62,754 nucleotides of DNA, taken from the NCBI GenBank assembly GCA_017609285.1, contig JAFCEE010000004.1, positions 1-62,754 of the forward strand, given 5' to 3'. This stretch comes from Candidatus Pacearchaeota archaeon. Its GTDB lineage: Archaea; Nanobdellota; Nanobdellia; Pacearchaeales; GW2011-AR1. This document shows positions 1 through 62,754 of this stretch, one piece after another. The notes below the pieces were generated by a model. That model was not told the origin of the DNA, searched no databases, and was given only the letters and a program-made list of their open reading frames with translations. A program made the position numbers and the translations under genes. Positions within the stretch are counted from its first letter, which is position 1, and every line of letters starts with the position of its first letter.

Positions 1-113
1 GTCTCAGAATATACAACTTTTCCTGTTTCTGGATCAGTTACTCGCATCCAATACCACATATCTGGATCGTGCCATCCGTCCTGATAATCTATACTTATTC
101 TTTTCATTCTCAT
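1..113 (-). CDS. hypothetical protein, N-terminal fragment (gene runs off window start)
   Basis: ATG at 113-111 on minus strand, open to nt 1: MRMKRISIDYQDGWHDPDMWYWMRVTDPETGKVVYSE...; too short for the ORF track; no family recognised. Confidence 0.3.
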   Translation of the reverse strand, partial: MRMKRISIDYQDGWHDPDMWYWMRVTDPETGKVVYSE

Positions 114-205
114 TTCCCCAGAAACAGCTGAGGTACTGATCACCTCTATTACGAGAGTTCTACTATGTTTATAAACTTTTCGTAAAAATCGCACTTATCT
201 ATTTT

Positions 206-466
206 CCCACCCTGAAAGAAAAATTAAAACTCACGAGGTCGCTTCTTGCTCCACTCGTGCCTTCCGCTTCGCTTCAGGTCAAGCAACAGCAGATTAAGCG
301 GAAAATTTCTCTCGCATTCGCTCGTGCTTTTCGTAAGCACCAAAATTTTACCCATATTTTTCCTTCGGAAAAACAACTCGGGGTCGTTTCACTCCGCCCG
401 AGCCCTACGGGTCGCTTAATCGCGATGTTTCAATTGTCGGACATTTATTATTAAGGGGCTGGCTCG
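206..466 (+). ncRNA. Unclassified GC-rich structured element, copy 1, 5' arm (candidate large ncRNA or structured DNA element)
   Basis: Visibly GC-richer than flanks. Identity blocks with copy 2: 206-238 vs 7960-7992 (32/33), 277-301 vs 8028-8052 (23/25), 376-429 vs 8079-8132 (52/54). Conserved helices 232-237/254-259 and 292-300/413-421, hairpin 356-372. Strand suggested by one U.G-compatible change. Confidence 0.45.
434..463. repeat. Left half of two-tier inverted repeat enclosing ORF 536-1267
   Basis: TTGTCGGAC (434-442) and AGGGGCTGGC (454-463) are perfect reverse complements of 1304-1312 and 1281-1290. Confidence 0.85.
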
Positions 467-535
467 CTAACGAAAGCTTCAATCAAATTTGCACACATCA
501 ATACATTTTTATACCATTTATTCATAACATATAGT

Positions 536-1267
536 ATGCAGAATAAAAATTATCTTTATATTGGAATAATCGCAGTTTTAGCTGTTGTAATTGTCTTCTT
601 AATTGTTGGCTCTAATCAACAACAGCAAAAAGTTCAAATGAAACCATCTACTTTAATATTTAAATTAAAAAGCGATTATTCTGGGAATTATCTTGGAGCC
701 ATCAATTACTATAGTGATACCAACACTTATCGCTCATTTTATACAATGGAATTATTTGATTATTGTTATATGGCCACAATTGAAAACTGGGTTTGCCTAT
801 TGGACGAAAACACAGGCGAAGAAGATTGTCATTGTAAAGGTAGCCCAGGTGTTGAAGATAAAAGATATTGTTTGGCATCAGAAGAAGAAATCTGTTTTAA
901 TATGGACTCTGATAAACAATTAAAAAATGGCGGTGTCAAAAAACTATCAAATAATTATTATGCTGTGATTTATCCTGCTTCAGAAGAAATGGTTAAGAGA
1001 TTTGCGGTTTTTGATAAATCAATAATCACCAAAGCTATAAGTGAAAGTGATAGGGTATCAATAGTTCCTGCAACATTTCCGAAAGGAATTAAGCCTGGAA
1101 TGGGAGATTCTATGGAAATGTCTCGGGAAGAGTTTTATAGCTATGTAATTGATGAGAATCCTTTGATTGAAGCATATTTCTGTGATGAACCAGAACAAAA
1201 TTTAAATGCTGTTGCAAGAGATTTATCCAATGGAGAAATCCCAATCACTTGCAAACAAATTATATAA
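536..1267 (+). CDS. hypothetical membrane-anchored Cys-rich protein (cargo of element copy 1)
   Basis: 243-aa ORF with N-terminal TM (YLYIGIIAVLAVVIVFLIVG). TATA-like TTTTATA at 507-513, about 23 nt before the ATG. No family recognised. Confidence 0.6.
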   Translation: MQNKNYLYIGIIAVLAVVIVFLIVGSNQQQQKVQMKPSTLIFKLKSDYSGNYLGAINYYSDTNTYRSFYTMELFDYCYMATIENWVCLLDENTGEEDCHCKGSPGVEDKRYCLASEEEICFNMDSDKQLKNGGVKKLSNNYYAVIYPASEEMVKRFAVFDKSIITKAISESDRVSIVPATFPKGIKPGMGDSMEMSREEFYSYVIDENPLIEAYFCDEPEQNLNAVARDLSNGEIPITCKQII

Positions 1268-1275
1268 TTCTAAAA

Positions 1276-1645
1276 CGCTCGCCAGCCCCTACTTTTAATT
1301 TTAGTCCGACAACTTTGATTTTTTGCCTTCGGCATCGTTGCACTAAAAATCAATCCCTCCAAGTATTCGGGAGAAACTAACAGGGCTTAAAGGGTTCCGT
1401 TCGGTTGCACCTCACTACACCCAAATTCAATTTCAGCTCTGAAAAAATTCTCAACTCTGTTTCACGAGGAGAATTTTTTCGAGGAAATTGAACTTCTTTA
1501 AGCCCGATGTTAGTTTCAATTTTTGAGAATGTGCATAAATTTTTTATAATGAAGTGCCCAAGAAATGAAATAAGATAGCGTCCCGCCATCTAAGGCTTCC
1601 CAGTAACTCTTCGGATTTTTTGCTTCGCAAAAAACTCTACGCAAG
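1276..1645 (+). ncRNA. Unclassified GC-rich structured element, copy 1, 3' arm
   Basis: 1336-1358 vs 8679-8701 (22/23: CGTTGCACTAAAAwTCAATCCCT). Shared CTTTG(G)ATTTTT + C/G-closed TTC hairpin. Nested helices 1383-1392/1496-1505 and 1441-1452/1469-1480. Confidence 0.4.
1281..1312. repeat. Right half of two-tier inverted repeat enclosing ORF 536-1267
   Basis: GCCAGCCCCT (1281-1290) and GTCCGACAA (1304-1312) pair with 454-463 and 434-442. Confidence 0.85.
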
Positions 1646-1726
1646 ATTATTTTAGCTATATATCCTCACCCAAAGCAAAAGATACTCCAAAAGTTTAATA
1701 AATACCAAGTTTCTTAAATTTAAAAG

Positions 1727-2314
1727 ATGGTGCTAGGAAACAAATTTATTGTAAAACAAGAAATAGAAGCATTAGAAATTTTTACTGGTTTTGAAACAGG
1801 CAATAGATATTCTATTCTTGACGAAAGAGGAAATAAATTTCTTTATGCCTATGAAGATGAAAGTAATTTCATAAGCAAACAATTCCTAGGACAACACAGG
1901 GGATTAAAATTACATATATTAGACAATAATAAAAATGAGATTTTCACTATCGAAAGACCTTTTTATTTTTTGAATTCTAAGGCAAAAATAAAATTAAGCG
2001 ATGGAAATTTATTTGGCTCAATCATCCAGAGAAAATGGTTGGCCACAAAACAATTTGATTTTATTCTTCCAGATGGAAGAATTTTATTCTCTTGTATTTC
2101 AAAAGTGCCACATATTTGGACATTTAAGGTTTTTATGAATAATCAAGAGATAGCCCAAATACTGAAAAAATGGAGTGGTTCCGGAAAAGAATTTTTTACA
2201 GATACAGATAATTTTATGATTGATGTGTCTAATATTCAAGATGATTCAACTAAATACGCTGTTTTAATAACTGCCTTTATTATAGACTTAAGGGTTTTTG
2301 AAAGGAGAAGTTAA
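1727..2314 (+). CDS. phospholipid scramblase (PLSCR)-family protein
   Basis: Full-length resemblance to eukaryotic PLSCR core as recalled: QEIEALEIFTGFETGNRY...ERPF...FTDTDNF...ITAFIIDLRVFE versus QQIELLEVLTGFETNNKY...ERPL...FTDADNF...GACFLIDFMFFE. Confidence 0.8.
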   Translation: MVLGNKFIVKQEIEALEIFTGFETGNRYSILDERGNKFLYAYEDESNFISKQFLGQHRGLKLHILDNNKNEIFTIERPFYFLNSKAKIKLSDGNLFGSIIQRKWLATKQFDFILPDGRILFSCISKVPHIWTFKVFMNNQEIAQILKKWSGSGKEFFTDTDNFMIDVSNIQDDSTKYAVLITAFIIDLRVFERRS

Positions 2315-2315
2315 A

Positions 2316-3044
2316 ATGGACATTATTGTTTTAGATAAGATTCTAAAAAGATTTAGAAAAAAAGATATTCTTGATTATTTGTCCTTGAATATAAGGGAAG
2401 GCGAAATTTTTGGGATTGTTGGACGAAGTGGTTGCGGTAAAACAACTTTATTAAAGGTTCTTATAGGGATGTTGAATTATGAATTAGGCAAAATTTACTT
2501 TGATGGACAGAAAATTCATATTTTCAATAAAGATTTTTTGAAAAATAATATTGGCTTTGCAAGTCAAGAAAATATGCTTTATGACGAATTAACTTTAATG
2601 GAGAATATTTTCTATTATGGAAAATTGTATAATCTTTCAGGGAAAATAATAAAGAAAAATGCTTCGTCATTACTAAAATTAGCAGATTTGGATGGTGCCA
2701 AAAATTCTCTAATTAAGACTTTTTCAGGAGGGATGAAAAAGAGAGCAAATATTCTCGTTTCTCTTATCCATAATCCAAAAGTTTTAATCCTAGATGAGCC
2801 AACTGTTGGGCTTGATCCGGTTCTTCGAGATTCAATATGGGATTATATTAATGAAGTTAATAAAACTGGAAAAACAATAATTGTAACATCGCATTTATTA
2901 GAAGAATTGCAAGACAATTGTTCAGGAATAGCATTTATGGATAAAGGCAAAATAGTTTCTGTTTATGACATCAAAGATAAAAAGAGATTTTCAAATAAAT
3001 CTCTTAATGATATTTTCAAGGAGTGGGTTTCAAAAAATGGTTAA
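2316..3044 (+). CDS. ABC transporter ATP-binding protein
   Basis: Walker A GRSGCGKTT, signature FSGGMKKR, Walker B LILDEP. ATG at 2316 lies 1 nt after the scramblase stop (the track start 2298 is a TTG). Confidence 0.9.
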   Translation: MDIIVLDKILKRFRKKDILDYLSLNIREGEIFGIVGRSGCGKTTLLKVLIGMLNYELGKIYFDGQKIHIFNKDFLKNNIGFASQENMLYDELTLMENIFYYGKLYNLSGKIIKKNASSLLKLADLDGAKNSLIKTFSGGMKKRANILVSLIHNPKVLILDEPTVGLDPVLRDSIWDYINEVNKTGKTIIVTSHLLEELQDNCSGIAFMDKGKIVSVYDIKDKKRFSNKSLNDIFKEWVSKNG

Positions 3045-4740
3045 ACTATTTTCAATAATATCTAAAAATGTAAAAGTTGTGTCTAGAAGTTGGATTTATG
3101 TTGCACTCTTGATAATATTGCCTACAATTTTTGTTTTGGCTACGAGTTTGTTATTAGATTCTGTAGATGTTAATAATGTTAAAATTGGAATTGTCAATAA
3201 CCCTGGTTCTTATGAAATAAGAGAATTAATACCTAATGCAAAATTCTCGGATTATGCCTCTTTTGAAGAATGTGAAAAAGACCTTAAGTCACATTCTATT
3301 CCTGTTTGTATTAATCCAACCCAAGATTTTAATGAGACAAAAATAGATATTTATTTCGATAATTCAAAACTTCTTATTTCTCAATATGCAAAACAATATG
3401 TTTCTAAAAAAGTTTTGCAAGAACAGCTTGTAGCTTTTGAATTAACATTGGATGAAGTTTTAACAAAAATGACTTCTCTTGCTGGTGATGTAGCTTTGGC
3501 AAAAACCGAATTAGAAAATGCTTATTCAGAGTTAGTTGCACAAGAAGAAAGAATCTTGTCTTATCAAGAAAATTTTACAGAAATTGAAGAAGATTTTCAA
3601 AGAGTTTATTCTGATGTTAAACACTATCAGCCATTAATTGAAGATAATATCGAAACTCTAAAGGAGGTTAAAAAATATTTGGGAGATAATTTAACTGAGT
3701 TTAATCAACAGAGTCAAAATCTTCGTAATCAGGTAGATTTAATTAAACCAATTTTACAAAGCACACTTTCCCAAGAAGATTATGAAGATATTTCTAATCG
3801 GATTGATGGGACGATTAACACAATGGGTATTTTGGAAAGAGATCTAAACGAACTTAATTCAAGGCTCTATTATGATGACCCCGATTTAATGCTTGCAGAT
3901 TTTAATAATGCAGTTTCAACTTTAGACCAAACTAAAACCCTTTTTGAAAATTTAGACAAGGAAATCGAACAAGGAATGGAAATTATACAAAAAAATAAGG
4001 ATAGGGCTCAAGAAATTTTAAATGAAATTGAATCAAATAAAGAAGAACTTGAAAAAATAAGAAGTAAGGTTAAATCTACATCAAATTACAAGATTGTTTT
4101 GAACGATGCCTTTAAAATTAATGAATCTGCCTCTTATTTATTTTTTCCTCTGCTTCTTGTTCTAATAATTGCATTTACTTCAATAATCTTATCTAATATG
4201 ATCATAGTAGAACAAACACACAAACAAAGTTATATTAGGGAAATTATAACTCCTACAAAAGATTTTACTTTTCTTCTAGGGGATTTTATTGTTGCTTTGT
4301 TCATTGTCCTCATACAAGTAATTATTCTTTTCTTTATAGGTGAATTTATGTTCGGTCTTCCAATATTCTCAAATATCCATTATCTTTTGCCAATAGCAAT
4401 TTTGATTTCTTCAATTTTTGTTTTGATTGGAATGTCAATAGGTTATATTGTTAGATCTAAAAATATATCAATTTTAGTTTCAACATTTACTTTATTATTT
4501 TTAATAATCTTTTCAGACTTATTAATTCCTAGGCAATTAACAGGAACATTTATTAGAATACTGACTAGTATAAATCCCTTTGTAATTGCTGACAAGCTCT
4601 TTTTTAATATGATGGTCTTTTCAGAAACAATTAAATTCACAACCCTATATATTGTTCTTTTATCAATATTTTTAATTTTTGTTTTTCTTTTTGCATATAT
4701 TTGTAAAAAAATAGGAAAGTACAAATTAATGAAAGAATGA
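3037..4740 (+). CDS. ABC-2 type permease with long coiled-coil extracytoplasmic insert (YhgE/Pip-like topology)
   Basis: In-frame ATG at 3037 overlaps the upstream stop (ATGGTTAA). One N-terminal TM, about 330 aa of coiled-coil, then a C-terminal multi-TM bundle. Confidence 0.7.
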   Translation: MVKLFSIISKNVKVVSRSWIYVALLIILPTIFVLATSLLLDSVDVNNVKIGIVNNPGSYEIRELIPNAKFSDYASFEECEKDLKSHSIPVCINPTQDFNETKIDIYFDNSKLLISQYAKQYVSKKVLQEQLVAFELTLDEVLTKMTSLAGDVALAKTELENAYSELVAQEERILSYQENFTEIEEDFQRVYSDVKHYQPLIEDNIETLKEVKKYLGDNLTEFNQQSQNLRNQVDLIKPILQSTLSQEDYEDISNRIDGTINTMGILERDLNELNSRLYYDDPDLMLADFNNAVSTLDQTKTLFENLDKEIEQGMEIIQKNKDRAQEILNEIESNKEELEKIRSKVKSTSNYKIVLNDAFKINESASYLFFPLLLVLIIAFTSIILSNMIIVEQTHKQSYIREIITPTKDFTFLLGDFIVALFIVLIQVIILFFIGEFMFGLPIFSNIHYLLPIAILISSIFVLIGMSIGYIVRSKNISILVSTFTLLFLIIFSDLLIPRQLTGTFIRILTSINPFVIADKLFFNMMVFSETIKFTTLYIVLLSIFLIFVFLFAYICKKIGKYKLMKE

Positions 4741-4776
4741 AAAGATTTAAAAAGATGTAAAAGATTATACAATAAA

Positions 4777-5106
4777 ATGGAATCAAAAACAGGTTCAATA
4801 CTTTTAATGATTAGTGGAATCTTAACACTTCTAGTTTCTTTGGGTCTTATTGTTCTTTCAATTCTTGTATTTGCAGGAGTTTTGGAAGGAGAAGGTAATG
4901 TTGCATTAGGCGGAGCATTTTTATTAGTTATTGGAATTGTTATTTTAATATTCTCTTTATTGAAATTTTGGGCTTCTGGATTAATGAAAGATCCAGTTAC
5001 GACTTCTAAAGGAGGGGTTGTTGCCCTAATAGTTGGAATTCTAAACGGTGGCGACTTGTTATCAATAATTGGAGGGGTGCTGGGAATTGTTCAGGGTGGA
5101 AAATAA
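4777..5106 (+). CDS. small Gly-rich multi-pass membrane protein
   Basis: 109-aa ORF, almost entirely hydrophobic/Gly segments, directly downstream of the ABC operon. Confidence 0.5.
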   Translation: MESKTGSILLMISGILTLLVSLGLIVLSILVFAGVLEGEGNVALGGAFLLVIGIVILIFSLLKFWASGLMKDPVTTSKGGVVALIVGILNGGDLLSIIGGVLGIVQGGK

Positions 5107-5118
5107 AAACAATAAAAA

Positions 5119-5823
5119 TTATTTTTTTATCCTTTCTATCTTTCCGTCTTTCAACAGAATAATTCTATCAAAATATTTTTCGAAGGCTTTTTCGTGATTT
5201 ATGACAAAGATTGTTATACCCTTTTCTTTATTCAATTTTTTTAGAGTTTCCATTATTTTTATTCCAGCTACAGAATCTAAATTTGCAGTTGGCTCATCTG
5301 CAAGGATCATTTCAGGTTCTTTAATCAATGCCCGCGCAATTGCAATTCTTTGTTGTTCCCCTCCAGATAATTCCGCAGGATAATGGTCTTTTCTTTCTAA
5401 TAGCCCCATTTCATTTAAGATTTTTTCCGCTTTTTTCTTTATTTCTGTTGTTATTCCTTTATCTACCATCAGGGGAAGATAAATATTTTCTATCGCGGTT
5501 AATTCAGGCAATAATTCATAGTGCTGAAAAACATAACCAATTCTCTTTAATCTAAAATTTGATTTATCATCTTCATTTAATTTTATAATATTTTGCCCAC
5601 AAAAATTTATAATTCCCGAAGTAGGATTATCTAATAAAGAGAGTTGATGAAATGTTGTAGATTTTCCACTCCCTGACGGTCCAGATAAAGCAATAAATTC
5701 TCCTTTTTTCACATCAAAAGAAATTCCTTTTACTGCTTCTGTTTTTGCCTTTCCTTCCCCATAAGTTCTTACTAAATTTTTAACAGATAAGATTATTTTT
5801 TTAGCCATGGAAAATTGAGTCAA
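5119..5823 (-). CDS. ABC transporter ATP-binding protein (MacB/LolD-type)
   Basis: GPSGSGKST, LSGGEQQR, ILADEPT. An alternative ATG at 5808 would reduce the overlap with the permease. Confidence 0.9.
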   Translation of the reverse strand: MTQFSMAKKIILSVKNLVRTYGEGKAKTEAVKGISFDVKKGEFIALSGPSGSGKSTTFHQLSLLDNPTSGIINFCGQNIIKLNEDDKSNFRLKRIGYVFQHYELLPELTAIENIYLPLMVDKGITTEIKKKAEKILNEMGLLERKDHYPAELSGGEQQRIAIARALIKEPEMILADEPTANLDSVAGIKIMETLKKLNKEKGITIFVINHEKAFEKYFDRIILLKDGKIERIKK

Positions 5824-7012
5824 TTATATTTTGTTTAGTTATTTTTTTAGATACAATGTATCCGGAGATTATTGATGCAAAAATAATCGCAGAACTGACA
5901 AAAATAAAAATATTTATTTTAACTTGAGGAACTAATTCTCCCACTTCTGTTTGTATTGGATTAAATCTAAAGTATTTTATCATTAACAAAGTCAAGAGAA
6001 TTCCCAATACAGAGCCGATAATTCCCAAAAAAAATGAAAGCATAACATAAGATAAAGCCACTATTTTTGATTTTATCCCAATCGCTTTAATAATCCCAAT
6101 TTGAGTTTTTTTGTTAAGAATATTTATGTATAAAATTACATAAATAGAAATTGATGAAATTAGAATTCCAATAAAAAAAGATATATTTCCAATTATTGTA
6201 AAAGAATCTACAACAGAAGAAAATTTTGAAGATTTTTCTTTCCAGTCAGAAATTTCCACATTTAGATTCATCTTTGATAATTCTTCGATAATTTCACTTG
6301 TACATTCTCTTTTAGGCAATAAAATTATTATTTGGTCTGCTTTTGTGGCATTATAATCAGAAAAAACCTCTTTAGCTGTTTCTTCGTTAATATAAGATGT
6401 TCTCTCAACTTCAGCATATCTATGGTCATAAATTCCTTTTAGGGTTAAGAAAGTTTCGGGGTATCCATTTGGAACAATACGGGCTTTTTCCCCAACATCT
6501 AATTTAATTGTATCAAATGCTTTTATTTCATTACAACTTTCAATATTTACACAACCCATTAAGATTTTATCATTTTCTCCTTTATAAACAAAATCTCCTT
6601 TTTCGATTATATTATCTACAATTGAAACTTCTGAAAATTCTTCGGGATTAATAACTAATATTTCTGTATCAATATAATTTTCATCTTCATCATAAATACG
6701 GGCAGATTTTTTAGTTATTTTTGCAATACCTAAAATATTGGACAAAACTTTTATTTTTTCAACAACATTATTAACATTCTCAATTTTATCTTGATTTTTG
6801 TAGGGTTCTAAGATCACATGCCCCATATTTGTTTCTATAAAATTTTCTTGCAAATCATAACTAACATCTTGCAAAACCCCATAAATTATAATTGAAGAAA
6901 TGAAACCTAAAGAAATAATTAAAATTGTAAATAACAAAGAATTTTTATTTTTGATAATGTTTTTTTTTGCAATAAAAAAAGCTGTGAGAATTTCATTTTT
7001 TTTCATTCTCAA
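5801..7012 (-). CDS. FtsX/MacB-like ABC transporter permease
   Basis: N-terminal TM, large extracytoplasmic domain, C-terminal 3-TM FtsX-type bundle. Overlaps both neighbouring genes. Confidence 0.8.
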   Translation of the reverse strand: MRMKKNEILTAFFIAKKNIIKNKNSLLFTILIISLGFISSIIIYGVLQDVSYDLQENFIETNMGHVILEPYKNQDKIENVNNVVEKIKVLSNILGIAKITKKSARIYDEDENYIDTEILVINPEEFSEVSIVDNIIEKGDFVYKGENDKILMGCVNIESCNEIKAFDTIKLDVGEKARIVPNGYPETFLTLKGIYDHRYAEVERTSYINEETAKEVFSDYNATKADQIIILLPKRECTSEIIEELSKMNLNVEISDWKEKSSKFSSVVDSFTIIGNISFFIGILISSISIYVILYINILNKKTQIGIIKAIGIKSKIVALSYVMLSFFLGIIGSVLGILLTLLMIKYFRFNPIQTEVGELVPQVKINIFIFVSSAIIFASIISGYIVSKKITKQNIIDSIFHG

Positions 7013-7839
7013 TTTTTCGGATTTAATTTTTTCCGATAAAGGAAATAACCTAAAACTCCAAATATTAAAATTATTCCCGCAATATAATAATGATTTGTTC
7101 CATTTGAAAATATTTGAATTTGTATTGGAAAATTTAATTCCTTATTTTCTCCAGCAAATTTATAATTAACTTTTATATTTCCTTCATAAATTCCTTTTTT
7201 GTTTCCCTCAAAAACAAATCTCGCAGGTATATTTTCGTCTGATTCTATTTTTCCAAGATATTTTTGTTTAACTCCTTTTAATTCTAACTTTTCTAATTCT
7301 ACTCTAACATCCTTGGCTTTTCCGTTTCCGGCGTTTTCTATATCTATTGTTAGAATAATTTTTTCACCCTCAGAAATAATTTCGGGATTTGTGTAAATCC
7401 TGGAAACTGCCAAATCTGGTTTTTGTGTGTTTATTGTAATTGAAAAATTATCTTCTTTTTCTATATGAAAATTTTTATTTCCGTAAGTAATCTTGGTTTC
7501 AAAAACATGTTCTCCAGGACTTGCGTCGGGAGAAGAATGCATATGGTAAAGAATAAATCTTTGGCTGTTTGCATAACCCATTTTCCCAATATGATTTATT
7601 AAAGGTTCTTTTATTTCTATATCTTCACTATGCCTCAAAATTTCAAAAGTTATATTTTCTGGAATCTTATCCCCACAATTATCTATAACAATTCCAACTG
7701 TAAAATCCTCATCAGCTTCTATTGAACTAGGATTTATAGAGGTTATTTCCGCTGTTACACAATAACCTCTTTGAAGTGCAGAAACAGAGCTTACTAAAAA
7801 TAAAATTACAAATATTAATATCATTCCTCTTTTTATCAT
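7009..7839 (-). CDS. secreted beta-rich protein with C-terminal TM anchor (CARDB / S-layer-domain-like partner of MacB-type ABC systems)
   Basis: Signal peptide, two Ig-like beta-rich segments, C-terminal TM. 4-nt overlap with the permease gene. Confidence 0.5.
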   Translation of the reverse strand: MIKRGMILIFVILFLVSSVSALQRGYCVTAEITSINPSSIEADEDFTVGIVIDNCGDKIPENITFEILRHSEDIEIKEPLINHIGKMGYANSQRFILYHMHSSPDASPGEHVFETKITYGNKNFHIEKEDNFSITINTQKPDLAVSRIYTNPEIISEGEKIILTIDIENAGNGKAKDVRVELEKLELKGVKQKYLGKIESDENIPARFVFEGNKKGIYEGNIKVNYKFAGENKELNFPIQIQIFSNGTNHYYIAGIILIFGVLGYFLYRKKLNPKN

Positions 7840-7959
7840 AATAAAATAATTGAATACAGGTTTTTAAATCTTATTGGAAATTTCTTTTTTAGAAAAAAGA
7901 AACAAAAAGCGAGCGGGCAATATCTCAAAATTAAATGGTCGTCGGAACCATCCTCCTCC

Positions 7960-8177
7960 CCCACCCTGAAAGAAAAATTAAAACTCATGAGGGGCTTTTT
8001 TAGCCCAGCTCGTGCCTCACTTCGTTCGGTCAAGCAACAGTAGATTAAGAGGTAATTTCTTTTTGCTTCGCAAAAAACACTCGGGGTCGTTTCACTCCGC
8101 CCGATCCCTGCGGGTCGCTTAATCGCGATGTTAGTTTCAATAAAAAATCAGCTAAATATAGAAAGGGCTTTGGACTT
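7960..8177 (+). ncRNA. Unclassified GC-rich structured element, copy 2, 5' arm
   Basis: Paralogue of 206-466 (same blocks). Lacks about 40 nt present in copy 1. TATA-like AAAATTAAAT at 7927-7936. Confidence 0.45.
8141..8177. repeat. Left half of two-tier inverted repeat enclosing ORF 8177-8524
   Basis: TAAAAAATCAGC (8141-8152) and AGGGCTTTGGACTT (8164-8177) are perfect reverse complements of 8640-8651 and 8591-8604. Confidence 0.85.
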
Positions 8178-8524
8178 TAACTCATCATAGTAAAAACAGG
8201 TTTATCATACTTAACAGAGTTATCATCATTTACTAAATATTCAAGTTCGGCTCCTCCACCTGAAAGTAGAGCAATATCCTGAAATCTGAGTTTTGCTCTT
8301 GTTTTTTCTGGTCTCGAAAATGAAGTAATTGTAAATCTTCCCATTCTTTGGCCTTCTGAATATTGTTGGAAGATTTTATCAAGACTTGCTTCTGTTTCTA
8401 AATCCTCTGGAACATAAATTCCCATAGGTCTTTTTTCTCTATTATCTCGCAAGTCCCTTAATACATTTCTAAATACTTCTTCATTTTCTTTTGCAGTTTC
8501 ATAATAATCTTGTACGCCGAACAT
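8177..8524 (-). CDS. hypothetical protein (cargo of element copy 2, opposite strand)
   Basis: 115-aa ORF. TATA-like TTTAAATA (plus-strand 8547-8554) about 23 nt upstream of the ATG at 8524. No family recognised. Confidence 0.5.
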   Translation of the reverse strand: MFGVQDYYETAKENEEVFRNVLRDLRDNREKRPMGIYVPEDLETEASLDKIFQQYSEGQRMGRFTITSFSRPEKTRAKLRFQDIALLSGGGAELEYLVNDDNSVKYDKPVFTMMS

Positions 8525-8590
8525 ATTATATGATGATGATAACTAATATTTAAAGTTTTCGGATATTTACTACTAAGAAGTTACCATGAT

Positions 8591-8651
8591 AAGTCCAAAG
8601 CCCTAGAAGTTTTAACTAATGGTGCTTCGCACTCGATATGCTGATTTTTTA
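8591..8651. repeat. Right half of two-tier inverted repeat enclosing ORF 8177-8524
   Basis: AAGTCCAAAGCCCT (8591-8604) and GCTGATTTTTTA (8640-8651). The spacer contains hairpin GTGC-TTC-GCAC. Confidence 0.85.
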
Positions 8652-8814
8652 CTTTGGATTTTTCGGACTTCGTCCGAACGTTGCACTAAAATTCAATCCC
8701 TAACAGGGATTATAACACGGGTTTTATGGTTCGAGCCTTGCAGGCTCTCGGGCTAAAGCCCTCGGAGGACTTAACAGCGATTAGGCGGAAAAATCCTCAG
8801 CTCGGATTTTTCCC
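8591..8814 (+). ncRNA. Unclassified GC-rich structured element, copy 2, 3' arm
   Basis: Homologous to 1313-1392. Hairpins 8664-8676 (CGGAC-TTC-GTCCG), 8696-8710 (ATCCCT-AAC-AGGGAT) and 8733-8747 (GAGCCT-TGC-AGGCTC). Confidence 0.4.
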
Positions 8815-8883
8815 AAATTTCTTACATAAAAATTTTCCTGAAAAAATTTAAATACTTTCTTGTTTAGTGATAAAGAAATAAAA

Positions 8884-9474
8884 ATGAGTACTGACTCATT
8901 AACAGATTTTGAACAAAAAATAGAAAGATATGATGGAAGGAGAAATCTTTTCGAATCTTTTCTTGTTTGTTCTATGCAAAAGGGGAGGAAAGAATTTCCT
9001 ACTATTGAAAAATTTTTGTTATCAGAATTGATTAATGGTGTTGTAACATATGTCGGAGGAAAAGTTGAACAAGTAGATTATTGGGCATATTATTTTGGAG
9101 ATGGGGGATTGGAGGAAAAATTAGTTAAAGAAATTTTTCAAAGAGAAATGACAGAAGAGAGAAGGAAGAAAATTCAGCCAAAAATAATGAGGGCTATAGA
9201 TAAGATGATAAATTATTCTTATGTTAGTCCATCTGGTCTTTCTTTTGATACTTTCCCTTACTGTGAGGTATATGGTTTTGCTGGAGATATTTTTGGAGTT
9301 CCAAAACCAATCAGTTATTTAACAGATAATGTTATAAACAGAGCTGATGAAATGCTTACTTCATTAAAAGAACAAGAGAGAGAAAATGTCTACGGAATAG
9401 GAAGAGTTATGAGGCCTTTTATTGAACAAGATATAGACTACATAAAAAGAGTATATTTTTGGCGAAAGTTTTAA
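8884..9474 (+). CDS. hypothetical protein
   Basis: ORF-track frame 8860-9474. First ATG is at 8884, about 30 nt after A/T-rich box 8841-8855. No family recognised. Confidence 0.5.
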   Translation: MSTDSLTDFEQKIERYDGRRNLFESFLVCSMQKGRKEFPTIEKFLLSELINGVVTYVGGKVEQVDYWAYYFGDGGLEEKLVKEIFQREMTEERRKKIQPKIMRAIDKMINYSYVSPSGLSFDTFPYCEVYGFAGDIFGVPKPISYLTDNVINRADEMLTSLKEQERENVYGIGRVMRPFIEQDIDYIKRVYFWRKF

Positions 9475-9513
9475 AAAGCAACTATCTTTCTTTTATTTTT
9501 ATAATATTGTTTT

Positions 9514-9858
9514 TTATATAGGAACAGATTCTGATTCTAAATCAGGGTCAGAATCCATATGCTTTTCTTTTAATTCCCTCACTCTAAAATAAAATGTTTC
9601 ATCAAAAGGATTTGTTCTTGCTGCGATTAAATCAACTTTATCTTGTAATGTTTTTTTTCTTCCGTACCCTTCTGGTGATGGATATTTTTTATCAATTTTC
9701 TCCATATATGTTCTATAAAAACTTTCAGGTGTTAATTTTCCTCCAGATACTCCTATTTCTACTAATATCTCTCTTAAAAGAGTGGAATATATTATATCCT
9801 TATCTATAATTGATAGTTCCTCTATTGTTGGCATAATTTTATCATCTCGGCTTTTCAT
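9514..9858 (-). CDS. hypothetical protein
   Basis: 114-aa ORF with balanced composition; no family recognised. Confidence 0.45.
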   Translation of the reverse strand: MKSRDDKIMPTIEELSIIDKDIIYSTLLREILVEIGVSGGKLTPESFYRTYMEKIDKKYPSPEGYGRKKTLQDKVDLIAARTNPFDETFYFRVRELKEKHMDSDPDLESESVPI

Positions 9859-10233
9859 TTTGTGTAATTAAAATACCTTTTGCATAATTGAATTTATTAA
9901 ATTAAACTGGAAAAAGCCAGTAAACTTAATAAGAACATTAATCCTGGTTTTCTTATGTTTTTAAATATTTCTGTTAATCTTCTTTATACTAATATGTCTA
10001 AAAAATCTCCTATTTTGTTTTGTTTTTTTACTCTGCCTTGGCCATCATAAATATTGAATTCCTGTTGTTTTTGTGTAGAACTTCTTGTATCCCCATATTT
10101 TATTAATTTTTCAATTGGTTGAATTATAGTTTCGGAGTTATTACTAGGAATATTTCTTATTTTAGCAGAATAGATTATTCTAATCTCCATATTTTTTGTT
10201 AATAAATCAGTTTTAAAACACTTCTTATTTGAT

Positions 10234-10863
10234 TTATATCTCAATTATCTTGCCTTTCCTCCCTACATTTATCACTTTTGTTTTCCCAATTTTCTCTTCA
10301 ATACCTTCAGCTTCATGTATATGCGAATGAATAGCTAAATCTGGTTGAAATTTTTCTATAGCTTTCCTTATCCCTTCACTTCCTTTGAATCCGGAAAATT
10401 CTGATTTTGTTTTAGAAGGATGCATATGAGTTACCATTATTTTCTTTCTTACATCTTTTAAAGAATCGTGCCCTTTTTTTAAAGTAGAGAAAATTTCTTT
10501 TTCTGTTCCTTCTACACCGCTTGCTCCAAATATTCCTACCCTCTTATATTTTACAGAATAGCCATGAATATTCTTCATGCCATAAAGTTCAGCAAGAAAA
10601 TCAACAGTAGCTATACTATCCCAGTTTCCAGGAATAAGGAGAACTTTTTTATGTTTTTCTTTGAACGGCCTAACTAAATTTGGAGTTTCTATAGGGGAAG
10701 TAATGTCGCCAGCAAGGATAACTAAATCTACTTTTTTCTTACTTGCTTTTTCAGCTAACTTCTTCACCAAGCCTGTATCACCGTGAATATCCCCTACTGC
10801 TAAAATTTTAAGTTTCTTTCTTGCTTGTTTTCCAGTTTGCTTTTTTCTTGCTGGTTTTTTCAT
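10234..10863 (-). CDS. metallophosphoesterase (calcineurin-like)
   Basis: Motifs GDIHGD, GDITS, GNWD, HMHP, HSHIHE. Confidence 0.8.
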   Translation of the reverse strand: MKKPARKKQTGKQARKKLKILAVGDIHGDTGLVKKLAEKASKKKVDLVILAGDITSPIETPNLVRPFKEKHKKVLLIPGNWDSIATVDFLAELYGMKNIHGYSVKYKRVGIFGASGVEGTEKEIFSTLKKGHDSLKDVRKKIMVTHMHPSKTKSEFSGFKGSEGIRKAIEKFQPDLAIHSHIHEAEGIEEKIGKTKVINVGRKGKIIEI

Positions 10864-10935
10864 AACTAATTAAAAGAATATGAATTTATAAATGTTGTTT
10901 TAAGATTAAAGAAAAATATAGTATAAGAGAATTAT

Positions 10936-12198
10936 TTATTTTTCTGTTTTTATAACTTTAAAGCCAGTATATTTCCATAAACAGCTTGGAATTTTTATGC
11001 TTCCATCTTTTTGCAAGAAATTTTCTACTAAACAGGTTATCATTCTTTCTGTTGCTATTGCTGTACTATTTAGAGTATAGACAAATTTTAATTCATTTTT
11101 ATCCGGAAATTTTATATTGCTTCTTCTTGCTTGGTAATCTAAACAATTTGAGCAAGAACCTAATTCCCTATATTCGCCTTGGCTAGGGTAGTAACCTTCT
11201 AAATCAATTGTTTTGGTGGAGGTTTTAGAAGTATCGCCAGCTGCTAGCAACACGGTTCTAAATGGGATTCCTAATTTTTTATACATCTCTACTGAATTTT
11301 TTAATATTAAGTCAAATTCTTTCCAACTATCCTCTGGTTTTGAAAAAACAAACTGCTCAACTTTTTCAAACTGATGTGTCCTGAAGATGCCTTTAGTGTC
11401 TTTTCCATGAGCCCCCGCTTCTCTTCTAAAACAAGGAGAGATGGCAGCTAATCTTAATGGCAGTTCTTTCTGACTGAGGACCTCATTAAACTTGTAAGCA
11501 TTTAAAGCATGTTCTGCTGTTCCTATTAAATAGAGGTCTTCAGTTTCTACTTTATAGATAGCATCTTTGAATGTATCAAGGGTAACTGCTCCTTCTAATA
11601 CCTGTTTTTTTAACATATACGGCGGCTGTATTAAATTAAAGTCTTTTTTTCTTAAAAAATCAAGAGCAAAATTTATTAAAGAAAGATTTAATTTTACTAA
11701 CTCATTCTTTAAATAATAAAATCTACTTCCAGCAACCTCAGAAGCTTTTTTAGTATTTATTAAGCCAAGATTTTCAAGTAACTTTGCATGTCCTTCTTTT
11801 AATTTTTTTCTTGCTACACCATATTTTTTAATCACCTTATTTTTAGCTTCATCTCCTGCAGGGACATCATCATTTACAATATTCGGAATCTCCCTCCAAA
11901 GTTCAAGCCTTTTCCTTCCTATATCCTCAAGGCTTTTTTCTTTTTCCAATAATTTTTTAGGAATTTCCTTTGCTTCTTTTATTAAACTATTTATACTTTT
12001 TCCACTTTTCTTAGCTAAATTAATTTCTTGGCTTATCTTATTTCTTCTCGCTCTTAAATTATCTACTTCAACTTTTAGGATTCTCCACTTGTTATCTATT
12101 TTTAGAAAATTATCTACAATTATTTCTGGCAATAATCTTTTTTTTAAACTCTTTTTTACTTCTTCTGGCTTCCCTCTCAGCAGATTTATGTCTAACAT
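10936..12198 (-). CDS. serS: seryl-tRNA synthetase
   Basis: N-terminal coiled-coil arm plus class II core (FRREAGAHGKDTKGIFRTHQFEKVE...). Confidence 0.95.
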   Translation of the reverse strand: MLDINLLRGKPEEVKKSLKKRLLPEIIVDNFLKIDNKWRILKVEVDNLRARRNKISQEINLAKKSGKSINSLIKEAKEIPKKLLEKEKSLEDIGRKRLELWREIPNIVNDDVPAGDEAKNKVIKKYGVARKKLKEGHAKLLENLGLINTKKASEVAGSRFYYLKNELVKLNLSLINFALDFLRKKDFNLIQPPYMLKKQVLEGAVTLDTFKDAIYKVETEDLYLIGTAEHALNAYKFNEVLSQKELPLRLAAISPCFRREAGAHGKDTKGIFRTHQFEKVEQFVFSKPEDSWKEFDLILKNSVEMYKKLGIPFRTVLLAAGDTSKTSTKTIDLEGYYPSQGEYRELGSCSNCLDYQARRSNIKFPDKNELKFVYTLNSTAIATERMITCLVENFLQKDGSIKIPSCLWKYTGFKVIKTEK

Positions 12199-12267
12199 AC
12201 CTATTTTACTTTAAGTTTATATTTAAATCTTGCGAAGATTTATTAATACCTTAGTTTTTTATTAGGT

Positions 12268-12993
12268 ATGAGAAATGGTGAAAAAATTATAAGGTTAGCA
12301 AAAAAAAGAATGCAAGGAATGTTATTCTCTGTTTTGGATTATAACTCCTCCTTTTCTTTAAATAAAGAACAGGGGTTGTTACTTCAGAAAATACTGTTTG
12401 CTATGTCTATTATAGACAGGAAGTTTTTTTATGAAGGTAAAGAAGCATATGCAGATTATGCCTTGCCAATAGGAGAGGGCCAGACAATTTCTCAGCCATC
12501 AACTGTTGTGAGAATGTTAGTCTTGGCAAAATTGAAAGAAGGAGATGATGTTTTAGAGGTAGGAACAGGAAGTGGTTGGAATGCTTCTCTTATAGCTTTC
12601 ATTGTTTATCCCGGACATGTTACAAGTGTGGAGAGAGTAAATGTCTTGAAGGAAAGGGCTGAGAGTAATCTTTCTGCTCTGAGAAATCATTTAAAGCAGA
12701 AATCTCCTCAAGATGTACAAAAGATAGGAAAAATAAACTTTTATGCAGAAAATATTTTTGTTAAGGGAAAAGCATGGAAAAAGAGATATGATAAAATTAT
12801 TATAACTGCTGGCATTGAGGTTGGAGAAGAAAAGAAAATAGAATTTTTAGCAAGAAGATTGTTAAAGCAGGGAGGTTTATTAATATGTCCTTATGTGTAT
12901 GGACCTTTAATGATTTATAAAAAAGAAAAACATGGGAAATTAAAAAAAGAAGAAACTGAGGAAAGTTATGTTTTTGTGCCTTTGTTAAAATGA
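12268..12993 (+). CDS. pcm: protein-L-isoaspartate O-methyltransferase
   Basis: GQTISQPSTVVRML...VLEVGTGSGWNASL SAM-binding motifs. Confidence 0.85.
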   Translation: MRNGEKIIRLAKKRMQGMLFSVLDYNSSFSLNKEQGLLLQKILFAMSIIDRKFFYEGKEAYADYALPIGEGQTISQPSTVVRMLVLAKLKEGDDVLEVGTGSGWNASLIAFIVYPGHVTSVERVNVLKERAESNLSALRNHLKQKSPQDVQKIGKINFYAENIFVKGKAWKKRYDKIIITAGIEVGEEKKIEFLARRLLKQGGLLICPYVYGPLMIYKKEKHGKLKKEETEESYVFVPLLK

Positions 12994-13475
12994 AAATTTT
13001 AGTTATTATAATAGTTGCATTATTGGGTTTGATATCTATCGTTACTCTTCTTTTAGTTCCGAGTCAACAGATATCTATGCAACAAAACATTCCTGATATT
13101 AATAAGAGTGTAGTTGGAGAGCAGCAGATAAATTTAATTTTGTATTCGCTGAAGGCATATGAGTTGCATAATCCTCCCCTGTCTGGAAATACTCCAAAAA
13201 TAGAGTTTGTTATAGATGGAGAAATTTATGGTAGCGAAATTGTTAAGGGTGAGATAATAACTGTTAAAGGCAGGAAAGGGGAACCGGATATTAGAATAAT
13301 TATGTCTGGCGAGGAATTTTTGAATATTTTAAAATCAGATTCTAAGCTGTATTTTCAAGAATCATTAAAACAGGGCAAGACAAAAATTGAACTTTTAGCT
13401 GGGAAAACAGAATTATTCACTAAGGGCTATCTTTCTCTATATAAGGAGATTACTGGGAAAAATTTTCCAGTATAG
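12990..13475 (+). CDS. hypothetical membrane-anchored protein
   Basis: N-terminal TM; 4-nt overlap with pcm. Confidence 0.45.
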   Translation: MKILVIIIVALLGLISIVTLLLVPSQQISMQQNIPDINKSVVGEQQINLILYSLKAYELHNPPLSGNTPKIEFVIDGEIYGSEIVKGEIITVKGRKGEPDIRIIMSGEEFLNILKSDSKLYFQESLKQGKTKIELLAGKTELFTKGYLSLYKEITGKNFPV

Positions 13476-13578
13476 CTTTTTGTGTTTCTGCCTAGTAGTT
13501 AATTTTATTAATCGAAAAGTTTAAAAATATATAATTTAATATATAGTTTAGAATATACATAATAGACTGAGGGAAAAA

Positions 13579-13845
13579 ATGAAAGATAATTTTGATATCT
13601 TTTTTAGAAGAAAGCCAGCTTTAATGTTGATAGCTCTAAAAAAGGTTTCAAGGGCGAGGTATGGAAGTATTTTGGCTAAAGAGGTTGATTGTACATATAG
13701 TCATGCTGTTAAGATATTACAGACTTTAGAAAAATTAGGTTTAGTTACTTTTGAAAAAAAAGGGAGGACAAAGTTAATTAAGCTGACAAAAAAAGGTCTG
13801 GAAATTGCCGATAATATTGAAAATATAAAGAGAATTGTTGGTTAA
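13579..13845 (+). CDS. winged-helix DNA-binding protein
   Basis: 88 aa; HTH-wing pattern ...SILAKEVDCTYSHAVKILQTLEKLGLVTFEKKGRTKLIKLT. Confidence 0.55.
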   Translation: MKDNFDIFFRRKPALMLIALKKVSRARYGSILAKEVDCTYSHAVKILQTLEKLGLVTFEKKGRTKLIKLTKKGLEIADNIENIKRIVG

Positions 13846-13963
13846 TTATTATTAGGCCCGCTCACTTATAGCCCGCATATTTAAAATAAAATTCTCACCA
13901 CTCTATGCTCTTCTCGCACAAAGACTCATAAATATTTAATATCAATAAAAATTTGTCTCGTCT

Positions 13964-14542
13964 CTATGCTCGACCTTTACTTTCTCCAAAATATACACCA
14001 GAAGCAATAATATGAGCTACTCTTAATGGTTCAGGAATTGTTGAATGTAGAGAAGTTAATTTTAAAATCTTTTCAGCTTTTTTTAAGGATATACCCGCTA
14101 ACTGAATATAAAGATTTTTTCTATTTACATTTGAATTATGGATTTTGCCAGCTTTTCTTATTATCTTTTCACCTTTTTTATTTATTTTTTTTAGAGCTTT
14201 AAGAAATTTTTTCATTTCTGGTTTTTTTCTCATTACTATAATGACTGGCAATTTTGTTTTTTTGCTAACTTCTTTAATGTCCACAAGATTGAAACCCGCA
14301 AGAGTTATACCGTCTATCATTATAATTTGAAGTTGGTCTTTATGTTTTGTTTTTTTAATTGTTTGAATAATTTTTTTTGTCGCATCTCTTCCATCTCTTT
14401 TTATTTTAAAAGAGAGCAAGCCGTCAATATAACTTCCCCCTCTATAAACTACTCCTATACACAATACATTTTTATCTTTTCTTGTGTAAGGAGAGTCATC
14501 TATTCCTAAAATTCTGATTTCTTTTTTTACTACTTTTTTCAT
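13964..14542 (-). CDS. DUF99/UPF0215 family protein (EndoV-like fold)
   Basis: ILGIDDSPY...GVVYRGG.YIDG...DG.DAT pattern typical of archaeal DUF99. Confidence 0.65.
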   Translation of the reverse strand: MKKVVKKEIRILGIDDSPYTRKDKNVLCIGVVYRGGSYIDGLLSFKIKRDGRDATKKIIQTIKKTKHKDQLQIIMIDGITLAGFNLVDIKEVSKKTKLPVIIVMRKKPEMKKFLKALKKINKKGEKIIRKAGKIHNSNVNRKNLYIQLAGISLKKAEKILKLTSLHSTIPEPLRVAHIIASGVYFGESKGRA

Positions 14543-14543
14543 A

Positions 14544-15218
14544 TTACCTACTCTTTAATACACCAACTTTTTTACAATATTTGTTTATAGGACATTTACT
14601 ACAAAGAGGACTTCTTGGCTTACAAATAGTTTGGCCATGCAAAACAAATAAACTATTGAATTCTCTCCAGTATTTTTTTGACAAAATTTTCTCAAGCTCC
14701 TTTTCTGTTTGTTCTGGTGTTTTTGTTTTTATCCAACCTAATCTGTTTGGAATTCTGTGGCAGTGTATATCTATTGGTAGTGCTAACTTGTTGAAAGCAA
14801 AATTTAAAACTATGTTAGCTGTTTTTCTTCCTATACCTTTAATACTAAGAAGTTCTGATTCTGTATCTGGAACTTTTCCTTTATATTTTTTTAATATAAC
14901 TTCAGAAACAGATTTTATAGTACGAGCTTTATTTTTATAAAAGCCAGACGAGTAGATTAATTTTTCTAATTTTTTGATAGGCAAGTTAGCTATTTTCTTT
15001 GGCGTATCTGCAACACTAAACAATTTTTTAGAAACAATTTCTGTATTTTTATCTTTAGTTCTAAGTGAGAGAAGACAAGCAATTAAAGTTTTGAATGCCT
15101 TTTCCTTATCCTTAGTTTGAGAAGTTCTTCTTATTGTTGGTTTTCTATGTTTTTTGTAATAATTCTCTAATGTATTTATTGCCTTCGCTATTTCTTGTTT
15201 TTTTACTGTTTTTTTCAT
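14544..15218 (-). CDS. nth: endonuclease III
   Basis: HhH-GPD core (GIGRKTANIVL) and C-terminal 4Fe-4S Cys cluster CKPRSPLCSKCPINKYC. Confidence 0.9.
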   Translation of the reverse strand: MKKTVKKQEIAKAINTLENYYKKHRKPTIRRTSQTKDKEKAFKTLIACLLSLRTKDKNTEIVSKKLFSVADTPKKIANLPIKKLEKLIYSSGFYKNKARTIKSVSEVILKKYKGKVPDTESELLSIKGIGRKTANIVLNFAFNKLALPIDIHCHRIPNRLGWIKTKTPEQTEKELEKILSKKYWREFNSLFVLHGQTICKPRSPLCSKCPINKYCKKVGVLKSR

Positions 15219-15561
15219 TTTTTAAAAAACTGGAAATACCTTCAATATGGCTTATATTTAATTTTAAAAGCAAGTTTCTAAGAGTATTATCAAGATGGAC
15301 TCTTCTCTTACTTAATTCTGATTTTATAAGCAAATAGAGTTTCTTCCCTCTTTTGTCAAAATCTGTTAAAATACAAATTTTTTTTCTGCCAGCAAGATTT
15401 TCAATTTCCTCTATTTTTTCACATATAGTTTTAGATGTTTCATGAATCATGAAAATATTTTTGAAACCTAATTCTTGTAAGGCTTTTTTGTCTTTTTTAC
15501 CTTCTACAACAACAAGCATATCTTTTGCTTTTTCAATTTCTTTTTCTATATTCTTAGTCAT
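15145..15561 (-). CDS. Toprim domain protein
   Basis: VVVEGKKDKKAL...ILTDFDKRGKKL Toprim motifs. The 3' end overlaps the nth start by 74 nt. Confidence 0.6.
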   Translation of the reverse strand: MTKNIEKEIEKAKDMLVVVEGKKDKKALQELGFKNIFMIHETSKTICEKIEEIENLAGRKKICILTDFDKRGKKLYLLIKSELSKRRVHLDNTLRNLLLKLNISHIEGISSFLKNEKNSKKTRNSEGNKYIRELLQKT

Positions 15562-15570
15562 TCTTCAGTT

Positions 15571-16077
15571 TTAATCTATCTTTTTTAAATCCTTTTTTAT
15601 TACCTCAATAATTTCTTCTTGTTCTTTTGTTGGATATTTTCTTTTTATTTTTCCTTTAATAAACTCTCTTACTTTTCCTGTTTCTTCACTTAAAGTGTAT
15701 ACTGAAGCTTTTGTTGTTGATGAGGTAGCTAAAGCTGCAATATGTCTTGCGCAAAATTCTGGTTCTATTTCTTCCTTATCTATACTAAAAAGGCTGACAT
15801 TTAGATATACTGGGGGGCTGTAAATATAACCTTTTTTGTCTATCAAAACTGCTCCATCCTCACCAACCTTTTTTAATATTTCTCTAGCATTTTCAGAGCT
15901 GATATAGGCAATTTCATTAAAATCTTTAAATTCTTTTTTCTTTCCTAAAGGATATGCTCCTCTTGCCAAGACATTTGGCAAATCTGAATAAACTACAAGG
16001 AGACCATTATGATTTTTACTTTCACTTATTTCTTTAAGCATTTCAAAAATTTTATTTCTTATTTCTGTTTTTCTCAT
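15571..16077 (-). CDS. diadenylate cyclase (DAC/DisA_N) domain protein
   Basis: DGAVLID, ARHIAALATS (RHR-like) and LSEETGKV motifs. Confidence 0.6.
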   Translation of the reverse strand: MRKTEIRNKIFEMLKEISESKNHNGLLVVYSDLPNVLARGAYPLGKKKEFKDFNEIAYISSENAREILKKVGEDGAVLIDKKGYIYSPPVYLNVSLFSIDKEEIEPEFCARHIAALATSSTTKASVYTLSEETGKVREFIKGKIKRKYPTKEQEEIIEVIKKDLKKID

Positions 16078-16155
16078 TCTGGCCGGAGCCCTTGCTTCTA
16101 CTTCTTTTTTATTAAGAAAAAGAAGTTTTTATATTTTGTCTAAAAAAACAGAAAG

Positions 16156-16230
16156 TGGACCTGGAGGGATTTGAACCCTCGACACCCAGATTAAGAGTCT
16201 GGTGCTCTAACCAGGCTGAGCTACAGGTCC
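16156..16230 (-). tRNA. tRNA-Lys (CUU)
   Basis: Hand-folded cloverleaf: GGACCTG/CAGGTCC acceptor, GCTC/GAGC D stem, CCAGA-CTCTTAA-TCTGG anticodon arm, GAGGG-TTCAAAT-CCCTC T arm, discriminator A. Confidence 0.9.
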
Positions 16231-16382
16231 TTGAACGAAGAGGCGAGACTAACTTTTTTAACCATCCACGAGCCTCTGCGAGTATATAACTCAAAAGATA
16301 TTCTTCATTTAAATATTTTTAGAAATCTATTTGTACTCTCTACTCAAGCACAGATAACCCAATAACACAACAAACATTACTG

Positions 16383-16691
16383 TTATCTGTACTCTCGCCA
16401 CGTATGTTTACATTTCGTACATCTATAGAAACGGGTTTCTGCTTCATCTGCAGCACGAGTTTGAGCAGACCAGAAATAAGCTTCTCTATTTCCACATTTT
16501 GGACATGTTTCAGTTGTGGTTGGAAAAACATCTGTATCCTTGTCTTTAATAATACCAACTTCTTGTTTTTTAGCAATTTTTTCACTTGCTTCTATTTTAA
16601 CTTTTTTCTTAGCAACATAATTGCATTTTGCACATCTATATTTTTTATTCTTTTCGATTAAAACAGAACCACATTTTGGACAAAATTCCAT
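16383..16691 (-). CDS. tfs: transcription factor S (RpoM/TFIIS-like)
   Basis: Two Zn ribbons: CPKCGS...CAKC and CPKCGNREAYFWSAQTRAADEAETRFYRCTKCKHTW. Confidence 0.9.
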   Translation of the reverse strand: MEFCPKCGSVLIEKNKKYRCAKCNYVAKKKVKIEASEKIAKKQEVGIIKDKDTDVFPTTTETCPKCGNREAYFWSAQTRAADEAETRFYRCTKCKHTWREYR

Positions 16692-16754
16692 TATGGCTGT
16701 TATTTTTGACTATATTTAAACTTTACTATTTTTGTTTTATAACAAAAAGAAAAA

Positions 16755-17372
16755 TTATCTAAGGTTTTGGAAAAGCTTGACAAAAGCAAGTTTGACCCAC
16801 CCTAAAAAAGGAATTCTAAATACAGCTTTTCCTATTACAGCATTTTCAGGTATGGATTTTTCAATAGAGAGTTGTCCAGAATTATTGTCACCTTTTGTTT
16901 CATAGTAAACTTTTCCATTAATTTCTTTAATTTTAACTATCCTATGGATAATTGGATGTTTTTTTCCAGCTTCGAATATAATTATATCTCCTACTTTAAG
17001 ATTGTCTTTTCTTGAAACCACTACAATATCACCCATTTCAAGACCTGTTTTTAAAGGCCATTTTTCAGCTTCTGTTTTGTTTAGTCCCATGTTAAAATAC
17101 CATTTACTTTCCTCTTTCCACCAAATTTCAAAATTATCTTCTAAACCAATAACATTACCTATAAAAGAGCCTGGATGATGCATGCTTCCACTCTCAACTA
17201 CAACCAGGGGCATACTTGTACCTAGAAAGAGAGAAAGAAAAGGAAAGAAAATAAACTTTACTATGATAAAAGCTAAAATTAAAGAGAATAACCAACTAAG
17301 CAGTGAGTCATCTTTCCATAAAAAATCCCATATTTTTTTTGCTATTTGTTTAATTGTCATCTTTTTATACAT
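16755..17372 (-). CDS. signal peptidase I (archaeal Sec11-type)
   Basis: N-terminal TM; ESGSMHH (Ser box), GDIIIF...HRIV, TKGDNN. Confidence 0.8.
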   Translation of the reverse strand: MYKKMTIKQIAKKIWDFLWKDDSLLSWLFSLILAFIIVKFIFFPFLSLFLGTSMPLVVVESGSMHHPGSFIGNVIGLEDNFEIWWKEESKWYFNMGLNKTEAEKWPLKTGLEMGDIVVVSRKDNLKVGDIIIFEAGKKHPIIHRIVKIKEINGKVYYETKGDNNSGQLSIEKSIPENAVIGKAVFRIPFLGWVKLAFVKLFQNLR

Positions 17373-17610
17373 AAACTTACGCTTTTAAATGTTTTTATTT
17401 TTTATTCAAGAGTAGTAAAATAAATGAATTTATATATAGAATTTAGAAAACTAAAAACCGAAAACTTTATAAATATATATCTTTTGTATATACCAGTATG
17501 TATACACATACCTCCTTTCAACTGTCTTGTCTTTTCTGGCAAGGCGGTTTTTATAATCAAAAGTCCAGAAAATTTTAAATTTTCTGCTGATTAAACTTCA
17601 AAAATTCAAC

Positions 17611-17946
17611 ATGACAGATATATTTGATAATAAAGTATTATGTAAAAATTGTGGAAAAGAAATGAAAAAAGCTAAATTAGTAAAGAGGGGTTTCCAAATG
17701 CGTGCACTAATATGTGAGAATTGTGGCAATAAAATTATTCATCCGCAAGATGAGTTAGAATATAAAAATTTTCTTGGACTAAAAAACAAGGTTTTTAAAG
17801 TTAAGTTACGACTTGTTGGAAATAGTTATGCTGTATCAATTCCTAAGGAAATAGTTTCATTTATGAGAGAACAAGAAAAAATGTTTAATGATCTTGTTAA
17901 GTTAACTTTTGAGGATGCTAAAAAATTAAAGTTAATATTTGATTGA
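17611..17946 (+). CDS. Zn-ribbon + AbrB/SpoVT-like domain protein
   Basis: CKNCG...CENCG followed by [14 protein letters not shown]. 4-nt overlap with cdc48. Confidence 0.55.
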
Positions 17947-20234
17947 AAATGCCACAAGAACAAGAAGTTAAGTTGAAAGTTGTAGAAGCATTACAAGATG
18001 ATGCATACAAAGGAATAGCTAGAATTGATACTGAGATAATGAGAAGATTGAGGGTGAGAAGAGGAGATGTTATAAGTATAACTGGAGGAAGAGAGACTGT
18101 AGCTATAGTAGATAGAGCTTATCCTGCTGATATTGGAGAAGGAATAATAAGAATAGATGGTATAATAAGGAGAAATGCAAGAACTGGAATTGGCGAAATA
18201 GTTTCTGTTAAAAAAGTTGAAATAAAAGAAGCTAAAAGAATCAATATAGCTCCAAGTCAAAAGGGAGTAATGGTACAAGCAGATCCAGAAGTTTTGAAAA
18301 GGGGCTTGTTAGGAAGAGCAGTAGTTAAAGGCGATGTAGTTGTTTTAGGCGGGACAGCAAGAAGAAGGGATATTATGTCTGATATGGATTTATTTAATGA
18401 TATTTTTGCTGAAGCTTTATCTGGAATAGGAGGTTTTGGCTTTTCTGGTTTACAGACTAGATTTTTAATAGTAAGTACACAACCTTCCCAACCTTGCATT
18501 ATAACTGAAAATACAGATATAATTCTTAGTCCTAAGGCTGTAGAAATTACAGAAGAGAAAATACCTGATGTTACTTATGAGGATATAGGTGGTTTAAATG
18601 AGGAAATTAAGAAAATAAGGGAAATGGTAGAGCTGCCTTTAAAACATCCGGAGATTTTTGAGAGACTAGGGATAGAAGCTCCTAAAGGTGTCTTATTGCA
18701 CGGACCACCAGGAACAGGAAAAACTTTACTTGCTAAGGCAGTAGCTAATGAGTCTGAAGCAAATTTCATACTAATAAATGGTCCAGAGCTGATGAGCAAA
18801 TTTTATGGTGAGAGTGAGAAAAATTTAAGAGATAGATTTGAAGAAGCAGAAAAGGCAGCTCCCTCTATTGTATTTATAGACGAGATTGATGCTATAGCTC
18901 CGAAAAGAGAAGAATCTTATGGTGAAGTAGAAAGAAGAGTAGTCTCCCAGTTATTAACGTTAATGGATGGTTTGCAAAGTAGAGGAAGAGTAGTGGTTAT
19001 AGGAGCTACTAACAGACCAAATGCTATTGATCCCGCTTTAAGAAGGCCAGGAAGATTTGATAGAGAAATAAGCATAAATGTTCCAGATAAAAAAGGCAGA
19101 CTCGCAATTTTAAAAATCCACACGAGAAATATGCCTCTCGCAAAAGATGTTAACTTAGAAGAAATAGCAGGAGTTACTTATGGTTTTGTAGGAGCAGATT
19201 TGGCTTCTCTTGCTAAAGAAGCTGCTATGAATGTTTTGAGGAAAGTTTTGCCAAAAATAAAAATGGACGAAGAAGAGGAAATCCCAAAAGAAGTTTTGGA
19301 GAATTTGAAAATAACTAAAAAAGATTTTTCTGAGGCTTTGAAATCAGTTAGACCTTCTGCAATGAGAGAAGTTTTAGTTGAAACACCAAATATTAAATGG
19401 CGGGATGTTGGTGGTTTAGATAAAATAAAGCAGGAATTAATAGAAACAGTAGAATGGCCTCTGAAATATCCTGAGAATTTTGTGAGAATGGGCATAAATC
19501 CGCCAAGAGGAATTTTACTTTACGGACCTCCAGGAACAGGAAAAACTTTACTTGCTAAGGCAGTAGCTAATGAGTCTGAAGCAAATTTCATACAAGTTAA
19601 AGGTCCTTCTTTATTAAGCATGTGGGTTGGTAAATCTGAGGAGGGTGTTAGAAAAATATTTGAAAGAGCAAGGCAGGTAGCTCCCTGTGTAATATTTTTT
19701 GATGAGGTAGATGCTTTAGCTTCAAGGAGGGGTTTAAGTGTAGGGACAAAAGTTACTGATCAGGTTTTAAACCAGTTGTTAGCTGAAATGGATGGTTTAG
19801 AAGAGTTGCAGAATGTAATTGTAATAGGAGCTACTAATAGGCCAGATATGTTAGATCCTGCTTTATTAAGGCCAGGAAGATTTGATAGGATTTTATTAGT
19901 CGGTCCTCCAACTAAAGAAGGTAGATTAGAGATATTAAAAATCCACACGAGAAATATGCCTCTCGCAAAAGATGTTAATCTTGATAAATTAGCTGAAATT
20001 ACAGAGGGATATGTAGGGGCGGATATTGAAGCTTTATGTAGGGAAGCTGCTCTGTTAGCTTTAAGAAAAGATAAAAATGCCAAAGAGGTTAAGAAAAAAC
20101 ATTTTGACGAGGCCATGAAAAAAATTAAAGCAAGTGTAAGTAAACAGGCAATTGATAGATATAAAAAAGTTGAACAAGACTACTTGAAATCAGCTAAAGC
20201 CGCTCTTGAGAATAATGCTGGTTATTTAGGTTAG
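17943..20234 (+). CDS. cdc48: CDC48/VCP-like AAA+ ATPase
   Basis: N-domain plus two AAA modules ([15 protein letters not shown] twice, DEID/DEVD Walker B motifs). Confidence 0.95.
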
Positions 20235-21119
20235 AACTTTTATCTTATTTTTTGCGATTAAAACAGTATGTTCAGCCTGGGAAACTTTCCCATGACTTTT
20301 TTCTACTAATACAGGATAATTATATAGAATTCTTTCTTTTTCAAGGAAATTTAAGGCAAGCAAACTTTTTGTTCCAAACTCTTTAACAAGCCATCTTTCA
20401 CAAAACGGCAAAGTTTTATATTTTTCTTCAATAAAAGCTAAAATCTTTCTTGCAAGCAAATTCCTTATCGGTTTTTTTTCTTGTAATATATAGATTCCAG
20501 AAGATTTGCTTTCGTTTACTAATCCAGAACCTGTTGTCGAAAAAGGTTCTATTGCATAAACTCCACTTCCTAATCTTGTTTTATTGTTATTATTGTAATT
20601 GGGAATAGTTAGACCTGCGTGAACTTTGTATTTTCCTAATTCATGTCCAGAAAGATTTCTTATTGGAGAAAAGTTGAAAGAGGTAATTGTTTCTTGTATA
20701 GCCTGACCAATTTTCCAAATTTCTATCCCTTGCTTTGTTACTTCAATAGCTTTTTGTAAAGCTTTTTCACTTGCAAGAATCAAGGTTTTGTTTTCATTAT
20801 TATTTTCCAAATCTAATGAAAAAGCAGTATCTATGATAAAACCAGAAATATGTACACCTAAATCCACTTTTAATAAACCAGAAGCTTTAGTTTTATCATT
20901 ATGTCCAGGTGTATAATGAGCAGCAATCTCATTAATGCTTAAATTAACAGGAAATGCTGGTTTTCCCCCTAACCTAACTATTTTATCTTCGATTTTTTCT
21001 GCTATCTCTATCAAAGGCACCTCTGACTTTACAGTCTCTCTTGCATATTCTTTAACTTCTTTCGCAATATGGCCAGCTTTTCTATATTCCTCAACTCCTT
21101 CTATTTCTTCTTTTGTCAT
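20226..21119 (-). CDS. map: methionine aminopeptidase, type 2
   Basis: Pita-bread fold motifs (AAHYTP..., [13 protein letters not shown]). Confidence 0.9.
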
Positions 21120-21207
21120 TTTTTATATACATTAAGATAGTTTAAAAATTTCTTGTTTTTTTGGAATAATGCAGGTTTATAGAAAACTCTAAAAATTATT
21201 TTCTTTT

Positions 21208-21981
21208 ATGCTTACCATGAATTTAAGAAAACTTGTTAAAAAGTTTTGGAATCAAGTTTATTGTAGTTTTTCTCGTTTTTATAATGATTTCTATCCTATC
21301 AAAGAACTTAGGAAATTAAAAAATAGAAATTCAGAGTTGGAGGAAATAAACGCTGGTTTATTAGAACAACTTGTAAGGAATGAAGCAGAATTAAAGCAAG
21401 CCTACTTTGGACTTGAACAGGCTGTAGAGGTTGAGACAAAATTAAAAAAACAAATTGAACTTCAACAAGGTTTAATTTCACATCTAAAACGAAATGAAAA
21501 AGAATATAAAAAAGCTATTTCAGAAATATTAAGAAGCTATCCAAGATTTTTAGGAGAGCTTATCACAAGTCTGACAAAAAAACCAGTTGCTATCCTTGAT
21601 GATTCAGGAAAAATCGTTGCTGCTACGGAATCAATGAAAAAAATGTTTGGAGTTGAACATATAGAAGGTTTAGATTATAGAGAGATTATTAGAGTAGAAA
21701 AAGATTATGAAGAGAGATTTAGAAAATTTAATGAGGACTCTTCATTAAATGAAATTGAAGTAATTGCAAAAGTAAGGGGTGAAAATAGAAGAAGGGAGGG
21801 TCTGATTATCTCAAAAAGAACATCTCCAAGAGTTAATTTGGAAAGTATCCATTTTAGATATAAAGAAAAAATATCTGTGCCTATATGTACCTATATCTGT
21901 GCTAAAAAATCAAGAGTTGTTGTAAGAAAAGAAATTGAAAGACTAGTAAATTATATTGAGGGAATTATAAAAAAACATTAA
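21208..21981 (+). CDS. hypothetical coiled-coil protein with PAS-like segment
   Basis: 257-aa ORF; coiled-coil N-terminal half, then PVAILDDSGKIVAATESMKKMFG. Confidence 0.4.
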   Translation: MLTMNLRKLVKKFWNQVYCSFSRFYNDFYPIKELRKLKNRNSELEEINAGLLEQLVRNEAELKQAYFGLEQAVEVETKLKKQIELQQGLISHLKRNEKEYKKAISEILRSYPRFLGELITSLTKKPVAILDDSGKIVAATESMKKMFGVEHIEGLDYREIIRVEKDYEERFRKFNEDSSLNEIEVIAKVRGENRRREGLIISKRTSPRVNLESIHFRYKEKISVPICTYICAKKSRVVVRKEIERLVNYIEGIIKKH

Positions 21982-22030
21982 TCTGGGTTGTGAAGGTTCT
22001 GTTAACTTAAATCCTGATTTTATTTGATCG

Positions 22031-22053
22031 AAACCCATCAAGCTTTTTTTGTT
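22031..22053. repeat. Direct repeat, copy 1 (relic of polB 3' end)
   Basis: AAACCCATCAAGCTTTTTTTGTT, identical to 23039-23061. Confidence 0.9.
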
Positions 22054-22127
22054 CTGTGGCTTATTTCAATCTTTAATATTTAAACAACTAACTGAAATTT
22101 TATAAACTAACTTTTTCTTGATTATTT

Positions 22128-23039
22128 ATGATAAAGTATTATAAAACAAAGAATAGGAAGTTAATAAAACTTGAACACAAAGTTGTTAATTCCTGGGTTC
22201 AGGTTATCGACCCTACAGAACAGGAAATCGAATATCTAGTATCTGAGTTTGGAATTGAAAAAGATTATTTGATAGACGGATTAGATATTTATGAAACTCC
22301 CAGAGTAGATGAGGATAATAAAATTATTTACATTTACTTAAGAGTTCCTACAAATAAAGGAGAATCTCCTACTTCAAGCTTTTTGATAATACTGACTCCG
22401 AAATATATTTTTACAATAAGTAAGGAAAATTTAGAAATATTTGAGAAAATAATTGAATCAAAAAGGCCAATAAATACTTCTTTCAAACTTAATTTTGTTA
22501 TGAGATTCTTATCTTTAGTTTCTATATTCTTTAGTGTATATGTTAGAAAGATTATAAAAGAAGTGAAAAGAGATAGAAGCAAGTTAGCGAATTTGAAAGA
22601 GAGGGATATTTTAAGTTTAATTTTAAAAGAAGATATCCTGAATGATTATCTCTCTTCATCCTCCCCCTTGGTTGGAATGCATAAAGACCTTATGAAAATA
22701 AAAACCCTAAAATTCTCAGAGGCTAATAAAGAATTTATTGAAGATTTGGTTATTGATTTAGAACAGACGTATAAAACCTGTAAGTCTGCTTTGAAAAGCA
22801 TCTCTAATATGAGAGATTACTACTCTGTAACCCTATCAAATGATTTGAATAAAATTATTACTATTCTGACTATATTCACTATTTTTTTGACTATCCCTAC
22901 CTTATTCTCTGGGATTTACGGTATGAATATCTCTTTGCCTTTACAGAAACTCAGTTACGCATTTTGGATAATAATGGGGATAATTGTTCTGGTTTGGACA
23001 ATAATGTTAGTTCTTTTAAGAAAGTTAAGAATAATTTAA
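22128..23039 (+). CDS. corA: CorA-family Mg2+/Co2+ transporter
   Basis: C-terminal two TMs with the GIYGMN signature. TATA-like box at 22098-22106. Confidence 0.85.
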   Translation: MIKYYKTKNRKLIKLEHKVVNSWVQVIDPTEQEIEYLVSEFGIEKDYLIDGLDIYETPRVDEDNKIIYIYLRVPTNKGESPTSSFLIILTPKYIFTISKENLEIFEKIIESKRPINTSFKLNFVMRFLSLVSIFFSVYVRKIIKEVKRDRSKLANLKERDILSLILKEDILNDYLSSSSPLVGMHKDLMKIKTLKFSEANKEFIEDLVIDLEQTYKTCKSALKSISNMRDYYSVTLSNDLNKIITILTIFTIFLTIPTLFSGIYGMNISLPLQKLSYAFWIIMGIIVLVWTIMLVLLRKLRII

Positions 23040-25450
23040 AACCCATCAAGCTTTTTTTGTTTCATGCCTTCTAATAATTCTTTTGTATTTATATTAAAGA
23101 CCTCAAAAATATTTTCTATAGCAGGTAAGATTTGATTGTTTAAATAATAATTTATGTCATACGCTCCTTTTTCTTCAGGCAACCTTGCTCGCTCCCTTAC
23201 TAAAGCTTTTTTTTCTTTTGATTCGGCTATATAATAAGAGATAAGCATACCAGCGTCTACTGGCAAACCTAAAGATAACATTTTTTTAGCTATAGTTACA
23301 TGCGGACCTTCTGATAGATACTCAGAAACAGGTTTTTTGAGTTGCGTTCTTATTATAAGCTGTTGCTTGTCAACTTTTCTATTTTTTATTTGCTTTATTA
23401 TTTTCTTTACATATTGCAATGCTGATTTTTCATTACCTTCTCTTAAAATTTTTTCGAGAACTTTATTTTGAATTTCTCTTGACAAAAAGCACCAGTCCCT
23501 TCTTACTGTTTCAAATCCACGAATTTTTATCTTCCCTTTATAATTAATTAAAGCATACTTCTTTTTTGCTCCAAATTCTCCAGTACGTTTAGTTACCCAT
23601 ATCCCTCTTTTATAAAAATCCTCTAATTCGAGTTCCATAATCCCTGGAAGATTCTTGTTTATTTCTTTTAATAAGTTTAAAGTTTCTTGTTTTGTATGTT
23701 TGTTCAGCTCGAATGCTATAGAATCTGTATCACTATATATAACAGAAAAATTTTTTTTGTTTATTATATTAATTGTTTTTTTAATAAATTTTCTACTGAT
23801 TGCTGTTGCAGCTGCTGAAGCTTCAGGACAATAATAGCGAGCTCCAAAAAATCCCTGGTAGCCGTAAGTTGCATTTGCAAGTAACTTAAAAGCATTGCTT
23901 CTAACTTTTTTTATTGGGTCTGGGTTTTTTTTCAATTCAACTTTATACTTTTTCCTTAACTTTATTATTTCCTCTAGGAGTTTGGGAATAAAACCTTTTT
24001 TCTTTGAAAAATAAATTCTTTTATCTCCCAAATCTACTTCTAAACTGTTTTTTTCTTTTTTTTCTCCTAAAAATGTAGTTTTTGATAAATTAAATGTTAC
24101 AATTATAGAAGGCCAGTAACTTGTGAAATCAAAAATAGCAAGATTTTCGTAGAGAGCAGCTTTTGGTTGTAAGACAAAAGCTCCCTCATATCTTTTCCTA
24201 AATCTTCTTTTCTGTATTTCTTCATGGAGGGGTCTCTTTTCAGCTATTTCATTGAATCTTTCTAAATTATGCAAAAAATAATTTTCAACCAAACTACTCA
24301 TTGAGTATCTTGTTATATTGAATAGAGGTTCTTGTATTATTTGTGTAAGGACTGACATGTCTTGCCATAATTTTTGGAATAGTTTGTAAGTTAGAATAGA
24401 ATCTTGTAAGTTATATTTGAAATAATCTAACCAATCTTTTATTTTTCTCTCTTCTGAATTTAGGTTGTGGTCTATTTCCAGCTTTTTTTCTCCAAGCAAT
24501 TCAAAAGCAACATCATTTAAACTTAAGGTTTCTGATTGTAAATATTGAGAATAGCAAGTTTCGATGAATTTCAAAATATCAATATGCACTAAACCTTTTA
24601 TTCTTGCGTTTAATGGTCTGCCTCGAGAAAATATAATCCTGCTATTATCTTTGCCCAATTTTAAATCAATATGGTTTTTTTCAGCTCTTGCTCTTAGATA
24701 TGGCAAATCAAATCCGTCTGAGAAGTATCCTGTTATTATGTCTGGATTTAATTTTTTAATGTAATTTTCAAAAGCCTCAATCATTTCTGCTTCATCTTTG
24801 AAATATTCTACATATTGAGGAACAGAAGAACATTTTTTCCAGGTAAGGACTTTTTTAACATTTTCAGAGACTAAAGAAATCATTAAAATGTCGCCTCTTC
24901 CAATCTCAAATTCTTCTGTTTCAATATCAAAAGCCAGAACTTTTGGTTTAAAAGTTGGCTGCTTTTTTAATTCTTCTGCTTTCTCTAACTTTAAAACAAA
25001 ATCTACATCAAGAGAGTCAGATAAACCATTTAATTCATCAGAAGCTAGGATAGGGCCAGAAATATCATACCATATCAAGGGTTTCAGCTTTTTATTTATA
25101 ATATACTTTGTAATTAGATTTATGTCTCTCTCACGAGTTTCAGATTTTGGATTAAGTTTTTTTATTTTATGAACTATTTCTGTCATTTTATTATATTCAC
25201 AAAAAACTTTTATGGCTTTAACTGGTTTCTCCAAATAATTTTTATCTATTAATTCAGCTTTTTCCACTTCTTTTATTTTCTGTATTTTTTTTAGAAGTTT
25301 TTCTGTCACATTAAGGACGTAGAAAAAATTAACTGCCCTATCTATAACACAACAACTCTTTTTTTGTGAGGTTTTGCCAAATATCTTCATGTACGTTTTG
25401 CCCTCTATTGTTAAGTAGTCATAATCAAGAGGTATGAATTTTAGATTCAT
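23036..25450 (-). CDS. polB: DNA polymerase B
   Basis: Exo I FDIET, Pol motifs SYWPSII and YSDTDS; no intein-sized insert. Confidence 0.95.
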   Translation of the reverse strand: MNLKFIPLDYDYLTIEGKTYMKIFGKTSQKKSCCVIDRAVNFFYVLNVTEKLLKKIQKIKEVEKAELIDKNYLEKPVKAIKVFCEYNKMTEIVHKIKKLNPKSETRERDINLITKYIINKKLKPLIWYDISGPILASDELNGLSDSLDVDFVLKLEKAEELKKQPTFKPKVLAFDIETEEFEIGRGDILMISLVSENVKKVLTWKKCSSVPQYVEYFKDEAEMIEAFENYIKKLNPDIITGYFSDGFDLPYLRARAEKNHIDLKLGKDNSRIIFSRGRPLNARIKGLVHIDILKFIETCYSQYLQSETLSLNDVAFELLGEKKLEIDHNLNSEERKIKDWLDYFKYNLQDSILTYKLFQKLWQDMSVLTQIIQEPLFNITRYSMSSLVENYFLHNLERFNEIAEKRPLHEEIQKRRFRKRYEGAFVLQPKAALYENLAIFDFTSYWPSIIVTFNLSKTTFLGEKKEKNSLEVDLGDKRIYFSKKKGFIPKLLEEIIKLRKKYKVELKKNPDPIKKVRSNAFKLLANATYGYQGFFGARYYCPEASAAATAISRKFIKKTINIINKKNFSVIYSDTDSIAFELNKHTKQETLNLLKEINKNLPGIMELELEDFYKRGIWVTKRTGEFGAKKKYALINYKGKIKIRGFETVRRDWCFLSREIQNKVLEKILREGNEKSALQYVKKIIKQIKNRKVDKQQLIIRTQLKKPVSEYLSEGPHVTIAKKMLSLGLPVDAGMLISYYIAESKEKKALVRERARLPEEKGAYDINYYLNNQILPAIENIFEVFNINTKELLEGMKQKKLDGF
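23039..23061. repeat. Direct repeat, copy 2 (encodes last 8 codons of polB, KQKKLDGF)
   Basis: Identical 23-mer to 22031-22053. Confidence 0.9.
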
Positions 25451-25559
25451 GATTGAAGTAATTTAAACAGATATTTAAAGTTTCATATCCCCCGATGTTA
25501 TGTTACTTTGTAGTAGTGATAATAGAAAAGTTTATAAATATCATGAGCCTTTAAAAAAT

Positions 25560-26087
25560 ATGGATCCAAAAGAAGAATTTTATGATGGAAGAACTCCTGC
25601 TATAAGGAGATGGGAAACAAGAAAATTACGAGCTTTAGCTAGGGGCGATTTTGCTGATTATGCTAGAGCTTGTGATGCTCTTGGACAAAAGCCAGAGTTC
25701 CCTGACTTTTATGAAAGAGGCAGAGCTGACTTAGAATCTGATTTAGAAAATTTAGCTTATAATCATGGAGATTTTCAAGTTAGTAGAAATATGGCAGAAA
25801 GAGAGAGATGGGGCAATATAACTAAAATAGCTTTAAAAAGATTCCCAGAATTAGAGAGGGGGGAGAGAATTAGTGTTACTGAAATTAAAAGAAGATTAGG
25901 ACAAATTAGAAAAGCTGGCTACGATGTCAGGCCATATTCTAAAATGAGAAAAGAAGAAGCATGGGGATATTTAATGCAGATTAGGAGAGAAGTGTATGAG
26001 AAAGCAGGACAATATTGCCCTGAAGTTCTTGCTGAGATTAAAAAAAGGAATATGAGGCAAAAAAGAGATGCAAGGAAAATAAGATAA
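25560..26087 (+). CDS. hypothetical charged protein
   Basis: ORF-track frame 25500-26087. ATG at 25560 follows TTTATAAA (25531-25538) by about 22 nt. No family recognised. Confidence 0.45.
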   Translation: MDPKEEFYDGRTPAIRRWETRKLRALARGDFADYARACDALGQKPEFPDFYERGRADLESDLENLAYNHGDFQVSRNMAERERWGNITKIALKRFPELERGERISVTEIKRRLGQIRKAGYDVRPYSKMRKEEAWGYLMQIRREVYEKAGQYCPEVLAEIKKRNMRQKRDARKIR

Positions 26088-26098
26088 ATATCAAAATA

Positions 26099-26239
26099 AT
26101 GGATATGGTTTTAGTAAATGGAATTTATGTTCCTATTGATGACATTGATAAAAAAGATATACTTGAAACTTATAGGATAATCAGAAAAAAATTAGAAAGA
26201 GAAACTTTGAATGTGTTAATGAGAAAAAAGCTCCAGTAA
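26099..26239 (+). CDS. possible small ORF (46 aa)
   Basis: MDMVLVNGIYVPIDDIDKKDILETYRIIRKKLERETLNVLMRKKLQ; below track cut-off; speculative. Confidence 0.2.
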   Translation: MDMVLVNGIYVPIDDIDKKDILETYRIIRKKLERETLNVLMRKKLQ

Positions 26240-26316
26240 AAGAAGAAAGGCAAAACGAGAACATATTGATTTGTATGTATAGGTAATTTTTTATATTATC
26301 TTTTTCTTATTTTTAT

Positions 26317-27321
26317 ATGGGTTTGAATATAGGAGAGATTATACAAAAAAAAGCTATTGAGTTTAATGATTTGAAAGGAAAGATAATAGGAGTGGATGCT
26401 TCTAATATTATTTACCAGTTTCTTTCAACAATAAGACAGCCAGATGGAACTCCTTTGCAAGATAAAAAAGGTAGGATTACAAGCCATTTAAGTGGTTTAT
26501 TTTACAGAAATATTAATTTATTAAACGAAGGCTTAAAGTTGGTGTATGTTTTTGATGGTAAAATGCCTTCTTTGAAAAGGAGTACTATAGGTAAAAGGGA
26601 GGAGGTAAAGGAGAAGGCAAGAAAGAGATATGAAGAGGCGAGAAAAAAAGAAGATATTGAAGTTATGAGAAAATATTCTCAACAATTAGCTAGATTAACT
26701 CCTGAAATTAAAGAAGAAAGTAAAGAGCTTTTGGAAGCAATGGGAATTCAGGTTGTTCAGGCTCCTTCTGAAGCTGAGGCACAAGCTTCTTATATGTGTA
26801 AGAAAAGGAAGGTTTATGCTGTTGCTTCTCAAGACTATGATGCTTTACTTTTTTCTACACCAAGATTGTTACAAAATTTAACTTTAGCAAGAAAAAGAAA
26901 GACAATAAGTGGTTATGTTGAAATAAGCCCGCAAATGATTGAACTTGACAATGTTTTGAATTCTTTAGGAATAAATCAAGATCAGCTTATATGTTTGGGC
27001 ATTCTTTCTGGAACAGATTATAACCCTGGTGGTATTAGAGGAATAGGTCAGAAAAAAGCTTTGGAATTAGTAAAAAGATATAAGTATCCTGTGAAAATAT
27101 TTGAAGCTGTAAAAGAGCAGGTTGATTTTGACTGGCAAGAAATTTTTGAATTGTTTCATAAGCCAAAAGTAAAAGATGTTGAAATTAAATTTCCAAAATT
27201 ACAAAAGGAGAAAGTTAAGAAAATTTTACTTAATAGAGATTTTTCTGAGAGTAGAGTAGAAAGTGGTTTAGAAAAGCTAAATAAAGCTATAGAAGAAAGG
27301 AAACAGAGGACGCTTTTCTAA
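26317..27321 (+). CDS. fen: flap endonuclease 1
   Basis: XPG-N/I motifs (GVDASNIIYQF..., SQDYDALLF) and H3TH. Confidence 0.95.
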   Translation: MGLNIGEIIQKKAIEFNDLKGKIIGVDASNIIYQFLSTIRQPDGTPLQDKKGRITSHLSGLFYRNINLLNEGLKLVYVFDGKMPSLKRSTIGKREEVKEKARKRYEEARKKEDIEVMRKYSQQLARLTPEIKEESKELLEAMGIQVVQAPSEAEAQASYMCKKRKVYAVASQDYDALLFSTPRLLQNLTLARKRKTISGYVEISPQMIELDNVLNSLGINQDQLICLGILSGTDYNPGGIRGIGQKKALELVKRYKYPVKIFEAVKEQVDFDWQEIFELFHKPKVKDVEIKFPKLQKEKVKKILLNRDFSESRVESGLEKLNKAIEERKQRTLF

Positions 27322-27407
27322 TAAAAAAGTATGACCGAACCCGAGCTTGCGAGGGTGAGGGAAGTTTGTTTTAGAAAGAAATTTAAATATTAAAAATATG
27401 TAAAAAT

Positions 27408-28049
27408 ATGAAAAAAGAGTTTATTATAGGGGGTTTTGTGGTATTAATTTTAGTTTCACTTTTTTCTATTTGTTTTGTCTACGCCCAAGATAATGGTGAG
27501 AAAAGTCCTGAAGATGCTGAAGATATAAAACAAGAAGCAGAGAGATTAGGACAAGAATTAAAGCAAAAAGAAAAAAAGGTTTTGGAAACAGAAATTGAAA
27601 TCCCTGAAAATTTACAGGTTGTTGTGAGAATTCTTTTTGGAGTTAAAGGCAGTATAAATCTACAAGAGTTTGTGGTTTTAATTGCTGTTTGGGTTATGTT
27701 GTTGCTTATTATAGTAAGTTTTTTACAGCTAACTCCTCTTCTTAGTGGATGGAAATCGTGGGCGGGGGCTATTACTATCACTTCCATTATATCAGTAATA
27801 GGGGTTGTAAGAAACATAAGTATATTTTTCTTCAATCTTGGAAATGCCTTTTCTTTTCTTCAAAAATGGAGTATTTTGAAAATTGTTTTTGTCATTGTCT
27901 TAGCTATTGTTTTAATTTGGCTTGCTAGTTTTGTCTCTAAAATTATAAAGAAAAAATTGATGTTAGAGGAAGCAGAGATGAAAGGAGCAAAAGCAGGGGC
28001 AGGGGCTAAAATAATGGAAGAAACTTTTGAGCAGGTAACTGGAGAATAA
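27408..28049 (+). CDS. signal-peptide multi-pass membrane protein, paralogue family A
   Basis: Signal peptide, acidic ectodomain, about 4 TM, charged tail. Shares the RILFG...W motif with 28050-28724. Confidence 0.5.
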   Translation: MKKEFIIGGFVVLILVSLFSICFVYAQDNGEKSPEDAEDIKQEAERLGQELKQKEKKVLETEIEIPENLQVVVRILFGVKGSINLQEFVVLIAVWVMLLLIIVSFLQLTPLLSGWKSWAGAITITSIISVIGVVRNISIFFFNLGNAFSFLQKWSILKIVFVIVLAIVLIWLASFVSKIIKKKLMLEEAEMKGAKAGAGAKIMEETFEQVTGE

Positions 28050-28724
28050 TTATTTCTTAATTAATCCTTTTGTGAATTTTTCAAGTGCTTTTTGTCTTGT
28101 TTCGGTTTCTTTTTCCCTTTTCTTTTTCTCTCTTTCTTTTAAGTATTTGGAGAGTATGCTAAAGAGATAATAAAGCAAAACAAAAATTAGTATTATGACT
28201 AGTATCATTGAGATATTCCATAAAGTCCCTTTTTTTGCAAATACGAGCCAGCCAAGAAAGTTTATAATCATTTTTAGGACCTGAATTTGGGCTAGAATTA
28301 TAGCGAGTGCTGCTCCTATGAGATAAGCAGACCATCCTTTTACTAAACCCCAGGAGTTTATTATGTCTCCTGATTTTAAAACTATGAAAAGCCAGAGAAT
28401 TATTATTGCAAGTAAGGTTATTGAAAATGAGTAAGGTTGGCCAAATAAAATTCTGAAAACTATGCTAATTTTTGTAAAAAAAGTATCTGCAGCAGAAATA
28501 AGCTCATTTTTAAGGAAAATTTTTGGCCACTCTTTACTTAAATACTGCCATTCGGTTTCTGTTTTATTTTTTACCCCCTCTATCAATTCCTCTGGATCTT
28601 GTCCTAATTGAGGAGGCAAGCCAGGAGGTGTTTCTTGTGCTTTAGTTAAGTTAGTTTGGATAAGAGTTATGGCTAGTAGATTTAGGAATAATAAACTTAT
28701 TAATAATATACCTGCTTTTTTCAT
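28050..28724 (-). CDS. signal-peptide multi-pass membrane protein, paralogue family A
   Basis: Same architecture (FRILFGQPYSFSITLLAIIILW). Confidence 0.5.
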   Translation of the reverse strand: MKKAGILLISLLFLNLLAITLIQTNLTKAQETPPGLPPQLGQDPEELIEGVKNKTETEWQYLSKEWPKIFLKNELISAADTFFTKISIVFRILFGQPYSFSITLLAIIILWLFIVLKSGDIINSWGLVKGWSAYLIGAALAIILAQIQVLKMIINFLGWLVFAKKGTLWNISMILVIILIFVLLYYLFSILSKYLKEREKKKREKETETRQKALEKFTKGLIKK

Positions 28725-28761
28725 GATAGAAATAGTTAGAAGGAGTTTTTAAAGTTTTTAG

Positions 28762-29511
28762 TTAATCACCAGCACCAGTGGCTCTTCTTGCTGCTTCTCT
28801 TTCTGCTCTTCTTATATCCCACACTTCTTCTAACATTTCTTCAGTAGCTTCTGTATGTTCTTCTATAAAGCGTCTTACTATCATCCTTAGAATTCTTTTG
28901 TTGAATGCAAAAACTATTGTAGCTATTATTGCTGTTGCAAGAATTATACCATTTAGAATTCCGCTTCCTTCTTTACTAAAAAACCAGTCATAAACAAATC
29001 TATAAATTGAATATACAGCAAATAAACCCCATGCAAACCATTGCAGCATGACAAGTTGAACTTTGCCTTCTGTAGCAGTTGCTGCTTTGTAAGTAAATCC
29101 TGCCAAAAGTGCTAGGGGAATTAGAGTTGTTAGAGTTAGCCCCAAAGCAGTATAAGAAATAAGTAAGCTATACACCTCTTTTGGAGTTATATAAGCAGTA
29201 GCAAGAAATGCGATAAGAGCAGACAATATGATCACTAGGGTTTGATGTTTTTTAAAGATTGCTCCTAAAACAAGCATAATTACAATAGTAATCATAACAA
29301 AAAAGAAAATTTTTGCTATATTTGGAGTCAAATTTCCTTCTGTCCAACCAGTTCTTGAAAATAAATCTGAAAATGTTCCTGCTATTATCTTCATAGTATC
29401 TTTGGCTTTTTCTCCTGCATCTTGGGCAGCAACAAAATTAGCCAAAAAAGAAACCATCAAAACTACTAATAAACTTAAAGCCAAAATTTTCCCTGCTTTT
29501 TCCATACTCAT
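28762..29511 (-). CDS. signal-peptide multi-pass membrane protein
   Basis: Signal peptide, several TM segments, Arg/Glu-rich tail. Confidence 0.5.
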   Translation of the reverse strand: MSMEKAGKILALSLLVVLMVSFLANFVAAQDAGEKAKDTMKIIAGTFSDLFSRTGWTEGNLTPNIAKIFFFVMITIVIMLVLGAIFKKHQTLVIILSALIAFLATAYITPKEVYSLLISYTALGLTLTTLIPLALLAGFTYKAATATEGKVQLVMLQWFAWGLFAVYSIYRFVYDWFFSKEGSGILNGIILATAIIATIVFAFNKRILRMIVRRFIEEHTEATEEMLEEVWDIRRAEREAARRATGAGD

Positions 29512-29602
29512 TTTAATCTTTTTATGTTTTTAAATATTTTGTTTATTAGCTTTTAAAAATTCTCGCTTCATCATCCCTAAATACAGTTTGATTAAAGTCC
29601 AA

Positions 29603-30244
29603 TTATTTTACCCTTCTTCCTAAAATGTCTGCTAGTGTTTCTTTTTTCTTTTTCTTTCCCCACAACCAATTCTGCCACCATTCTTTCCTATTATCATTCT
29701 CTCCAGTATAAGCCAATAGCAATATTATGATAAAAGCAATGGTAAGTAACAGCAAAAATAATTGACTGGCTAAAAACTGCCAGACTGGTAAGATAGGAGT
29801 GTCTAAAATCTCATAGGGCAAGAAATCATAAGGATCAAAACTCCTTAATATAAGCCATAAACCAAATAAACTTATAAATAAACCAATCCCCCCTATTAGA
29901 CTAATTAAAGTTTTAATTAAAATTATGGTTCCTAAAATTATTGCTACAATTAAAAGATAATTTCCTATAGTTTCACCAACATAACCATAAAAATATGTTC
30001 TTTGAGATATAGTAACACTGATAAACAAAGAGATAACAAGAGAAATAACTACCGCCACTCCAATATTTTCTTTCATTGTCTTAGAGAGAGCATAAAAAGT
30101 CATTGCAAAAATGACAATAAAAATCAAGGCAAAAACAAACCACTCATTATCAAGTAGTTGGGAAGGAGAATACCAATACCAACCATTATAAGCAAAGACA
30201 ATAGGTAAGCAAAATAAAAATAAGATTAATATTGGGAATTTCAT
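29603..30244 (-). CDS. multi-pass membrane protein
   Basis: Signal peptide, 5-6 TM, Lys-rich tail. Confidence 0.5.
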   Translation of the reverse strand: MKFPILILFLFCLPIVFAYNGWYWYSPSQLLDNEWFVFALIFIVIFAMTFYALSKTMKENIGVAVVISLVISLFISVTISQRTYFYGYVGETIGNYLLIVAIILGTIILIKTLISLIGGIGLFISLFGLWLILRSFDPYDFLPYEILDTPILPVWQFLASQLFLLLLTIAFIIILLLAYTGENDNRKEWWQNWLWGKKKKKETLADILGRRVK

Positions 30245-30480
30245 TTTCTCCTATATCCAACAATTTTCTCACCCTGATAAATAGGAACCTCTTCCCCTAA
30301 TTGTTTGCCCCTCTTCATCTGTTTTAAAAACAAAAAACCAGTTACAATAAGAATTAATCCGATTACAATTGTCCAAAGAATATTAAATTGAGATATCAGA
30401 GGAAGGTTAATCTTTAAGAGATTTAAAACTATCAAAGCTAAACCAAGCAATATTAAAACCCAGCCCAAAAGTTTTGCCAT
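30241..30480 (-). CDS. small two-TM membrane protein
   Basis: 79 aa; 4-nt overlap with the downstream gene. Confidence 0.45.
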   Translation of the reverse strand: MAKLLGWVLILLGLALIVLNLLKINLPLISQFNILWTIVIGLILIVTGFLFLKQMKRGKQLGEEVPIYQGEKIVGYRRK

Positions 30481-30564
30481 TTTCTTTTCTCTTTTATTCT
30501 TTTTAAGAAAAGAAGTTTTTAAATTTTTCCACAGGTTTTTAAATATAGGTTCTTTGTTTTTTTT

Positions 30565-31353
30565 ATGAATAAAGTAAAAGTTCCAAGTTCATATGATTGT
30601 ATAGGAAGTATTGCTATCTTAAAATTTCCACAAGAGACAAAGCTGAGGGAAAAAAAGAAAATAGCTGAAAAATTGTTGGGGGAAAGGAAGAATATTAAGA
30701 CAGTTGTGGAGAAAATAGAGAAAGTTAAAGGAAGATTAAGAACTTTTAAAACAAGATATCTGGCTGGCGAAAAAACTAAAGAGACTATACATAAAGAATC
30801 TGGTTGTTTATTTAAGTTAGATGTTGATAAGACCTATTTTTCTCCTCGTTTAAGTGGAGAAAGATTAGAGGTAGCTAAGAAAATAAAAAAGAAAGATAAA
30901 GTTTTGGTGATGTTTTCAGGAGTTGCTCCTTATTCTATTGTTATAGGGAAAGTAAGTAAGCCGAGAAAAGTTGTGGGTGTCGAAATAAATAGAGTAGCTA
31001 GCAGATATGCGAGAGAAAATGTAAAGTTAAATAAGTTAGATAATGTTGTTGTCTTACAGGGAGATGTAAAAAAGATTGTTCCAGAGTTAGCAAAAAAAGA
31101 AAAATTTGATAAGATAGTTATGCCTCGTCCTCAATTAAAAGAAAGTTTTTTAGATCTGGCTTTTAAAGTTTGTAAGAAAAATTCTGAGATTTATTATTAT
31201 GATTTTGGTAGAGATGTAAGTGGAATTTTGGAGAAAATTTATAAAGAAAGTAAAAAAACAAGAAATAAAATTGAAATTTCAAAAGTTAAAAAAGCTGGGG
31301 AGATAGCTCCTTATAAATATAGGTGGAGGATTGATATACGAATTCTTAATTAG
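30565..31353 (+). CDS. trm5: tRNA (m1G37) methyltransferase Trm5/Taw2 family
   Basis: Met-10+-like: YFSPRLSGER, class I SAM-MTase core (VLVMFSGVAPYSI...GVEIN). Confidence 0.75.
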   Translation: MNKVKVPSSYDCIGSIAILKFPQETKLREKKKIAEKLLGERKNIKTVVEKIEKVKGRLRTFKTRYLAGEKTKETIHKESGCLFKLDVDKTYFSPRLSGERLEVAKKIKKKDKVLVMFSGVAPYSIVIGKVSKPRKVVGVEINRVASRYARENVKLNKLDNVVVLQGDVKKIVPELAKKEKFDKIVMPRPQLKESFLDLAFKVCKKNSEIYYYDFGRDVSGILEKIYKESKKTRNKIEISKVKKAGEIAPYKYRWRIDIRILN

Positions 31354-31419
31354 TTTTTGTATTTTGAGCAAGTTAAGAAGCAAAATTGATTTTTAAGCTT
31401 TATAAGTAGAAAAATTCTG

Positions 31420-31842
31420 TTATGTAGCAATTGTTCTTTTATATATTTTAATATCATTTGGAGGGATTATTCCGCGATAAGCGCAAGTTCCTCTTATTTC
31501 CAAACTTTTCCTCCAATTTTTTCTTAATACAACTGCAAAGCCAGAATCTTCGTCTGGAAAAAGATAATGAGAAGAAACTCTTGCCTCTAAAACAACTGGT
31601 GTGCCCCCATAAACTTCCACAGCGCGATAACCAATGTTCCTTGCTTTTTCTGGTGTTGAAGCAAGATAAACTAATTCTGGATTAGAACTCATATCTATCC
31701 AAGATTCTGGGACATCCCAATTTGAGATACCAGTATACTTTCTTGGAAGAAGTCCTTGCTTAAAAATTCTTTCCAAAAAAACAGAACTGGTTCCATGGTA
31801 TAATACTAATATTTCTTCTTGAGATACAGCAAGGCATGGCAT
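31420..31842 (-). CDS. stand-alone ADP-ribosyltransferase-fold protein resembling the NAD-binding C-lobe of Tpt1/KptA
   Basis: LYHGTS...GLLPRK...VYLASTPEKARNIGYR...TPVVLEARV...IIPPNDI parallels my recollection of Tpt1 (YHGT...GL.P..R..VHLS...A..G.R...PVVLEV...VPP..I). The N-terminal RNA lobe is absent. Confidence 0.45.
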   Translation of the reverse strand: MPCLAVSQEEILVLYHGTSSVFLERIFKQGLLPRKYTGISNWDVPESWIDMSSNPELVYLASTPEKARNIGYRAVEVYGGTPVVLEARVSSHYLFPDEDSGFAVVLRKNWRKSLEIRGTCAYRGIIPPNDIKIYKRTIAT

Positions 31843-31955
31843 ATTACTACTTAATAATTAATATTTTTTAAAGTTTTCTAAATCCTTTTTCTCTTTGGTA
31901 ATACCTTCCCCTCATAATTTTTACTTAGAGCCCCAATTTTTAATTTCTGTATTTC

Positions 31956-33074
31956 TTATATGATTCCTGAATCGATTATTTGAGTAAGAGGAATTTTTTC
32001 TCCCGGTTCTGTGTTGAAGAAAGAATTTCCTAAATAAGGCATGTCAGGCATTCTTAGTTCATTTCTTTTAATCCTATCTCTGAACTCATCTAAGGTTTCA
32101 ACAACATAGCTCTCCATTTTCCCCTCCAGATATCTTTCAGGATGTTTTAAAGTATCTCTAACTTGTAAAAGATTTGTTGGGCGAGCCACAAAGCAATAAT
32201 TTACAATGCTGTTGTGATAATCCTCTGAAAGCATTTCAGTTGGGGTGCATGCAACTCCAATTAGTCCTAATGGTTGTGTAGAAAAACCAAATTCTTCTGC
32301 CCCCTCTTTTACACAACAGCTTATTGGATCCAGATTTAAAGATTTTACAGATTTTGGAGTCTCTATTTTTCCGCCAGCATATCCCGGATAATTATCCCTT
32401 TTCCTTTTTATGAGGACAGTATGTAGAATTTCGCTTTCATTAGGTCTGTAAACAAGCAGCATACTTGATACAGCTAAACCACACCCTAATCTTCTTTCAT
32501 CAGTTTCAGTTTGAGGAGGAACACTAATGCAGGGGATTCTTTTAAACCAAGAAGTATCTAATTTATGCCAATCAAAATGGTAAGCTATATCTGTTGCTAT
32601 TCTTGAAACAACTTGGTTATCTGGAACAACCCATTCAATCGGTACCCTTTTGGAAGTGTCTCCAAAACGAAAAGCGAAACCACTCCCCCCTATTCCCTGC
32701 CCTGAATCTGCAACATATACTTGCCTACCATCATTTCCTTTTCCTGTTTCAGTTCCTTCTACGAAACCCAAGAAAATATTTCTAAAAATCCATTGATTAT
32801 CATGCCTGCTTCTTGTAGGTATTACTGCTCTTAAACCTAAACTTTTCTGAACTTCTAAACCAGTTTGTTCTTGAAATCTTTCAACAGCTACATCTTCTAA
32901 TGTCTGTCCTGGTTTAGGAGCTCTAAATCTCAATCCAGGAAACTTTAATTTAGGATTTTGTCCTCTGTCAGAATTAATTAAAATATATTGGGGTCTTCCA
33001 TAATATCTTGTTATCCCTATAAATGTAATACTACTCTCTGCATAATTTGGGTCTTTTTTAATTTGTAACGACAT
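31956..33074 (-). CDS. tandem Nudix-like domain protein
   Basis: C-terminal half has GGKIE...CVKEGAEEFGF (close to Nudix REx2EExGU). N-terminal half has the degenerate PGQTLEDVAVERFQEQTGL. Confidence 0.5.
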   Translation of the reverse strand: MSLQIKKDPNYAESSITFIGITRYYGRPQYILINSDRGQNPKLKFPGLRFRAPKPGQTLEDVAVERFQEQTGLEVQKSLGLRAVIPTRSRHDNQWIFRNIFLGFVEGTETGKGNDGRQVYVADSGQGIGGSGFAFRFGDTSKRVPIEWVVPDNQVVSRIATDIAYHFDWHKLDTSWFKRIPCISVPPQTETDERRLGCGLAVSSMLLVYRPNESEILHTVLIKRKRDNYPGYAGGKIETPKSVKSLNLDPISCCVKEGAEEFGFSTQPLGLIGVACTPTEMLSEDYHNSIVNYCFVARPTNLLQVRDTLKHPERYLEGKMESYVVETLDEFRDRIKRNELRMPDMPYLGNSFFNTEPGEKIPLTQIIDSGII

Positions 33075-33137
33075 CTCTTATTAAAAAGTTCGGTTGTTTA
33101 AAAGAATTATTATATTAAATTATATTCTTTTTTTTAA

Positions 33138-34442
33138 CTATATCCTCTTTTCTATTTTTACAGCAGTAGGGGCTTCTCCACCATGCCATGTGAATCTTGG
33201 TCGAATTCGGCAGGGATATATACGTTCAGAATTGTCATCAAGTATTATTGCTGAACCCTTTAATGCTGGCAAGTCATCCATATATTTTTTAATGTCTGCG
33301 AGTAAGTAAGACTGCATTATCTCATTTAAAGCTGTAATGTCTGGTAAGGCAGTAACTCTATGGCTTATTATGATGTCAGCTTGGGTAATTGCGTCTCTTG
33401 CTAAAGCTCCTGGTTGTTGAGTTGCCATAACAAGGGATAGGCCTGGTTGTCTCCCTTCTCTTAAAATCTGTATAAGGGCGTCAGTAGCTGAAGTTTTCCC
33501 TTTATCAGGCAAAAATTCATGGATTTCGTCAATAAAAAGCCAGACAAGAGGCATTTCTCTTTCTGTTTTGAAGCTTAGGTAATCAACTCCATGCTGAACT
33601 GCTTGTATTTCCTCTGCTTTCCTTGACAACATTCTTTGATTAAATAGTTTTCTTGAAATTAAACTAATGACTAAAGCACGAACATTAAAAGCTCCAACTG
33701 AGCTGTACATAGATAAATCTAATACTGTTGTTTTTCCTCCCTGGACTAATTCTGAAATAGGTGTTGCTTTATCAGAGAAGACTTTCCAAGAGGAAGCAGC
33801 TTCAAATAAACCTATAGCTGAATTTTTTGTTTCTTTTCCAGAAGATGTATCTTTTTCTATAGTTGTGATTATATCCTTTATATTGAAATTTCCTATTGTT
33901 TCTTTAAGTTTAGTTATTGTCCTTTCTATTAGTACAGAAGTTGGATGAGTCATATCCAAATTGAAAGTTAAAATCCAGTCTTCAGCTTCAAGTTCAGAAG
34001 GGTTTATGCTAAATTTTTCGTCTATTGGGAGCCCTTTTTTTTCATACTTTTCAAAGTAACCAAAAGGAACAAAAATTCTTACTGGTGTTTTTTTTGGCTT
34101 TAAGTTCCATTGCTCTAACAAATCTCTTTCTTTTTCATTTTCATACTTCATAGTCCAGAAAATCCCCATTGTGTCAAAGATTAGGCCAGCAATATTCTTT
34201 CTTTCTTCACTCGGTAAACTTGCTAATTCTTCTGCTATTACACTTAGAGTATATGATTTTCCAGAACCACGCTTTCCAGCAACAAGAATTACATGACTTC
34301 TCGCTATATCCATATATATAGGATTAGATAAAGAGGTATATTGTCCCATTTTTACATAGCCTTTTCCTACGAAAATTAAACCTTTTTTACCAAACCTTTT
34401 TTTATCTGCTTCATCTCTACCTACTATTATATCATATGGCAT
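33138..34442 (-). CDS. HerA/DUF87-like P-loop ATPase
   Basis: Walker A AGKRGSGKS, Walker B LFIDEIHEF, ATQQP sensor motif. Confidence 0.8.
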   Translation of the reverse strand: MPYDIIVGRDEADKKRFGKKGLIFVGKGYVKMGQYTSLSNPIYMDIARSHVILVAGKRGSGKSYTLSVIAEELASLPSEERKNIAGLIFDTMGIFWTMKYENEKERDLLEQWNLKPKKTPVRIFVPFGYFEKYEKKGLPIDEKFSINPSELEAEDWILTFNLDMTHPTSVLIERTITKLKETIGNFNIKDIITTIEKDTSSGKETKNSAIGLFEAASSWKVFSDKATPISELVQGGKTTVLDLSMYSSVGAFNVRALVISLISRKLFNQRMLSRKAEEIQAVQHGVDYLSFKTEREMPLVWLFIDEIHEFLPDKGKTSATDALIQILREGRQPGLSLVMATQQPGALARDAITQADIIISHRVTALPDITALNEIMQSYLLADIKKYMDDLPALKGSAIILDDNSERIYPCRIRPRFTWHGGEAPTAVKIEKRI

Positions 34443-34520
34443 AATTGGATTAAAGAAAATGAATATATAAATTTAATTAAGCAACACAAGATTTATAAAT
34501 GCTAATTTTCTAAGAAAAAA

Positions 34521-35303
34521 ATGATGAAGAACAAGGAAATTAGAGAAGAAGTGAATGAAGAAGAATATAAAGAAGATAAGAGAAAAGATTTTGTTTCTGC
34601 GATAAGGGAAAATCCTTGGATTATTTCTACAATTACTCTTGGAGTTCTTTGTTTAATATTACTTATTTTAGTTTTGAAACCACAAGCAACTGGAAATGTT
34701 ATTAAAGGAGATGACGCTGGAGAAAATTTAATTGAATTCGCTAAATCTAGAGGAGTTAATTTAGAAGTTGTTAATGTTCTTGATAAAGGCAGTTTTTATG
34801 AAGTAGTTTCTTTAATGAACGGAGAACAAACATCTTTTCCGGTAACAAAAGATGGCAAATATCTTCTGTCAGTTATGATTCCCATAACTGGACAAGTGGT
34901 TCAACAAACACAGCCTCAAGAAGTAGAAGACTGGTCTGTTTTTGAGAATTCCTTACCAGAAGATTTAAAACAAACTATCTTGAGTTTTCCAGACTCTGAA
35001 ACAAGTCAGACCTCTAATCAGAGAGTTATTGAATTTGAAGATTATGAAGCTTGTGAGAATAGTCTTATAGTTTTTTATCATCCTGGTTGTGGTTGGTGTA
35101 AAAGATATTATCCTGTTCTAGTAGAAGCTAAACAGGATTATCCTGAGTTTGAGATTTATGCTCTGGACATGAGCGAAAATGGAGATATCGCAGATAAGTA
35201 TGGAGCTAGAGGAACTCCAGCAAATATAATTAACTGTAAATATTTTGCTAGCGGGTATATGGACAAGGAAGTTCTTTATGATATTTTAGATCAATATAGT
35301 TAA
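34521..35303 (+). CDS. membrane-anchored thioredoxin-fold protein
   Basis: N-terminal TM; CGWC redox motif in YHPGCGWCKRYYP. Confidence 0.6.
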   Translation: MMKNKEIREEVNEEEYKEDKRKDFVSAIRENPWIISTITLGVLCLILLILVLKPQATGNVIKGDDAGENLIEFAKSRGVNLEVVNVLDKGSFYEVVSLMNGEQTSFPVTKDGKYLLSVMIPITGQVVQQTQPQEVEDWSVFENSLPEDLKQTILSFPDSETSQTSNQRVIEFEDYEACENSLIVFYHPGCGWCKRYYPVLVEAKQDYPEFEIYALDMSENGDIADKYGARGTPANIINCKYFASGYMDKEVLYDILDQYS

Positions 35304-35414
35304 TGTGTTCTCTAAATAAGTTCTCTTTAAAACTATATACTTTACTATACAAATATTTATATATTAGTTTCCCTTATATATAAGTATATCTAATAAATTT
35401 AAGAAAAATAAAAA

Positions 35415-35555
35415 ATGGTGAGAAAACCTTTAACAATATCTATTGAAAAAGAGGTGTTGAAAAAATTTAAGCAGTATTGTGAAGATGAAGCTATAAATTT
35501 ATCAAGAAAAATAGAGAAATACATGAAAGAAGAGTTAAAGAAAAAGAAGAAGTAA
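35415..35555 (+). CDS. small ribbon-helix-helix (CopG/Arc-like) protein
   Basis: 46 aa: MVRKPLTISIEKEVLKKFKQYCEDEAINLSRKIEKYMKEELKKKKK. Shows the beta-strand/helix/helix pattern. Stop lies 1 nt before the next ATG. Below track cut-off. Confidence 0.45.
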   Translation: MVRKPLTISIEKEVLKKFKQYCEDEAINLSRKIEKYMKEELKKKKK

Positions 35556-35556
35556 A

Positions 35557-36369
35557 ATGTCTAATGAAATTGGGAATAAAAAAATTGATAAGTTAGCATT
35601 AGTCATTGGCCACATATATGGAGATGGGGGAATTACAAGTAAAGGGAGAATTCATTATTGCAACTCAGAAGATTTTCTTATTAAAGAGTTTGTGAGTTCT
35701 ATGAGTAAGGTTTTTGAAGTTAAACCATGGATTAATAAAGAACCTAATGTTACTAGAATTAAATATCGTGTAGAAATAGGTAGGGTTCTTTGGAGTATTT
35801 TTGGGAAATTTAGTTCAGGAAAAGATACAAAGATAATAACAAAAGAAATACAGAACATGCCCCTAAAATGGAAAATCAAAATGTTAAGAGCGTGGTTTAA
35901 TGATGACGGAAGTGTTTCTAAATACGGGGTTGTTGCTATCAAACAAAAACTTAAACCTTTAATTCTTTTTATTAAAGAAACTTTAGATGAACTCCAGATA
36001 AAATCACAAATAATGGAAGATCATGGAAAATGGCTCTTGAGAATTTGTGGATATGAAAATTTAGTGAAATTTAGAGATAAGATAAATTTTTCAAAAGGTT
36101 ATCGGAAGGCTAAGGCATTAAATGAAATTATAAATAATATTAAGAACCCACATTTTCAAATGAAAAATAGAATTTTAGAATTATTAAAAGACTCGCCTAA
36201 AACAAGAAAAGAATTAGCTACATCCCTTAAGATAGAACTGGGCACTATTTATGGCCATTTGCATGGATGGAAAAGGAAAATTAGAAAAAGTAATTTGGGT
36301 CTTATAGATTTGGGTTTAGTAAAGATTAAAAAAGAAGGAAGAATAAATGTTTATTCAGTTCAATGCTGA
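35557..36369 (+). CDS. LAGLIDADG-type protein fused to C-terminal winged helix
   Basis: Two LAGLIDADG motifs (LALVIGHIYGDGGI, LRAWFNDDGSV) plus a wHTH tail. The 3' end overlaps the rfcL 3' end by 10 nt. Confidence 0.75.
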   Translation: MSNEIGNKKIDKLALVIGHIYGDGGITSKGRIHYCNSEDFLIKEFVSSMSKVFEVKPWINKEPNVTRIKYRVEIGRVLWSIFGKFSSGKDTKIITKEIQNMPLKWKIKMLRAWFNDDGSVSKYGVVAIKQKLKPLILFIKETLDELQIKSQIMEDHGKWLLRICGYENLVKFRDKINFSKGYRKAKALNEIINNIKNPHFQMKNRILELLKDSPKTRKELATSLKIELGTIYGHLHGWKRKIRKSNLGLIDLGLVKIKKEGRINVYSVQC

Positions 36370-37520
36370 TTTAGAAACTCAATCTCTTTTTCATCTAATT
36401 TTAATTCTTCCCGAATTTTTTCGTTTTTCATTATTTCTCTAATTATAGGAAATTCTTTTATTGTTCTTTTTATGCTAGTATGAGTAGCTTTTGCATATTT
36501 TTTAGCTATACTTTTCTTATATTTTTGTTTTTGATTGAGGTGCCAGATTTTCAATATGCGAGAAGGTCTTTTGTATTTAGTAAATCCTATTTTAACCTGT
36601 CTTTTAGCTGTGGCCATACCATAAGACAATAGGAAATTTTGATAGATTAGAAAACGCCAGTGTTGCTGTCTATGTATTCTTCCACGAAAAACATCTGCTT
36701 TACTTAAAGCTTGAAAAGCTTTGTAAAGTTCCTCTCCTTTATATTCTAAAGGCAGGTTTTCTTCTAACCACAAAAGAATTTCATCAAGAGAAAGGGAAAC
36801 TTTATCATACAAAAATAAAGTCTCTTTTGTTGGTAATTGCTGAAAAACTTGTTTTAATGTATTAAAAATATTTTCTTCTTTGTCTCTTTCATGTATCTCA
36901 TCATGAGAAGTTTCAGAATCTATACCTTGTAAATCATTTATAGCTGCCCTAACATCACCTCCTGATTTTATTGCTATACTTTTTAACAAATCCTCTTTTA
37001 TTTCAAGAGACTCTTTTTCTGCTATCTCTTTAAGAATCTCGAATATAATTTTATAGTCTATCTTTTCTAATTGTACTAATTCTGCCTTTCTTCTTAATCC
37101 TGAAAATTTTTTATGCCAAATATCATTTGCTGTTATTATGATAGGAAAATTTGTTTTTTGTATAAGTTTTGTTAGTTCTTGTAAGCCTCCAGAATCGTCT
37201 CTTGAAATACCATCGACTTCATCTACTAATAGGACTTTATTTTTTCGAAAAAGAGACTGTTGTTTAGACGCTTGCCCTATTATTCTTGCCACCTGTTCTT
37301 TATTTCTTAAATCAGAAGCGTTTAATTCAATAATTTCAGAGTTTGTTTCATTAGCAAGGGCATAAGCTAAAGAGCTTTTCCCTGTTCCTGCATGACCTAA
37401 TAAAATTAGAGCTTTCTTTTTAGGAAAATTTTTTATAAAAAACAGAACTCTTTCTATAGCTGAATTTTGTCCTTTAATATCAGAAAATCTTTTTGGCCTA
37501 TATTTTTCAGTTAATGTCAT
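36360..37520 (-). CDS. rfcL: replication factor C large subunit
   Basis: GHAGTGKSS Walker A, DEVD, RFC-box pattern; adjacent to rfcS. Confidence 0.85.
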   Translation of the reverse strand: MTLTEKYRPKRFSDIKGQNSAIERVLFFIKNFPKKKALILLGHAGTGKSSLAYALANETNSEIIELNASDLRNKEQVARIIGQASKQQSLFRKNKVLLVDEVDGISRDDSGGLQELTKLIQKTNFPIIITANDIWHKKFSGLRRKAELVQLEKIDYKIIFEILKEIAEKESLEIKEDLLKSIAIKSGGDVRAAINDLQGIDSETSHDEIHERDKEENIFNTLKQVFQQLPTKETLFLYDKVSLSLDEILLWLEENLPLEYKGEELYKAFQALSKADVFRGRIHRQQHWRFLIYQNFLLSYGMATAKRQVKIGFTKYKRPSRILKIWHLNQKQKYKKSIAKKYAKATHTSIKRTIKEFPIIREIMKNEKIREELKLDEKEIEFLNQH

Positions 37521-37532
37521 TTTAAATTATTT

Positions 37533-38495
37533 TTACATCTTTCCATGACCAGCAATCACGAAGGAAGCTAGTAAAGCTTCTAATTGGATAAACTCATCAC
37601 TTCCTTCAACTAATCTAAATTCTATTTCGCCAGTTTTTTCTGTTAACTTAACCTTTAATTCTGGTTCTATGTTAAGATTCCAGATTTCCTTTTGTATCGC
37701 TTTAATTACATCTTGTCCTGAAATGCTTTCTTTTAACATTATATCAAGTAATTTTTCTCTTGCATTTTGAAAGTCTCCAGATAAAGCATATTCTAAAACT
37801 ATTTTTATGTCAGAAGGTTTTGCTTGGCTTACAACCGTGTTAATGAGTTCTGTTGTTATTCTTGGTGAGATAGAGGATGTAGCTTGTAAAAGATTTATAA
37901 CTCTTCTACAGTCTCCTTCACTTGCTTCATATAGTATGTCTATGGATTCTTCTTGAATTTCTAAATTTTCAGATTCAGCTATTCTTTTTATTATCTTTTC
38001 TATATCTTTTTTTTCTAGCAACCTAAAACGGAAAACAGCACATCTTGATTGGATAGGGTCTATAATCTTACTACTATAATTGCAGCTTAATATAAATCTG
38101 CACGTATTAGTAAAATTCTCCATAGTTCTTCTTAGAGCTTGTTGAGCTTCTCTTGTTAAAGCATCTGCTTCATCAAGAAAAATAACTTTAAATGAAACTT
38201 GTGAAAGAGAACGGGTTCTAGCAAAATCCTTGACTTTCTGTCTTATCACATCGATACCTCTCTCATCACTTGCATTCAACTCGAGATAATTTTCTCTCCA
38301 TTTATCTCCAAACAACTCTTTTACTATAATTAAAGCTAAAGAACTTTTACCTGTTCCAGCAGGACCTGTAAACAAAAGATGGGGAATGTTAAGGGAATTA
38401 GTCAGGTTTTTTATTCTTTTTACTATTTCTTCTTGCCCCACTAGCTCATCAAAAGTTTTTGGCCTATATCTCTCAGTCCATATCTCAGTATTCAT
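37533..38495 (-). CDS. rfcS: replication factor C small subunit
   Basis: GPAGTGKSS, LDEADALT, SRC motif. Confidence 0.95.
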   Translation of the reverse strand: MNTEIWTERYRPKTFDELVGQEEIVKRIKNLTNSLNIPHLLFTGPAGTGKSSLALIIVKELFGDKWRENYLELNASDERGIDVIRQKVKDFARTRSLSQVSFKVIFLDEADALTREAQQALRRTMENFTNTCRFILSCNYSSKIIDPIQSRCAVFRFRLLEKKDIEKIIKRIAESENLEIQEESIDILYEASEGDCRRVINLLQATSSISPRITTELINTVVSQAKPSDIKIVLEYALSGDFQNAREKLLDIMLKESISGQDVIKAIQKEIWNLNIEPELKVKLTEKTGEIEFRLVEGSDEFIQLEALLASFVIAGHGKM

Positions 38496-38563
38496 ATTTT
38501 TCTTTTATCTTTCAATTTTATAAAGATTTATGTAGAGAAGAATATAATTTAATTATGAAGAAG

Positions 38564-38680
38564 CTATTTGCTCCTCTGTCTATGCAGTTTTCTTTTCCTT
38601 TTTTCTTTTCTAAGTCTTTTTCTTTGCCACTTCCATCTCATCTGGCGTTTCTTTTTCCACCTTCTACTTGATCTTTTCAT
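38564..38680 (-). CDS. rpl41e: ribosomal protein L41e (eL41)
   Basis: 38-aa Arg/Lys peptide MKRSSRRWKKKRQMRWKWQRKRLRKEKRKRKLHRQRSK. The C-terminal RQRSK is as in eL41. Below track cut-off. Confidence 0.6.
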   Translation of the reverse strand: MKRSSRRWKKKRQMRWKWQRKRLRKEKRKRKLHRQRSK

Positions 38681-38942
38681 ATTAAACAAGAAAATTTTTT
38701 GTTTATAAATTTAACTGGGAATATATTTTTGAACATAACCAATTATTTAAACTATTTATCAGGGCTAAATAATATGCGAGGAGAAGATAGAGTTTATATA
38801 TCTTCTGATAGCCTAATTTTTTAAGTGGTAACAGTGGTTTTTAAAACTTGTTAGTTATATTAAAGAGTTGATTTAGTTAACGATAAATTTAAGTTTTGAT
38901 TTGATAAGAAGGAGATAGAACTTAAAAAAGGCAGAATATAAT

Positions 38943-39362
38943 TTAACCTATATAAGAATGTAAAGGTTTAAGTAATTTTTCAGGTTCTAAAACTCTGTCT
39001 TCCATCAGCCCTTCTATAATCTTTACTGATTCATTAGAAAAAACATGTTCTAGCTTATGGGCCTCTTCCCTAGCTTTTTCTTCTTTATGTTTAAGAATTT
39101 TTTTAAGAAAACTTTTTACTACATAATATCTATTATAAAACATTTCTACTTTTCTTTTACCTTTTGCTGTCAGAAAAATTTTTGAGTAAGGTTTTATTTT
39201 TATTAAGTTTTCAAGTGCTAATTTACGTAGCATTTCTGATACACTCGCTTTTGAAATTTTTAGTTTTCTTGCCATATCTATACTTCTGACTCCTTTGCCT
39301 TCATCTAGCTCATATATAATCCTGAGATAATTCTCTCTTGCTTCTTTCCTCTTTTTTTCCAT
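38943..39362 (-). CDS. DtxR/MntR-family metal-dependent transcriptional regulator
   Basis: N-terminal wHTH (ARKLKISKASVSEMLRKL) plus dimerisation helix pattern. Confidence 0.8.
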   Translation of the reverse strand: MEKKRKEARENYLRIIYELDEGKGVRSIDMARKLKISKASVSEMLRKLALENLIKIKPYSKIFLTAKGKRKVEMFYNRYYVVKSFLKKILKHKEEKAREEAHKLEHVFSNESVKIIEGLMEDRVLEPEKLLKPLHSYIG

Positions 39363-39381
39363 TAAGTTAGGTAATCCTAAC

Positions 39382-42021
39382 TTATTTATATATTTTTCGG
39401 AATTTTAGAATTCTTCTAATCATAAAAAAGACAAAAAGAACAAAAACAATTATTAAGAAAGAAGAGAGGAAAGTGTCTGTTTTTGTTTTATTTAAGAAAA
39501 TAGCTAATCCGCCAATGTATGAGGTTCCCAAGATAATTTCTTCCTGTACGAAAGTAGAGTATACCTCTGAGTTTGCATTAATCAACAGATTGAGGTCGCC
39601 TTTTATATTGTCTGGAATTTTAAGTGTTTCTTGGAATGCTTGTTTTGAGTTTGCTTTTAGTGTTCTTGTTGTAGATTTTTCTGCTGTTCTTTCATTATCA
39701 TAGCCAAATAGTATTATTTCTACTTCTATCTCTTGTTTTTTTCCAGTTAATTCTGTTAAAGAGTAATTGATCTTGATGTTATTTTTGAAACTTTCTACAT
39801 TGATTAATTCTAAGCTAAACTTCTTTTCTATTATTTCTACAGTAAGGTTAGTTGACTGGATTGTTTCTTGACAGCTTATCGCTATATTCAATGTGTAGGG
39901 TTTTGGTTCTGCTGTTTCTGGAACTTTTAATGTGAAAATAAAATCGTGAAGCTCTCCAGGGCTTAAGTCTTTTATCTCCCCAGGAGAAGAGATCCACTCC
40001 GAATGTTTTCCTGTTCCTTGAAGTTTGCAATCATTTAAAAATTTAGTTCCTATACTTTTGACTGGCAATACCATCTTTTTTATTTCTCCAGGATTTACAA
40101 TTAAATCCGGAATTTTAGTAAAATGTAATCTATAATATCTTGACGTGATATTTCCTGTTAGTATTCCACCGCCCCCACCACTGCCTCCGCCACCACCACC
40201 TCCACTGCTTGGTGGAGTAGTTCTGTCAGAGGAAGTTGTTGAAACTGAAAACTCTGAGCTTGTATAATCTAGATTTCCTAATGAGTTATTTGCGTATAAA
40301 TTTAAAATATAATCGCCATCTGTTGAAACATTAAAACTTGAATCTGAACAATTTTCGAGAGTTGTATTTTCTATGATAGAACCTCCAATAGAGGTCTTAA
40401 CATTATACCAACAAGTCAGATTATTTCCTATAGCTGTAAATTCAAGTGGTATGTTTGTTCTTGATGTTTTAGTTCCAGAAGGTTCAACAATACTTAATGA
40501 AATTCCTGTTACATCGACATTAAATGAAACAGAATCACTTGATTCTAAACCATTTGTATCGTTCGCATAAATGTTTATTATGTGTGAACCTTCAGCAACA
40601 TCAAAAGTTGTATTTTGGCAGTTGGGAATTGTTATATTTTCTCCTGAATCAATATTATACCAGCAGCTGTCCAAATTGCCGTCGATATCAGATACAGAGA
40701 TGTTAAGGGGAAGAGAGTTATTGTATGTGTAAAGTAAATTTTGTGGCTCAACTAAAGTTATTGTAGGGGGAGAATTAATTAAATTGTAGTTTACTTCTAG
40801 ATTTGTTAGTGTTGGTGTTATAGAAGAATCAGGGCTTTTAAACAAAACTTTGTACTGAAAATATCTTCCTTGTAAGTTCAAGTTACTTAAATCTGCTGAA
40901 AAAAAATTCGCGTCGCTACAATCAGGAAGAGAGCAGTTTCTTACTTGAAAAGTTAAGTGAGTATTTTGAATAAATTCAGTTATGCCTTTTGGGTCATTTG
41001 TAGCTGCATTATTACAGTCTCCAATTTCCTGCCAGCTTATGCCATAGTCATTTGATTTAAAAACTCTCCCAGCTGCGTCTAAAATAAAAAAATTGTCTTC
41101 ATTTGTAATTAAAATTTTAACTAATGTATTTGCATAAGGACTTATACTATCATTTAAAATACTCCACGAAACTCCAGAATCAGAAGATTTGTAAATTTTT
41201 GTATTCATAAGAATATAAAGGTTATCTAGGCTGTCTGATTTCATTCCATCTGTTCCTGTTGAGCCTCCATAATTATCATTAACTTTTGTCCATGAAACTC
41301 CAGAATCAGTTGATTTGAATACTTTACCTGTTCCGTCAACAGCATAAATATAATCTTTACTATCAATTGCCATTCCTTTTGGGTTATTTGTAGCAGCGCC
41401 ATTAATATCTCCTTGTTTTACCCAACTTAAACCATTATCTGTTGATTTCCAAACCTCTCCTGAACCTACTGCAACATATAAATTCTCAGAATCTGAAACA
41501 CCAACATAAGGAGACTTTCCTTCAAAACCACTATACACAACTTTAAAATCTGTTCCATCTGAAGAATTCCAGACTTCATTTCCAACACTTGAAAGAATAT
41601 AAAGATAATTAGAATTTGAAAACATATCTGCTGTAGCTGTGGTTCTTCCAAAGTTTTCTTGGCTTAGGCTCCATGTAATTCCTGAGTCGGTTGATTTATA
41701 AACAGCTCCAGAGCCATCAACACAGAATAAACTTGTAAGACTGGGTTCAGAACCTTGCCAAGTTAAATTATTCCAAATAGCATCATTCCCCGCATCAAAA
41801 ATTTTGCTTTCATAAGTTCCTGTTAAGTCGTCTCCAGATAAAATGATAGTAGAACCATTATATTCTGTATTATTGTAAGTTCCTTCATCAAATTCTGATT
41901 GATTTCCTTGAGTGAGTACAGCAAAACCAGTCATGTTTGTTTTTAAATAATACAATGACGAGAAAGCTACGCTTAAAATTATGATAATGAAAACATAAGT
42001 TACAAATCTCTCTTTTTTCAT
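39382..42021 (-). CDS. secreted BNR/Asp-box repeat beta-propeller protein with Ig-like domains and C-terminal TM anchor
   Basis: Signal peptide; five SxDxGxSW repeats (STDSGITW, STDNGLSW, STDSGVSW, SSDSGVSW, SNDYGISW); poly-Gly linker; C-terminal TM. Confidence 0.7.
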   Translation of the reverse strand: MKKERFVTYVFIIIILSVAFSSLYYLKTNMTGFAVLTQGNQSEFDEGTYNNTEYNGSTIILSGDDLTGTYESKIFDAGNDAIWNNLTWQGSEPSLTSLFCVDGSGAVYKSTDSGITWSLSQENFGRTTATADMFSNSNYLYILSSVGNEVWNSSDGTDFKVVYSGFEGKSPYVGVSDSENLYVAVGSGEVWKSTDNGLSWVKQGDINGAATNNPKGMAIDSKDYIYAVDGTGKVFKSTDSGVSWTKVNDNYGGSTGTDGMKSDSLDNLYILMNTKIYKSSDSGVSWSILNDSISPYANTLVKILITNEDNFFILDAAGRVFKSNDYGISWQEIGDCNNAATNDPKGITEFIQNTHLTFQVRNCSLPDCSDANFFSADLSNLNLQGRYFQYKVLFKSPDSSITPTLTNLEVNYNLINSPPTITLVEPQNLLYTYNNSLPLNISVSDIDGNLDSCWYNIDSGENITIPNCQNTTFDVAEGSHIINIYANDTNGLESSDSVSFNVDVTGISLSIVEPSGTKTSRTNIPLEFTAIGNNLTCWYNVKTSIGGSIIENTTLENCSDSSFNVSTDGDYILNLYANNSLGNLDYTSSEFSVSTTSSDRTTPPSSGGGGGGGSGGGGGILTGNITSRYYRLHFTKIPDLIVNPGEIKKMVLPVKSIGTKFLNDCKLQGTGKHSEWISSPGEIKDLSPGELHDFIFTLKVPETAEPKPYTLNIAISCQETIQSTNLTVEIIEKKFSLELINVESFKNNIKINYSLTELTGKKQEIEVEIILFGYDNERTAEKSTTRTLKANSKQAFQETLKIPDNIKGDLNLLINANSEVYSTFVQEEIILGTSYIGGLAIFLNKTKTDTFLSSFLIIVFVLFVFFMIRRILKFRKIYK

Positions 42022-42101
42022 AAGTCTACTTGTAAGTTGGGGTTTAAATATTTTTTTCTGACAATCGATATTTTTAAATATACCTTAAACTTAAGATTAA
42101 T

Positions 42102-42899
42102 ATGAAAAGAATGAGGAGATGGTTGGTCTTAATATTTTGTATCATATTTTTGTCAGCTCTAACAATGGCACAAGGAAATAAGATAGAGGTTTCTACAATA
42201 AAAGAAAGTTTTCAGGCAGGAGAGAAAATAACATTCAAGGTTTCTTTATATGATTATGAAAATAATTTGGTTGATGATGAGGTTTCTGTTCTAGTAGAGG
42301 ACGCAGAGAAAAGAGTGAAATTAGAAAAGATAGTACCCTCTAACAAACTTGTAGATATAGATCTAGGAGAGAATGCACCTAATGGCTATTGGAAAATTAC
42401 TGCAAAATATCAGGATATAGAGGCAACAGGATTGTTTTATGTAGAAACAAATGAATTGGCGAGGTTTGATTTGGAGAATGATATGCTGACTGTAACTAAT
42501 GTTGGAAATACTAAATACTCAAAAAATATTCAAATTATAATAGGAGATACTATTGGGGTTAAAAAAGTAGAATTAGATGTTGGGGAAAAAATAAAATTTA
42601 GGTTGATTGCTCCTGATGGAACTTATAATGTAAAAATAACTGATGGCAAAACATCTATTTCTAAAAGTGGTGTTGTATTAACTGGTGAGGTTGTTGGTAT
42701 TTTAGATGAGAGATTAAGTGAGAGGAATCCTCTTACAGGAGGGATAAATCCGGGGGGAGGAGATTCTGGACCATTTAATTTGAGAAGAAGCAGTTTCATT
42801 TATGTTTTTTTTGTTGTTGTGTTGGGAGGAATTATACTTCTAACTATAGAGAAAAGAGTTAGGAAAAAAGCAGTTGAAAGTCAGGTTGAGAGTCAATGA
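42102..42899 (+). CDS. secreted beta-rich protein with C-terminal TM anchor
   Basis: Signal peptide, Ig-like segments, Gly-rich linker, TM. Confidence 0.5.
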   Translation: MKRMRRWLVLIFCIIFLSALTMAQGNKIEVSTIKESFQAGEKITFKVSLYDYENNLVDDEVSVLVEDAEKRVKLEKIVPSNKLVDIDLGENAPNGYWKITAKYQDIEATGLFYVETNELARFDLENDMLTVTNVGNTKYSKNIQIIIGDTIGVKKVELDVGEKIKFRLIAPDGTYNVKITDGKTSISKSGVVLTGEVVGILDERLSERNPLTGGINPGGGDSGPFNLRRSSFIYVFFVVVLGGIILLTIEKRVRKKAVESQVESQ

Positions 42900-42945
42900 A
42901 GAGAGTTTTTATTTTTTCTATATATTATTTAAAGTATAGTTAGAA

Positions 42946-43072
42946 TGCCCCGACCGAGATTCGAACTCGGGTCACAGCCTTTCTCTGTCCTTTTCATCTC
43001 GAGAGGGCTGTATCCATAGCCTTCCTTTAGCTGATTAAGGCTAAAAGAATTTGGCCACTAGACTATCGGGGC
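42946..43072 (-). tRNA. tRNA-Glu (CUC) with two introns (D-loop about 35 nt; anticodon loop 37/38 about 19 nt)
   Basis: Exons assemble to a 73-nt cloverleaf: GCCCCGA-TA-GTCT-AGTGGCCAA-GGAT-A-CAGCC-CTCTCGA-GGCTG-TGAC-CCGAG-TTCGAAT-CTCGG-TCGGGGC-A. The GGCCAA D-loop and 4-nt variable loop are typical of archaeal tRNA-Glu. Confidence 0.7.
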
Positions 43073-43972
43073 GTTCATTTGTAATTTTTCCAATCTTTTT
43101 AAATGTTTTTGATTATTGAAACCTATCTTTTTGATGTATTTATTAACCTGTTCTTTACCTGAAATGAAGATTTGTTTTTTTCTTATTATTTTTGATGTTT
43201 TGATATTTAATTTATTAAGAGATTTATGTACATCCTCAATTAAATTTGGAATATAACTTGTAAAACATATTCTAAGATTTCTATTTTTTCTTGAAATATG
43301 ATGAACAGAACCATCAGTATCAATTAAACCTCTTAAACATGCCTCTAAAAATGAATTATTCTTTTTTATCCAATCTGGAATATTTTGATTATTTATTTTT
43401 TTATTTCCTGATTTCAATCCCAATTCATTTAACATTTTAATAAGATTTTTTCCATGAATAGTTAAAAATATTTCATTCTTTTTTGGAATTTCTCTTATTT
43501 TTCCAGGCTCTTTAAATATGCTTATAAATAGCTTTGAGATATACTCTGATAAATATTCATAATCTTGAGATAGATTTCCTGCAATTTTAAGAGCATAACA
43601 TCTTGCGTTATCTTTTTTATAAACTTCTAAATGCCCATCACCTAAAATTATTCCGAATAACTCTGCTAATTTTTTATCTTTCTTTATTTTACCAAACTTT
43701 TTGGTATTGCCATTTGATCTTAAACCTCCCTTAGAGCGCCCCCAATTATCATCTAATCTTCTAGTTATGAATTTATCATAATTTTCTTTAGCAATTTTAC
43801 ATAGTTTATTATAAACTTTTTCTGATATAGTTCTCCTCTTTTCATTTCCTAACTCATTTTGTAAATACTTTTTGTTAAGCCCTACCCTTTTGGACAATTC
43901 TAACCAGGTTATCTTATTTCTAGCTTTCTTAATCAATTCTTTTTGCTTACCTTTTGTAAGGACGATTCTCAT
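43058..43972 (-). CDS. LAGLIDADG-type protein with N-terminal HTH
   Basis: LAELFGIILGDGHL and LRGLIDTDGSV motifs. TTTATAAA box at 43994-44001. The last 5 codons and the TAG stop lie inside the tRNA-Glu 5' exon. Confidence 0.75.
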   Translation of the reverse strand: MRIVLTKGKQKELIKKARNKITWLELSKRVGLNKKYLQNELGNEKRRTISEKVYNKLCKIAKENYDKFITRRLDDNWGRSKGGLRSNGNTKKFGKIKKDKKLAELFGIILGDGHLEVYKKDNARCYALKIAGNLSQDYEYLSEYISKLFISIFKEPGKIREIPKKNEIFLTIHGKNLIKMLNELGLKSGNKKINNQNIPDWIKKNNSFLEACLRGLIDTDGSVHHISRKNRNLRICFTSYIPNLIEDVHKSLNKLNIKTSKIIRKKQIFISGKEQVNKYIKKIGFNNQKHLKRLEKLQMNAPIV

Positions 43973-44026
43973 AATTGTTAGAAGTTATCATTATTTATAA
44001 ATCTTCTTGTTCGCTGAACTGCCTTT

Positions 44027-44057
44027 AAGAATTTCTTGGCTACTAGACTATCGGGGC
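44027..44057 (-). pseudogene. duplicated, degenerate 5' fragment of tRNA-Glu
   Basis: 27/28 identity plus a 3-nt indel versus 43045-43072. Conserved G18 is changed (AGTAGCC vs AGTGGCC). No matching 3' half follows. Confidence 0.65.
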
Positions 44058-44060
44058 AGA

Positions 44061-44133
44061 TAGCCCTGCCAGGATTCGAACCTGGGTCTCAGGATCCAGA
44101 GTCCTGCATACTTGACCACTATACTACAGGGCT
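44061..44133 (-). tRNA. tRNA-Gln (CUG)
   Basis: AGCCCTG/CAGGGCT acceptor (A1-U72), CAGGA-CTCTGGA-TCCTG anticodon arm, CCAGG-TTCGAAT-CCTGG T arm. Confidence 0.9.
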
Positions 44134-44228
44134 ATATCTCTACTTACTTAAGAAAACTTAAAAACTTAACTACTCACCCTAACTAGTAAATTATTTAAAT
44201 CCTTGAACTTTTATAAAAATAGAAAAAA

Positions 44229-44525
44229 ATGGTGAATTGGGTAGTAATAGCAATTTTGGTTTTTTTGGTATTATTGTTTCTTAAAGCTAAAACAATGCAA
44301 CATAAAGCTTATGCTATTCTAATTACTATCATGCTTATTTTCTTTTATTTAACAGGAGCGAAGATTATTGCAGAGAATAATGTTGATATTAAAACATTTA
44401 ATGGAATAGTTACTGCAGGCGAATTATATTTTAGCTGGCTAGGACATGTTCTTCAAAATACCAAGGTTTTAGTAGGAAATGCCGTCAAAATGGATTGGAA
44501 AGGAAATATAACTATAGAAAAATGA
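44229..44525 (+). CDS. small membrane protein (paralogue pair, first)
   Basis: Two TMs; motif FSWLGHVLQNTKVLVGNAVKMDW. Confidence 0.45.
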   Translation: MVNWVVIAILVFLVLLFLKAKTMQHKAYAILITIMLIFFYLTGAKIIAENNVDIKTFNGIVTAGELYFSWLGHVLQNTKVLVGNAVKMDWKGNITIEK

Positions 44526-44731
44526 AACTCTTACTTTTAATTACCATGTTTCTCTTAATAGGAAGTTTTTTTATTATTTCTGAAAATAATCTAGCTTTAA
44601 AAGACGAGGAAGCAAGAAAAGAATTTGGCAAGCTTTATATTTCATGGTTTAATCAAATTTTTGAAAATTCTAAAAATTTAGTTGGATATGTAGTTAAGCT
44701 GAATTGGTTGCCTAACAATACTTCAACTTAA
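44522..44731 (+). CDS. small membrane protein (paralogue pair, second)
   Basis: ATG at 44522 overlaps the upstream stop (ATGA); motif ISWFNQIFENSKNLVGYVVKLNW. Confidence 0.45.
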   Translation: MKLLLLITMFLLIGSFFIISENNLALKDEEARKEFGKLYISWFNQIFENSKNLVGYVVKLNWLPNNTST

Positions 44732-44764
44732 ACTTTTTATACCTATCTTTTTTTTAAAAAACAA

Positions 44765-44882
44765 GCCTCAGTAGCTCAGTCGGTTAGAGCGTTACCTTGG
44801 TATGAAAATCACCAGCAGGTTTTCTATCCTGCGACCAAAAACAAAAAGGTAGAGGTCGTGGGTTCAATTCCCACCTGAGGCT
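44765..44882 (+). tRNA. tRNA-Thr (GGU) with 44-nt intron at 37/38
   Basis: GCCTCAG-TA-GCTC-AGTCGGTTA-GAGC-G-TTACC-TTGGTA[intron]A-GGTAG-AGGTC-GTGGG-TTCAATT-CCCAC-CTGAGGC-T. Confidence 0.85.
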
Positions 44883-44936
44883 TTGGAATTAAATTGAAAA
44901 GTAAAGTTTTATAAATCTGATTCAGATTAAAAAAAT

Positions 44937-45425
44937 ATGTCAAAAGAAATTTCTGAACTTGAAAGCTTAAAGAAACAATACGAAAAATTAAGGAAAAAAT
45001 ATTCTTTGCCTAGTTTTCAGGAGTTAAATAAGGATTTTGAAATAGAAAGGCTACAAGAAAAAGAGACTGAATTATTGTCTAGGGAAATAAGGAGAGCTAT
45101 TGTTGAAAAAAATACACTCTACTTGAAATTTGTGGAGATGTTTATGAATCCTTCTCAAGCTCCTATGTTTTTCCTTGCTTTAGTTAAAACTCTTGATGCT
45201 ACAGAAAGGAAATTATTGAATGAGTTGTATTTAGAATTAGGAAAATTTGAAATTAGAAGTATAGCTTTAGATAATGAATATGATGAGAAGAAAGATGCAG
45301 AGTTCATTAAAAAATTTTGTAAGGAATGGCAGGACATAAAGAGAAGATTTGGAAAAATAATGAAAGCTATTGAAGAAGCATGGGAGAGGAAATCTGAAAA
45401 AGGAGAAAAAGGTTATTTAGGATAA
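44937..45425 (+). CDS. hypothetical coiled-coil protein
   Basis: 162-aa ORF; no family recognised. Confidence 0.45.
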   Translation: MSKEISELESLKKQYEKLRKKYSLPSFQELNKDFEIERLQEKETELLSREIRRAIVEKNTLYLKFVEMFMNPSQAPMFFLALVKTLDATERKLLNELYLELGKFEIRSIALDNEYDEKKDAEFIKKFCKEWQDIKRRFGKIMKAIEEAWERKSEKGEKGYLG

Positions 45426-47054
45426 ACTTCCAAAAATTTCTTCTAAACTTAGTTCTAGGTAAGTGAGAGGCATTTTTAGATTCCATGATTTGAGTAAAGA
45501 AGGATGTACTTCTCCGAGAAAACCCAATTCTTTATCTTTAAGTAAAATTTTTCCGACCCTTCCTTCTATGAAATTTTCTTTTTCTGTTTCTTCTATTTTA
45601 AATTCAAGAGCCAACATTCTTGCCAGATACTCAAAAATCTGCTTTAGTTCAGTGAAATTTCCCGGTGTTATTGCAATTGCAAGATGTTTAGATTCTTTTA
45701 TTCCTGTTTCTTGTTTGTCATCTTTATCGAAAACTACACCAACTTCAAATATTTTTTGAGGATATTCCGCATCTATATTTTTACTCAGAACCCTTAGAGT
45801 AGATGGTAATAAAGAAAGCCTTAAAATTTTATAATCTGTTTTGCTATTCTCTACTTCTATTTTTGGTTTTAATCCTGTTTTTTTAATGTCTTGTTTTGTT
45901 AGCAAATGATGTGTATTTATTTCAATTAAGCCTAGACCAGTTAAAATTTCAGATATTTTTCTTATTATTTTTTCCTCTTTTGCTTCTTCTCCTATAGTCG
46001 CTATAGAGGGTATTTCTGGTAAGAAGTTTTCGTAACCATAAGCAATAGCTATGTCTTCATAAATATCAACTGGATGTAGTATATCTGTTCTCCATGCAGG
46101 AATTTCAACTTCATTATTTTTTGAGTTGTAATTATAACCCATTTTTTCAAGAAGTTTTTTTATTTGTTTTTCCTGCAAGCTTAGGCCTAAAAGTTTGTTT
46201 GCTTCTTCAATAGAAATTTTCATTTTTTCTGGTTGTAAGTCAGGGGTAAGCTCTTCTTTTTTATATCTTAATTTCATTTGATAAATCTTGCCCCCCATTT
46301 CAGCTAACATTGTTACTAAAATGTTTAGGGTTTTTTTCAAAATCTCAAAATCAGAGCCAGAACATTCAATAAAAATATCTTTTGTTTTTTCTGTTATTTT
46401 TCCTGTTTTTTCTGAGTTTATAATAGGGGGCATACTTAAAATTTCTCCTTTACTGTCGACGAAGATTGGAAACTTTTCTTTTCCTTGCAAAAGATGGGCA
46501 TATTCTCTTCCAGTAGGATGCTGTCTAAGAATTTGTGAAGCAGTCATCTCTTTTTGAGATTCTAGTGGTTGGAATTTGATGTCTTGAGATTTTCTTGCTT
46601 CAAATTTTATTGGCAAATCTATTTTTTCGAGAGGATAAATTCCTATAGCTATCTTCTTTCTGTTTCTTCCTAAAGTAGAGTGAATCTTTTCTTGTATATC
46701 TATTACCTCCTTTATTTTTTCATCATCAAATTTGAGATTTTTAACTATGGCACAAGCTGTATATGGCCTCACATCCTTAACTGATTTGTCAATAATAACC
46801 TCATAATTTTTTTCTGGTTTATGCGCCTTATATTTCTTTAAACCTGTCTTCTTTCCTAAGAAAGCTAAGAAAGAACGTAGATAGCTTTGTAAAGAATATA
46901 AATCTGGACGATTTGGGAAAATCTCTATTCCTACTTCTTCATCTGTTAAAAATTCTAAAGGAGTTCCAAACATAGTAATTCTTTCTTGCATTTTTTCATC
47001 TATTTTTCCTATAACTTTTTCAAATTCTTTTCTTGGAAAAGTTACTACTGCCAT
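45417..47054 (-). CDS. pheT: phenylalanyl-tRNA synthetase beta subunit (archaeal)
   Basis: B3/4 and B5 domain pattern; directly downstream of pheS. Confidence 0.9.
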   Translation of the reverse strand: MAVVTFPRKEFEKVIGKIDEKMQERITMFGTPLEFLTDEEVGIEIFPNRPDLYSLQSYLRSFLAFLGKKTGLKKYKAHKPEKNYEVIIDKSVKDVRPYTACAIVKNLKFDDEKIKEVIDIQEKIHSTLGRNRKKIAIGIYPLEKIDLPIKFEARKSQDIKFQPLESQKEMTASQILRQHPTGREYAHLLQGKEKFPIFVDSKGEILSMPPIINSEKTGKITEKTKDIFIECSGSDFEILKKTLNILVTMLAEMGGKIYQMKLRYKKEELTPDLQPEKMKISIEEANKLLGLSLQEKQIKKLLEKMGYNYNSKNNEVEIPAWRTDILHPVDIYEDIAIAYGYENFLPEIPSIATIGEEAKEEKIIRKISEILTGLGLIEINTHHLLTKQDIKKTGLKPKIEVENSKTDYKILRLSLLPSTLRVLSKNIDAEYPQKIFEVGVVFDKDDKQETGIKESKHLAIAITPGNFTELKQIFEYLARMLALEFKIEETEKENFIEGRVGKILLKDKELGFLGEVHPSLLKSWNLKMPLTYLELSLEEIFGSLS

Positions 47055-47055
47055 T

Positions 47056-48582
47056 TTAAACCCAAAACTTTATTTTTCTCAATTTAGTTAAATCATTTTT
47101 GTACATTTCTCTCATGTCTTTTATGTTATAGTAATCCATTAAAATTCTGTCAAATCCAGGGCCCCAAGCTAAAACAGGGATATATTCTCCTAACAAAGGA
47201 ACTACAACCTCAGGCCTAAAAATTCCTGCTCCTCCTAATTCAAGCCACACTTTTCTTTCTTCATTCCAAGCAGAAATTTCAACTGAAGGTTCTGTATAGG
47301 GAAAATAAGCAGGGGCAAATCTAATATTTTTGAAACCCATTTTTTTGAAAAACTCTTTTAAATAACCTAATAAATGCTTAAAGTTAGCGTCTTTATCTAC
47401 AACAATACCTTCTGTCTGATTAAATTCGAACTCATGTGACCAATCAAGAGTTTCATTTCTAAAACACTTGCCAATTGCAAAAAATTTTCCTTTTTTATTT
47501 TTTAAATTTCTTAAAGATGCTAATGTATGTGCAGACAAGGCAGTAGTATGTGTCCTTAAAATTATTCTTCTTGCTTCTTCTTTGTTCCAGGAATATTTCC
47601 AGCCTTTGCTTCCACTAATGCCTTTTTCATGGGTTTTTTCTACTTGCCCCACTAATTTTTTATCTGGCAATTTTCCTTCAACATTTTTGATATAAAAAGT
47701 ATCATGCATCTCCCTAACCGGATGATCTTGAGCTGTAAACAAGGCATCAAAATTCCAAAAAGAAGTTTGCGTTAATGTAGAAGTCATTTCTTTAAAACCT
47801 AATTCTAACCAAATTTTCCTTGCATGTTCTACAGCCTGATTTACAAAATGCTTCTTTCCGCCATTTATGGCCGGAACCTTACTAACCACATCGTATTTTC
47901 TGAATTTTTTTCCTTTCCATTCCTCTTTTTTAATCATTTCAGGAGTTAATTCTTCTATCATATCTTTATATTTGGTTAATTTAGTTAAATCCTCTGTAAT
48001 GATCTGCTTACCTAATTCTGTTAAATCTACTTTTATCTCTTTTTCTACATTCACTTCAATTATGTCCTTCCTTTTCCTTAAATTTTCAAAAGCTAATTTT
48101 TGTTCTGGTTTAAGTTTATCATAAGGAAGAGGTAGACTTTCTATTAATTGCTCTTCCAAACTCCTCTTTTCTATTTCCTCTAAAGCTCCTATGAAAATTA
48201 TTTTTCCTTTTTTTACTTCAATTAAAGCTTTCTTTTTCAATGCACCAATTCCAGCTTTTAACTCATTCTCAGATAATTTTCCTTGCTCCCTTGCTTCTTC
48301 TAAAGAGAGAGTTTTTCTTTCTGAAAGTAAGTTGAGAAGTCTTCTCTCGGGTAAGCCAATCCTTAAGTAAATTACACCATTATTTCCTAAATCTATAATT
48401 TTCTTTTCTGTTTTTTTTATTTTTATTATATTTTTATTATTCAAAAACTCTAATGCTCTTAAAACTCTTATTTTATCTAAATTAGATTTTTCTGATATCT
48501 TTGTTAGAGTTTTTTCTGTTAAATAAGGAAGAATAGCTCTTTCATCAGGATTTAATCTTTCTATTAACTTTTCTATCTCCAT
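47056..48582 (-). CDS. pheS: phenylalanyl-tRNA synthetase alpha subunit
   Basis: Class II core (FRNETLDWSHEFEFNQTEG..., GAGIFRPEV). Start moved to the MEIEKL ATG at 48582. Confidence 0.9.
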   Translation of the reverse strand: MEIEKLIERLNPDERAILPYLTEKTLTKISEKSNLDKIRVLRALEFLNNKNIIKIKKTEKKIIDLGNNGVIYLRIGLPERRLLNLLSERKTLSLEEAREQGKLSENELKAGIGALKKKALIEVKKGKIIFIGALEEIEKRSLEEQLIESLPLPYDKLKPEQKLAFENLRKRKDIIEVNVEKEIKVDLTELGKQIITEDLTKLTKYKDMIEELTPEMIKKEEWKGKKFRKYDVVSKVPAINGGKKHFVNQAVEHARKIWLELGFKEMTSTLTQTSFWNFDALFTAQDHPVREMHDTFYIKNVEGKLPDKKLVGQVEKTHEKGISGSKGWKYSWNKEEARRIILRTHTTALSAHTLASLRNLKNKKGKFFAIGKCFRNETLDWSHEFEFNQTEGIVVDKDANFKHLLGYLKEFFKKMGFKNIRFAPAYFPYTEPSVEISAWNEERKVWLELGGAGIFRPEVVVPLLGEYIPVLAWGPGFDRILMDYYNIKDMREMYKNDLTKLRKIKFWV

Positions 48583-48662
48583 ATTGAAAGTAAAGAAGGT
48601 AAGTTTAAAAATATTAGCATGGTTTTGCATAAATTTTTATATTAATTTTTTCTTGTAAATTT

Positions 48663-49702
48663 ATGGTAGGGCAAAAAAGAGGCAAGTTTTTTTCAGCACT
48701 GGGTTTTGTTTTGTTTTTGTATTTATTTATTTTTTCTATTACACTTATGAAGCAATCTTTTTCCTCTTTAGGGGAGAGTATCCTTAGAATAACAAGTAGG
48801 GATTTAAGTCCTGTTAATGCTTTTGGGATTGGATGGCTTTCTACTTTAGTTATGCAATCTAGTGGTGCGGCTACTGTAGCTTTAATTACTCTTTATTCAG
48901 CTGGCTTAATCGGATTTAGAATACTGGTTTATATGATTTTAGGGACGAGAATAGGAACTACTATCACTGCTTTATTTGTTGCTTTATTGATTCATGCGAA
49001 AAGAAGAGATTTTAGACATGGTTTTGAAATAGGTTTAGCTAATTTAGTTTATGCTTTTCCCATAGCTATCTTAATGTTTCTTTTAGAATATTTTTTCAAA
49101 CTTTTTTCTCAAATAGGAAATTATTAGGTATAAATTTTAAACTGAACTTTATTGAAACTATTACTTCTCCCTTACTTAATTTACTCTCTTTTTTACCTAG
49201 TATTATTTTAGTTTTACTCGCTGTACTCATTTTGATTATTAGTTTGAGGGTAATGCCTAAATTCATGCTTTCTTTGTGGGGAGAAAAATATTTGAGGGAA
49301 AAAATAAATAAGTATCTTGGAAATAAATGGATGGCTTTTTTAATTGGCTTTTTAATTACTGCTATTTTAATGTCGACAAGTATCACCATTACTTTACTTG
49401 TTCCAATTGTTGTTTTAAGATTAGTTAATCTGAAAAAAGTTTTGCCGTATATGATAGGGGCTAATGTTGGTGGTGTTTTTGATGTTGTTATGGGAGGTTT
49501 AGTTATTGGAAGTTCTGCTTTTTCAGCTATTTTTGTTTATGTTTGTTTTAGTGTTTTTGGTCTGTTATGGCTTTTTAATACTCAGCTTTTATTTGACATA
49601 ACTAAATTTATCTCAAAAAAAATCGTGCGTGTTTCTAGAAAAAGAGCTTTTCTTTTCTTGTTGTTTTTCATTTTACTTTCCTTAGTTTTAGCATTTGCAT
49701 AA
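48663..49702 (+). pseudogene. Na/Pi-cotransporter-family membrane protein, split by a frameshift near 49043-49127
   Basis: Two ORFs (48663-49127 in frame 0; frame 2 open from 49043 to 49702) each carry a Na_Pi_cotrans-like repeat (GIGWLSTLVMQSSGAATV...; LMSTSITITLLVPIV...). Confidence 0.5.
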
Positions 49703-49726
49703 ATTTTTATATTCAAAGAATTATTA

Positions 49727-50560
49727 TTGTCTATGTCAGATGTAAGAAAAGCTATTGTTGCAGGACAGTTTTATCCTTCTGACAAAGCTGTCTTAGAAAG
49801 TCAGGTGAAAAATTTTCTGAGTAAAGATAAGAAAGAAAATGTTAAAGCAGGAATAGTACCCCATGCTGGCTATGTTTTTTCTGGTTCGCTGGCAGGGAAA
49901 GTAATTGGTAAGATTAAAAAGAAAAAAAATTTTATTATTATTGGAGTAAATCATTCTGGTATTGGTGGAAAATTATCTTTTTCTGCTAAAAATTTTGAAA
50001 CACCACTTGGTATAGTTAAAAATAATCAAAAGATAGGAGAGAAAATTCTAGAAAAGTTGAAAAAAGAGATAGATGTAAGTATAAATGAACAAGCTCATCA
50101 ATTTGAACATAGCATAGAGATAGAGTTGCCTTTTTTACAAATTTCACAGAAAAAATTTTCTATTGTGCCAATCTTGCCTAAAAATTTGAATTATGTTGAT
50201 TGTAAAAAAACAGCTGAGATTCTTTCTGAATTTATAAGAGAAGATACTTGCTTGATTGTTTCCTCAGATTTTACTCATTATGGCTTTAATTATGGTTTTA
50301 TTCCTTTCACTGAAAATGTTAAAGAAAATTTATACAATTTAGATAAAGACATTATAGATGAGATTTTAGCTTTGAATTCAAGAAGAGTGTATGAAAAAGC
50401 AGGGAAAAGTACTGTATGTGGAGTATTAGGCTTGACTATTTTAACTGAAATAGCTAAGATTAAGAAGTGGAAAGCTAAGTTAATTGGCTACTATACTTCT
50501 GGTGACGTTCTTGGAGATTGGGGAAATGCTGTCGGTTATGCTGGGATTGTGTTTACTTAA
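49727..50560 (+). CDS. MEMO1 / AmmeMemoRadiSam system protein B
   Basis: GIVPHAGYVFSG, HQFEHSIEIELPFLQ motifs. Confidence 0.8.
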   Translation: MSMSDVRKAIVAGQFYPSDKAVLESQVKNFLSKDKKENVKAGIVPHAGYVFSGSLAGKVIGKIKKKKNFIIIGVNHSGIGGKLSFSAKNFETPLGIVKNNQKIGEKILEKLKKEIDVSINEQAHQFEHSIEIELPFLQISQKKFSIVPILPKNLNYVDCKKTAEILSEFIREDTCLIVSSDFTHYGFNYGFIPFTENVKENLYNLDKDIIDEILALNSRRVYEKAGKSTVCGVLGLTILTEIAKIKKWKAKLIGYYTSGDVLGDWGNAVGYAGIVFT

Positions 50561-50952
50561 TCTAAAGCTTTTTTGGCAAGGTCAGTTGGCAAACCTAATG
50601 TTAGGAGAAAAGAAAATGCCTGTTTTTTATTTTTATAATTTAAAAGCTTAAAATTATTTTTATATTTTTTAATCAATCTTATGTTCTGTAACATTCTTCC
50701 GAGGATTATAGCTTTTATTTTTTTATCTTTTTCTTTTGCCAACTCATTTAAATCAAAAGCTATGGCAATAGAGTTTTTTTTAGCTATCTTACATAAAACC
50801 TGGTTAAGTCCAGAATCTCTCTGCTTTAATTTGTCTTTTTTATTTTTGTGGGAGAGAATGAGCATTTCTGCATTTTTGTTTTCTAAAGCTTTTCTATTAA
50901 AAGCTATGTCTTTTCCCTGTATTATTTTACCTTGTCTTTTTATTTTTTCCAT
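50557..50952 (-). CDS. short RNase P protein component 3 (Rpp30)-like protein
   Basis: 131 aa. Pattern DSGLNQVLCKIAKKNSIAIAFDLNEL...ILGRMLQNIRLIKKYK...LGLPTDLAKKAL resembles the C-terminal half of archaeal Rpp30. Confidence 0.4.
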   Translation of the reverse strand: MEKIKRQGKIIQGKDIAFNRKALENKNAEMLILSHKNKKDKLKQRDSGLNQVLCKIAKKNSIAIAFDLNELAKEKDKKIKAIILGRMLQNIRLIKKYKNNFKLLNYKNKKQAFSFLLTLGLPTDLAKKALD

Positions 50953-51020
50953 TTTTACATAATGTTTTTAAACTTCAAAAATCTTTGGTTTTTGCTTTTA
51001 ATCTTGGTCCAGCTGTTAAA

Positions 51021-51296
51021 ATGAATGAGGAAAATGTTGTGTTATATAGAAAGGGATTCCCTTATGGAAGTGGGTGTGCTTGGTTCAGAGATGTAAGAGA
51101 TGCTATAAATTATGATGGCTGTGTTTTGGATAATAAAATATATTATCTGCCTGTTGGTAAAGATAAATTTTTAAGATATTTCAGAGAAAATGGCATTGGC
51201 TATGTTTTAAAAGAATCAGAAAGAAGGATATGGGAGTCGATTTCATTAAGAATTAAAGTTGTTCCTTCTTGTTTGGTGGAAAGGATTTTATGTTAA
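51021..51296 (+). CDS. hypothetical protein
   Basis: First ATG within ORF-track frame 50985-51296; no family recognised. Confidence 0.35.
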   Translation: MNEENVVLYRKGFPYGSGCAWFRDVRDAINYDGCVLDNKIYYLPVGKDKFLRYFRENGIGYVLKESERRIWESISLRIKVVPSCLVERILC

Positions 51297-51300
51297 AAAT

Positions 51301-51987
51301 CTAGCCATAGATTACTGTGCCTTTAAATCTCTTTCCTGACAGTAAATTATTGAGGTTTTTTATATTTTTTCCCAAAATATAGGTTTTTATCTTATATTTT
51401 TTAATTATCCTGGCTGCTGACTGGTCTAGAACAAAATGTTGTCCTGGCTCGAATTCAATTTTTTTTGCTTTATCATAAAAATCCCTCCATGAGATTTTTG
51501 GTATGAATTTGGCATTTTTGTATTTTAGGGGATTTTTTGTGTAAAGTCCAGAAACTAATGTTAGATTTATAAATTCACAAGAAAAAAACCTTGCTAATTT
51601 AGCTGATGTAGCGTCAGAAGTTTCGTTTTCAGCATATCTTAGAGCACCACAAAAAACAGGGTTGTTTTTTTTCAAGAGATTTGAAACTTGTTTCATGTCA
51701 TGAGGAATGCCTTCATTGGCATCTTTGCCAAACAAATATGTAAGAAAACGAGCGTTTAATCTTGTTGCTCCTATCCCAGCCAAACTTTGGAAATATTCTG
51801 ATTTTCCGGCTTGTTTCAAAGCTTTAATGTATTTTCTAGCTACAGAACCACCCCCTGTAACTATGACAAATTTATAATTTTTTTTATGTTTATTTATGAC
51901 TTTTTTGAATTTTTCAAGGAAATTTATATTTACATTATTTGGAATAATCAAACTGCCACCTAAACTTATCACCAATACTTTTTTCAT
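51301..51987 (-). CDS. pyrH: UMP kinase (archaeal type)
   Basis: Amino-acid-kinase fold: VISLGGSLI, TGGGSVARKY. Confidence 0.8.
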   Translation of the reverse strand: MKKVLVISLGGSLIIPNNVNINFLEKFKKVINKHKKNYKFVIVTGGGSVARKYIKALKQAGKSEYFQSLAGIGATRLNARFLTYLFGKDANEGIPHDMKQVSNLLKKNNPVFCGALRYAENETSDATSAKLARFFSCEFINLTLVSGLYTKNPLKYKNAKFIPKISWRDFYDKAKKIEFEPGQHFVLDQSAARIIKKYKIKTYILGKNIKNLNNLLSGKRFKGTVIYG

Positions 51988-52078
51988 TCATACTTAAAGA
52001 GATAAGAGTATTTAAGGTTTTTTAATGTATATACTTTATTATAACAATTGTTTTTAATATAGTTTCTCTAATAAATAG

Positions 52079-52528
52079 ATGAGTAAGGCAAGGAGCTATG
52101 AGAGATGGCTTAAAAATTATATTCTTCATAAATATGGATTTATTTTAGAATCAAAAAGAGAAGAGAGATATATCCCTGATTGGGGTTTAGTTCGGGAGGT
52201 TAATTTAAAATTTCCAAAAGGAGTTTCATATCGTATATCTTTTCGTGGAGATAAAGCACAATATTTTTTTGCAGATCTTGAAATAAGTGAGAGCGAGAGA
52301 GATAGACTTATTGAAATTTTGAAAGAGGCAGACAATAATATTTTATTAGATATCAAAACCAAAAAAGGGATAAGGAAAAGATTAAGAAAACTTTCAAGAG
52401 AAAACGGTGTTGCTGAAAGTGAAGTAGCATGTGAAATTAAAAGGTTAGGATCTCCGCCAGAAATTCTTTACAATGATTTAACTAAATACATAATTCTTCC
52501 TATTTATAGAGCTATAGCTAAGGGATAG
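52079..52528 (+). CDS. hypothetical protein
   Basis: 149-aa ORF; no family recognised. Confidence 0.4.
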   Translation: MSKARSYERWLKNYILHKYGFILESKREERYIPDWGLVREVNLKFPKGVSYRISFRGDKAQYFFADLEISESERDRLIEILKEADNNILLDIKTKKGIRKRLRKLSRENGVAESEVACEIKRLGSPPEILYNDLTKYIILPIYRAIAKG

Positions 52529-52805
52529 TAAAAAGATTTTCGTCTTTCACATTAAATATACCTAATCTAGAACCAGAATCAAGCCAACCATGAGCATAGT
52601 TGAGGCAAGCAAAAGAGTTAACATAATCTCCTTTTTCTTGGAAATATTTTGCATCATTTAAATAAGCAGAAGCCATCTCGAGAATTTCTTTGGCTTCCTG
52701 TTCTCTTTTATGATTTATTTTTTTCTTTGCTATTTTTAGTGCTTTCTCAGTTATAGAAAAATATTTTTTGAGTCTTGCTTTACAAATTAAGTTGATTTTT
52801 GGCAT
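52518..52805 (-). CDS. DUF357-like small helical protein
   Basis: A..YL.DA.YF...GD...A...L.YAHGWLD.G..LG pattern. Confidence 0.5.
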   Translation of the reverse strand: MPKINLICKARLKKYFSITEKALKIAKKKINHKREQEAKEILEMASAYLNDAKYFQEKGDYVNSFACLNYAHGWLDSGSRLGIFNVKDENLFTIP

Positions 52806-52837
52806 AATTTTATATACCTATAGGGATTTAAAAGCTT

Positions 52838-53221
52838 ATGGAAATTAAAGTTAAGACAAGAAAAAGAGAAGAGATTATAGATATAACTGAAAAAGTTAGG
52901 AGATTAGTTGAAGGTAAAGAAGGGAAAGCTTGTTTAGTTTATGTGCCTCATGCTACTTGTTCTGTTATCATAAATGAGAACTATGATGAAGCTGTTTGTC
53001 AGGACATTTTAACTTTTTTAAGAAAACAAATTCCAAAAGGGAAATGGGAACATGATAAGATAGATAGTAATGCTGACTCTCATATCAAAGCAAGTTTACT
53101 TGGGCCTTCTCAAATAATCCCAGTAAAAAATGGCGAGTTAGCATTAGGAAGATGGCAAGGTATAGGCTTGGCTGAATTTGACGGCCCAAGAGAGAGGAAA
53201 GTTATTATTAGGATTTTGTAA
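52838..53221 (+). CDS. YjbQ/UPF0047 family protein
   Basis: HATCSVIINENYD...NADSHIKASLLG...GELALGRWQGI. Confidence 0.85.
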   Translation: MEIKVKTRKREEIIDITEKVRRLVEGKEGKACLVYVPHATCSVIINENYDEAVCQDILTFLRKQIPKGKWEHDKIDSNADSHIKASLLGPSQIIPVKNGELALGRWQGIGLAEFDGPRERKVIIRIL

Positions 53222-53321
53222 TTTCAAGAATTTTTGTAGGGTAAAAAGCTTTAAATACTGTCTTTACTTATATTCTCTGTATAATTTGTAAAATAAAAGA
53301 GGACTCTGAGGTGGTTGTAGT

Positions 53322-56300
53322 ATGAGTTATAAGAAATATATTAAAAGAGGTAATAAAATTTATGGACCTTATATTTATAAAAGCGAGAGAAGAGGAGAAA
53401 AAGTTGTTACACAATATATGGGTAAAGGAGAAATTGATAAAAAAAGAAGAAACAAACTCAAATTTTTGTTGGTAATTCCTCTTCTTGTAATTGTTGCTTT
53501 AATTTTTTTTAAAACTTTTCTAACTCCTACTGGGAAGATTGTTTTGGAACCTATTCCTATTTATAAAATCAATGAAACAATAATGGGAGATGTAAAAATA
53601 AATCTAAACCGTGGTGAATTAATCCCTGCTGATTCTTTGATATTATTAAAATTAGATGGGCAAGAAAAAGAAATTTCTTTATCTCAAATCACTTCTATGG
53701 AACCTATAGAAGGGGATTTTTATGCTGAGAATACTGGATTGAGTGGACATGGTTTAGGTTATGGTTTTCCTGGTGAAAAGAAAATTTACCCTACAATTTC
53801 TTTTAAGATTTTAGTTTATGAAATATCTGAAGACATAGAAGAAAGCGAGGTTTCCCAAGAATCCAATGAGGAAAACATTACAAAAGCAGTAGAAGAAGAA
53901 ATCACCTCTGAACCAACAGAAGAAACAACACAAGCAGAAGAACCTGCTCTAGAAATAACAGAACAACAAGCAGAAGAAGAAACTATTACTGAACCAACAG
54001 AAGAAACAAAAGCAGTAGAAGAAGAAATCACCTCTGAACCAGTAGAAGAAACAACACAAGCAGAAGAACCTGCTCTAGAAATAACAGAACAACAAGCAGA
54101 AGAAACATCATCATCCGAAGAAACAAAAGCAGTAGAAGAAGAAATCACCTCTGAACCAGTAGAAGAAACAACACAAGCAGAAGAACCTGCTCCTGAATCG
54201 ATAACACAAACGACAGGAGATGTTAAAGGAGAGGCAGGGATAACTGGAGCAGTAGTCGGAGGTTCAAGAGTTATCGATGGCAAGGTTTCTTATGGCGAAG
54301 AATTCGAGTATGTTCTTGGACCGGGAGAAACAGCTGCAATAATTTCAGAAAGTGTAAAAACTGATGATAAAAATTTAACATCAGATGTTCTAGAGTTTGA
54401 GATTAAAAACAACAAAGTAATAATAACAACACAATATTATGAAACAGAACAAGGTTTTGGTCCTGAGTATCTAACTGATGAGGTTGAAAGCTTGACTGCA
54501 GAACTGGAAAAGTTTAATCTAAAAGCTTTGCCAGGAATTTTAGAGATTTCGATTTTGTATAAGAATACGACAATAACAGAGTTATCAAAAAAAATCAGGG
54601 TTTCAAAACAAGAAATCCCTTTTGAAATAGAGAACATAACTATTAACATAACAGTTACTCCTAACGCAACCTCGATAAAACAAATAAAAACAATTCCAGA
54701 TATAACAATGTTGAAGAATTCTAGATATATATTAAATCTTTCTCATTACTTTTATTCTAATTTTAGTATAACTTATACAGCAATACAGCCAGAAAATATG
54801 AGTATAATTGTGGAAGGCAATAAAGCTGAAATAATTCCTCAAACTAATTTTACTGGAACTCGGGCAAGCAAAATAATAGCTCAAGTAGGAGATTTAATAA
54901 TAGAAAGCAATCTTTTCAATATTATTGTTTCTGAAAGAGATATAAGTTTAAGAACAAGTAAATTGATAAGATTAGGAAAACCAGTTAAGTGGAAAAAGAA
55001 CATTAGGTTGGAGACCCCAACTAATTTTACTATTCAAATCCCAGAAAAATCCAAAAATATAACCATTAGGAAGATTGAGAATGGCAAACAAAAAAAGACA
55101 GAAATTAAAAACTTTAAGGTTAGGGCAGGGACTCTGACAGGGTATCTAACTCTTGAACTGAAACTTGAGAGAAAGCCATCTTTTTTAAAATCTCTAAAAA
55201 ATTTATGGATGGGTCTAAAAAAACTGACTGGTTTGGCAATTGAGAATGAGACAGAAAATACGTTTGTTATAGAAGAAAAATTAACAGAAAATGTTATAGA
55301 AATAGTTATTGAAGATAATGCTACAGAATATGAAATTGAGTATGAAACATCAGCTCCTGAGGCAAGAGAGATAAGAATAGGGAAAGGAAAGAAACAAATT
55401 ACTATTGAGGCTGAACTGCCCTATACTGATATACTTGCATATACTTTTATAGAGGAAAGCAAAGAAGAAGAAATTATTGTAGAGGGAGCAGAATATTATG
55501 AGTTAGTAGATAACAATAATGATGGTCTTGTTGACGAGGTTGACTGGATTGCGAATGTAGGAGATGAGATTTTAATTAGTATAAACAAGACGGATAATCA
55601 AACAAAAAAGGTATTTAATAGAACTAAAAACGCTGATATTTATTATCTTGGGGATAACACTTACAAAGCAGTTATTAGTTTAAAGCAGAAAAATGTTAAA
55701 GTAAACAATACTTATGTTCCTTTAACTGATGTTTTAGAAATGTATTCTAATTATAAGGGCAATATTTATATTAATTTTAACAATACTGAAATTAAATTAA
55801 CACCCTATTACTATTCTGGTTCAGAAAAATTTTATTTAAGTAATATTTCAGATTATGATGTTTTGTATCATTCTCATGTTTATGATAATAAAGGGGGTTA
55901 TAAATATGCTTTTGGGATTTTTAATTTTTCAAAACTTAATACTAATAAAATTGGTTTTGAAATAAATAGTAATAAAAATATTGTTATAGAAAATAATAAA
56001 ATTATTACTGAAAATATTTTAGTTGATTTTTCTGATGTTGCTGAAAGCAATTATTCTTTGAATATGAGTTCAGAATATGTTGAGATTACTGGGGAATTTG
56101 GCGAGAATCTTTATTTAGACCCAAGTGTCACAACACCAGACCCTACTTGGGACAGAACTTGCTATTGGGATGATAGTGCAGGAAATTATAAATTTGATGA
56201 TGCAGCTTCTACAACTTTACCTTGGGGTTATCATAGTACTCTTGGTGACATAAGAAGAGGTGCAATAGACCTTGATATTTCAGCTATTCCAGATGATGTT

Positions 56301-58964
56301 GAGTCAATAGATGATGTTCATTTAAAGATTTATGTTGATAGTGTTCCCGGAGCAGCATTTAGAGATACTTCACTTTACATAACAGAAATGACAGATAAAG
56401 GTGCTAATTATGCAACTGCCCAAGCTTTATTTCAAGCAGTAGATGACAATACTAAATATTTTACTTGGGGAAAGGCAAACTGGGCAACTGGATGGCAGGA
56501 TTTTGATTTAGGAACAAGTGCTGATACTGATTTACAAAACAGACTTGCTAATGATTGGTTTTCTATTGGTTTCTATACTTCAGAAGACGGAAATGCTGGA
56601 ATGTTTAGTTCTTTCCGTTCAGTAGATTATGCAGGGACTACTTCAGACCCATATTTAGAAGTTACTTATACCTTAGCTTCAAATGTTTTAGGATTAAATG
56701 TATCTCTTAATCCTCAATCAGTTTCTTGTAATGAAAATGTTAATATTAGTGGAACATTTACTTTAAATTCTGTTGGAGTCGGAGGTGTTCCAATTGATAT
56801 TTTTATGGATGGGGTTAGATTAAATTATAAAAGGAACTTTACATCTGGAAAAACTTTTTGGGATAATGGTTCTTATTCAAATACAATTAGAACAGATAAT
56901 TATATTCTATTAGATTTAGATTCTAATTATGATATTGTAACAAATGGAAATATGGAGGGAAATTATGTAGGAGGAGTTGCTCCAAATTGGGCTGAAGCTG
57001 CTTATGGAACAAATACTTATAGTTTAGACGAAGAAACTTCAAATCCTTTGCAAGGGAGTTCATCACAAAAAGTTACTATAACTGCCTGGACTGATGGGCA
57101 AGTTGGAATTAAACAAACTCAATCTGTAACTTCTGGAACAAAATATATCTATAAATTAAGAGGAACTTCAACTAATCCTTCAGCAAGTTATTTTATAGCA
57201 TTTCAACAAGATGGAAGCCCATATACTACTTATCTTAATTTTGGAGATTCTTTTAAACCAACTACCACAAATGATTATTATACAGGAGAAAAAACATCTT
57301 CTGGAACAGATGCTGCTTGTAACTTATTAATTAGGGTCAGTAAAGTTGGAACTTATGTTTGGGATGAATTTATAATTTCAACTGCTTATCTTAGTTCTGG
57401 AACTTATACTTCTCCTCCTATTGATTTAGGAACAGGTAATGGAAGCTTGATGATTAAATGGGGAGAATCTTTGCCAGAGAATACAGATATAAAAATACAA
57501 ACACAAACTTCTCCAGATGGCTCATCTTGGGGTGATTGGAGTTCAAATTATACTAATAGTTCAGGAGAGGTTGTAGAAAATCCTCAAAGATATATTAAAT
57601 ATAAAGCTATTTTGGAAACTTCAGACACTACAGAAACTCCTAAATTATATAATGTTACTTTTTATAGTGTTTTAACAGATTCAGCAGGGAATTATAATTT
57701 TAATATAACTGCTCCGTGTGTAGCAGGAACATATAATATTACAGTAAATGCAACTTATGAAGGCTCTTCTGTTACGAATAGTAGTATTTTGAGTGTAAGT
57801 GGAGTGGGAGATACAACTTCGCCAAAAATTAATTTTACAGATCCTACCCCTAAAAATGGAACCACAATTTCAGATACAAGTTTTGAAGTAAATGTTACTA
57901 TAAACGAAACCAATTTAAGAGATGTTATATTTAATTGGGATAATACAAATTATACAATTTATAATAATAGTTTATTTGTAATGTATAATTTTGACAATGT
58001 TTCTGCTTTAGGTGAAAATGATACCTATGTTATTGATTTAAGTCCTGATAGCGAGAATAATAATGCAGTCATAAGTTCTTCTACCTTTGTGGCAGGGAAA
58101 TATGGAAAGGCAATTGAATTAGATGGTTCTAGTTCTACAATAACTCCTTTAAGTTCTGATCCTGGAAATTTCCATGACTCTTTTTCTAAATTGTTTTTTG
58201 AATCTTGGTTTAAAGCAGATGATACTTCAAGCATTAATGGAAGAACTATTTTAGATATTGGAGGAGAATCAAATGGATTTTGCGTAAGGATAAAAGCAAA
58301 TAAACTTATTGTTTGTATCCAAGATGATGATTCTACAGAAAGTATTTCTTACCCATTTACAGATACTTCTAATTGGCATCATATAACTGCAGGTTTTAAT
58401 GACAGTACTCTTTCTTTATATCTTGATGGAGAACTTAAAAATTCCACTAATACCTCCTTTTCTTCTATTTCAGAACATATAAGCGAACCAGGAATAGGTT
58501 ATACTCAGGATTCAGATGCATGTGACTGGTCTTCTTCTGGAAATTATTTTGATGGAAAAATTGATGATCTGAAAATATGGAAAGGAGTAACTTTTAATGC
58601 AGAGGAGATAAAACAACATTATTATTCAAATTTGTATAAAACTTCTGCTTCAGATTGGAATTTATATGTAAATCAAATTAACTATACTAGTGGGAGTTAT
58701 AATTATTATGCTGCTGTTTATGATTCAAGTGATAATTTTAATATGACTGAGGTTAGAAATATTATTATAGATAAAACCTCTAGAATAGGTTTAGGTTTAA
58801 TTTATCCTACTAGGAACATTAATGTAACCCAAAATCAATTTTTTAATGTTACTGTAAATGTTTCTTGTTTTCAGGAAAACTGTGGGGAAGTCAATGTAAG
58901 CTTGGATCCTGTACATACTGGATTTGTGGACCCTAATGGAGATGAGCGATTATGTTTATACTGA
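53322..58964 (+). CDS. giant surface protein (N-terminal TM anchor, acidic repeats, CBM-like and LamG/ConA-like domains)
   Basis: 1880-aa ORF; TM near residues 48-66; LamG-like region about 58030-58600 (...GKAIELDG...FDGKIDDLKIW); very many N-x-S/T sequons. Confidence 0.8.
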   Translation: MSYKKYIKRGNKIYGPYIYKSERRGEKVVTQYMGKGEIDKKRRNKLKFLLVIPLLVIVALIFFKTFLTPTGKIVLEPIPIYKINETIMGDVKINLNRGELIPADSLILLKLDGQEKEISLSQITSMEPIEGDFYAENTGLSGHGLGYGFPGEKKIYPTISFKILVYEISEDIEESEVSQESNEENITKAVEEEITSEPTEETTQAEEPALEITEQQAEEETITEPTEETKAVEEEITSEPVEETTQAEEPALEITEQQAEETSSSEETKAVEEEITSEPVEETTQAEEPAPESITQTTGDVKGEAGITGAVVGGSRVIDGKVSYGEEFEYVLGPGETAAIISESVKTDDKNLTSDVLEFEIKNNKVIITTQYYETEQGFGPEYLTDEVESLTAELEKFNLKALPGILEISILYKNTTITELSKKIRVSKQEIPFEIENITINITVTPNATSIKQIKTIPDITMLKNSRYILNLSHYFYSNFSITYTAIQPENMSIIVEGNKAEIIPQTNFTGTRASKIIAQVGDLIIESNLFNIIVSERDISLRTSKLIRLGKPVKWKKNIRLETPTNFTIQIPEKSKNITIRKIENGKQKKTEIKNFKVRAGTLTGYLTLELKLERKPSFLKSLKNLWMGLKKLTGLAIENETENTFVIEEKLTENVIEIVIEDNATEYEIEYETSAPEAREIRIGKGKKQITIEAELPYTDILAYTFIEESKEEEIIVEGAEYYELVDNNNDGLVDEVDWIANVGDEILISINKTDNQTKKVFNRTKNADIYYLGDNTYKAVISLKQKNVKVNNTYVPLTDVLEMYSNYKGNIYINFNNTEIKLTPYYYSGSEKFYLSNISDYDVLYHSHVYDNKGGYKYAFGIFNFSKLNTNKIGFEINSNKNIVIENNKIITENILVDFSDVAESNYSLNMSSEYVEITGEFGENLYLDPSVTTPDPTWDRTCYWDDSAGNYKFDDAASTTLPWGYHSTLGDIRRGAIDLDISAIPDDVESIDDVHLKIYVDSVPGAAFRDTSLYITEMTDKGANYATAQALFQAVDDNTKYFTWGKANWATGWQDFDLGTSADTDLQNRLANDWFSIGFYTSEDGNAGMFSSFRSVDYAGTTSDPYLEVTYTLASNVLGLNVSLNPQSVSCNENVNISGTFTLNSVGVGGVPIDIFMDGVRLNYKRNFTSGKTFWDNGSYSNTIRTDNYILLDLDSNYDIVTNGNMEGNYVGGVAPNWAEAAYGTNTYSLDEETSNPLQGSSSQKVTITAWTDGQVGIKQTQSVTSGTKYIYKLRGTSTNPSASYFIAFQQDGSPYTTYLNFGDSFKPTTTNDYYTGEKTSSGTDAACNLLIRVSKVGTYVWDEFIISTAYLSSGTYTSPPIDLGTGNGSLMIKWGESLPENTDIKIQTQTSPDGSSWGDWSSNYTNSSGEVVENPQRYIKYKAILETSDTTETPKLYNVTFYSVLTDSAGNYNFNITAPCVAGTYNITVNATYEGSSVTNSSILSVSGVGDTTSPKINFTDPTPKNGTTISDTSFEVNVTINETNLRDVIFNWDNTNYTIYNNSLFVMYNFDNVSALGENDTYVIDLSPDSENNNAVISSSTFVAGKYGKAIELDGSSSTITPLSSDPGNFHDSFSKLFFESWFKADDTSSINGRTILDIGGESNGFCVRIKANKLIVCIQDDDSTESISYPFTDTSNWHHITAGFNDSTLSLYLDGELKNSTNTSFSSISEHISEPGIGYTQDSDACDWSSSGNYFDGKIDDLKIWKGVTFNAEEIKQHYYSNLYKTSASDWNLYVNQINYTSGSYNYYAAVYDSSDNFNMTEVRNIIIDKTSRIGLGLIYPTRNINVTQNQFFNVTVNVSCFQENCGEVNVSLDPVHTGFVDPNGDERLCLY
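53881..54205 (+). repeat. in-frame tandem acidic repeats (126 + 117 + partial unit)
   Basis: Unit KAVEEEITSEP(T/V)EETTQAEEPALEITEQQAEE..., starting at 53881, 54007 and 54124. Confidence 0.85.
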
Positions 58965-59415
58965 CTCGATTTATGCACAGGATTATTATAATATGACCAC
59001 AATAGATATGGGCTGGGGGATAGCAAGTTCAGTTAAAATATGGGTTTATGCAAGGAAAGATAGTGAATATCAGGCACCATTCAATGTTAATGCTTATCTT
59101 AATGGAGAATGGAAAACTCCACAATTTATAACATTGACAACAGACTGGGCATGGTATAGCAAAGAATATACAGGAACTTTTACTCAAAATGATATAGACA
59201 ATCTTCAAATCAGGTTAAAATATGGAAACCCTCCTGGCGAGTCTTCATCTGTAGAAGTAGCAGCAGCATATGCAGAAATAAATTATACAAAAAAAGGACT
59301 AATTTCAACAACAATAGGAGCCACTCCTTTCTACACAAATGAATCAAATCCAAGAAGCATAAATTTAAATAAAGATGAAAGTCAGCTTGTTACATTCTGG
59401 GTAAATGCTATGTAA
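58924..59415 (+). CDS. surface-protein segment in +1 frame (possibly a separate gene from ATG 58936/58942, or joined to flanks by frameshifts)
   Basis: Ends ...[41 protein letters not shown]. Overlaps both neighbouring frames. Confidence 0.5.
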   Translation: MWTLMEMSDYVYTDSIYAQDYYNMTTIDMGWGIASSVKIWVYARKDSEYQAPFNVNAYLNGEWKTPQFITLTTDWAWYSKEYTGTFTQNDIDNLQIRLKYGNPPGESSSVEVAAAYAEINYTKKGLISTTIGATPFYTNESNPRSINLNKDESQLVTFWVNAM

Positions 59416-61862
59416 CTATACAAGAAGCTGAAGATACAACTCCACCAACCTGCAGTTTAATTTCAGCTACTCCTTCTAACATAACAGCAAATTCAACAGG
59501 AACATATGAAGTTATAATTAATTGTACTGATATTAGTGGAATAAATATAAGCAGATTTGCAATAACAAGAACAGTAGAAGGAGGAGATGCTTGGGGAGTT
59601 CCTAATTACTGGAGCATAAGACCACCTGCAAACAATAAAGCAGAAGAATATATTGATGAACATGGACATAATCAAGGAAACATATTAAGGGCAGACGGAA
59701 GAGCTGACAACAAGTGGTATGATGCTTTATTTTCTGACAATTATACTTATGCTGTAAATGACATATCAAGTCCAAGAGTAAGCATAACTAATGGTAGTAA
59801 TTGGGCTTTATTGAACTTTACATGGGATGTTGAGCCTTCTGTTTTCAGAAGTGCAGTTTATTTAAGCAGGAGACATATAGAGAGCGAGGAAAAGAAAGAA
59901 TATAAAGTATATAAAAATAATCCTTTATTAATTAAAGGCTGGGATTTAATGTATATGAGAAATGACACAAACTACTCTATGTGTGCATTCAGAAATATAA
60001 ACTATACTGACTCTCCAAACTTCCCATTAAGAGTTTATTATTGTAATAGCAGTTATAATCCAGCAACAGGAGGAGATTTAGACAATTCTGTTAATTGTGT
60101 TCACTTATATTCTTTAACAACTTCAGATTTAGACACCACCTACTATAGTTCAAGAAATTCATCTTATTCAAAAACATGCTTTTCAGTTATAAATAATAGG
60201 TTAGATGGAGTTAAAGCAAGTGAAATTTTTTATTATGGTTATTATAGTCAGGTTCCAGCAGGAAAATCTTATTTAGTCAGATATGCAAACGGCTCGTCAG
60301 GAACAAATGTCAGCTTTAATGATAGCAAGGTAGCTTGGTATTCTTCTGATGACGGTTCATCTTGGACACAGGCAGAATTTACCCCTGATATTTGGTATAG
60401 TGGAATTGTTGCAGGCGACCAATTACAAACAGGAGTTTATGTTGAGGATTTACTTGGAAATAATTACACTAATTTAACTCTATACACAGATGATGTTGGA
60501 TTAGTTAATCTGCCAATTACAACACCAGACATATTATCTTACTACTCATCTGCTTATGGCTTAGATGAAGACTTGAATGGCACTCATAGTGGAATTATGA
60601 CAATTAAAGTAGGAGTAAGCAAAGACCCTAATGCTCTTGGGACTGTTAATCATTCTTTATATCTCACATATCCTAATGGGACAATAGTTTACACAATAAA
60701 CAAAAGCTTCTATTCACCTTTAGACACACCAATAAATATAACTTTCAACACTTCTTTAGTTTCTGATGGCATATACAAGATAAATGTTACTGCTGTAGCT
60801 GATGACAATCCTAATGATATAAGGAGTTTTTTAACTGCACATAATTTTACAATTGCAAATGCAGATATAACACCGCCATATTTCACTTACATAGATAATG
60901 TTACAATTTATGATACTGAATCTGTAGGAATTGACTTTAATGCTTCTGATGATATTGCTTTTGATTGTTGGGGTGTAAATGATACTACTCATTTCAGTAT
61001 AAACTGTTCAGGTTGGCTTGAAAATATAACTGCCTTAAATATAGGTGTTTATTATCTTAACATAACTATAAATGATACAGCAGGAAATGAAAATTTCACC
61101 ATAATTTATGTAAATGTAACTGCTGTTCCAGACACAACTCCTCCACAAATTACTAATATATCTTCAACAGTAACAACTTCAACAGCGACTATAACCTGGA
61201 CTACCGATGAGCAAGCTAATTCAACAGTTTATTATGGAACTACTCAAGCAACCACTTCAACTTCAAGTTCCTCAAGTTTAGTGACTTCACACTCAATAAC
61301 CTTAACTGGTTTGTCATCATCTACTCTTTACTATTACAATGTGAGTAGTTGCGATTCTAGTGGGAATTGCAATACTTCTGTCCAATATACTTTCACAACT
61401 TCTACTGGGGGAGGAGGGCCTGGATGTACAGATGATTGTGATGAGGAAGGACAAGAAGAAAATGAATGTGTAAATTCCACTACCCTTAGGACAAGGACTT
61501 GTGGGGATTATGATGCTGATTCTTGTTTAGAATGGTCTAGCTGGAATTATGTCAGTTGCGGAGTTAATGAAATTTGTCAAGATGGTGCTTGTATTTCTAC
61601 TGCAGAACCAGAATTAGAGATTGAGCTTATAAAACCAGAAGGAGACATAAATGTAACTCAAAATGAGGTGTTTAATGTTTCAGTTAAGATAACTTGTTTG
61701 CAAGGTTATTGTGGTGAGGTTGAAGTTGCTTTAGACCCTCTAAAAACTGAAGAAGATAAGGAAAGGAAAAAAGGTTTGCGACTCGGACTAGAAAGATTAA
61801 ATATTATTAAATATTTAGATAAAATTTATAATAAAATCATATCACTTGTAAAAAATGAATAA
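59379..61862 (+). CDS. surface-protein segment (Ig-like, FN3-like, Cys-rich); no ATG in its first 432 nt
   Basis: Frame open from 59379 with protein-like sequence ([15 protein letters not shown]...) but the track start is a TTG at 59811. FN3-like segment about 61130-61400. The C-terminal module duplicates the one at 58800-58910. Confidence 0.6.
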
Positions 61863-62754
61863 GCTAAAAAAGAGGTTGATTGAAATTATGACTTTACTAG
61901 TTGTTACTTTACTAATATTTACGTCAGGAGTTCATGCTAATACGAATGTCATAGTGCCTGTTCCTGATGGATGGAAAGGTTTTGCTTGGGCAGGACAGCA
62001 TGATGCTTGGTGCGATACTTCATGTGGTTGGAAAGGAGATAGGTACATAAAATTTTGTTCAGAAAATGAATGCACAAAATTAAGCGAAACAAAAATACAT
62101 GGCAGTTCAGAAATTGTTACTATGATTAGGATTTTTTTTGACCACGATGGTAAAAAAAGTAAAGTTGATATTTATGGTTATAATCAAGATAATGAGTTTT
62201 TAATAAAGAAAGATTTTGAGATAAGCAAGAATAATAAAGAAGGAAGAGTTTGTGGTTATCCTGGTTGCGAAGCATGCAATCAGGAGTGTAGTTGGGATAT
62301 CCCTGTCAATTTACCTGAACCAATTACAGGAATAAGAATAAATACAAAAGGAAGGAAAATACCGGCAGATTATTTTGGCTTGTTTTATAAGCCTTGCCCA
62401 GATGCTGATGGAGATGGCTATGCTGATGCAATATGTGGGGGAAATGATTGTGATGATTCTAACCTCAACATATACCCGGGAGCTACAGAAATATGTGGAA
62501 ATGGTATGGATGAGAATTGTGATGGTCAAGACGATGTATGTCCTCATACTTGCTCATCTCCAGACCAAATAATTTTAAAGCTCTCAGATAAAACAAATGC
62601 TTATGGTGAAGTTTGGGATGGTGCAGGAAATTATCAGGTTGAAATTTGTTATGATGAGATTTTTGGACAGGATTATTTAGGAGAAAATCCTCATGAATGT
62701 ACAGGAACAAATAAAGTTTTAGGTTTGTCTAATATAACTGAAGCTTTAGCTGAA
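61855..62754 (+). CDS. secreted Cys-rich protein, partial (runs off window end)
   Basis: ATG at 61855 overlaps the upstream stop (ATGAATAA). Signal peptide ...[53 protein letters not shown] resembles the MopE-type putative metal-binding repeat. Absent from the ORF track because it has no stop. Confidence 0.6.

Follow-up and report, generated by a model that had tools for sequence, protein, structure and literature searches.

Two GC-rich, non-coding elements, copy 1 beginning at 206 and copy 2 at 7960, lie in the window, by which we mean the whole 62,754-nt stretch of Candidatus Pacearchaeota DNA that was analysed. Their GC content (0.48 and 0.47) stands out against that of the whole window (0.31), and two words taken from them, a 25-mer and a 22-mer, are each found exactly twice in the window, with 0 occurrences expected. 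An earlier note on this DNA had described copy 1 as the 5' arm of a larger unit with a paralogue 7.7 kb away, and both points were borne out. Block identities of 32/33 (206-238 vs 7960-7992), 23/25 (277-301 vs 8028-8052), and 52/54 (376-429 vs 8079-8132) were reproduced, BLAST returned the same three blocks, and repeat finding also recovered conserved blocks of both copies. The element is indeed one half of a larger unit that extends past an ORF.

The helices proposed in the earlier note were found in the sequence. CACGAG/CTCGTG lies at 232-237/254-259, with CATGAG/CTCGTG at 7986-7991/8009-8014 in copy 2, in both cases within the A-module (Table 1). The helix GATTAAGCG/CGCTTAATC is present in copy 1 (292-300/413-421) and takes the form GATTAAGAG/CGCTTAATC, with one A.G mismatch, in copy 2. 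The hairpin TTTTTCC-TTC-GGAAAAA exists, at 357-373 and not at 356-372, where it had been placed one position too early; its compensated version in copy 2, TTTTTGC-TTC-GCAAAAA, was found at 8060-8076.

Together, the features form two short arrays, in each of which an A-type site is followed by one clamped cargo gene and then by the next site (Table 1). The covariance model R1, described below, identified three sites only across the window. It gave no match over 8591..8830, where the last site of array 2 retains an R''-like GGACTTAAC-AG and an L''-like CGATTAGGCGG, without L' or R'. Both window cassettes carry clamps; the clamp sequences of copies 1 and 2 differ, and the ORFs that they enclose are unrelated and in opposite orientations. 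In array 1, the C-module helix is directly followed by a TCCC..GGGA hairpin. This module shares 77 nt at 99% identity with locus L008, and its helix covaries between loci (TTACATTTT/AAAATGTAA and CTAAAATTT/AAATTTTAG). The A-module also precedes a site in L008 and L009. The segment at 7881..7902 probably combines a bidirectional oligo-T terminator with one half of a clamp that has no partner in the window. Its motif also precedes sites in L008, L009, L010, and L014, and the L009 cassette leader contains GAGAGATTGCCCGC, with which GCGGGCAATCTCTC pairs.

Table 1. Positions of the sites, modules, clamps, and cargo genes of the two arrays, counted from the first nucleotide of the window
Feature	Position	Strand	Sequence or remark
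Array 1 (copy 1)
A-module (accessory 5' module)	206..278	+	starts CCCACCCTGAAAG; 32/33 to 7960-7992
attC-like site	279..438	+	R1 120.9 bits over 277-442
R'' box	279-287	+	TCAAGCAAC
L'' box	292-300	+	GATTAAGCG
Branched hairpins of the tip	301-412	+	include hairpin 357-373
Invariant core hairpin	377-402	+	
Hairpin CCC-TAC-GGG	403-411	+
L' box	413-421	+	CGCTTAATC
Spacer GCGAT, then G427|TT, tail TTTCAAT	after 421	+
Left clamp	434-442	+	TTGTCGGAC; pairs with 1304-1312, perfect, nested
Left clamp	454-463	+	AGGGGCTGGC; pairs with 1281-1290, perfect, nested
Cargo ORF, cassette 1	536..1267	+	243 aa, N-terminal hydrophobic segment, Cys-rich, no Pfam family
Right clamp	1281-1290	+	GCCAGCCCCT
Right clamp	1304-1312	+	GTCCGACAA
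Accessory C-module	1313..1372	+	helix TTGATTTTT/AAAAATCAA around GCC-TTC-GGC, with single-stranded GTTGCACT
Second attC-like site	1373..1520	+	R1 52.3 bits over 1371-1524
R'' box, second site	1373-1381	+	GAAACTAAC
L'' box, second site	1384-1392	+	GGCTTAAAG
L' box, second site	1496-1504	+	CTTTAAGCC
G1509|TT with R' box, second site	1509-1520	+	GTTAGTTTCAAT
Cassette leader after second site	to about 1700	+
Array 2 (copy 2)
A/T palindrome, then G-rich segment	7881..7902	.	TTTCTTTTTTAGAAAAAAGAAA (perfect palindrome), then GCGAGCGGGCAAT
A-module	7960..8029	+	163 nt at 94% identity to L009
attC-like site	8030..8141	+	R1 102.2 bits over 8028-8145
R'' box	8030-8038	+	TCAAGCAAC
L'' box	8043-8051	+	GATTAAGAG
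Hairpin	8060-8076	+
Core hairpin	8080-8105	+
Hairpin CCC-TGC-GGG	8106-8114	+
L' box	8116-8124	+	CGCTTAATC
G8130|TT with R' box	8130-8141	+	GTTAGTTTCAAT
Left clamp	8142-8152	+	AAAAAATCAGC; perfect nested complement of 8640-8650
Left clamp	8164-8177	+	AGGGCTTTGGACTT; perfect nested complement of 8591-8604
Cargo ORF, cassette 2	8177..8524	-	115 aa, no Pfam family, opposite to sites
Right clamps, C-module, and truncated site	8591..8830	+	GTTGCACT from 8680

A search of the elements against Rfam, which the earlier note had suggested, matched no known RNA family, whether RNase P, SRP, intron, riboswitch, tracr/omega, or CRISPR repeat. At the gathering score the window yielded 3 tRNAs and nothing else, and a search of both strands of 100-1750 and 7850-8900 at E<=10 gave no credible match. 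A likeness to CRISPR-DR5 at 8680-8716 was at chance level (24.3 bits against a cut-off of 40; E 0.43), and the window contains no repeat array of the CRISPR kind.

A family of branched hairpins

Homologues were sought with an exact 20-mer of the invariant hairpin in species-representative genomes and with an 18-mer in metagenomes. The 20-mer returned nine true homologues, in Pacearchaeota, Woesearchaeota, and unclassified archaeal MAGs, and the 18-mer returned 27 more loci on low-GC metagenome contigs. All homologue loci lie on contigs of DPANN type with 30-39% GC. The R1 model, built from 24 distinct sites, identified 84 sites in 316 kb of these loci. The element is a member of a family with more than 80 copies on contigs of the Pacearchaeota/Woesearchaeota type. 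Viral contigs gave a chance match only. A few of the homologue contigs, with 30-34% GC, are filed as Saccharibacteria, Omnitrophota, or Methanosarcinales.

Four of the six helices in the consensus fold are tip hairpins, and the other two are an outer R helix (AACA/TGTT) and an L helix of 12 bp. Across the 24 distinct homologous sites, the 36 pairs of the fold are 97% paired, and 15 of them have changed on both sides. None of 500 shuffles reached the observed covariation values by any measure, and slid controls paired at 32-48%. The L helix exists in at least seven compensated versions, and its L'' and L' halves are mismatched in about a third of sites. A conserved structure with compensatory changes had been proposed in the earlier note, which had staked its element on finding homologues and covariation; both are plentiful. 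The tip carries the invariant 20-nt hairpin and conserved single-stranded motifs (CCACCCATAT and GTTGCACT). Such conservation is unlike the variable tip of attC, which suggests another function. The invariant hairpin and the unpaired tip motifs are left unexplained by all of the readings considered here.

The two strands of the element differ in how they fold. The minus strand was the more stable in 23 of the 24 sites, by a mean of 6.7 kcal/mol, and also in the window element when DNA parameters were used (-41.6 vs -36.8). We counted 3-nt loops closed by stems of 4 bp or longer in 59 distinct element regions: TNC outnumbered GNA on the plus strand by 49 to 4, such that GNA loops fall on the minus strand at 49:4; the rest of the window, used as a control, gave 17 and 22. 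The commonest plus-strand loops were c-TTC-g, t-TGC-a, and c-TAC-g, corresponding to cGAAg, GCA, and cGTAg on the minus strand. The recurrent TTC(G) loops that had been noticed earlier are therefore real but are 3-nt loops (c-TTC-g), not UUCG tetraloops, and no cUUCGg tetraloops were among the loops counted. GNA triloops form a class of hyperstable DNA mini-hairpins that are less stable as RNA (PMC13037366). For example, d(GCGAAGC) melts at 76.5 C and r(GCGAAAGC) at 39 C (PMC13037366; see also PMC3201870). The folded molecule is probably DNA and not RNA, with the bottom (minus) strand probably the one that folds, an argument for the strand that draws on thermodynamics from the literature.

The earlier proposal of a plus-strand structured RNA with its own promoter is unsupported, as the minus strand folds better and BLAST shows no conservation between the copies ahead of positions 206 and 7960. 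Nor can the single C-G to U.G change, which had been said to work on the plus strand only, fix the strand, since G.T and A.C oppositions both occur on the plus strand. Indeed, the wobble count is balanced: because L''/L' chimeras yield both oppositions, it is uninformative on strand. The two sides of the spacer also differ, with 3 vs 4 nt or a GA bulge.

Co-oriented arrays and cassette boundaries

Sites follow the order xxTAAC, AG(CA), L'', branched tip, L', (G)CGAT, and G|TTAxxxxxAAT, and span about 75-145 nt from R'' to R'. This is the R''-L''...L'-R' architecture of attC, with AAC and GTT invariant or nearly so. All sites of a locus point the same way. They are spaced 0.5-4 kb apart, and 1-4 unrelated ORFs separate neighbouring sites; L093, L107, L113, L115, and L134 hold four sites each.

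We compared 32 site pairs that were at least 93% identical across the 100 nt upstream of G|TT. Identity downstream extended for only 1-6 nt in 31 of the 32 pairs and then dropped to background. We also compared the nine bases from the G of G|TT (R' of site i) with the R'' of site i+1. These were at least 8/9 complementary in 14 of 29 consecutive pairs, nine of them perfectly, and R' matched its own R'' in 2 of the 29 pairs only (mean 2.5 under permutation of partners; P<1/5000). Complementarity between R' and the next R'' would follow if the DNA downstream of G|TT were part of the next cassette and had once joined the end of that cassette in a single site on a circle. Clamps, that is, perfect 9-16-nt complements across the cargo, were present in 18 of 29 pairs (permutation mean 3.7, maximum 8).

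The cargo is accessory-like: most of it belongs to no Pfam family, and the remainder comprises SAM methyltransferases, an APH kinase, and a tRNA-binding domain. Cassettes do not follow the integron pattern, in which most hold one promoterless ORF, all facing the same way and expressed from Pc. They contain 1-4 ORFs, roughly 30% of which are reversed by our own count, and terminator-like A/T palindromes lie inside them.

The divergent recombinase and its junction

A tyrosine recombinase of 267-273 aa with all catalytic residues is encoded 0.4-4 kb upstream of the first site, always divergently, in L001, L005, L008, L009, L010, and L115/L129. In a reverse search from the protein, sites were found to adjoin L013 and L014, the two closest homologues having upstream sequence. 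More distant homologues (L015-L091; at most 47% identical) showed no BLAST-level similarity to the sites, and R1 found nothing on L016 and L020. No such gene was found in about half of those loci whose upstream sequence reaches at least 2.4 kb (L004, L112, L113, L119, L120, L134, and window copy 2), and no tyrosine recombinase is encoded in the 62.7-kb window.

The protein scored 219-250 bits against NF040815, the NCBI XerA equivalog (cut-off 220), reaching the cut-off in three of four cases, and its match to TIGR02249 was split and below cut-off. Among solved structures, its best relatives are archaeal XerA: 4a8e, the top PDB match, and 5hxy. Alignment to the Vibrio integron integrase IntI4 (2a3v) fell into two pieces (6-187 to 7-199 and 189-266 to 242-319), leaving IntI4 residues 200-241, the IntI-specific insertion, without a counterpart. 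The recombinase and IntI4 have in common a C-terminal ..SPLD tail that is not found in XerA.

At 55-105 nt from the start codon of the recombinase gene there is a perfect palindrome with arms of 9-11 bp around a 6-bp centre, followed by xxATG|TTA... The tail of this junction was complementary to the R'' of the first downstream site at 9/9 positions in L001, L010, and L014 and at 8/9 in L008 and L009, such that the attI-like junction obeys the cassette rule in 5 of 6 recombinase loci. A divergent recombinase gene with an adjacent insertion junction was found in L001, L005, L008, L009, L010, L014, and L115/L129, and not in the window. In L008 and L009 the first cassette ends in an A-module and site, as at 206-438 and 7960-8141. 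Five other contigs carry the leader of L014's first cassette after ordinary sites, with homology from exactly G|TT and different cargo.

The window itself departs from these regularities. At copy 1, GTTTCAATT at 427 pairs poorly with GAAACTAAC at 1373, and at copy 2 the R' at 8130 has no matching R'' downstream. A search of the window for the junction partners GCACATTCTCAA, TGTTGCTTGRC, and GAGATATTGCCCGC found none, and partners of the outer clamps and of the R'' box TCAAGCAAC are absent from it. A predicted crossover at G|TT, with a cassette start that complements its own R'', would fit the relatives and not the two junctions of the window. We read the window copies as orphan, partly decayed arrays of one cassette each, like attC clusters without an integrase.

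Proposed folded recombination sites and their alternatives

Our data suggest that the elements are likely to be recombination sites made of folded DNA, comparable to integron attC, and that they delimit mobile gene cassettes in the tiny DPANN archaea. One DNA strand, most likely the minus (bottom) strand, would fold into a branched hairpin whose stem carries two predicted recombinase-binding boxes, R (xxTAAC/GTTAxx) and L (GATTAAGCG/CGCTTAATC). The site would form the end of a mobile gene cassette, which would begin with the TT that follows the CGATG of one site, contain a leader, 1-4 cargo genes, and a trailer in that order, and finish with the G of the next site. In the circular cassette, the first bases and the left clamp would pair with the cassette's own R'' box and right clamp. 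Cassette arrays in related genomes appear to begin at the junction beside the divergent 270-aa XerA-like recombinase. This enzyme may act on the sites as single-stranded DNA, exchanging strands at G|TT as integron integrase does at attC/attI, or as XerCD does on the folded attP of CTX phage, and the cassettes presumably still move.

Integron attC/cassette arrays, CALINs, and Vibrio cholerae repeats show the same R''-L''-variable tip-L'-R' order with AAC...GTT. Integrons also share the homology break and inferred crossover at G|TT, a cassette start complementing its own R'', co-oriented arrays of mostly unknown small accessory genes, and a divergent recombinase gene with an adjacent insertion junction. 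In both, sites are more similar within a lineage, as in sedentary chromosomal integrons, and the bottom strand carries a GAA triloop, as it does in the model site attC-aadA7. Integrons differ in that the recombinase described here lacks the IntI-specific insertion, and the R boxes fit RYYYAAC/GTTRRRY only in part. The conserved non-coding part is also far larger here, with a trailer of about 230-280 nt and a leader of up to 180 nt against 57-141 nt for attC. Accessory modules, cassette-specific clamps, and the invariant tip hairpin are further differences, as are the often multi-gene cassettes with their reversed ORFs and terminator-like palindromes.

The system works like an integron and is integron-like; we do not class it as an integron because its recombinase lacks the IntI insertion that defines the integrase. 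Recombination of folded attC sites is held to require this insertion. It is possible, if not quite probable, that DPANN archaea possess an integron-like platform in which a Xer-type recombinase that lost the IntI domain, or never gained it, works on giant folded sites, ~450 nt in the circle, whose modules and clamps partly replace that domain. Integron integrases are thought to descend from Xer recombinases, and to the best of our knowledge no intermediate between the two systems is known. Such a platform would mean either that the integron principle arose independently or that an intermediate between Xer/dif and IntI/attC has survived.

The main alternative retains the same sites and needs no dedicated platform: the recombinase would be the sole housekeeping XerA, the palindrome would be the chromosomal dif, and the cassettes would be hitchhikers that exploit both as IMEX elements do. 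Since the recombinase exceeds the XerA equivalog cut-off, it may be the resolvase that handles dimers as a housekeeping function, with a dif-like palindrome next to the gene. Its closest structures, the perfect palindrome, and the absence of the IntI insertion are consistent with this, and a dif-like TTCGTATAA-TATACA also lies next to the gene in relatives from CPR bacteria that are 45% identical. We nonetheless regard it as rather unlikely that housekeeping functions account for the whole system. Co-oriented multi-cassette arrays, the next-site rule, and a conserved trailer and leader are traits of integrons and not of IMEX elements. The ..SPLD tail links the enzyme to IntI and not to XerA, and arrays are also found far from any recombinase gene.

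Known Xer-dependent elements resemble the arrays in part. IMEX elements and CTX phage, integrated by XerCD at dif, likewise pair a Xer-family enzyme with a folded single-strand hairpin (inferred here) that mimics a two-arm core site, and they too integrate beside a dif-like site as tandem arrays of units. CTX, TLC, and RS1 pile up at dif in Vibrio. However, CTX integration is irreversible and involves one element, with neither a shuffling cassette array nor next-site complementarity, and it depends on bacterial XerC plus XerD and on control by FtsK. The pdif modules of Acinetobacter plasmids are likewise small gene modules between Xer sites, apparently moved by housekeeping Xer, but those are ordinary 28-bp double-stranded sites in alternating orientation, in contrast to the long, directly oriented folded hairpins seen here. 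XerS/difSL and archaeal XerA/dif use a single Xer-type enzyme of about 270-290 aa, as here, and the XerS target lies beside its gene, as the palindrome does. Unlike our arrays, both resolve dimers at one site per chromosome and have no cassettes, and the enzyme described here has an IntI-like C-terminal tail.

A structured non-coding RNA family, transcribed from either strand, with the helices across ORFs serving as processing or scaffold stems, appears very unlikely. Strong covariation would suit it, as would single-stranded motifs and a hairpin loop that are invariant across genera, an A/T palindrome upstream of some copies that could hold a TATA box, and a G-rich minus strand that also folds well as RNA. 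However, neither strand matches Rfam, the sequence upstream is not conserved between the window copies, and GNA triloops are highly stable as DNA and not as RNA (PMC13037366). An RNA would not predict that R' pairs with the R'' of the next unit instead of its own, nor linkage to a divergent recombinase with a matching junction, and the long-range helices enclose ORFs in either orientation. Specific RNA candidates were considered because helices span ORFs: rRNA, RNase P, group I/II introns, and a BHB intron with an ORF in its loop were rejected, as the flanking modules recur in other orders and combinations and pairing is always with the neighbouring unit.

Least probable of all is a selfish MITE or REP/BIME-type repeat, spread by an unrelated transposase or by homologous recombination and only incidentally near a recombinase, for although the elements are multi-copy, intergenic, GC-rich, and palindromic, with sharp homology boundaries, L''/L' chimeras that speak of frequent recombination between copies, and a REP/BIME-like clustering of hairpins against an AT-rich background, the contiguous element has no terminal inverted repeats or target duplications, the segments that it pairs with belong to the adjoining unit on the far side of the cargo, arrays are strictly co-oriented, and junctions next to the recombinase obey the cassette rule in 5 of 6 loci. 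Among the loci inspected by eye, none showed a gene for a transposase, IS200/IS605 TnpA, or RAYT, and REP/BIME repeats lack the recombination-box layout, the cassette rule, and co-oriented arrays linked to a tyrosine recombinase.

Returning to the proposed folded recombination sites, our full-text literature searches found no account of a XerA-like enzyme linked to cassette arrays in DPANN. A survey of Archaea reported integrons as well as attC clusters lacking IntI, a few of the MAGs being Pacearchaeales and Woesearchaeales, and the archaeal integrases that it describes carry the IntI insertion (PMC9668308). Some of the clusters without IntI reported in Pacearchaeales and Woesearchaeales may be the sites described here. 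Xer-related recombinases of candidate phyla have been treated as Xer substitutes (PMC8138268).

The sites provide a strong sequence marker of hypervariable regions and reveal contigs of DPANN that were wrongly placed in bacterial MAGs. If our interpretation is correct, the origin of folded-DNA recombination and the real need for the IntI insertion become directly testable. Pacearchaeota and Woesearchaeota have very small genomes, and we know of almost no described mobile-element biology in either group. For these archaea, the arrays would, if so, represent a mechanism for the turnover of accessory genes.

Sites beside the recombinase gene

In CPR bacteria, relatives of the recombinase (41-47% identical) carry a dif-like site no more than ~100 nt from their own start codon. 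This arrangement recalls XerS/difSL. No hairpin sites were detected at the CPR recombinase-relative loci listed in the table. In each of L115 and L129, two loci of the hairpin-site family, one site is inverted and directly abuts the recombinase gene. Its R' box, GTTATCATGA, doubles as one arm of the palindrome GTTATCATGA-GTAAAT-TCATGATAAC beside that gene, which ties the palindrome arms to R-box sequence.

Features of the window and of homologous loci on other contigs (L numbers)
Feature	Location	Strand	Remarks
Invariant tip hairpin	window 377-402 and 8080-8105		alignment A2 columns 108-133
Mixed-type L''/L' sites, examples	L006, L103, L111, L117, L119, L135, window copy 2		alignment A2
Dif-like site, e.g. 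TTCGTATAA-TATACA-	L017, L018, L019, L022, L024, L026, L027		upstream of recombinase match
Inverted site against recombinase gene	L115 7386-7519; L129 6452-6585		
NYN-domain (PF01936) protein	L004 2302-2856	-	
NYN-domain (PF01936) protein	L008 6858-7421	+	
CRISPR-like sequence, GTTGCACTAAAATTCAATCCCTAACAGGGATTATAAC	window 8680-8716		
Direct repeats	window 18559-20070		internal to ORF 17943-20234 (763 aa)
tRNA gene	window 44765-44882		
Very large ORF, 1880 aa	window 53322-58964		encloses 126-nt tandem repeats 53880-54248

Neighbouring genes, host contigs and other window features

Close to the arrays of two genomes lie NYN-domain proteins, 35% identical to each other. Three contigs with DPANN-type sites and 30-33% GC (L003, L005 and L006) have record titles naming Omnitrophota ('Zapsychrus'), Saccharibacteria and Methanosarcinales MAGs; these contigs are probably mis-binned.

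Within the window, the CRISPR-like sequence stands alone; its similarity to CRISPR repeats of the type I-B style (24 bits and E 0.43 against Rfam CRISPR-DR5) is likely due to chance. The tRNA gene carries a 46-nt insertion (intron) at the anticodon loop, consistent with an archaeal genome. The direct repeats are spaced ~822-825 nt apart, which is the pattern that two homologous domains in tandem would give. In the very large ORF, the 126-nt unit (42 aa) occurs in ~2.6-3 tandem copies that are 72-92% identical.

Mixed-type sites and the invariant tip hairpin

About one third of the sites in alignment A2, the alignment of homologous sites, join an L'' half and an L' half that belong to different compensated types. 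Judged from the aligned sequences, this mixing implies that sites would frequently exchange segments within the conserved tip, an exchange for which the proposed G|TT crossover does not account.

The tip of integron attC sites is variable. In contrast, the tip hairpin here, CTCGGG-GTCGTTTCACTCCG-CCCGAG, showed no variation in any copy of the alignment, across genera, and the unpaired motifs CCACCCATAT and GTTGCACT were likewise invariant. The hairpin and motifs may represent a binding site for an accessory protein, or may serve a second function.

Follow-up and report, generated by a model that had tools for sequence, protein, structure and literature searches.

A gene enclosed by a nested inverted repeat in a possible integron-like cassette array of Pacearchaeota

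Introduction

Integrons hold their genes as cassettes, mostly promoterless and co-oriented, which are separated by attC sites of 55–141 nt with the form RYYYAAC ... G|TTRRRY. They include the sedentary chromosomal integrons of Vibrio with VCR-type repeats and the integrons of archaea (Ghaly et al., 2022; PMC9668308), for which the supplements give Pacearchaeales and Woesearchaeales genomes with 3–4 attC sites, without sequences. Genes are also enclosed by long-range helices in ORF-bearing group I/II introns and in archaeal rRNA/tRNA introns. In the CTX phage, an example of IMEX, a folded single strand mimics a dif site and a single strand is exchanged. In pdif modules, which are described in Acinetobacter plasmids, genes lie between inversely oriented Xer sites (PMC7399989).

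The window, meaning the whole analysed stretch of 62,754 nt (62.7 kb) from a Candidatus Pacearchaeota archaeon, contains a gene enclosed by a two-tier inverted repeat within a conserved structured element. Judged from sequence comparison, the chances are about even that the array is integron-like, of a kind typical of Pacearchaeota and Woesearchaeota, and that this region forms one of its gene cassettes.

Results

A nested inverted repeat encloses the first gene

The first array starts about 200 nt from the window edge and contains the following features.

205-278, plus strand: array-1 leader, CCCACCCTGAAAGAAAAATTAAAACT and hairpin CACGAG...CTCGTG, found by alignment and common to copy 2 (7955-8029) and L009
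279-427, plus strand: repeat unit A (alpha type), with AACAG at 285-289, invariant core GGGTCGTTTCACTCCGCCC at 381-399 and terminal GATG at 424-427
428-434, plus strand: shortened Xer-arm-like segment TTTCAAT, proposed 5' end of cassette 1
434-442, plus strand: outer 5' arm TTGTCGGAC, beginning on the last T of ..AAT
454-463, plus strand: inner 5' arm AGGGGCTGGC
464-535, plus strand: putative promoter region of cargo 1, with conserved box AAAGCTTCAATCAAATTTG and an A/T (TATA-like) box at ~505-513
536-1267, plus strand: cargo 1, ORF of a 243-aa membrane-anchored protein with 8 Cys and an N-terminal hydrophobic helix
1281-1290, plus strand: inner 3' arm GCCAGCCCCT
1304-1312, plus strand: outer 3' arm GTCCGACAA, whose final A also opens ACTTTG, where the next unit starts
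1313-1372, plus strand: 5' module of the next unit, helix TTGATTTTT/AAAAATCAA around hairpin GCCTTCGGC and CGTTGCACT, then hairpin CCCTCC..GGGAG
1373-1509, plus strand: repeat unit B, with divergent core ..CTCTGTTTCACGAGGAG.., long helix GAAACTAACA / TGTTAGTTTC and GATG at 1506-1509
1510-1534, plus strand: full Xer-arm-like 11-mer TTAGTTTCAAT and orphan 5' arm TTTTGAGAATG, a sequence that recurs in L004, L019, L023 and L028

Both tiers pair perfectly, the outer one between 434-442 and 1304-1312 and the inner one between 454-463 and 1281-1290, with an internal loop of 11 nt (443-453) by 13 nt (1291-1303) between them. This nested 9+10-bp pairing was matched in 0 of 20,000 shuffles of both flanks, and in 0 of 20,000 random genomic 49-mer pairs about 830 nt apart, among which the best reached 17. 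The two-tier inverted repeat of cassette 1 is real and non-random. Conserved element sequence lies directly outside both arms, as GATGTTTCAAT at 424-434 and (A)CTTTGATTTTT from 1312/1313. In the L029 orthologue of cassette 1, the arms TCGTCGGA/TCCGACGA carry a compensatory T-A to C-G change relative to the window. A candidate third tier (476-487 / 1162-1173) was rejected, as it is not conserved in homologues.

The A/T box of cargo 1 sits about 27 nt 5' of the ATG, and the box and its upstream sequence are kept in the homologous cassettes of L039 and L029. We infer from the sequence that 464-535 acts as cargo 1's own promoter and that the mRNA is probably leaderless; because this conserved promoter lies inside the arms, the mRNA could not contain the 5' arm. 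Cargo 1 has 13 unnamed homologues (38-70% identity) and no Pfam match, and its AlphaFold2 model (pLDDT 80) found no PDB fold match with Foldseek. The L039 homologue retains the downstream unit module, that is, the 5' module as at 1313-1372.

These results agree with an earlier sequence-only reading of the same DNA. It had placed the paired segments at positions that all proved correct on recheck, had seen element sequence resume just outside the stem, and had described both the 243-aa Cys-rich membrane-anchored ORF and a TATA-like box before its ATG, the latter being conserved in L039 and L029. Its view of the stem as a genuine structural feature is borne out by conservation and by covariation of the arms between orthologous cassettes.

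A family of folded repeat units in DPANN archaea

The exact 19-mer core was found at nine DPANN genome loci and 27 metagenome loci, and the covariance model R1 recovered 72 units in 35 Pacearchaeota/Woesearchaeota sources. In the window, R1 matches unit A at 279-440 (119.8 bits, E 3e-22) and unit B at 1373-1522 (45.7 bits, E 8e-7), and there are exactly three units in the 62.7 kb, all inside the first 9 kb. Within a contig, the units are confined to one or two short arrays, in which they share a strand and alternate with variable genes; a single unit of the 72 departs from the strand of its locus. The 457-kb contig behind L010 has one exact core.

The element is a repeat unit with a fold that covariation supports. 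In the fold, 96.3% of cells are paired, against 32-50% with the partners slid, and nine pairs change on both sides, a score that was reached in 0 of 500 shuffles. The AACA/TGTT pairing is invariant, the inner helix covaries, and one 14-nt loop is invariant. Wobble pairs number 33 when read on the top strand and 13 on the bottom strand. The R1-modelled part is about 137 nt, with matches (from AAC to GTT, and some 20 nt of flanking sequence) mostly of 131-138 nt and a range of 93-200; with the 5' module and arms, the unit comes to about 200-250 nt. The folded units between genes span ~140-250 nt.

A second array with a different gene

A second element copy in the window has the same design with other sequences, and it encloses a minus-strand gene.

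7878-8029, plus strand: array-2 leader, A/T hairpin TTTCTTTTTTAGAAAAAAGAAA followed by the CCCACCCTGAAAG... leader
8030-8130, plus strand: copy-2 repeat unit (alpha core), GATG end at 8127-8130, R1 match at 8030-8143 (100.2 bits)
8131-8141, plus strand: Xer-arm-like TTAGTTTCAAT of copy 2
8141-8152, plus strand: outer 5' arm TAAAAAATCAGC, paired with 8640-8651
8164-8177, plus strand: inner 5' arm AGGGCTTTGGACTT, paired with 8591-8604
8177-8524, minus strand: cargo 2, for a 115-aa protein with 68 homologues, conserved among DPANN archaea
8591-8604, plus strand: inner 3' arm AAGTCCAAAGCCCT
Within 8591-8651, plus strand: conserved loop with hairpin GGTGCTTCGCAC between the 3' arms
8640-8651, plus strand: outer 3' arm GCTGATTTTTTA
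8652-8830, plus strand: terminal unit, apparently truncated, with a CTTTGGATTTTT-hairpin-CGTTGCACT module, hairpins and AACAG at 8772-8776

The terminal unit at 8652-8830 has neither a closing ..GATGTT nor an R1 match. Orthologous frames of the cassette occur in L045, L048 and L050; between the window, L045 and L050 the outer arms differ, yet each pair stays complementary. Cargo 2 has one sub-threshold Pfam match and no significant one, and its AlphaFold2 model (pLDDT 88) shows weak NTF2/cystatin-like similarity only (E 0.05). For both cargoes, Pfam, AlphaFold2 and Foldseek gave nothing significant as to function. As a separate observation, cargo 2 is highly conserved, unlike typical accessory cassettes. 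We propose that the window contains two one-cassette arrays, 205-1534 and 7878-8830, with the recombinase gene outside it, and that cassette 1 ends, on its 3' side, with the GATG at 1506-1509.

The arms occupy fixed positions around variable genes

The bracketing was examined in the 51 units with at least 400 nt downstream, requiring a perfect arm of at least 9 nt. Such an arm, 9-16 nt long, was present in 22 of them: it begins on the last T of GATG-TT-N6-AAT (offset 0), and CT[T/C/G] comes directly after its partner. Among 3000 control positions, 49 passed the same rule (1.6%). The 5' arm starts where the 11-nt XerA-arm-like sequence ends (GATG|TT-N6-AAT), and the 3' arm ends at the next unit (A|CTYT). 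Unit A has the shortened TTTCAAT in place of the full 11-mer TT-N6-AAT of other units.

The arms differ in sequence between cassettes, with pairing kept by compensatory changes, and some arm families recur, such as YGTCGGAC and TAAAAAATCRGC. In related loci, one arm family brackets different genes. The bracketed content is a single gene or a small gene group, with cargo roughly half on the plus and half on the minus strand. The sequence-only reading had asked whether homologous elements have an empty stem or other cargo at the same position. Other cargo occurs both in related loci and in the window, where the equivalent places are taken by a gene on the plus strand (243 aa) and one on the minus strand (115 aa). 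The orphan arm TTTTGAGAATG has no partner within the window, and in L023 and L028 its partner GGCATTCTCAAAA-ACTTTG was found about 3 kb downstream. Read by eye from the translations, the 3-kb bracket of L023 holds a 946-aa aaRS-like ORF, and that of L028 an ABC-transporter-like three-gene block.

Reassortment at the unit edge beside a XerA-family gene

In near-identical loci, similarity ends at the GATG/TT edge (GATGTT|), with the break between L016 and L038 falling after GATG, and identical post-junction sequences occur behind different units. The 11-mer at this point, with the consensus TTATAT(G/T)CAAT, agrees at 10 of 11 positions with the reverse complement of the left arm of the Pyrococcus abyssi dif site (PMC2958812). 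Each unit has one recognisable XerA half-site only, and no double-stranded 11-6-11 dif-like palindrome (28 bp) was found in the arrays.

Phage_integrase was the top family among the 147 ORFs from these loci. XerA-family recombinase orthologues were found in L001, L005, L008, L009, L010 and L034 (n = 6, 42-74% identity), and the usual place of the gene is upstream of the array, in divergent orientation. In six of about eight loci with enough upstream sequence, it lies at 0.4-4 kb, always divergent. These proteins match the NCBIfam model recomb_XerA_Arch (NF040815) with 218-250 bits against a cutoff of 220, and their best PDB match is P. abyssi XerA (4a8e); both matches run end to end. In contrast, TIGR02249 matched in two stretches only (profile 1-181 and 251-315), as did IntI4 (2a3v). 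The absence of a recombinase stated in the sequence-only reading holds for the 62.7-kb window, in which tblastn found no such gene, but not for the related loci, six of which have xerA.

L035 and L037 share an identical unit with a different 3' arm and gene upstream; the cassette model would therefore require either a second exchange at A|ACTTTG or homogenisation of the units. The breakpoints between near-identical loci coincide with the edges of the conserved repeat, a pattern that could equally come from homologous recombination between units. In the examined sequences, neither an excised circle nor an empty site was observed, and a candidate "empty" unit-to-unit junction, with AAT running straight into ACTTTG, was rejected as none was found.

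Discussion

A cassette model

In the proposed mechanism, strand exchange by the recombinase would take place at the unit's G|TT, in the manner of integron integrases at G|TTRRRY. Because the proposed exchange falls at this point, the mobile piece would consist of TT-N6-AAT, the arm, the gene, the complementary arm and the unit up to GATG. In the excised circle, the two arms would lie only about 230 nt apart and close the unit into one large multi-hairpin recombination site; at the predicted circle junction of cassette 1, both tiers fold as its basal stem (-59.7 and -63.4 kcal/mol, z -11 and -9). Because the integration crossover would lie inside the folded site and split it, each integrated cassette would be bracketed by the halves of the basal stem, which would then appear as a long-range inverted repeat around the gene. 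The second option of the sequence-only reading, a gene cassette in a hairpin-type site, comes close to the picture that the data give. Several findings count against the model, namely the lack of a recombinase in the window and the single cassette in each of its arrays, the L045 and L050 cargo-2 modules, which have no recombinase within 5 kb, the 3-kb brackets with housekeeping-type genes, the high conservation of cargo 2, and the single XerA half-site with no duplex 11-6-11 site.

Alternative explanations

The units might instead be pieces of a plus-strand structured noncoding RNA, in which the long-range stem loops out or processes away the gene, as in ORF-bearing introns or rRNA processing stems. 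We consider this unlikely. It would account for the conserved multi-hairpin fold with its compensatory changes and invariant 14-nt loop, for the single strand of all units at a locus, for the UNCG-like loops that several hairpins have on the plus strand, and for arm covariation across long evolutionary distances, even where no recombinase is nearby. It is also difficult to see how archaea, with their short Okazaki fragments, would have long single-stranded DNA. However, Rfam 15 gave no match to window positions 1-9000 or nine related loci, at gathering thresholds or at E up to 10, and there is no ribozyme core, homing endonuclease or reverse transcriptase and, by eye, no bulge-helix-bulge at the stem base. 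The same hairpin loops read on the minus strand are GNA triloops, a stable DNA hairpin motif, in 22 of 24 cases for one hairpin and in 17 of 24 for another (by eye). Cargo on both strands with its own promoter within the arms, swapped between relatives, and flanks reassorted at GATG|TT beside a Xer-like half-site and a XerA gene also speak against an RNA. Given the cargo on either strand, the internal promoter, the lack of Rfam matches, the tyrosine recombinase adjoining the arrays and the reassortment, the analogy with group I/II or archaeal rRNA introns drawn in the sequence-only reading is not supported.

Improbable too is a stable intergenic repeat family, REP/BIME- or ERIC-like and with no dedicated mobility, whose flanks are shuffled by homologous recombination and whose proximity to xerA is incidental or terminus-related. 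Breakpoints on repeat edges are what homologous recombination gives, and the housekeeping-type genes in some brackets, a cargo-2 module conserved across orders, and the absence of observed empty sites and circles fit it as well. Such a family would not explain why units are limited to one or two short arrays per contig (three in 62.7 kb), why divergent xerA genes lie so near in six of about eight loci, why the XerA-arm-like 11-mer falls exactly on the reassortment point, or why perfect arms abut fixed positions.

There is little probability that the genes are invertible segments of the inverton or shufflon type, with the arms or the inverted flanks TCAAT / ACTTTGA serving as sites for inversion of the gene segment by the neighbouring tyrosine recombinase. 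The perfect inverted repeats, the nearby recombinase and the roughly even split of cargo orientation would suit such a switch, but the arms cannot be a common recombinase-binding site because their sequences differ between cassettes. Orientation is constant for cargo 2 (four of four contexts examined) and for cargo 1 with its L039 and L029 relatives, and the weak matches of the recombinases to Fim-type invertase models (56-70 bits) lie far under the cutoffs of about 220.

An ordinary transposon or MITE that carries a passenger gene between the arms, these being its terminal inverted repeats, had been named in the sequence-only reading as the counter-case and is highly improbable: inverted repeats do flank the gene and arm families recur, but there is no transposase, no target-site duplication was found, the arms vary and covary by compensatory change with no family-wide consensus, they always abut the AAT| and |ACT unit boundaries, and the units themselves are not flanked by complementary arms.

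Further candidates were rejected. An identity with RNase P RNA or SRP RNA, perhaps in circularly permuted form, rested on CR-I/CR-III/CR-V-like strings seen by eye; contiguous versions had no Rfam match, and the apparent permutation is due to tandem units. A CRISPR, tracrRNA or omega-RNA was dismissed with no array, no effector and two motif copies 7.3 kb apart, the CRISPR-DR5 match on the GTTGCACT module being weak (24 bits, threshold 40). Replication-origin boxes were a by-eye resemblance only, with no Orc1/Cdc6 context seen.

Implications of the cassette model

Returning to the integron-like cassette array, we tentatively suggest, at somewhat less than an even chance, that these loci represent a previously undescribed DPANN gene-capture platform: an independent, Xer-based counterpart of integrons, with a XerA-type recombinase without the integron-specific domain and huge multi-hairpin sites folded from a single strand. 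Among the papers searched, none links Xer recombinases with cassette arrays in DPANN archaea. Should the platform be confirmed, a housekeeping-type Xer recombinase would serve integron-like gene capture in the smallest archaeal genomes, whether this evolved or persisted there, which would bear on the ancestry between Xer and integron integrases. The whole folded site would move with each gene, and for this reason the conserved frame around unrelated genes may clarify how new integron cassettes arise. The signature (R1 model, GATG|TT-N6-AAT and arm rule) can be used to find variable gene pools of DPANN archaea in metagenomes, which standard integron finders keyed to IntI may miss.

Comparison with known systems

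ORF-bearing group I/II introns and archaeal rRNA/tRNA introns share with these arrays a long-range helix that encloses a gene in a conserved structured element. The DPANN arrays differ in having no intron or ribozyme match and in carrying evidence for DNA recombination, and cargo 2 is on the opposite strand. Neither cargo encodes a homing endonuclease, maturase or reverse transcriptase (cargo 1 without a Pfam match, cargo 2 with a sub-threshold one, neither with a known fold). In contrast to the 3-nt bulges and 4-bp helix of the bulge-helix-bulge, the cassette-1 stem, judged by eye, has 9 bp, an 11x13 loop and 10 bp.

With IMEX and the Acinetobacter pdif modules, the arrays have in common that a housekeeping-type Xer recombinase is implicated. 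However, the DPANN unit has one dif-like half-site and no 28-bp dif-like duplex, its inverted arms are not recombinase-binding sequences, and the arrays are built of long conserved structured units.

The differences from integrons concern the enzyme, the site and the cargo. The DPANN recombinase is of the XerA type and is without the IntI-specific extra domain (patch III region). The site is far larger than attC and multi-branched, with ~130 nt from AAC to GTT, a 5' module of ~60 nt and the arms; the bases flanking AACA/TGTT do not follow RYYY/RRRY, and the cassette-borne 5' portion, made up of the Xer-like 11-mer and arms, is 20-45 nt instead of 6 nt. Cargo lies on either strand with its own promoters, unlike most integron cassettes. 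The likenesses extend across the same parts: a tyrosine recombinase divergent from the cassette array, similar and imperfectly palindromic folded repeats that separate the cassettes, cargo mostly of no known function, invariant AAC...GTT triplets that pair at the repeat base, reassortment at G|TT, and a cassette start that pairs with sequence near its own 3' end.

Two-tier inverted repeats in the window

The window is an AT-rich archaeal contig with a GC content of about 30%. The sequence-only reading had placed a two-tier inverted repeat around the gene of cargo 1 (243 aa, plus strand, 536-1267), and all of its coordinates proved correct when re-read in the window sequence. Element copy 2 had the same two-tier layout with sequences unrelated to those of copy 1, and its stem surrounded a 115-aa minus-strand ORF (cargo 2, 8177-8524).

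Paired segments of the two element copies
434-442 and 1304-1312: outer tier of copy 1, TTGTCGGAC paired with GTCCGACAA
454-463 and 1281-1290: inner tier of copy 1, AGGGGCTGGC paired with GCCAGCCCCT, with an internal loop of 11 x 13 nt between the tiers
8141-8152 and 8640-8651: outer tier of copy 2, TAAAAAATCAGC paired with GCTGATTTTTTA
8164-8177 and 8591-8604: inner tier of copy 2, AGGGCTTTGGACTT paired with AAGTCCAAAGCCCT

The 19 nested paired bases of copy 1 were equalled in none of 20,000 shuffles of both flanks, which confirmed the repeat, and in none of 20,000 random genomic 49-mer pairs (best 17). A third perfect 12-nt inverted pair within cassette 1 (476-487/1162-1173), joining the promoter box to the coding region, is probably due to chance, since the upstream box was missing from the homologues at two related loci, L042 and L044. 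The window also contained a 118-nt tRNA gene (44765-44882, plus strand; Rfam match of 59 bits, missed by ARAGORN), which at this length must carry an intron and marks the genome as archaeal, as well as three tandem 126-nt repeats (53880-54248) within an 1880-aa ORF (53322-58964).

The folded repeat unit and its distribution

Copies 1 and 2 had blocks in common with up to 92% identity, and the differences between their hairpins were compensatory changes. Neither the gathering thresholds nor E values up to 10 gave an Rfam match for the element copies. Public genomes and metagenomes were scanned with the invariant 19-mer GGGTCGTTTCACTCCGCCC, which yielded 9 loci in Pacearchaeota/Woesearchaeota genomes and 27 metagenome loci, besides two GC-rich chance matches. 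Since the 3′ half of the window element lay directly upstream of the 5′ half in related loci, the window copies were first suspected to be circularly permuted; this was dropped, as the motif maps showed tandem arrays of one unit. Read 5′ to 3′, the unit opened with ACTTTGATTTTT-hairpin-CGTTGCACT-AAAAATCAAT and one more hairpin, followed by ..AACAG; two helix strands that covary with each other then enclosed a set of hairpins, among them the invariant core, and GATG-TT-N6-AAT closed the unit.

The alignment of 24 units (A4) supports the predicted fold, with 96.3% of cells paired versus 32-50% with slid partners, both-side changes at nine pairs, and a covariation score equalled in 0 of 500 shuffles. 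The covariance model R1, built from this alignment, matched 72 units from 35 sources, on one strand per locus with a single exception, and exactly three units in the window.

Units matched by R1 in the window
279-440: folded repeat unit
1373-1522: folded repeat unit
8030-8143: folded repeat unit

The sole unit opposite in strand to its array (L034, 6454-6583, plus strand; 50 bits) sat immediately 5′ of a XerA gene.

Covarying arms bracket the cargo genes

Consecutive units were separated by one to a few genes. Under the bracket rule, a perfect 9-16 nt arm has the last T of ..AAT as its first base; the reverse complement of this arm follows 0.3-3 kb further on, and the next unit starts right behind it with CT[T/C/G]. 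Of the 51 units followed by 400 nt or more of sequence, 22 obeyed the rule, compared with only 49 of 3000 control positions, even with a ±3-nt offset permitted. Both window cassettes fit the rule, the edges of cassette 1 being T434 (the T of AAT) and A1312 (the A of ACTTTG).

The arms varied in sequence from cassette to cassette, with pairing kept. In L029 (minus strand), the cassette after unit 936-1056 was orthologous to cassette 1. Promoter and arms were about 90% identical between the two, while the encoded membrane protein had diverged from cargo 1 past tblastn detection, so that the frame was better conserved than the gene. The outer arm of the L029 cassette (TCGTCGGA/TCCGACGA) differed from that of the window (TTGTCGGA/TCCGACAA) by a T-A to C-G change. 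The orthologous cargo-2 modules retained the inner arm AGGGCTTTGGA, and their outer arms were entirely different yet complementary (AAAAAATCAGC in the window, TGAGAAAACGGC in L045, CGAATTTTCAAATC in L050). Unrelated genes were also bracketed by one and the same arm family. Since the arms differ and still pair, and one family brackets unrelated genes, they are, judging from the sequences compared, part of the repeat scaffold and selected for pairing.

Brackets of about 3 kb in L023 and L028 had a common 14-nt arm pair (TTTTTGAGAATGCC/GGCATTCTCAAAA) and an A/T-hairpin leader with different contents, which by eye from the translations resembled an aminoacyl-tRNA synthetase (946-aa ORF, L023) and an ABC transporter (three-gene block, L028). 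The end of array 1 (1510-1534, TTAGTTTCAAT-TTTTGAGAATG) was an orphan arm also found in L004, L019, L023, and L028.

Cargo proteins

Cargo 1 is membrane-anchored with 8 Cys and has 13 unnamed homologues; its confident AlphaFold2 model (pLDDT 80) matched no PDB fold. Cargo 2 was highly conserved, with 68 homologues across DPANN archaea (55-90% identity), and had a confident model (pLDDT 88) that resembled NTF2/cystatin-like structures only weakly (E 0.05). The bracketed frame of cargo 2 (L045, L048, L050) was kept in Woesearchaeota and Pacearchaeota genomes with different neighbour genes. When ten further bracketed cargo proteins were put through Pfam, six had no match, and the others were two methyltransferase-like proteins, one C13/caspase-like peptidase, and one DUF7736 protein.

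Recombination signature and XerA-family recombinases

Similarity between near-identical loci ended exactly at GATGTT|. L035, L023, and L034 had a unit in common and diverged after it, L015 and L028 had at least 1.9 kb upstream in common, and L016 and L038 diverged directly after GATG; identical post-junction sequences were found behind different units. The 11 nt 3′ of GATG had the consensus TTATAT(G/T)CAAT; 10 of its 11 positions agree with the left arm of Pyrococcus abyssi dif (ATTGGATATAA-TCGGCC-TTATATCTAAA; PMC2958812) when that arm is read as its reverse complement. Only one Xer half-site was recognisable in the units. A helix of the 5′ module (TTGATTTTT/AAAAATCAA(T); 1315-1323/1345-1353 and 8680-8716) resembled this 11-mer and might be a second, putative binding duplex; the module also gave a weak Rfam CRISPR-DR5 match (24 bits, threshold 40). 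An imperfect 11-6-11 palindrome at 49591-49618 (ATTTGACATAA-CTAAAT-TTATCTCAAAA), like P. abyssi dif, could be the real dif site of the genome or a chance occurrence given the AT-richness.

The sequence-only reading had found no recombinase, which held for the window and failed for the related loci. When 147 ORFs of these loci were scanned against Pfam, the commonest family was Phage_integrase + Phage_int_SAM_4. Six orthologous recombinases (42-74% identity) were encoded on the strand opposite to the array and 0.4-4 kb ahead of it (L001, L005, L008, L009, L010, L034). Scoring 218-250 bits with the archaeal XerA model of NCBIfam, they reached or nearly reached its cutoff of 220, and their closest solved structures were XerA of P. 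abyssi and of Thermoplasma. The cargo-2 modules outside the window had no recombinase within 5 kb.

Proposed mechanism and alternatives

We propose integron-like strand exchange at G|TT, to which we give roughly even odds. The mobile unit would be TT-N6-AAT-arm-gene-arm′-unit-GATG, the excised circle would have just the unit between arm′ and arm, and integration would split this folded site into the long-range inverted repeat. In the computed fold of the predicted circle junction of cassette 1 (1275-1509 joined to 428-470), the two tiers together made up the basal stem of a single closed, multi-branched structure (-59.7 kcal/mol for the top strand, -63.4 for the bottom; z scores -11 and -9). 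The model would explain why the non-coding frame of arms, promoter, and downstream module stays conserved where the enclosed gene has diverged or is a different one, and would also account for the orphan arm shared by array 1 and four related loci. No excised circles or empty sites were seen.

The alternatives keep residual weight because of several caveats on the proposal: the lack of a recombinase in the window and near the other cargo-2 modules, the breakpoints at repeat edges, the single recognisable Xer half-site, a unit common to L035 and L037 with a different upstream arm and gene, brackets containing housekeeping-type genes (by eye from translations), the conservation of cargo 2 across DPANN archaea, and the failure to see circles or empty sites. 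A structured RNA is improbable: the intron analogy, an ORF in a peripheral RNA stem, was unsupported given the cargo 1 promoter inside the arms and the absence of Rfam matches, and a stem acting at the mRNA level is unlikely, since this conserved promoter sits within the arms and the inner arm of cargo 2 pairs with a segment 5′ of where that gene begins. As to whether DNA or RNA folds, and on which strand, plus-strand UNCG-like loops and minus-strand GNA triloops (22 of 24 for one hairpin, 17 of 24 by eye for another) point opposite ways, and wobble-pair counts are ambiguous. A passive repeat family is just as improbable; homologous recombination could mimic the breakpoints, since they fall on repeat edges. 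Invertible segments are distinctly less probable. A transposon is very improbable, the arms having been rejected as transposon ends because their sequences differ between cassettes with pairing maintained.

The other suggestion of the sequence-only reading, a cassette in a hairpin site, was essentially right, and it extends to a XerA-associated, integron-like array, apparently undescribed so far. Among the papers searched, none connected Xer recombinases with cassette arrays in DPANN archaea. Integron-integrase models matched the recombinases in two pieces only, skipping the IntI-specific domain. Archaeal integrons described in the literature carry canonical IntI and attC (PMC9668308).

Follow-up and report, generated by a model that had tools for sequence, protein, structure and literature searches.

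Integrons are the main known prokaryotic device for the capture and shuffling of single genes, and both their origin and the evolution of integron integrases from Xer-like recombinases are open questions. Among elements of the Xer/dif type, the attachment site of the CTX phage is a folded single-stranded hairpin too. Archaeal integrons were first reported in 2022, mostly as integrase-less arrays, with both integrons and IntI-less CALINs described from Nanoarchaeota in a study that also assayed recombination of archaeal attCs by IntI1 in a heterologous host (PMC9668308), and archaea also carry out XerA/dif site-specific recombination (PMC2958812). Our literature searches for the system described below turned up only canonical integron or Xer papers and no description of IMEX or dif-module arrays in archaea, and a 2026 preprint on complete Nanobdellota genomes (208 closed genomes; 10.64898/2026.05.13.725050) mentions neither integrons nor Xer nor cassettes.

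The stretch of DNA analysed here (62,754 nt, hereafter the window) carries two cassettes, copy 1 and copy 2, of shared anatomy and unrelated stem sequences. In copy 2, a minus-strand ORF of 115 aa lies inside two nested inverted repeats, 12 and 14 bp long and both perfect; the stem starts right behind the conserved GATGTTAGTTTCAAT, its lower part is a continuous 12-bp helix, and the loop between the tiers measures 11 x 35 nt (5' spacer 11 nt, 3' spacer 35 nt). Copy 2 is most likely a cassette of an integron-like gene-capture array that, in related DPANN genomes, lies beside a Xer-type recombinase gene. We put at about 0.6 the probability that the two-tier stem is a DNA feature, namely the outer portion of a recombination structure that folds back on itself and is private to its cassette, within an integron-like DPANN array, and we prefer DNA recombination over an RNA-level role on the basis of breakpoints, own-end pairing, a divergent XerA-like gene and a bias in GNA triloops. 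The features of the two copies and their surroundings are as follows (^ marks a crossover or half-site boundary):

206-289, plus strand: P1-type cassette 3' end, followed by the first inter-cassette unit (285-429, plus strand)
434-442 and 1304-1312, plus strand: copy 1 lower arms TTGTCGGAC and GTCCGACAA
454-463 and 1281-1290, plus strand: copy 1 upper arms, the first reading AGGGGCTGGC
536-1267, plus strand: copy 1 cargo ORF, 243 aa, with a hydrophobic N-terminal segment
1313-1383, plus strand: copy 1 trailer, ending with GGGAGAAACTAACAG
1379-1511, plus strand: second inter-cassette unit, with a different closing helix, GGGCTTAAAG/CTTTAAGCCC
1510-1520, plus strand: right half-site TTAGTTTCAAT
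7883-7909, plus strand: palindromic T/A-tract motif TCTTTTTTAGAAAAAAGAAACAAAAAG, unique in the window, 0 expected
7960-8040, plus strand: non-coding 3' end of the preceding cassette ("P1" type), ending with the left half-site ...CAAGCAA^CAG
8036-8132, plus strand: attC-like inter-cassette unit with invariant AACAG/CGATGTT and a covarying closing helix
8131-8141, plus strand: right half-site TTAGTTTCAAT, 11 nt, Xer-arm-like; breakpoints at CGATG^TT in L014/L036 and L002/L013
8141-8152, plus strand: lower-tier 5' arm TAAAAAATCAGC, pairing perfectly with 8640-8651
8164-8177, plus strand: upper-tier 5' arm AGGGCTTTGGACTT, abutting the stop codon of the cargo gene
8177-8524, minus strand: cargo gene for a 115-aa hypothetical protein that is conserved among DPANN archaea
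8547-8554, minus strand: TATA-like box (TATTTAAA as written, TTTAAATA on the minus strand), placed 23 nt before the ATG of the cargo gene
8591-8604, plus strand: upper-tier 3' arm AAGTCCAAAGCCCT, perfect partner of 8164-8177
8622-8632, plus strand: small hairpin GTGC-TTC-GCAC within the 35-nt 3' spacer, kept in L119 and L121
8640-8651, plus strand: lower-tier 3' arm GCTGATTTTTTA, perfect partner of 8141-8152
8652-8706, plus strand: conserved cassette 3' trailer (CTTTGG, hairpin, CGTTGCACTAAAA, left half-site remnant)
8770-8818, plus strand: truncated next unit, by comparison with other units (CTTAACAG, CGATTAGGCGG, hairpin AAAAATCC..GGATTTTT, CCCAAAT)

The unit at 8036-8132 opens with AACAG and the 5' half of the closing helix, continues with a GC-TTC-GC hairpin and the conserved core CTCGGGGTCGTTTCACTCCGCCCGA, and finishes with the 3' half of that helix and CGATGTT. 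The P1-type end in front of it is identical at 28 of 28 nt to 206-233 and to loci L007 and L008; its pairing partners in L007, TTTTAATTTTTCTTTC and ATTGCCCGC, adjoin the recombinase gene, and a search of the window found none. Readings of P1 as a promoter or leader were dropped, the 3' end of a first cassette explaining it better. Circular permutation of an RNA gene was likewise rejected once the order of the array had emerged. The copy 2 trailer comprises, after CTTTGG, the hairpin CGGAC-TTC-GTCCG (8664-8676), CGTTGCACTAAAA (8679-8691) and the half-site remnant CCCTAA^CAG (8698-8706), and a weak Rfam CRISPR-DR5 match at 8680-8716 (E = 4) is due to chance, with no array and no cas genes. Compared by eye with that of L119, the same trailer is missing about 22 nt containing GAAACTAA, the partner of 8131-8138. 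Copy 1 has a shorter junction motif, GATGTTTCAAT (424-434), and the exact 15-mer at 1506-1520 is part of the next unit in its array. The innermost pairing is damaged in both window cassettes, by a 4-nt deletion in copy 1 and the ~22-nt deletion in copy 2, and both look partly decayed. The unit at 8770-8818 is without its 3' half and CGATGTT and therefore marks the end of the array, which begins 205 nt from the window edge.

The 115-aa cargo protein has 68 homologous clusters with 55-90% identity in Woese-, Pace- and Aenigmarchaeota, and the upper-tier 5' arm is kept along with its gene family in L117-L124. For both window cargo proteins (115 aa and 243 aa), a Pfam search matched no family and an exact-sequence look-up matched no record. 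The TATA-like box would, judging from its sequence, act as the promoter of the copy 2 cargo, and the T/A-tract palindrome, which recurs at the cargo 3' ends of many related cassettes (L007, L008, L009, L004), is probably a bidirectional oligo-T terminator.

A chance origin of the copy 2 stems is excluded: an inverted repeat of at least 12 nt that joins the initial 45 nt to the final 70 nt arose in 7 of 20,000 shuffles, one of 14 nt in none, and 0 of 547 other 511-nt segments of the same sequence contained a repeat of at least 12 nt. Folding recovers both tiers on either strand, in the centroid as well as in the minimum-energy structure (z-scores -5.5 and -6.5). Furthermore, the stem covariation is real. 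Across orthologous cassettes, which carry the same gene family with proteins 85-90% identical, the lower arm reads TAAAAAATCAGC (window, L117-L120), TTGAGAAAACGGC (L121-L124) or TCGAATTTTCAAATC (L127-L129), and the partner arm is altered to match each time while the adjacent spacers can still be aligned. The null hypothesis of the initial annotation, a segmental duplication with later insertion of unrelated DNA, or else palindromes that arose by chance in AT-rich sequence, has in its favour the ~230 nt of 78% identity that the window copies share upstream and the commonness of short inverted repeats in 30% G+C DNA (24% of random positions); we give this reading next to no probability and regard it as already refuted by the compensatory changes, the near-absence of 12- and 14-nt repeats from shuffles, the exact stem offset in 27 junctions and the recurrence of the same architecture in dozens of loci from different genomes.

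Scans with the 22-nt core retrieved 9 genome and 27 metagenome loci, in which stems were counted by regular expression and helix census. In these 36 related loci, all from Pace- and Woesearchaeota, conserved units of 80-170 nt alternate with cassettes of 0-5 genes. The units are laid out as AACAG...covarying helix...CGATGTT, with both AACAG and CGATGTT invariant in 16/16 and the closing (inner) helix covarying. A perfect repeat of at least 9 nt starts exactly 8 nt after GATGTT at 27 of 83 distinct junctions, a census in which matches of 9-10 nt are partly noise, since a 9-mer partner within 6 kb exists for 24% of random positions too. At about half of the junctions, no perfect stem could be detected at the canonical 8-nt offset. 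The lower arms comprise 25 different sequences of 9-16 bp, spanning 40-3565 nt, with a second tier in 19 of the 25. The smallest cassettes are 0.4 kb long and multi-gene ones reach 3.5 kb; genes for replication, transfer or integration were not found in them, and genes for a ParE toxin and a nucleotidyltransferase lie near arrays. Many relatives are on contigs shorter than 1.2 kb or at contig ends, a scan of viral contigs gave no matches, and neighbouring rRNA genes, suspected from contig-end matches, proved to be a false lead, with no rRNA in any locus.

These results bear out much of the initial annotation. Its coordinates for the stems, spacer, ORF and TATA-like box all hold on the sequence, and the compensatory changes among orthologues agree with its view of the stems as a selected, covarying structure unlike conserved transposon ends. 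The 25 different arms, the lack of direct repeats flanking them and the absence of a transposase among the recurrent proteins do not fit an IS element or MITE. The flanks, which it took to be conserved structured elements, are the units with their invariant ends and covarying closing helix, and the cargo, described as an autonomous cassette that can sit in either orientation, lies on the plus strand in nine single-gene cassettes and on the minus strand in seven. The refuting case that it named, with only these two copies in existence, is removed by a family of dozens of members.

Each cassette begins with TTA-N5 (8 nt), and this start is perfectly matched by the cassette's own 3' end in 13 of 35 own pairs, as against 11 of 1148 non-own pairs, with matched variants such as AGTTGC/GCAACT (L007) and GTTC/GAAC (L021). 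The right half-site arm has the consensus TTATATGCAAT and resembles the P. abyssi dif arm TTATATCTAAA; the half-sites are also similar to the R boxes of canonical attCs (a Nanoarchaeota attC has been published as ACATAAC...CATGGTTATGG). Metagenome contigs that share ~2 kb of 100% identity part at CGATG^ (L014/L036), at CGATGTTA^ (L002/L013), at TAACA^ (L033 versus L035 and L010) and 2 nt past AACAG (L127/L129). Both flanks of the inter-cassette unit have breakpoints. From these breakpoints in relatives, the copy 2 crossover point would be G8130^T8131. The copy 2 cassette sits behind a full unit, and its 90%-identical relative (L117-L120) behind the minimal site GACGAAACTAA-CAGGCA-TTAGTTTCAAT. 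Minimal, dif-like 11-5/7-11 junctions are present in L117, L118, L025, L125 and L004, and 80-170 nt separate the arms at the junctions of the window and at the majority of the others.

Half-sites and stems of this kind could also be the inverted repeats of a recombinase that flips duplex segments, as in shufflons or invertons, so that cassette expression is switched on and off. Like those systems, the arrays consist of segments bounded by inverted recombinase sites, here half-sites with conserved TTA/TAA, near a tyrosine recombinase gene whose product is weakly similar to tyrosine invertases; the spacers on either side are near mirror images (CGATG^TTA ... TAA^CAGCG), cargo orientation is near 1:1, and L002 holds an inverted 47-nt copy of a cassette trailer. 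The observed polymorphisms, however, are replacements, insertions and gain or loss of segments, with no flips, and no cassette was found in both orientations between identical flanks. The asymmetric trailer motif CGTTGCACTAAA is oriented like the units in 37 of 43 cases, and the strand-biased GNA hairpins described below would have no role in a duplex-only mechanism. Furthermore, the arms are private to each cassette, differing among cassettes and matching within each, which speaks for pairing between the arms and not for a single consensus read by a protein. We consider inversion quite improbable as an explanation.

The units also display a strand-specific signature. Their distinct triloop hairpins comprise 29 TNC loops on the top strand, equivalent to GNA on the bottom strand, and a single GNA on top (p = 6e-8, a value that overstates independence because the counted hairpins are evolutionarily related), whereas the rest of the window has 17 TNC versus 22 GNA triloops on the top strand. 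The bottom strand of the hairpin at 8622-8632 reads GCGAAGC, a stable DNA mini-hairpin, and a TTC/GAA tip is seen in the classic aadA7 attC as well. Mini-hairpins of the d(cGNAg)/GCGAAGC type are DNA-specific and extraordinarily stable (PMC13037366, PMC3201870). A reading of the loops as UNCG tetraloops, an RNA hallmark, was rejected, as they are 3-nt TNC loops with C-G closure and hence GNA on the other strand. The asymmetry of G-T versus A-C mismatches (2 versus 3 in closing helices, 1 in lower stems) is unusable as a second strand test because the helices are almost all perfect Watson-Crick.

This signature bears on the RNA-level reading that the initial annotation implied by suggesting end mapping or circRNA-seq, and that our results do not support. 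On such a reading, a long array transcript would be processed at the stems, in the manner of rRNA stems or BHB introns, with the cargo cut out or circularised and the units left as functional RNA. Inserts with ORFs occur in archaeal rRNA introns, and with BHB introns and rRNA processing stems the cassettes share long helices that flank a large insert and keep their structure while the sequence is free. Small hairpins with compensatory changes abound in the conserved flanks, either strand folds with a strongly negative z-score, and an intron-bearing tRNA in the organism means that the splicing endonuclease pathway is present. The geometry is nevertheless different, with no 3-nt bulge/4-bp helix/3-nt bulge at the tier junctions of copy 2 and 15 aligned junctions, and Rfam has no matching family or host RNA gene, at gathering thresholds or at E-values up to 10, for the window and nine loci, returning tRNAs only. 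The hairpin tips are triloops instead of UNCG or GNRA tetraloops, and their 29:1 bias fits a DNA-specific motif on the opposite strand. Moreover, a single transcript holding both arms is unlikely because cargo lies on either strand with its own promoters and oligo-T palindromes lie inside the stems. RNA function alone would leave the fixed DNA breakpoints and the recombinase linkage unexplained, and we therefore hold such processing to be very unlikely.

The linkage is to a tyrosine recombinase of ~270 aa, encoded in 8 of the loci to which the repeats had led; no recombinase gene was found in the 62.7-kb window. In these related loci the protein scores 235 bits on NF040815 recomb_XerA_Arch and so passes the cut-off of 220, while on TIGR02249 it reaches 208-224 bits, against a cut-off of 265, through two stretches that leave out profile positions ~180-254. 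Its best relatives in the PDB are XerA 4A8E with 163 bits and then IntI4 2A3V with 133 bits in two stretches, and it is without the IntI-specific additional domain around patch III that distinguishes integron integrases. When loci were instead searched for by protein, units were present in 11 of ~20 DPANN loci with upstream DNA, and in 22 of 25 cases they lay upstream of and divergent from the recombinase gene. Bacterial control loci, 665 kb in all, yielded 4 matches. Perfect 11-6-11 (28-bp) palindromes occur ~90 nt upstream of the recombinase gene and lead, by way of NNATG^TTA-N5-AAT, into the first cassette, so that related loci present a divergent recombinase gene with an attI-like site before the first cassette.

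The array-linked recombinase may be no more than the housekeeping XerA of its genome, and the cassettes could then be independent small mobile elements of the bacterial IMEX or Acinetobacter pdif type that use XerA/dif and have piled up at dif beside xerA, with no dedicated platform. What chiefly separates this alternative from the integron-like array is whether a dedicated recombinase serves the latter. The score above the XerA equivalog cut-off, the perfect 28-bp 11-6-11 palindrome adjoining the gene, and the minimal junctions with their 11-nt TTA...TAA arms, 5-7-nt spacers and likeness to the P. abyssi dif arm are all shared with Xer/dif elements, as is the grouping of one or a few accessory genes in modules that such sites enclose. 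Most junctions, however, have a large structured insertion, a hairpin of 80-170 nt, instead of a 6-bp spacer and therefore cannot act as ordinary duplex dif sites, and the arms covary per cassette instead of following a single consensus. The cassettes are of integron-cassette size (down to 0.4 kb), are without phage or plasmid genes as well as genes for replication, transfer or integration, and show a fold-back structure and strand bias more like attC than dif. In Thermococcales, dif lies apart from xerA, whereas the palindrome here abuts the recombinase gene. Taken together, we judge this alternative unlikely.

We return to the integron-like array, whose anatomy can be summarised before a mechanism is proposed. 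Each cassette starts with an 11-nt Xer-arm-like half-site, TTA-N5-AAT, right after ...CGATG and ends with the complementary N5'-TAA followed by CAG; beside the half-sites, one to three more tiers of private inverted repeats constitute the observed stems, and neighbouring cassettes are separated either by a plain 5-7-nt spacer, giving an 11-6-11 dif-like site, or by an 80-170-nt attC-like hairpin unit. In the proposed mechanism, each segment would fold on itself when the bottom strand becomes single-stranded, the tiers perhaps stabilising the fold or assisting synapsis, and a XerA-family tyrosine recombinase, presumably the array-linked one, would cleave at G^TTA and TAA^C and swap strands there, so that cassettes are excised, inserted or shuffled. 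The outer tiers would end up flanking the cargo because the crossover lies deep in the hairpin of the free circular cassette and integration splits that hairpin.

Many attributes of integrons are reproduced here, including arrays of small accessory-gene cassettes, hairpin sites that vary in sequence and keep their structure, an invariant AAC...GTT that would correspond to the outer R box, with a further covarying helix beyond a spacer in the place of the L box, a G^TT crossover, and first cassette bases that are complementary to the cassette's own 3' site. In related loci a tyrosine recombinase gene is divergent at the array head and typical cargo types (ParE toxin, nucleotidyltransferase) are nearby, and the bias points to folding of the bottom strand, with a GAA-type tip like that of the aadA7 attC. 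In contrast to integrons, the recombinase is without the IntI-specific extra domain and scores as XerA, the units exceed typical attCs in length (80-170 nt) and have a sequence that is highly conserved from genus to genus, and some junctions are bare 11-6-11 sites without a hairpin. Breakpoints also fall at TAACA^, which integrons do not show; with both sides of the unit affected, they misfit the strict rule that attC travels with the upstream cassette. The cargo lies on either strand (9 plus, 7 minus), apparently with its own promoters, where integron cassettes are mostly promoterless, lie in one orientation and rely on a shared promoter, and multi-gene cassettes extend to 3.5 kb. Most distinctively, pairing runs 20-40 bp beyond the crossover, so that the cassette ends pair across the cargo. 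The initial annotation knew of no described system of this kind, which is too strong a statement, as integron attC cassettes and Xer/dif elements come close in logic; the part that stands is the cargo-spanning pairing of cassette ends, which figures in no description, of integrons or otherwise, in the literature searched.

Somewhat short of even odds, and hence tentatively, we propose that DPANN archaea possess an undescribed integron-like gene-capture platform, in which a XerA-type recombinase without the IntI extra domain acts on fold-back single-stranded sites with the crossover deep in a long hairpin and each cassette is bracketed by its own covarying stems. If so, bare dif-like and elaborate attC-like junctions within one family would represent a living intermediate between Xer/dif and integrons, and a XerA-tied cassette system would provide a testable model of the Xer-to-integron transition. 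Such a system could also explain how integrase-less DPANN arrays are serviced. As the repeats break metagenome assemblies, knowing the rule would aid genome finishing, and the arrays themselves would mark a hot spot of gene exchange in tiny-genome, host-dependent organisms.

The cassette at 8141-8651 (copy 2) is bracketed by two tiers of private inverted repeats, an outer, lower stem and an inner, upper one, and we recovered these stems, their coordinates, the 11-nt 5′ spacer and the minus-strand 115-aa ORF just as the initial annotation had described them. The 3′ spacer between the tiers measures 35 nt, and TTTAAATA lies 23 nt upstream of the ORF's ATG. A second cassette (434-1312, copy 1) follows the same plan.

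Stems, cargo and conserved inter-cassette units in the window
8141-8152 / 8640-8651: copy 2 lower stem, TAAAAAATCAGC / GCTGATTTTTTA, pairing perfect
8164-8177 / 8591-8604: copy 2 upper stem, AGGGCTTTGGACTT / AAGTCCAAAGCCCT, pairing perfect
8177-8524, minus strand: copy 2 cargo, 115-aa ORF enclosed by the stems
434-442 / 1304-1312: copy 1 lower stem, unrelated in sequence to copy 2
454-463 / 1281-1290: copy 1 upper stem, likewise unrelated
Within copy 1, plus strand: cargo, 243-aa ORF
285-429, 1379-1511, 8036-8132: units
About 8770-8818: fourth unit, truncated
1512-8040: 6.5-kb segment between two units, 8 genes

The initial annotation needs one correction, as the junction motif of copy 1 is GATGTTTCAAT rather than the exact 15-mer, whose occurrence at 1506-1520 is part of the second unit of the same array and not the copy 1 junction. 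Inverted repeats of at least 12 nt between the cassette ends arose in 7 of 20,000 shuffles, those of at least 14 nt in 0 of 20,000, and 547 other windows of the same sequence contained none of at least 12 nt; upon folding of copy 2, both tiers form on both strands with z-scores of -5.5 and -6.5. Chance is therefore excluded as the source of the copy 2 stems.

A 22-nt core taken from the conserved flank matched 9 genome and 27 metagenome loci and none of the viral contigs scanned, which extends the confirmed two-copy observation to a whole family of arrays. Motif mapping of these related loci (L-numbers hereafter) reveals a recurring order of cassette, trailer (the conserved cassette 3′ end), unit and cassette, where the 80-170-nt units start with an invariant AACAG, end with an invariant CGATGTT and are closed by a helix of at least five different sequences (e.g., GATTAAGCG/CGCTTAATC, GGGCTTAAAG/CTTTAAGCCC and GGGGATAA/TTATCCCC). 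Neither units nor other array elements have Rfam matches. The 28-nt sequence P1, present twice in the window (206-233 and 7960-7987), is best read as the 3′ end of the first cassette, since in L007 its stem partners adjoin the recombinase gene introduced below; the window, at whose edge the array begins, holds no such partners. The 1512-8040 segment, whose genes include those for a CARDB protein, a scramblase and two sets of ABC transporters, opens with a lower-arm-like TTTTGAGAATGTGC, similar to TTTTTGAGAATGCC of L026, and ends in a P1-type trailer; with no 3′ partner for the former in the segment, it appears to be a fused or chimeric cassette. As the innermost pairing is damaged in both window cassettes as well, the local array may be partly fossilised.

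Across relatives the stems obey a rule. In 27 of 83 distinct junctions a perfect inverted repeat of at least 9 nt has its 5′ arm exactly 8 nt after GATGTT, i.e., after A-N5-AA; the first base of this lower arm is T in every case, and its 3′ partner ends in A followed by CTYT, 40-74 nt ahead of the next AACAG. The 25 different lower arms, 9-16 bp long, span 40-3565 nt and enclose 0-5 genes, a second tier being present in 19, and single-gene cargo is plus-strand in nine cassettes and minus-strand in seven. In orthologous cassettes of the 115-aa gene family the lower arms differ and their partners match while the adjoining spacers can still be aligned, pointing to genuine compensatory change; the copy 2 upper stem stays with the gene family (window and L117-L124). 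L017 (1292-1485/5262-5398) and L026 (2455-2648/5357-5495) share non-coding cassette ends, 85-90% identical and inclusive of second and third stem tiers, around different genes, which suggests that cargo is exchangeable within a conserved stalk. ParE-toxin, ferredoxin and nucleotidyltransferase (NTP_transf_2) genes, cargo common in integron arrays, lie just upstream of the window cassette's relative in L117 (3801-5015) and L118 (399-1613). A palindrome, TTCTTTTTAGAAAAAAGAA(G/A)CAAAAAG, with T5-6 tracts on both strands, recurs just ahead of the 3′ upper arm (window 7883-7909; cargo 3′ ends in L004, L007, L008, L009, L014, L020 and others) and may be a bidirectional terminator.

A cassette's first 8 nt (TTA-N5) are complementary to N5′-TAA at its own end, perfectly so in 13 of 35 own pairs versus 11 of 1148 non-own pairs, and rare half-site variants are matched by their partners (AGTTGC/GCAACT in L007, GTTC/GAAC in L021); integron cassettes follow the same logic. 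Furthermore, metagenome contigs with 100% identity over ~2 kb split exactly at fixed positions of four kinds, which we read as DNA recombination junctions at both unit edges.

Breakpoints between otherwise identical contigs
Directly after CGATG: L014/L036
Directly after CGATGTTA: L002/L013
Directly after TAACA: L033 versus L035 and L010
2 nt after AACAG: L127/L129

The copy 2 cassette recurs in L117-L120 with the same stems and a 90% identical protein, preceded there by a unit-less junction, GACGAAACTAA-CAGGCA-TTAGTTTCAAT, that forms an 11-6-11 palindromic site. L025, L118, L125 and L004 have comparable minimal sites, and the right-arm consensus, TTATATGCAAT, resembles both the Pyrococcus abyssi dif arm, TTATATCTAAA (PMC2958812), and the R′ box of published attC sites. 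The sole hint of inversion among the loci compared comes from a cassette trailer with its half-site, of which a perfect 47-nt copy lies inverted past the next junction, ~360 nt downstream (L002 2539-2585 versus L013 3916-3962).

ORF clustering over all loci yields one dominant family, a tyrosine recombinase of ~270 aa that 8 loci encode 0.4-4 kb upstream of, and on the strand opposite to, the arrays. Its score exceeds the cut-off of the NCBIfam XerA equivalog model (235 versus 220 bits) and falls short of that of the integron-integrase model (208 versus 265 bits), which aligns in two stretches and skips the IntI-specific domain; the closest solved structures are XerA (4A8E and 5HXY), then IntI4 (2A3V), then XerD. 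In a reverse search from the protein, units were found in 11 of ~20 DPANN loci having upstream DNA, 22 of 25 lying upstream of, and divergent from, the recombinase gene, and bacterial control loci gave 4 unit hits in 665 kb. The 62,754-nt window has no recombinase gene. In several loci a perfect 11-6-11 palindrome lies ~90 nt upstream of the gene (e.g., TCATATCATAA-GTTTAT-TTATGATATGA), directly followed in the array direction by NNATG↓TTA-N5-AAT and the first cassette, and several contigs stop exactly after the ..ATGTT that follows it. Candidate roles for these palindromes are those of an operator, an attI-like site or the chromosomal dif.

Palindromes beside the XerA-like gene
L052, L053, L057, L058, L062, L066: perfect or near-perfect 11-6-11 (e.g., TGGTATCATAA-GTTTGT-TTATGATACCA), ~90 nt upstream of the gene, between it and the first cassette
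L009 3420-3450; L007 2470-2510: further such palindromes

In L022 (2680-2900) an oppositely oriented unit terminates (CGATG↓TTATCATGAAT) exactly where the recombinase ORF starts, so that the gene itself may follow a junction and be flanked by arrays on either side.

The small unit hairpins are not UUCG-type RNA tetraloops, having 3-nt loops with C-G closure (top strand TTC, TAC or TGC; bottom strand GAA, GTA or GCA). When the distinct hairpins of strictly defined units are counted, top-strand TNC outnumbers GNA by 29 to 1 (p = 6e-8), versus 17 to 22 in the rest of the window, and all four GCGAAGC occurrences in the window's array region are on the minus strand. d(cGNAg)/GCGAAGC is a classic, extraordinarily stable DNA mini-hairpin (PMC13037366, PMC3201870), and an identical tip caps the model attC of aadA7. 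Several observations speak against the RNA mechanism initially implied and make folding of the bottom strand of the DNA, known from integron attC sites, the more likely reading: this strand bias, breakpoints in the DNA, the recombinase, the lack of a bulge-helix-bulge motif at the stems, and the oligo-T palindromes and private promoters inside them.

We propose that every array segment, be it a gene cassette or a non-coding unit, is flanked by a private pair of complementary half-sites and connects to its neighbours through a short spacer. In single-stranded form, the array would fold into a chain of stem-loops with Xer-arm-like terminal duplexes, and exchanging strands at G↓TTA or TAA↓C would allow segments to be cut out, inserted or reshuffled. 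In a free cassette, half-sites, lower and upper tiers would make one long imperfect hairpin with the crossover within it, so that integration would leave the outer tiers on both sides of the cargo, the very feature first noticed; their likely role would be to hold together pairing across 0.4-3.5 kb.

The window is chromosomal DNA of a DPANN archaeon, with 30% G+C and a seryl-tRNA synthetase-like ORF and tRNA genes nearby; archaeal origin is supported by a tRNA gene with a 46-nt intron (44765-44882, plus strand; Rfam 59 bits, missed by ARAGORN). Relatives of the repeat are all in Pacearchaeota or Woesearchaeota MAGs or in short, probably misbinned contigs. Elsewhere in the window, an 1880-aa ORF (53322-58964, plus strand) with 126-nt (42-aa) tandem repeats (53880-54197) rich in Glu, Thr and Pro codons probably encodes a large surface protein, and a dif-like 11-6-11 imperfect palindrome (49591-49618, ATTTGACATAA-CTAAAT-TTATCTCAAAA, arms matching 9/11) inside ORF 49232-49702 may be due to chance.

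The initial interpretation thus stands as to selected structure and swappable cargo but not as to a lack of described analogues: integrons, archaeal ones included, are the nearest relatives, and Xer/dif-dependent elements are also close. The arrays agree with canonical integrons in crossover position and cassette-end complementarity and differ in integrase domain and cassette orientation, whereas they resemble dif-bounded elements at the minimal junctions only. The literature searched contains no description of cargo-spanning stems, the conserved unit or XerA-linked cassette arrays. The study of archaeal integrons in PMC9668308 lists MAGs of Pace- and Woesearchaeales that have 2-4 attCs but lack IntI, and some published CALINs may be members of the same array family, which is most likely a new variation on the integron/Xer theme of gene cassettes.
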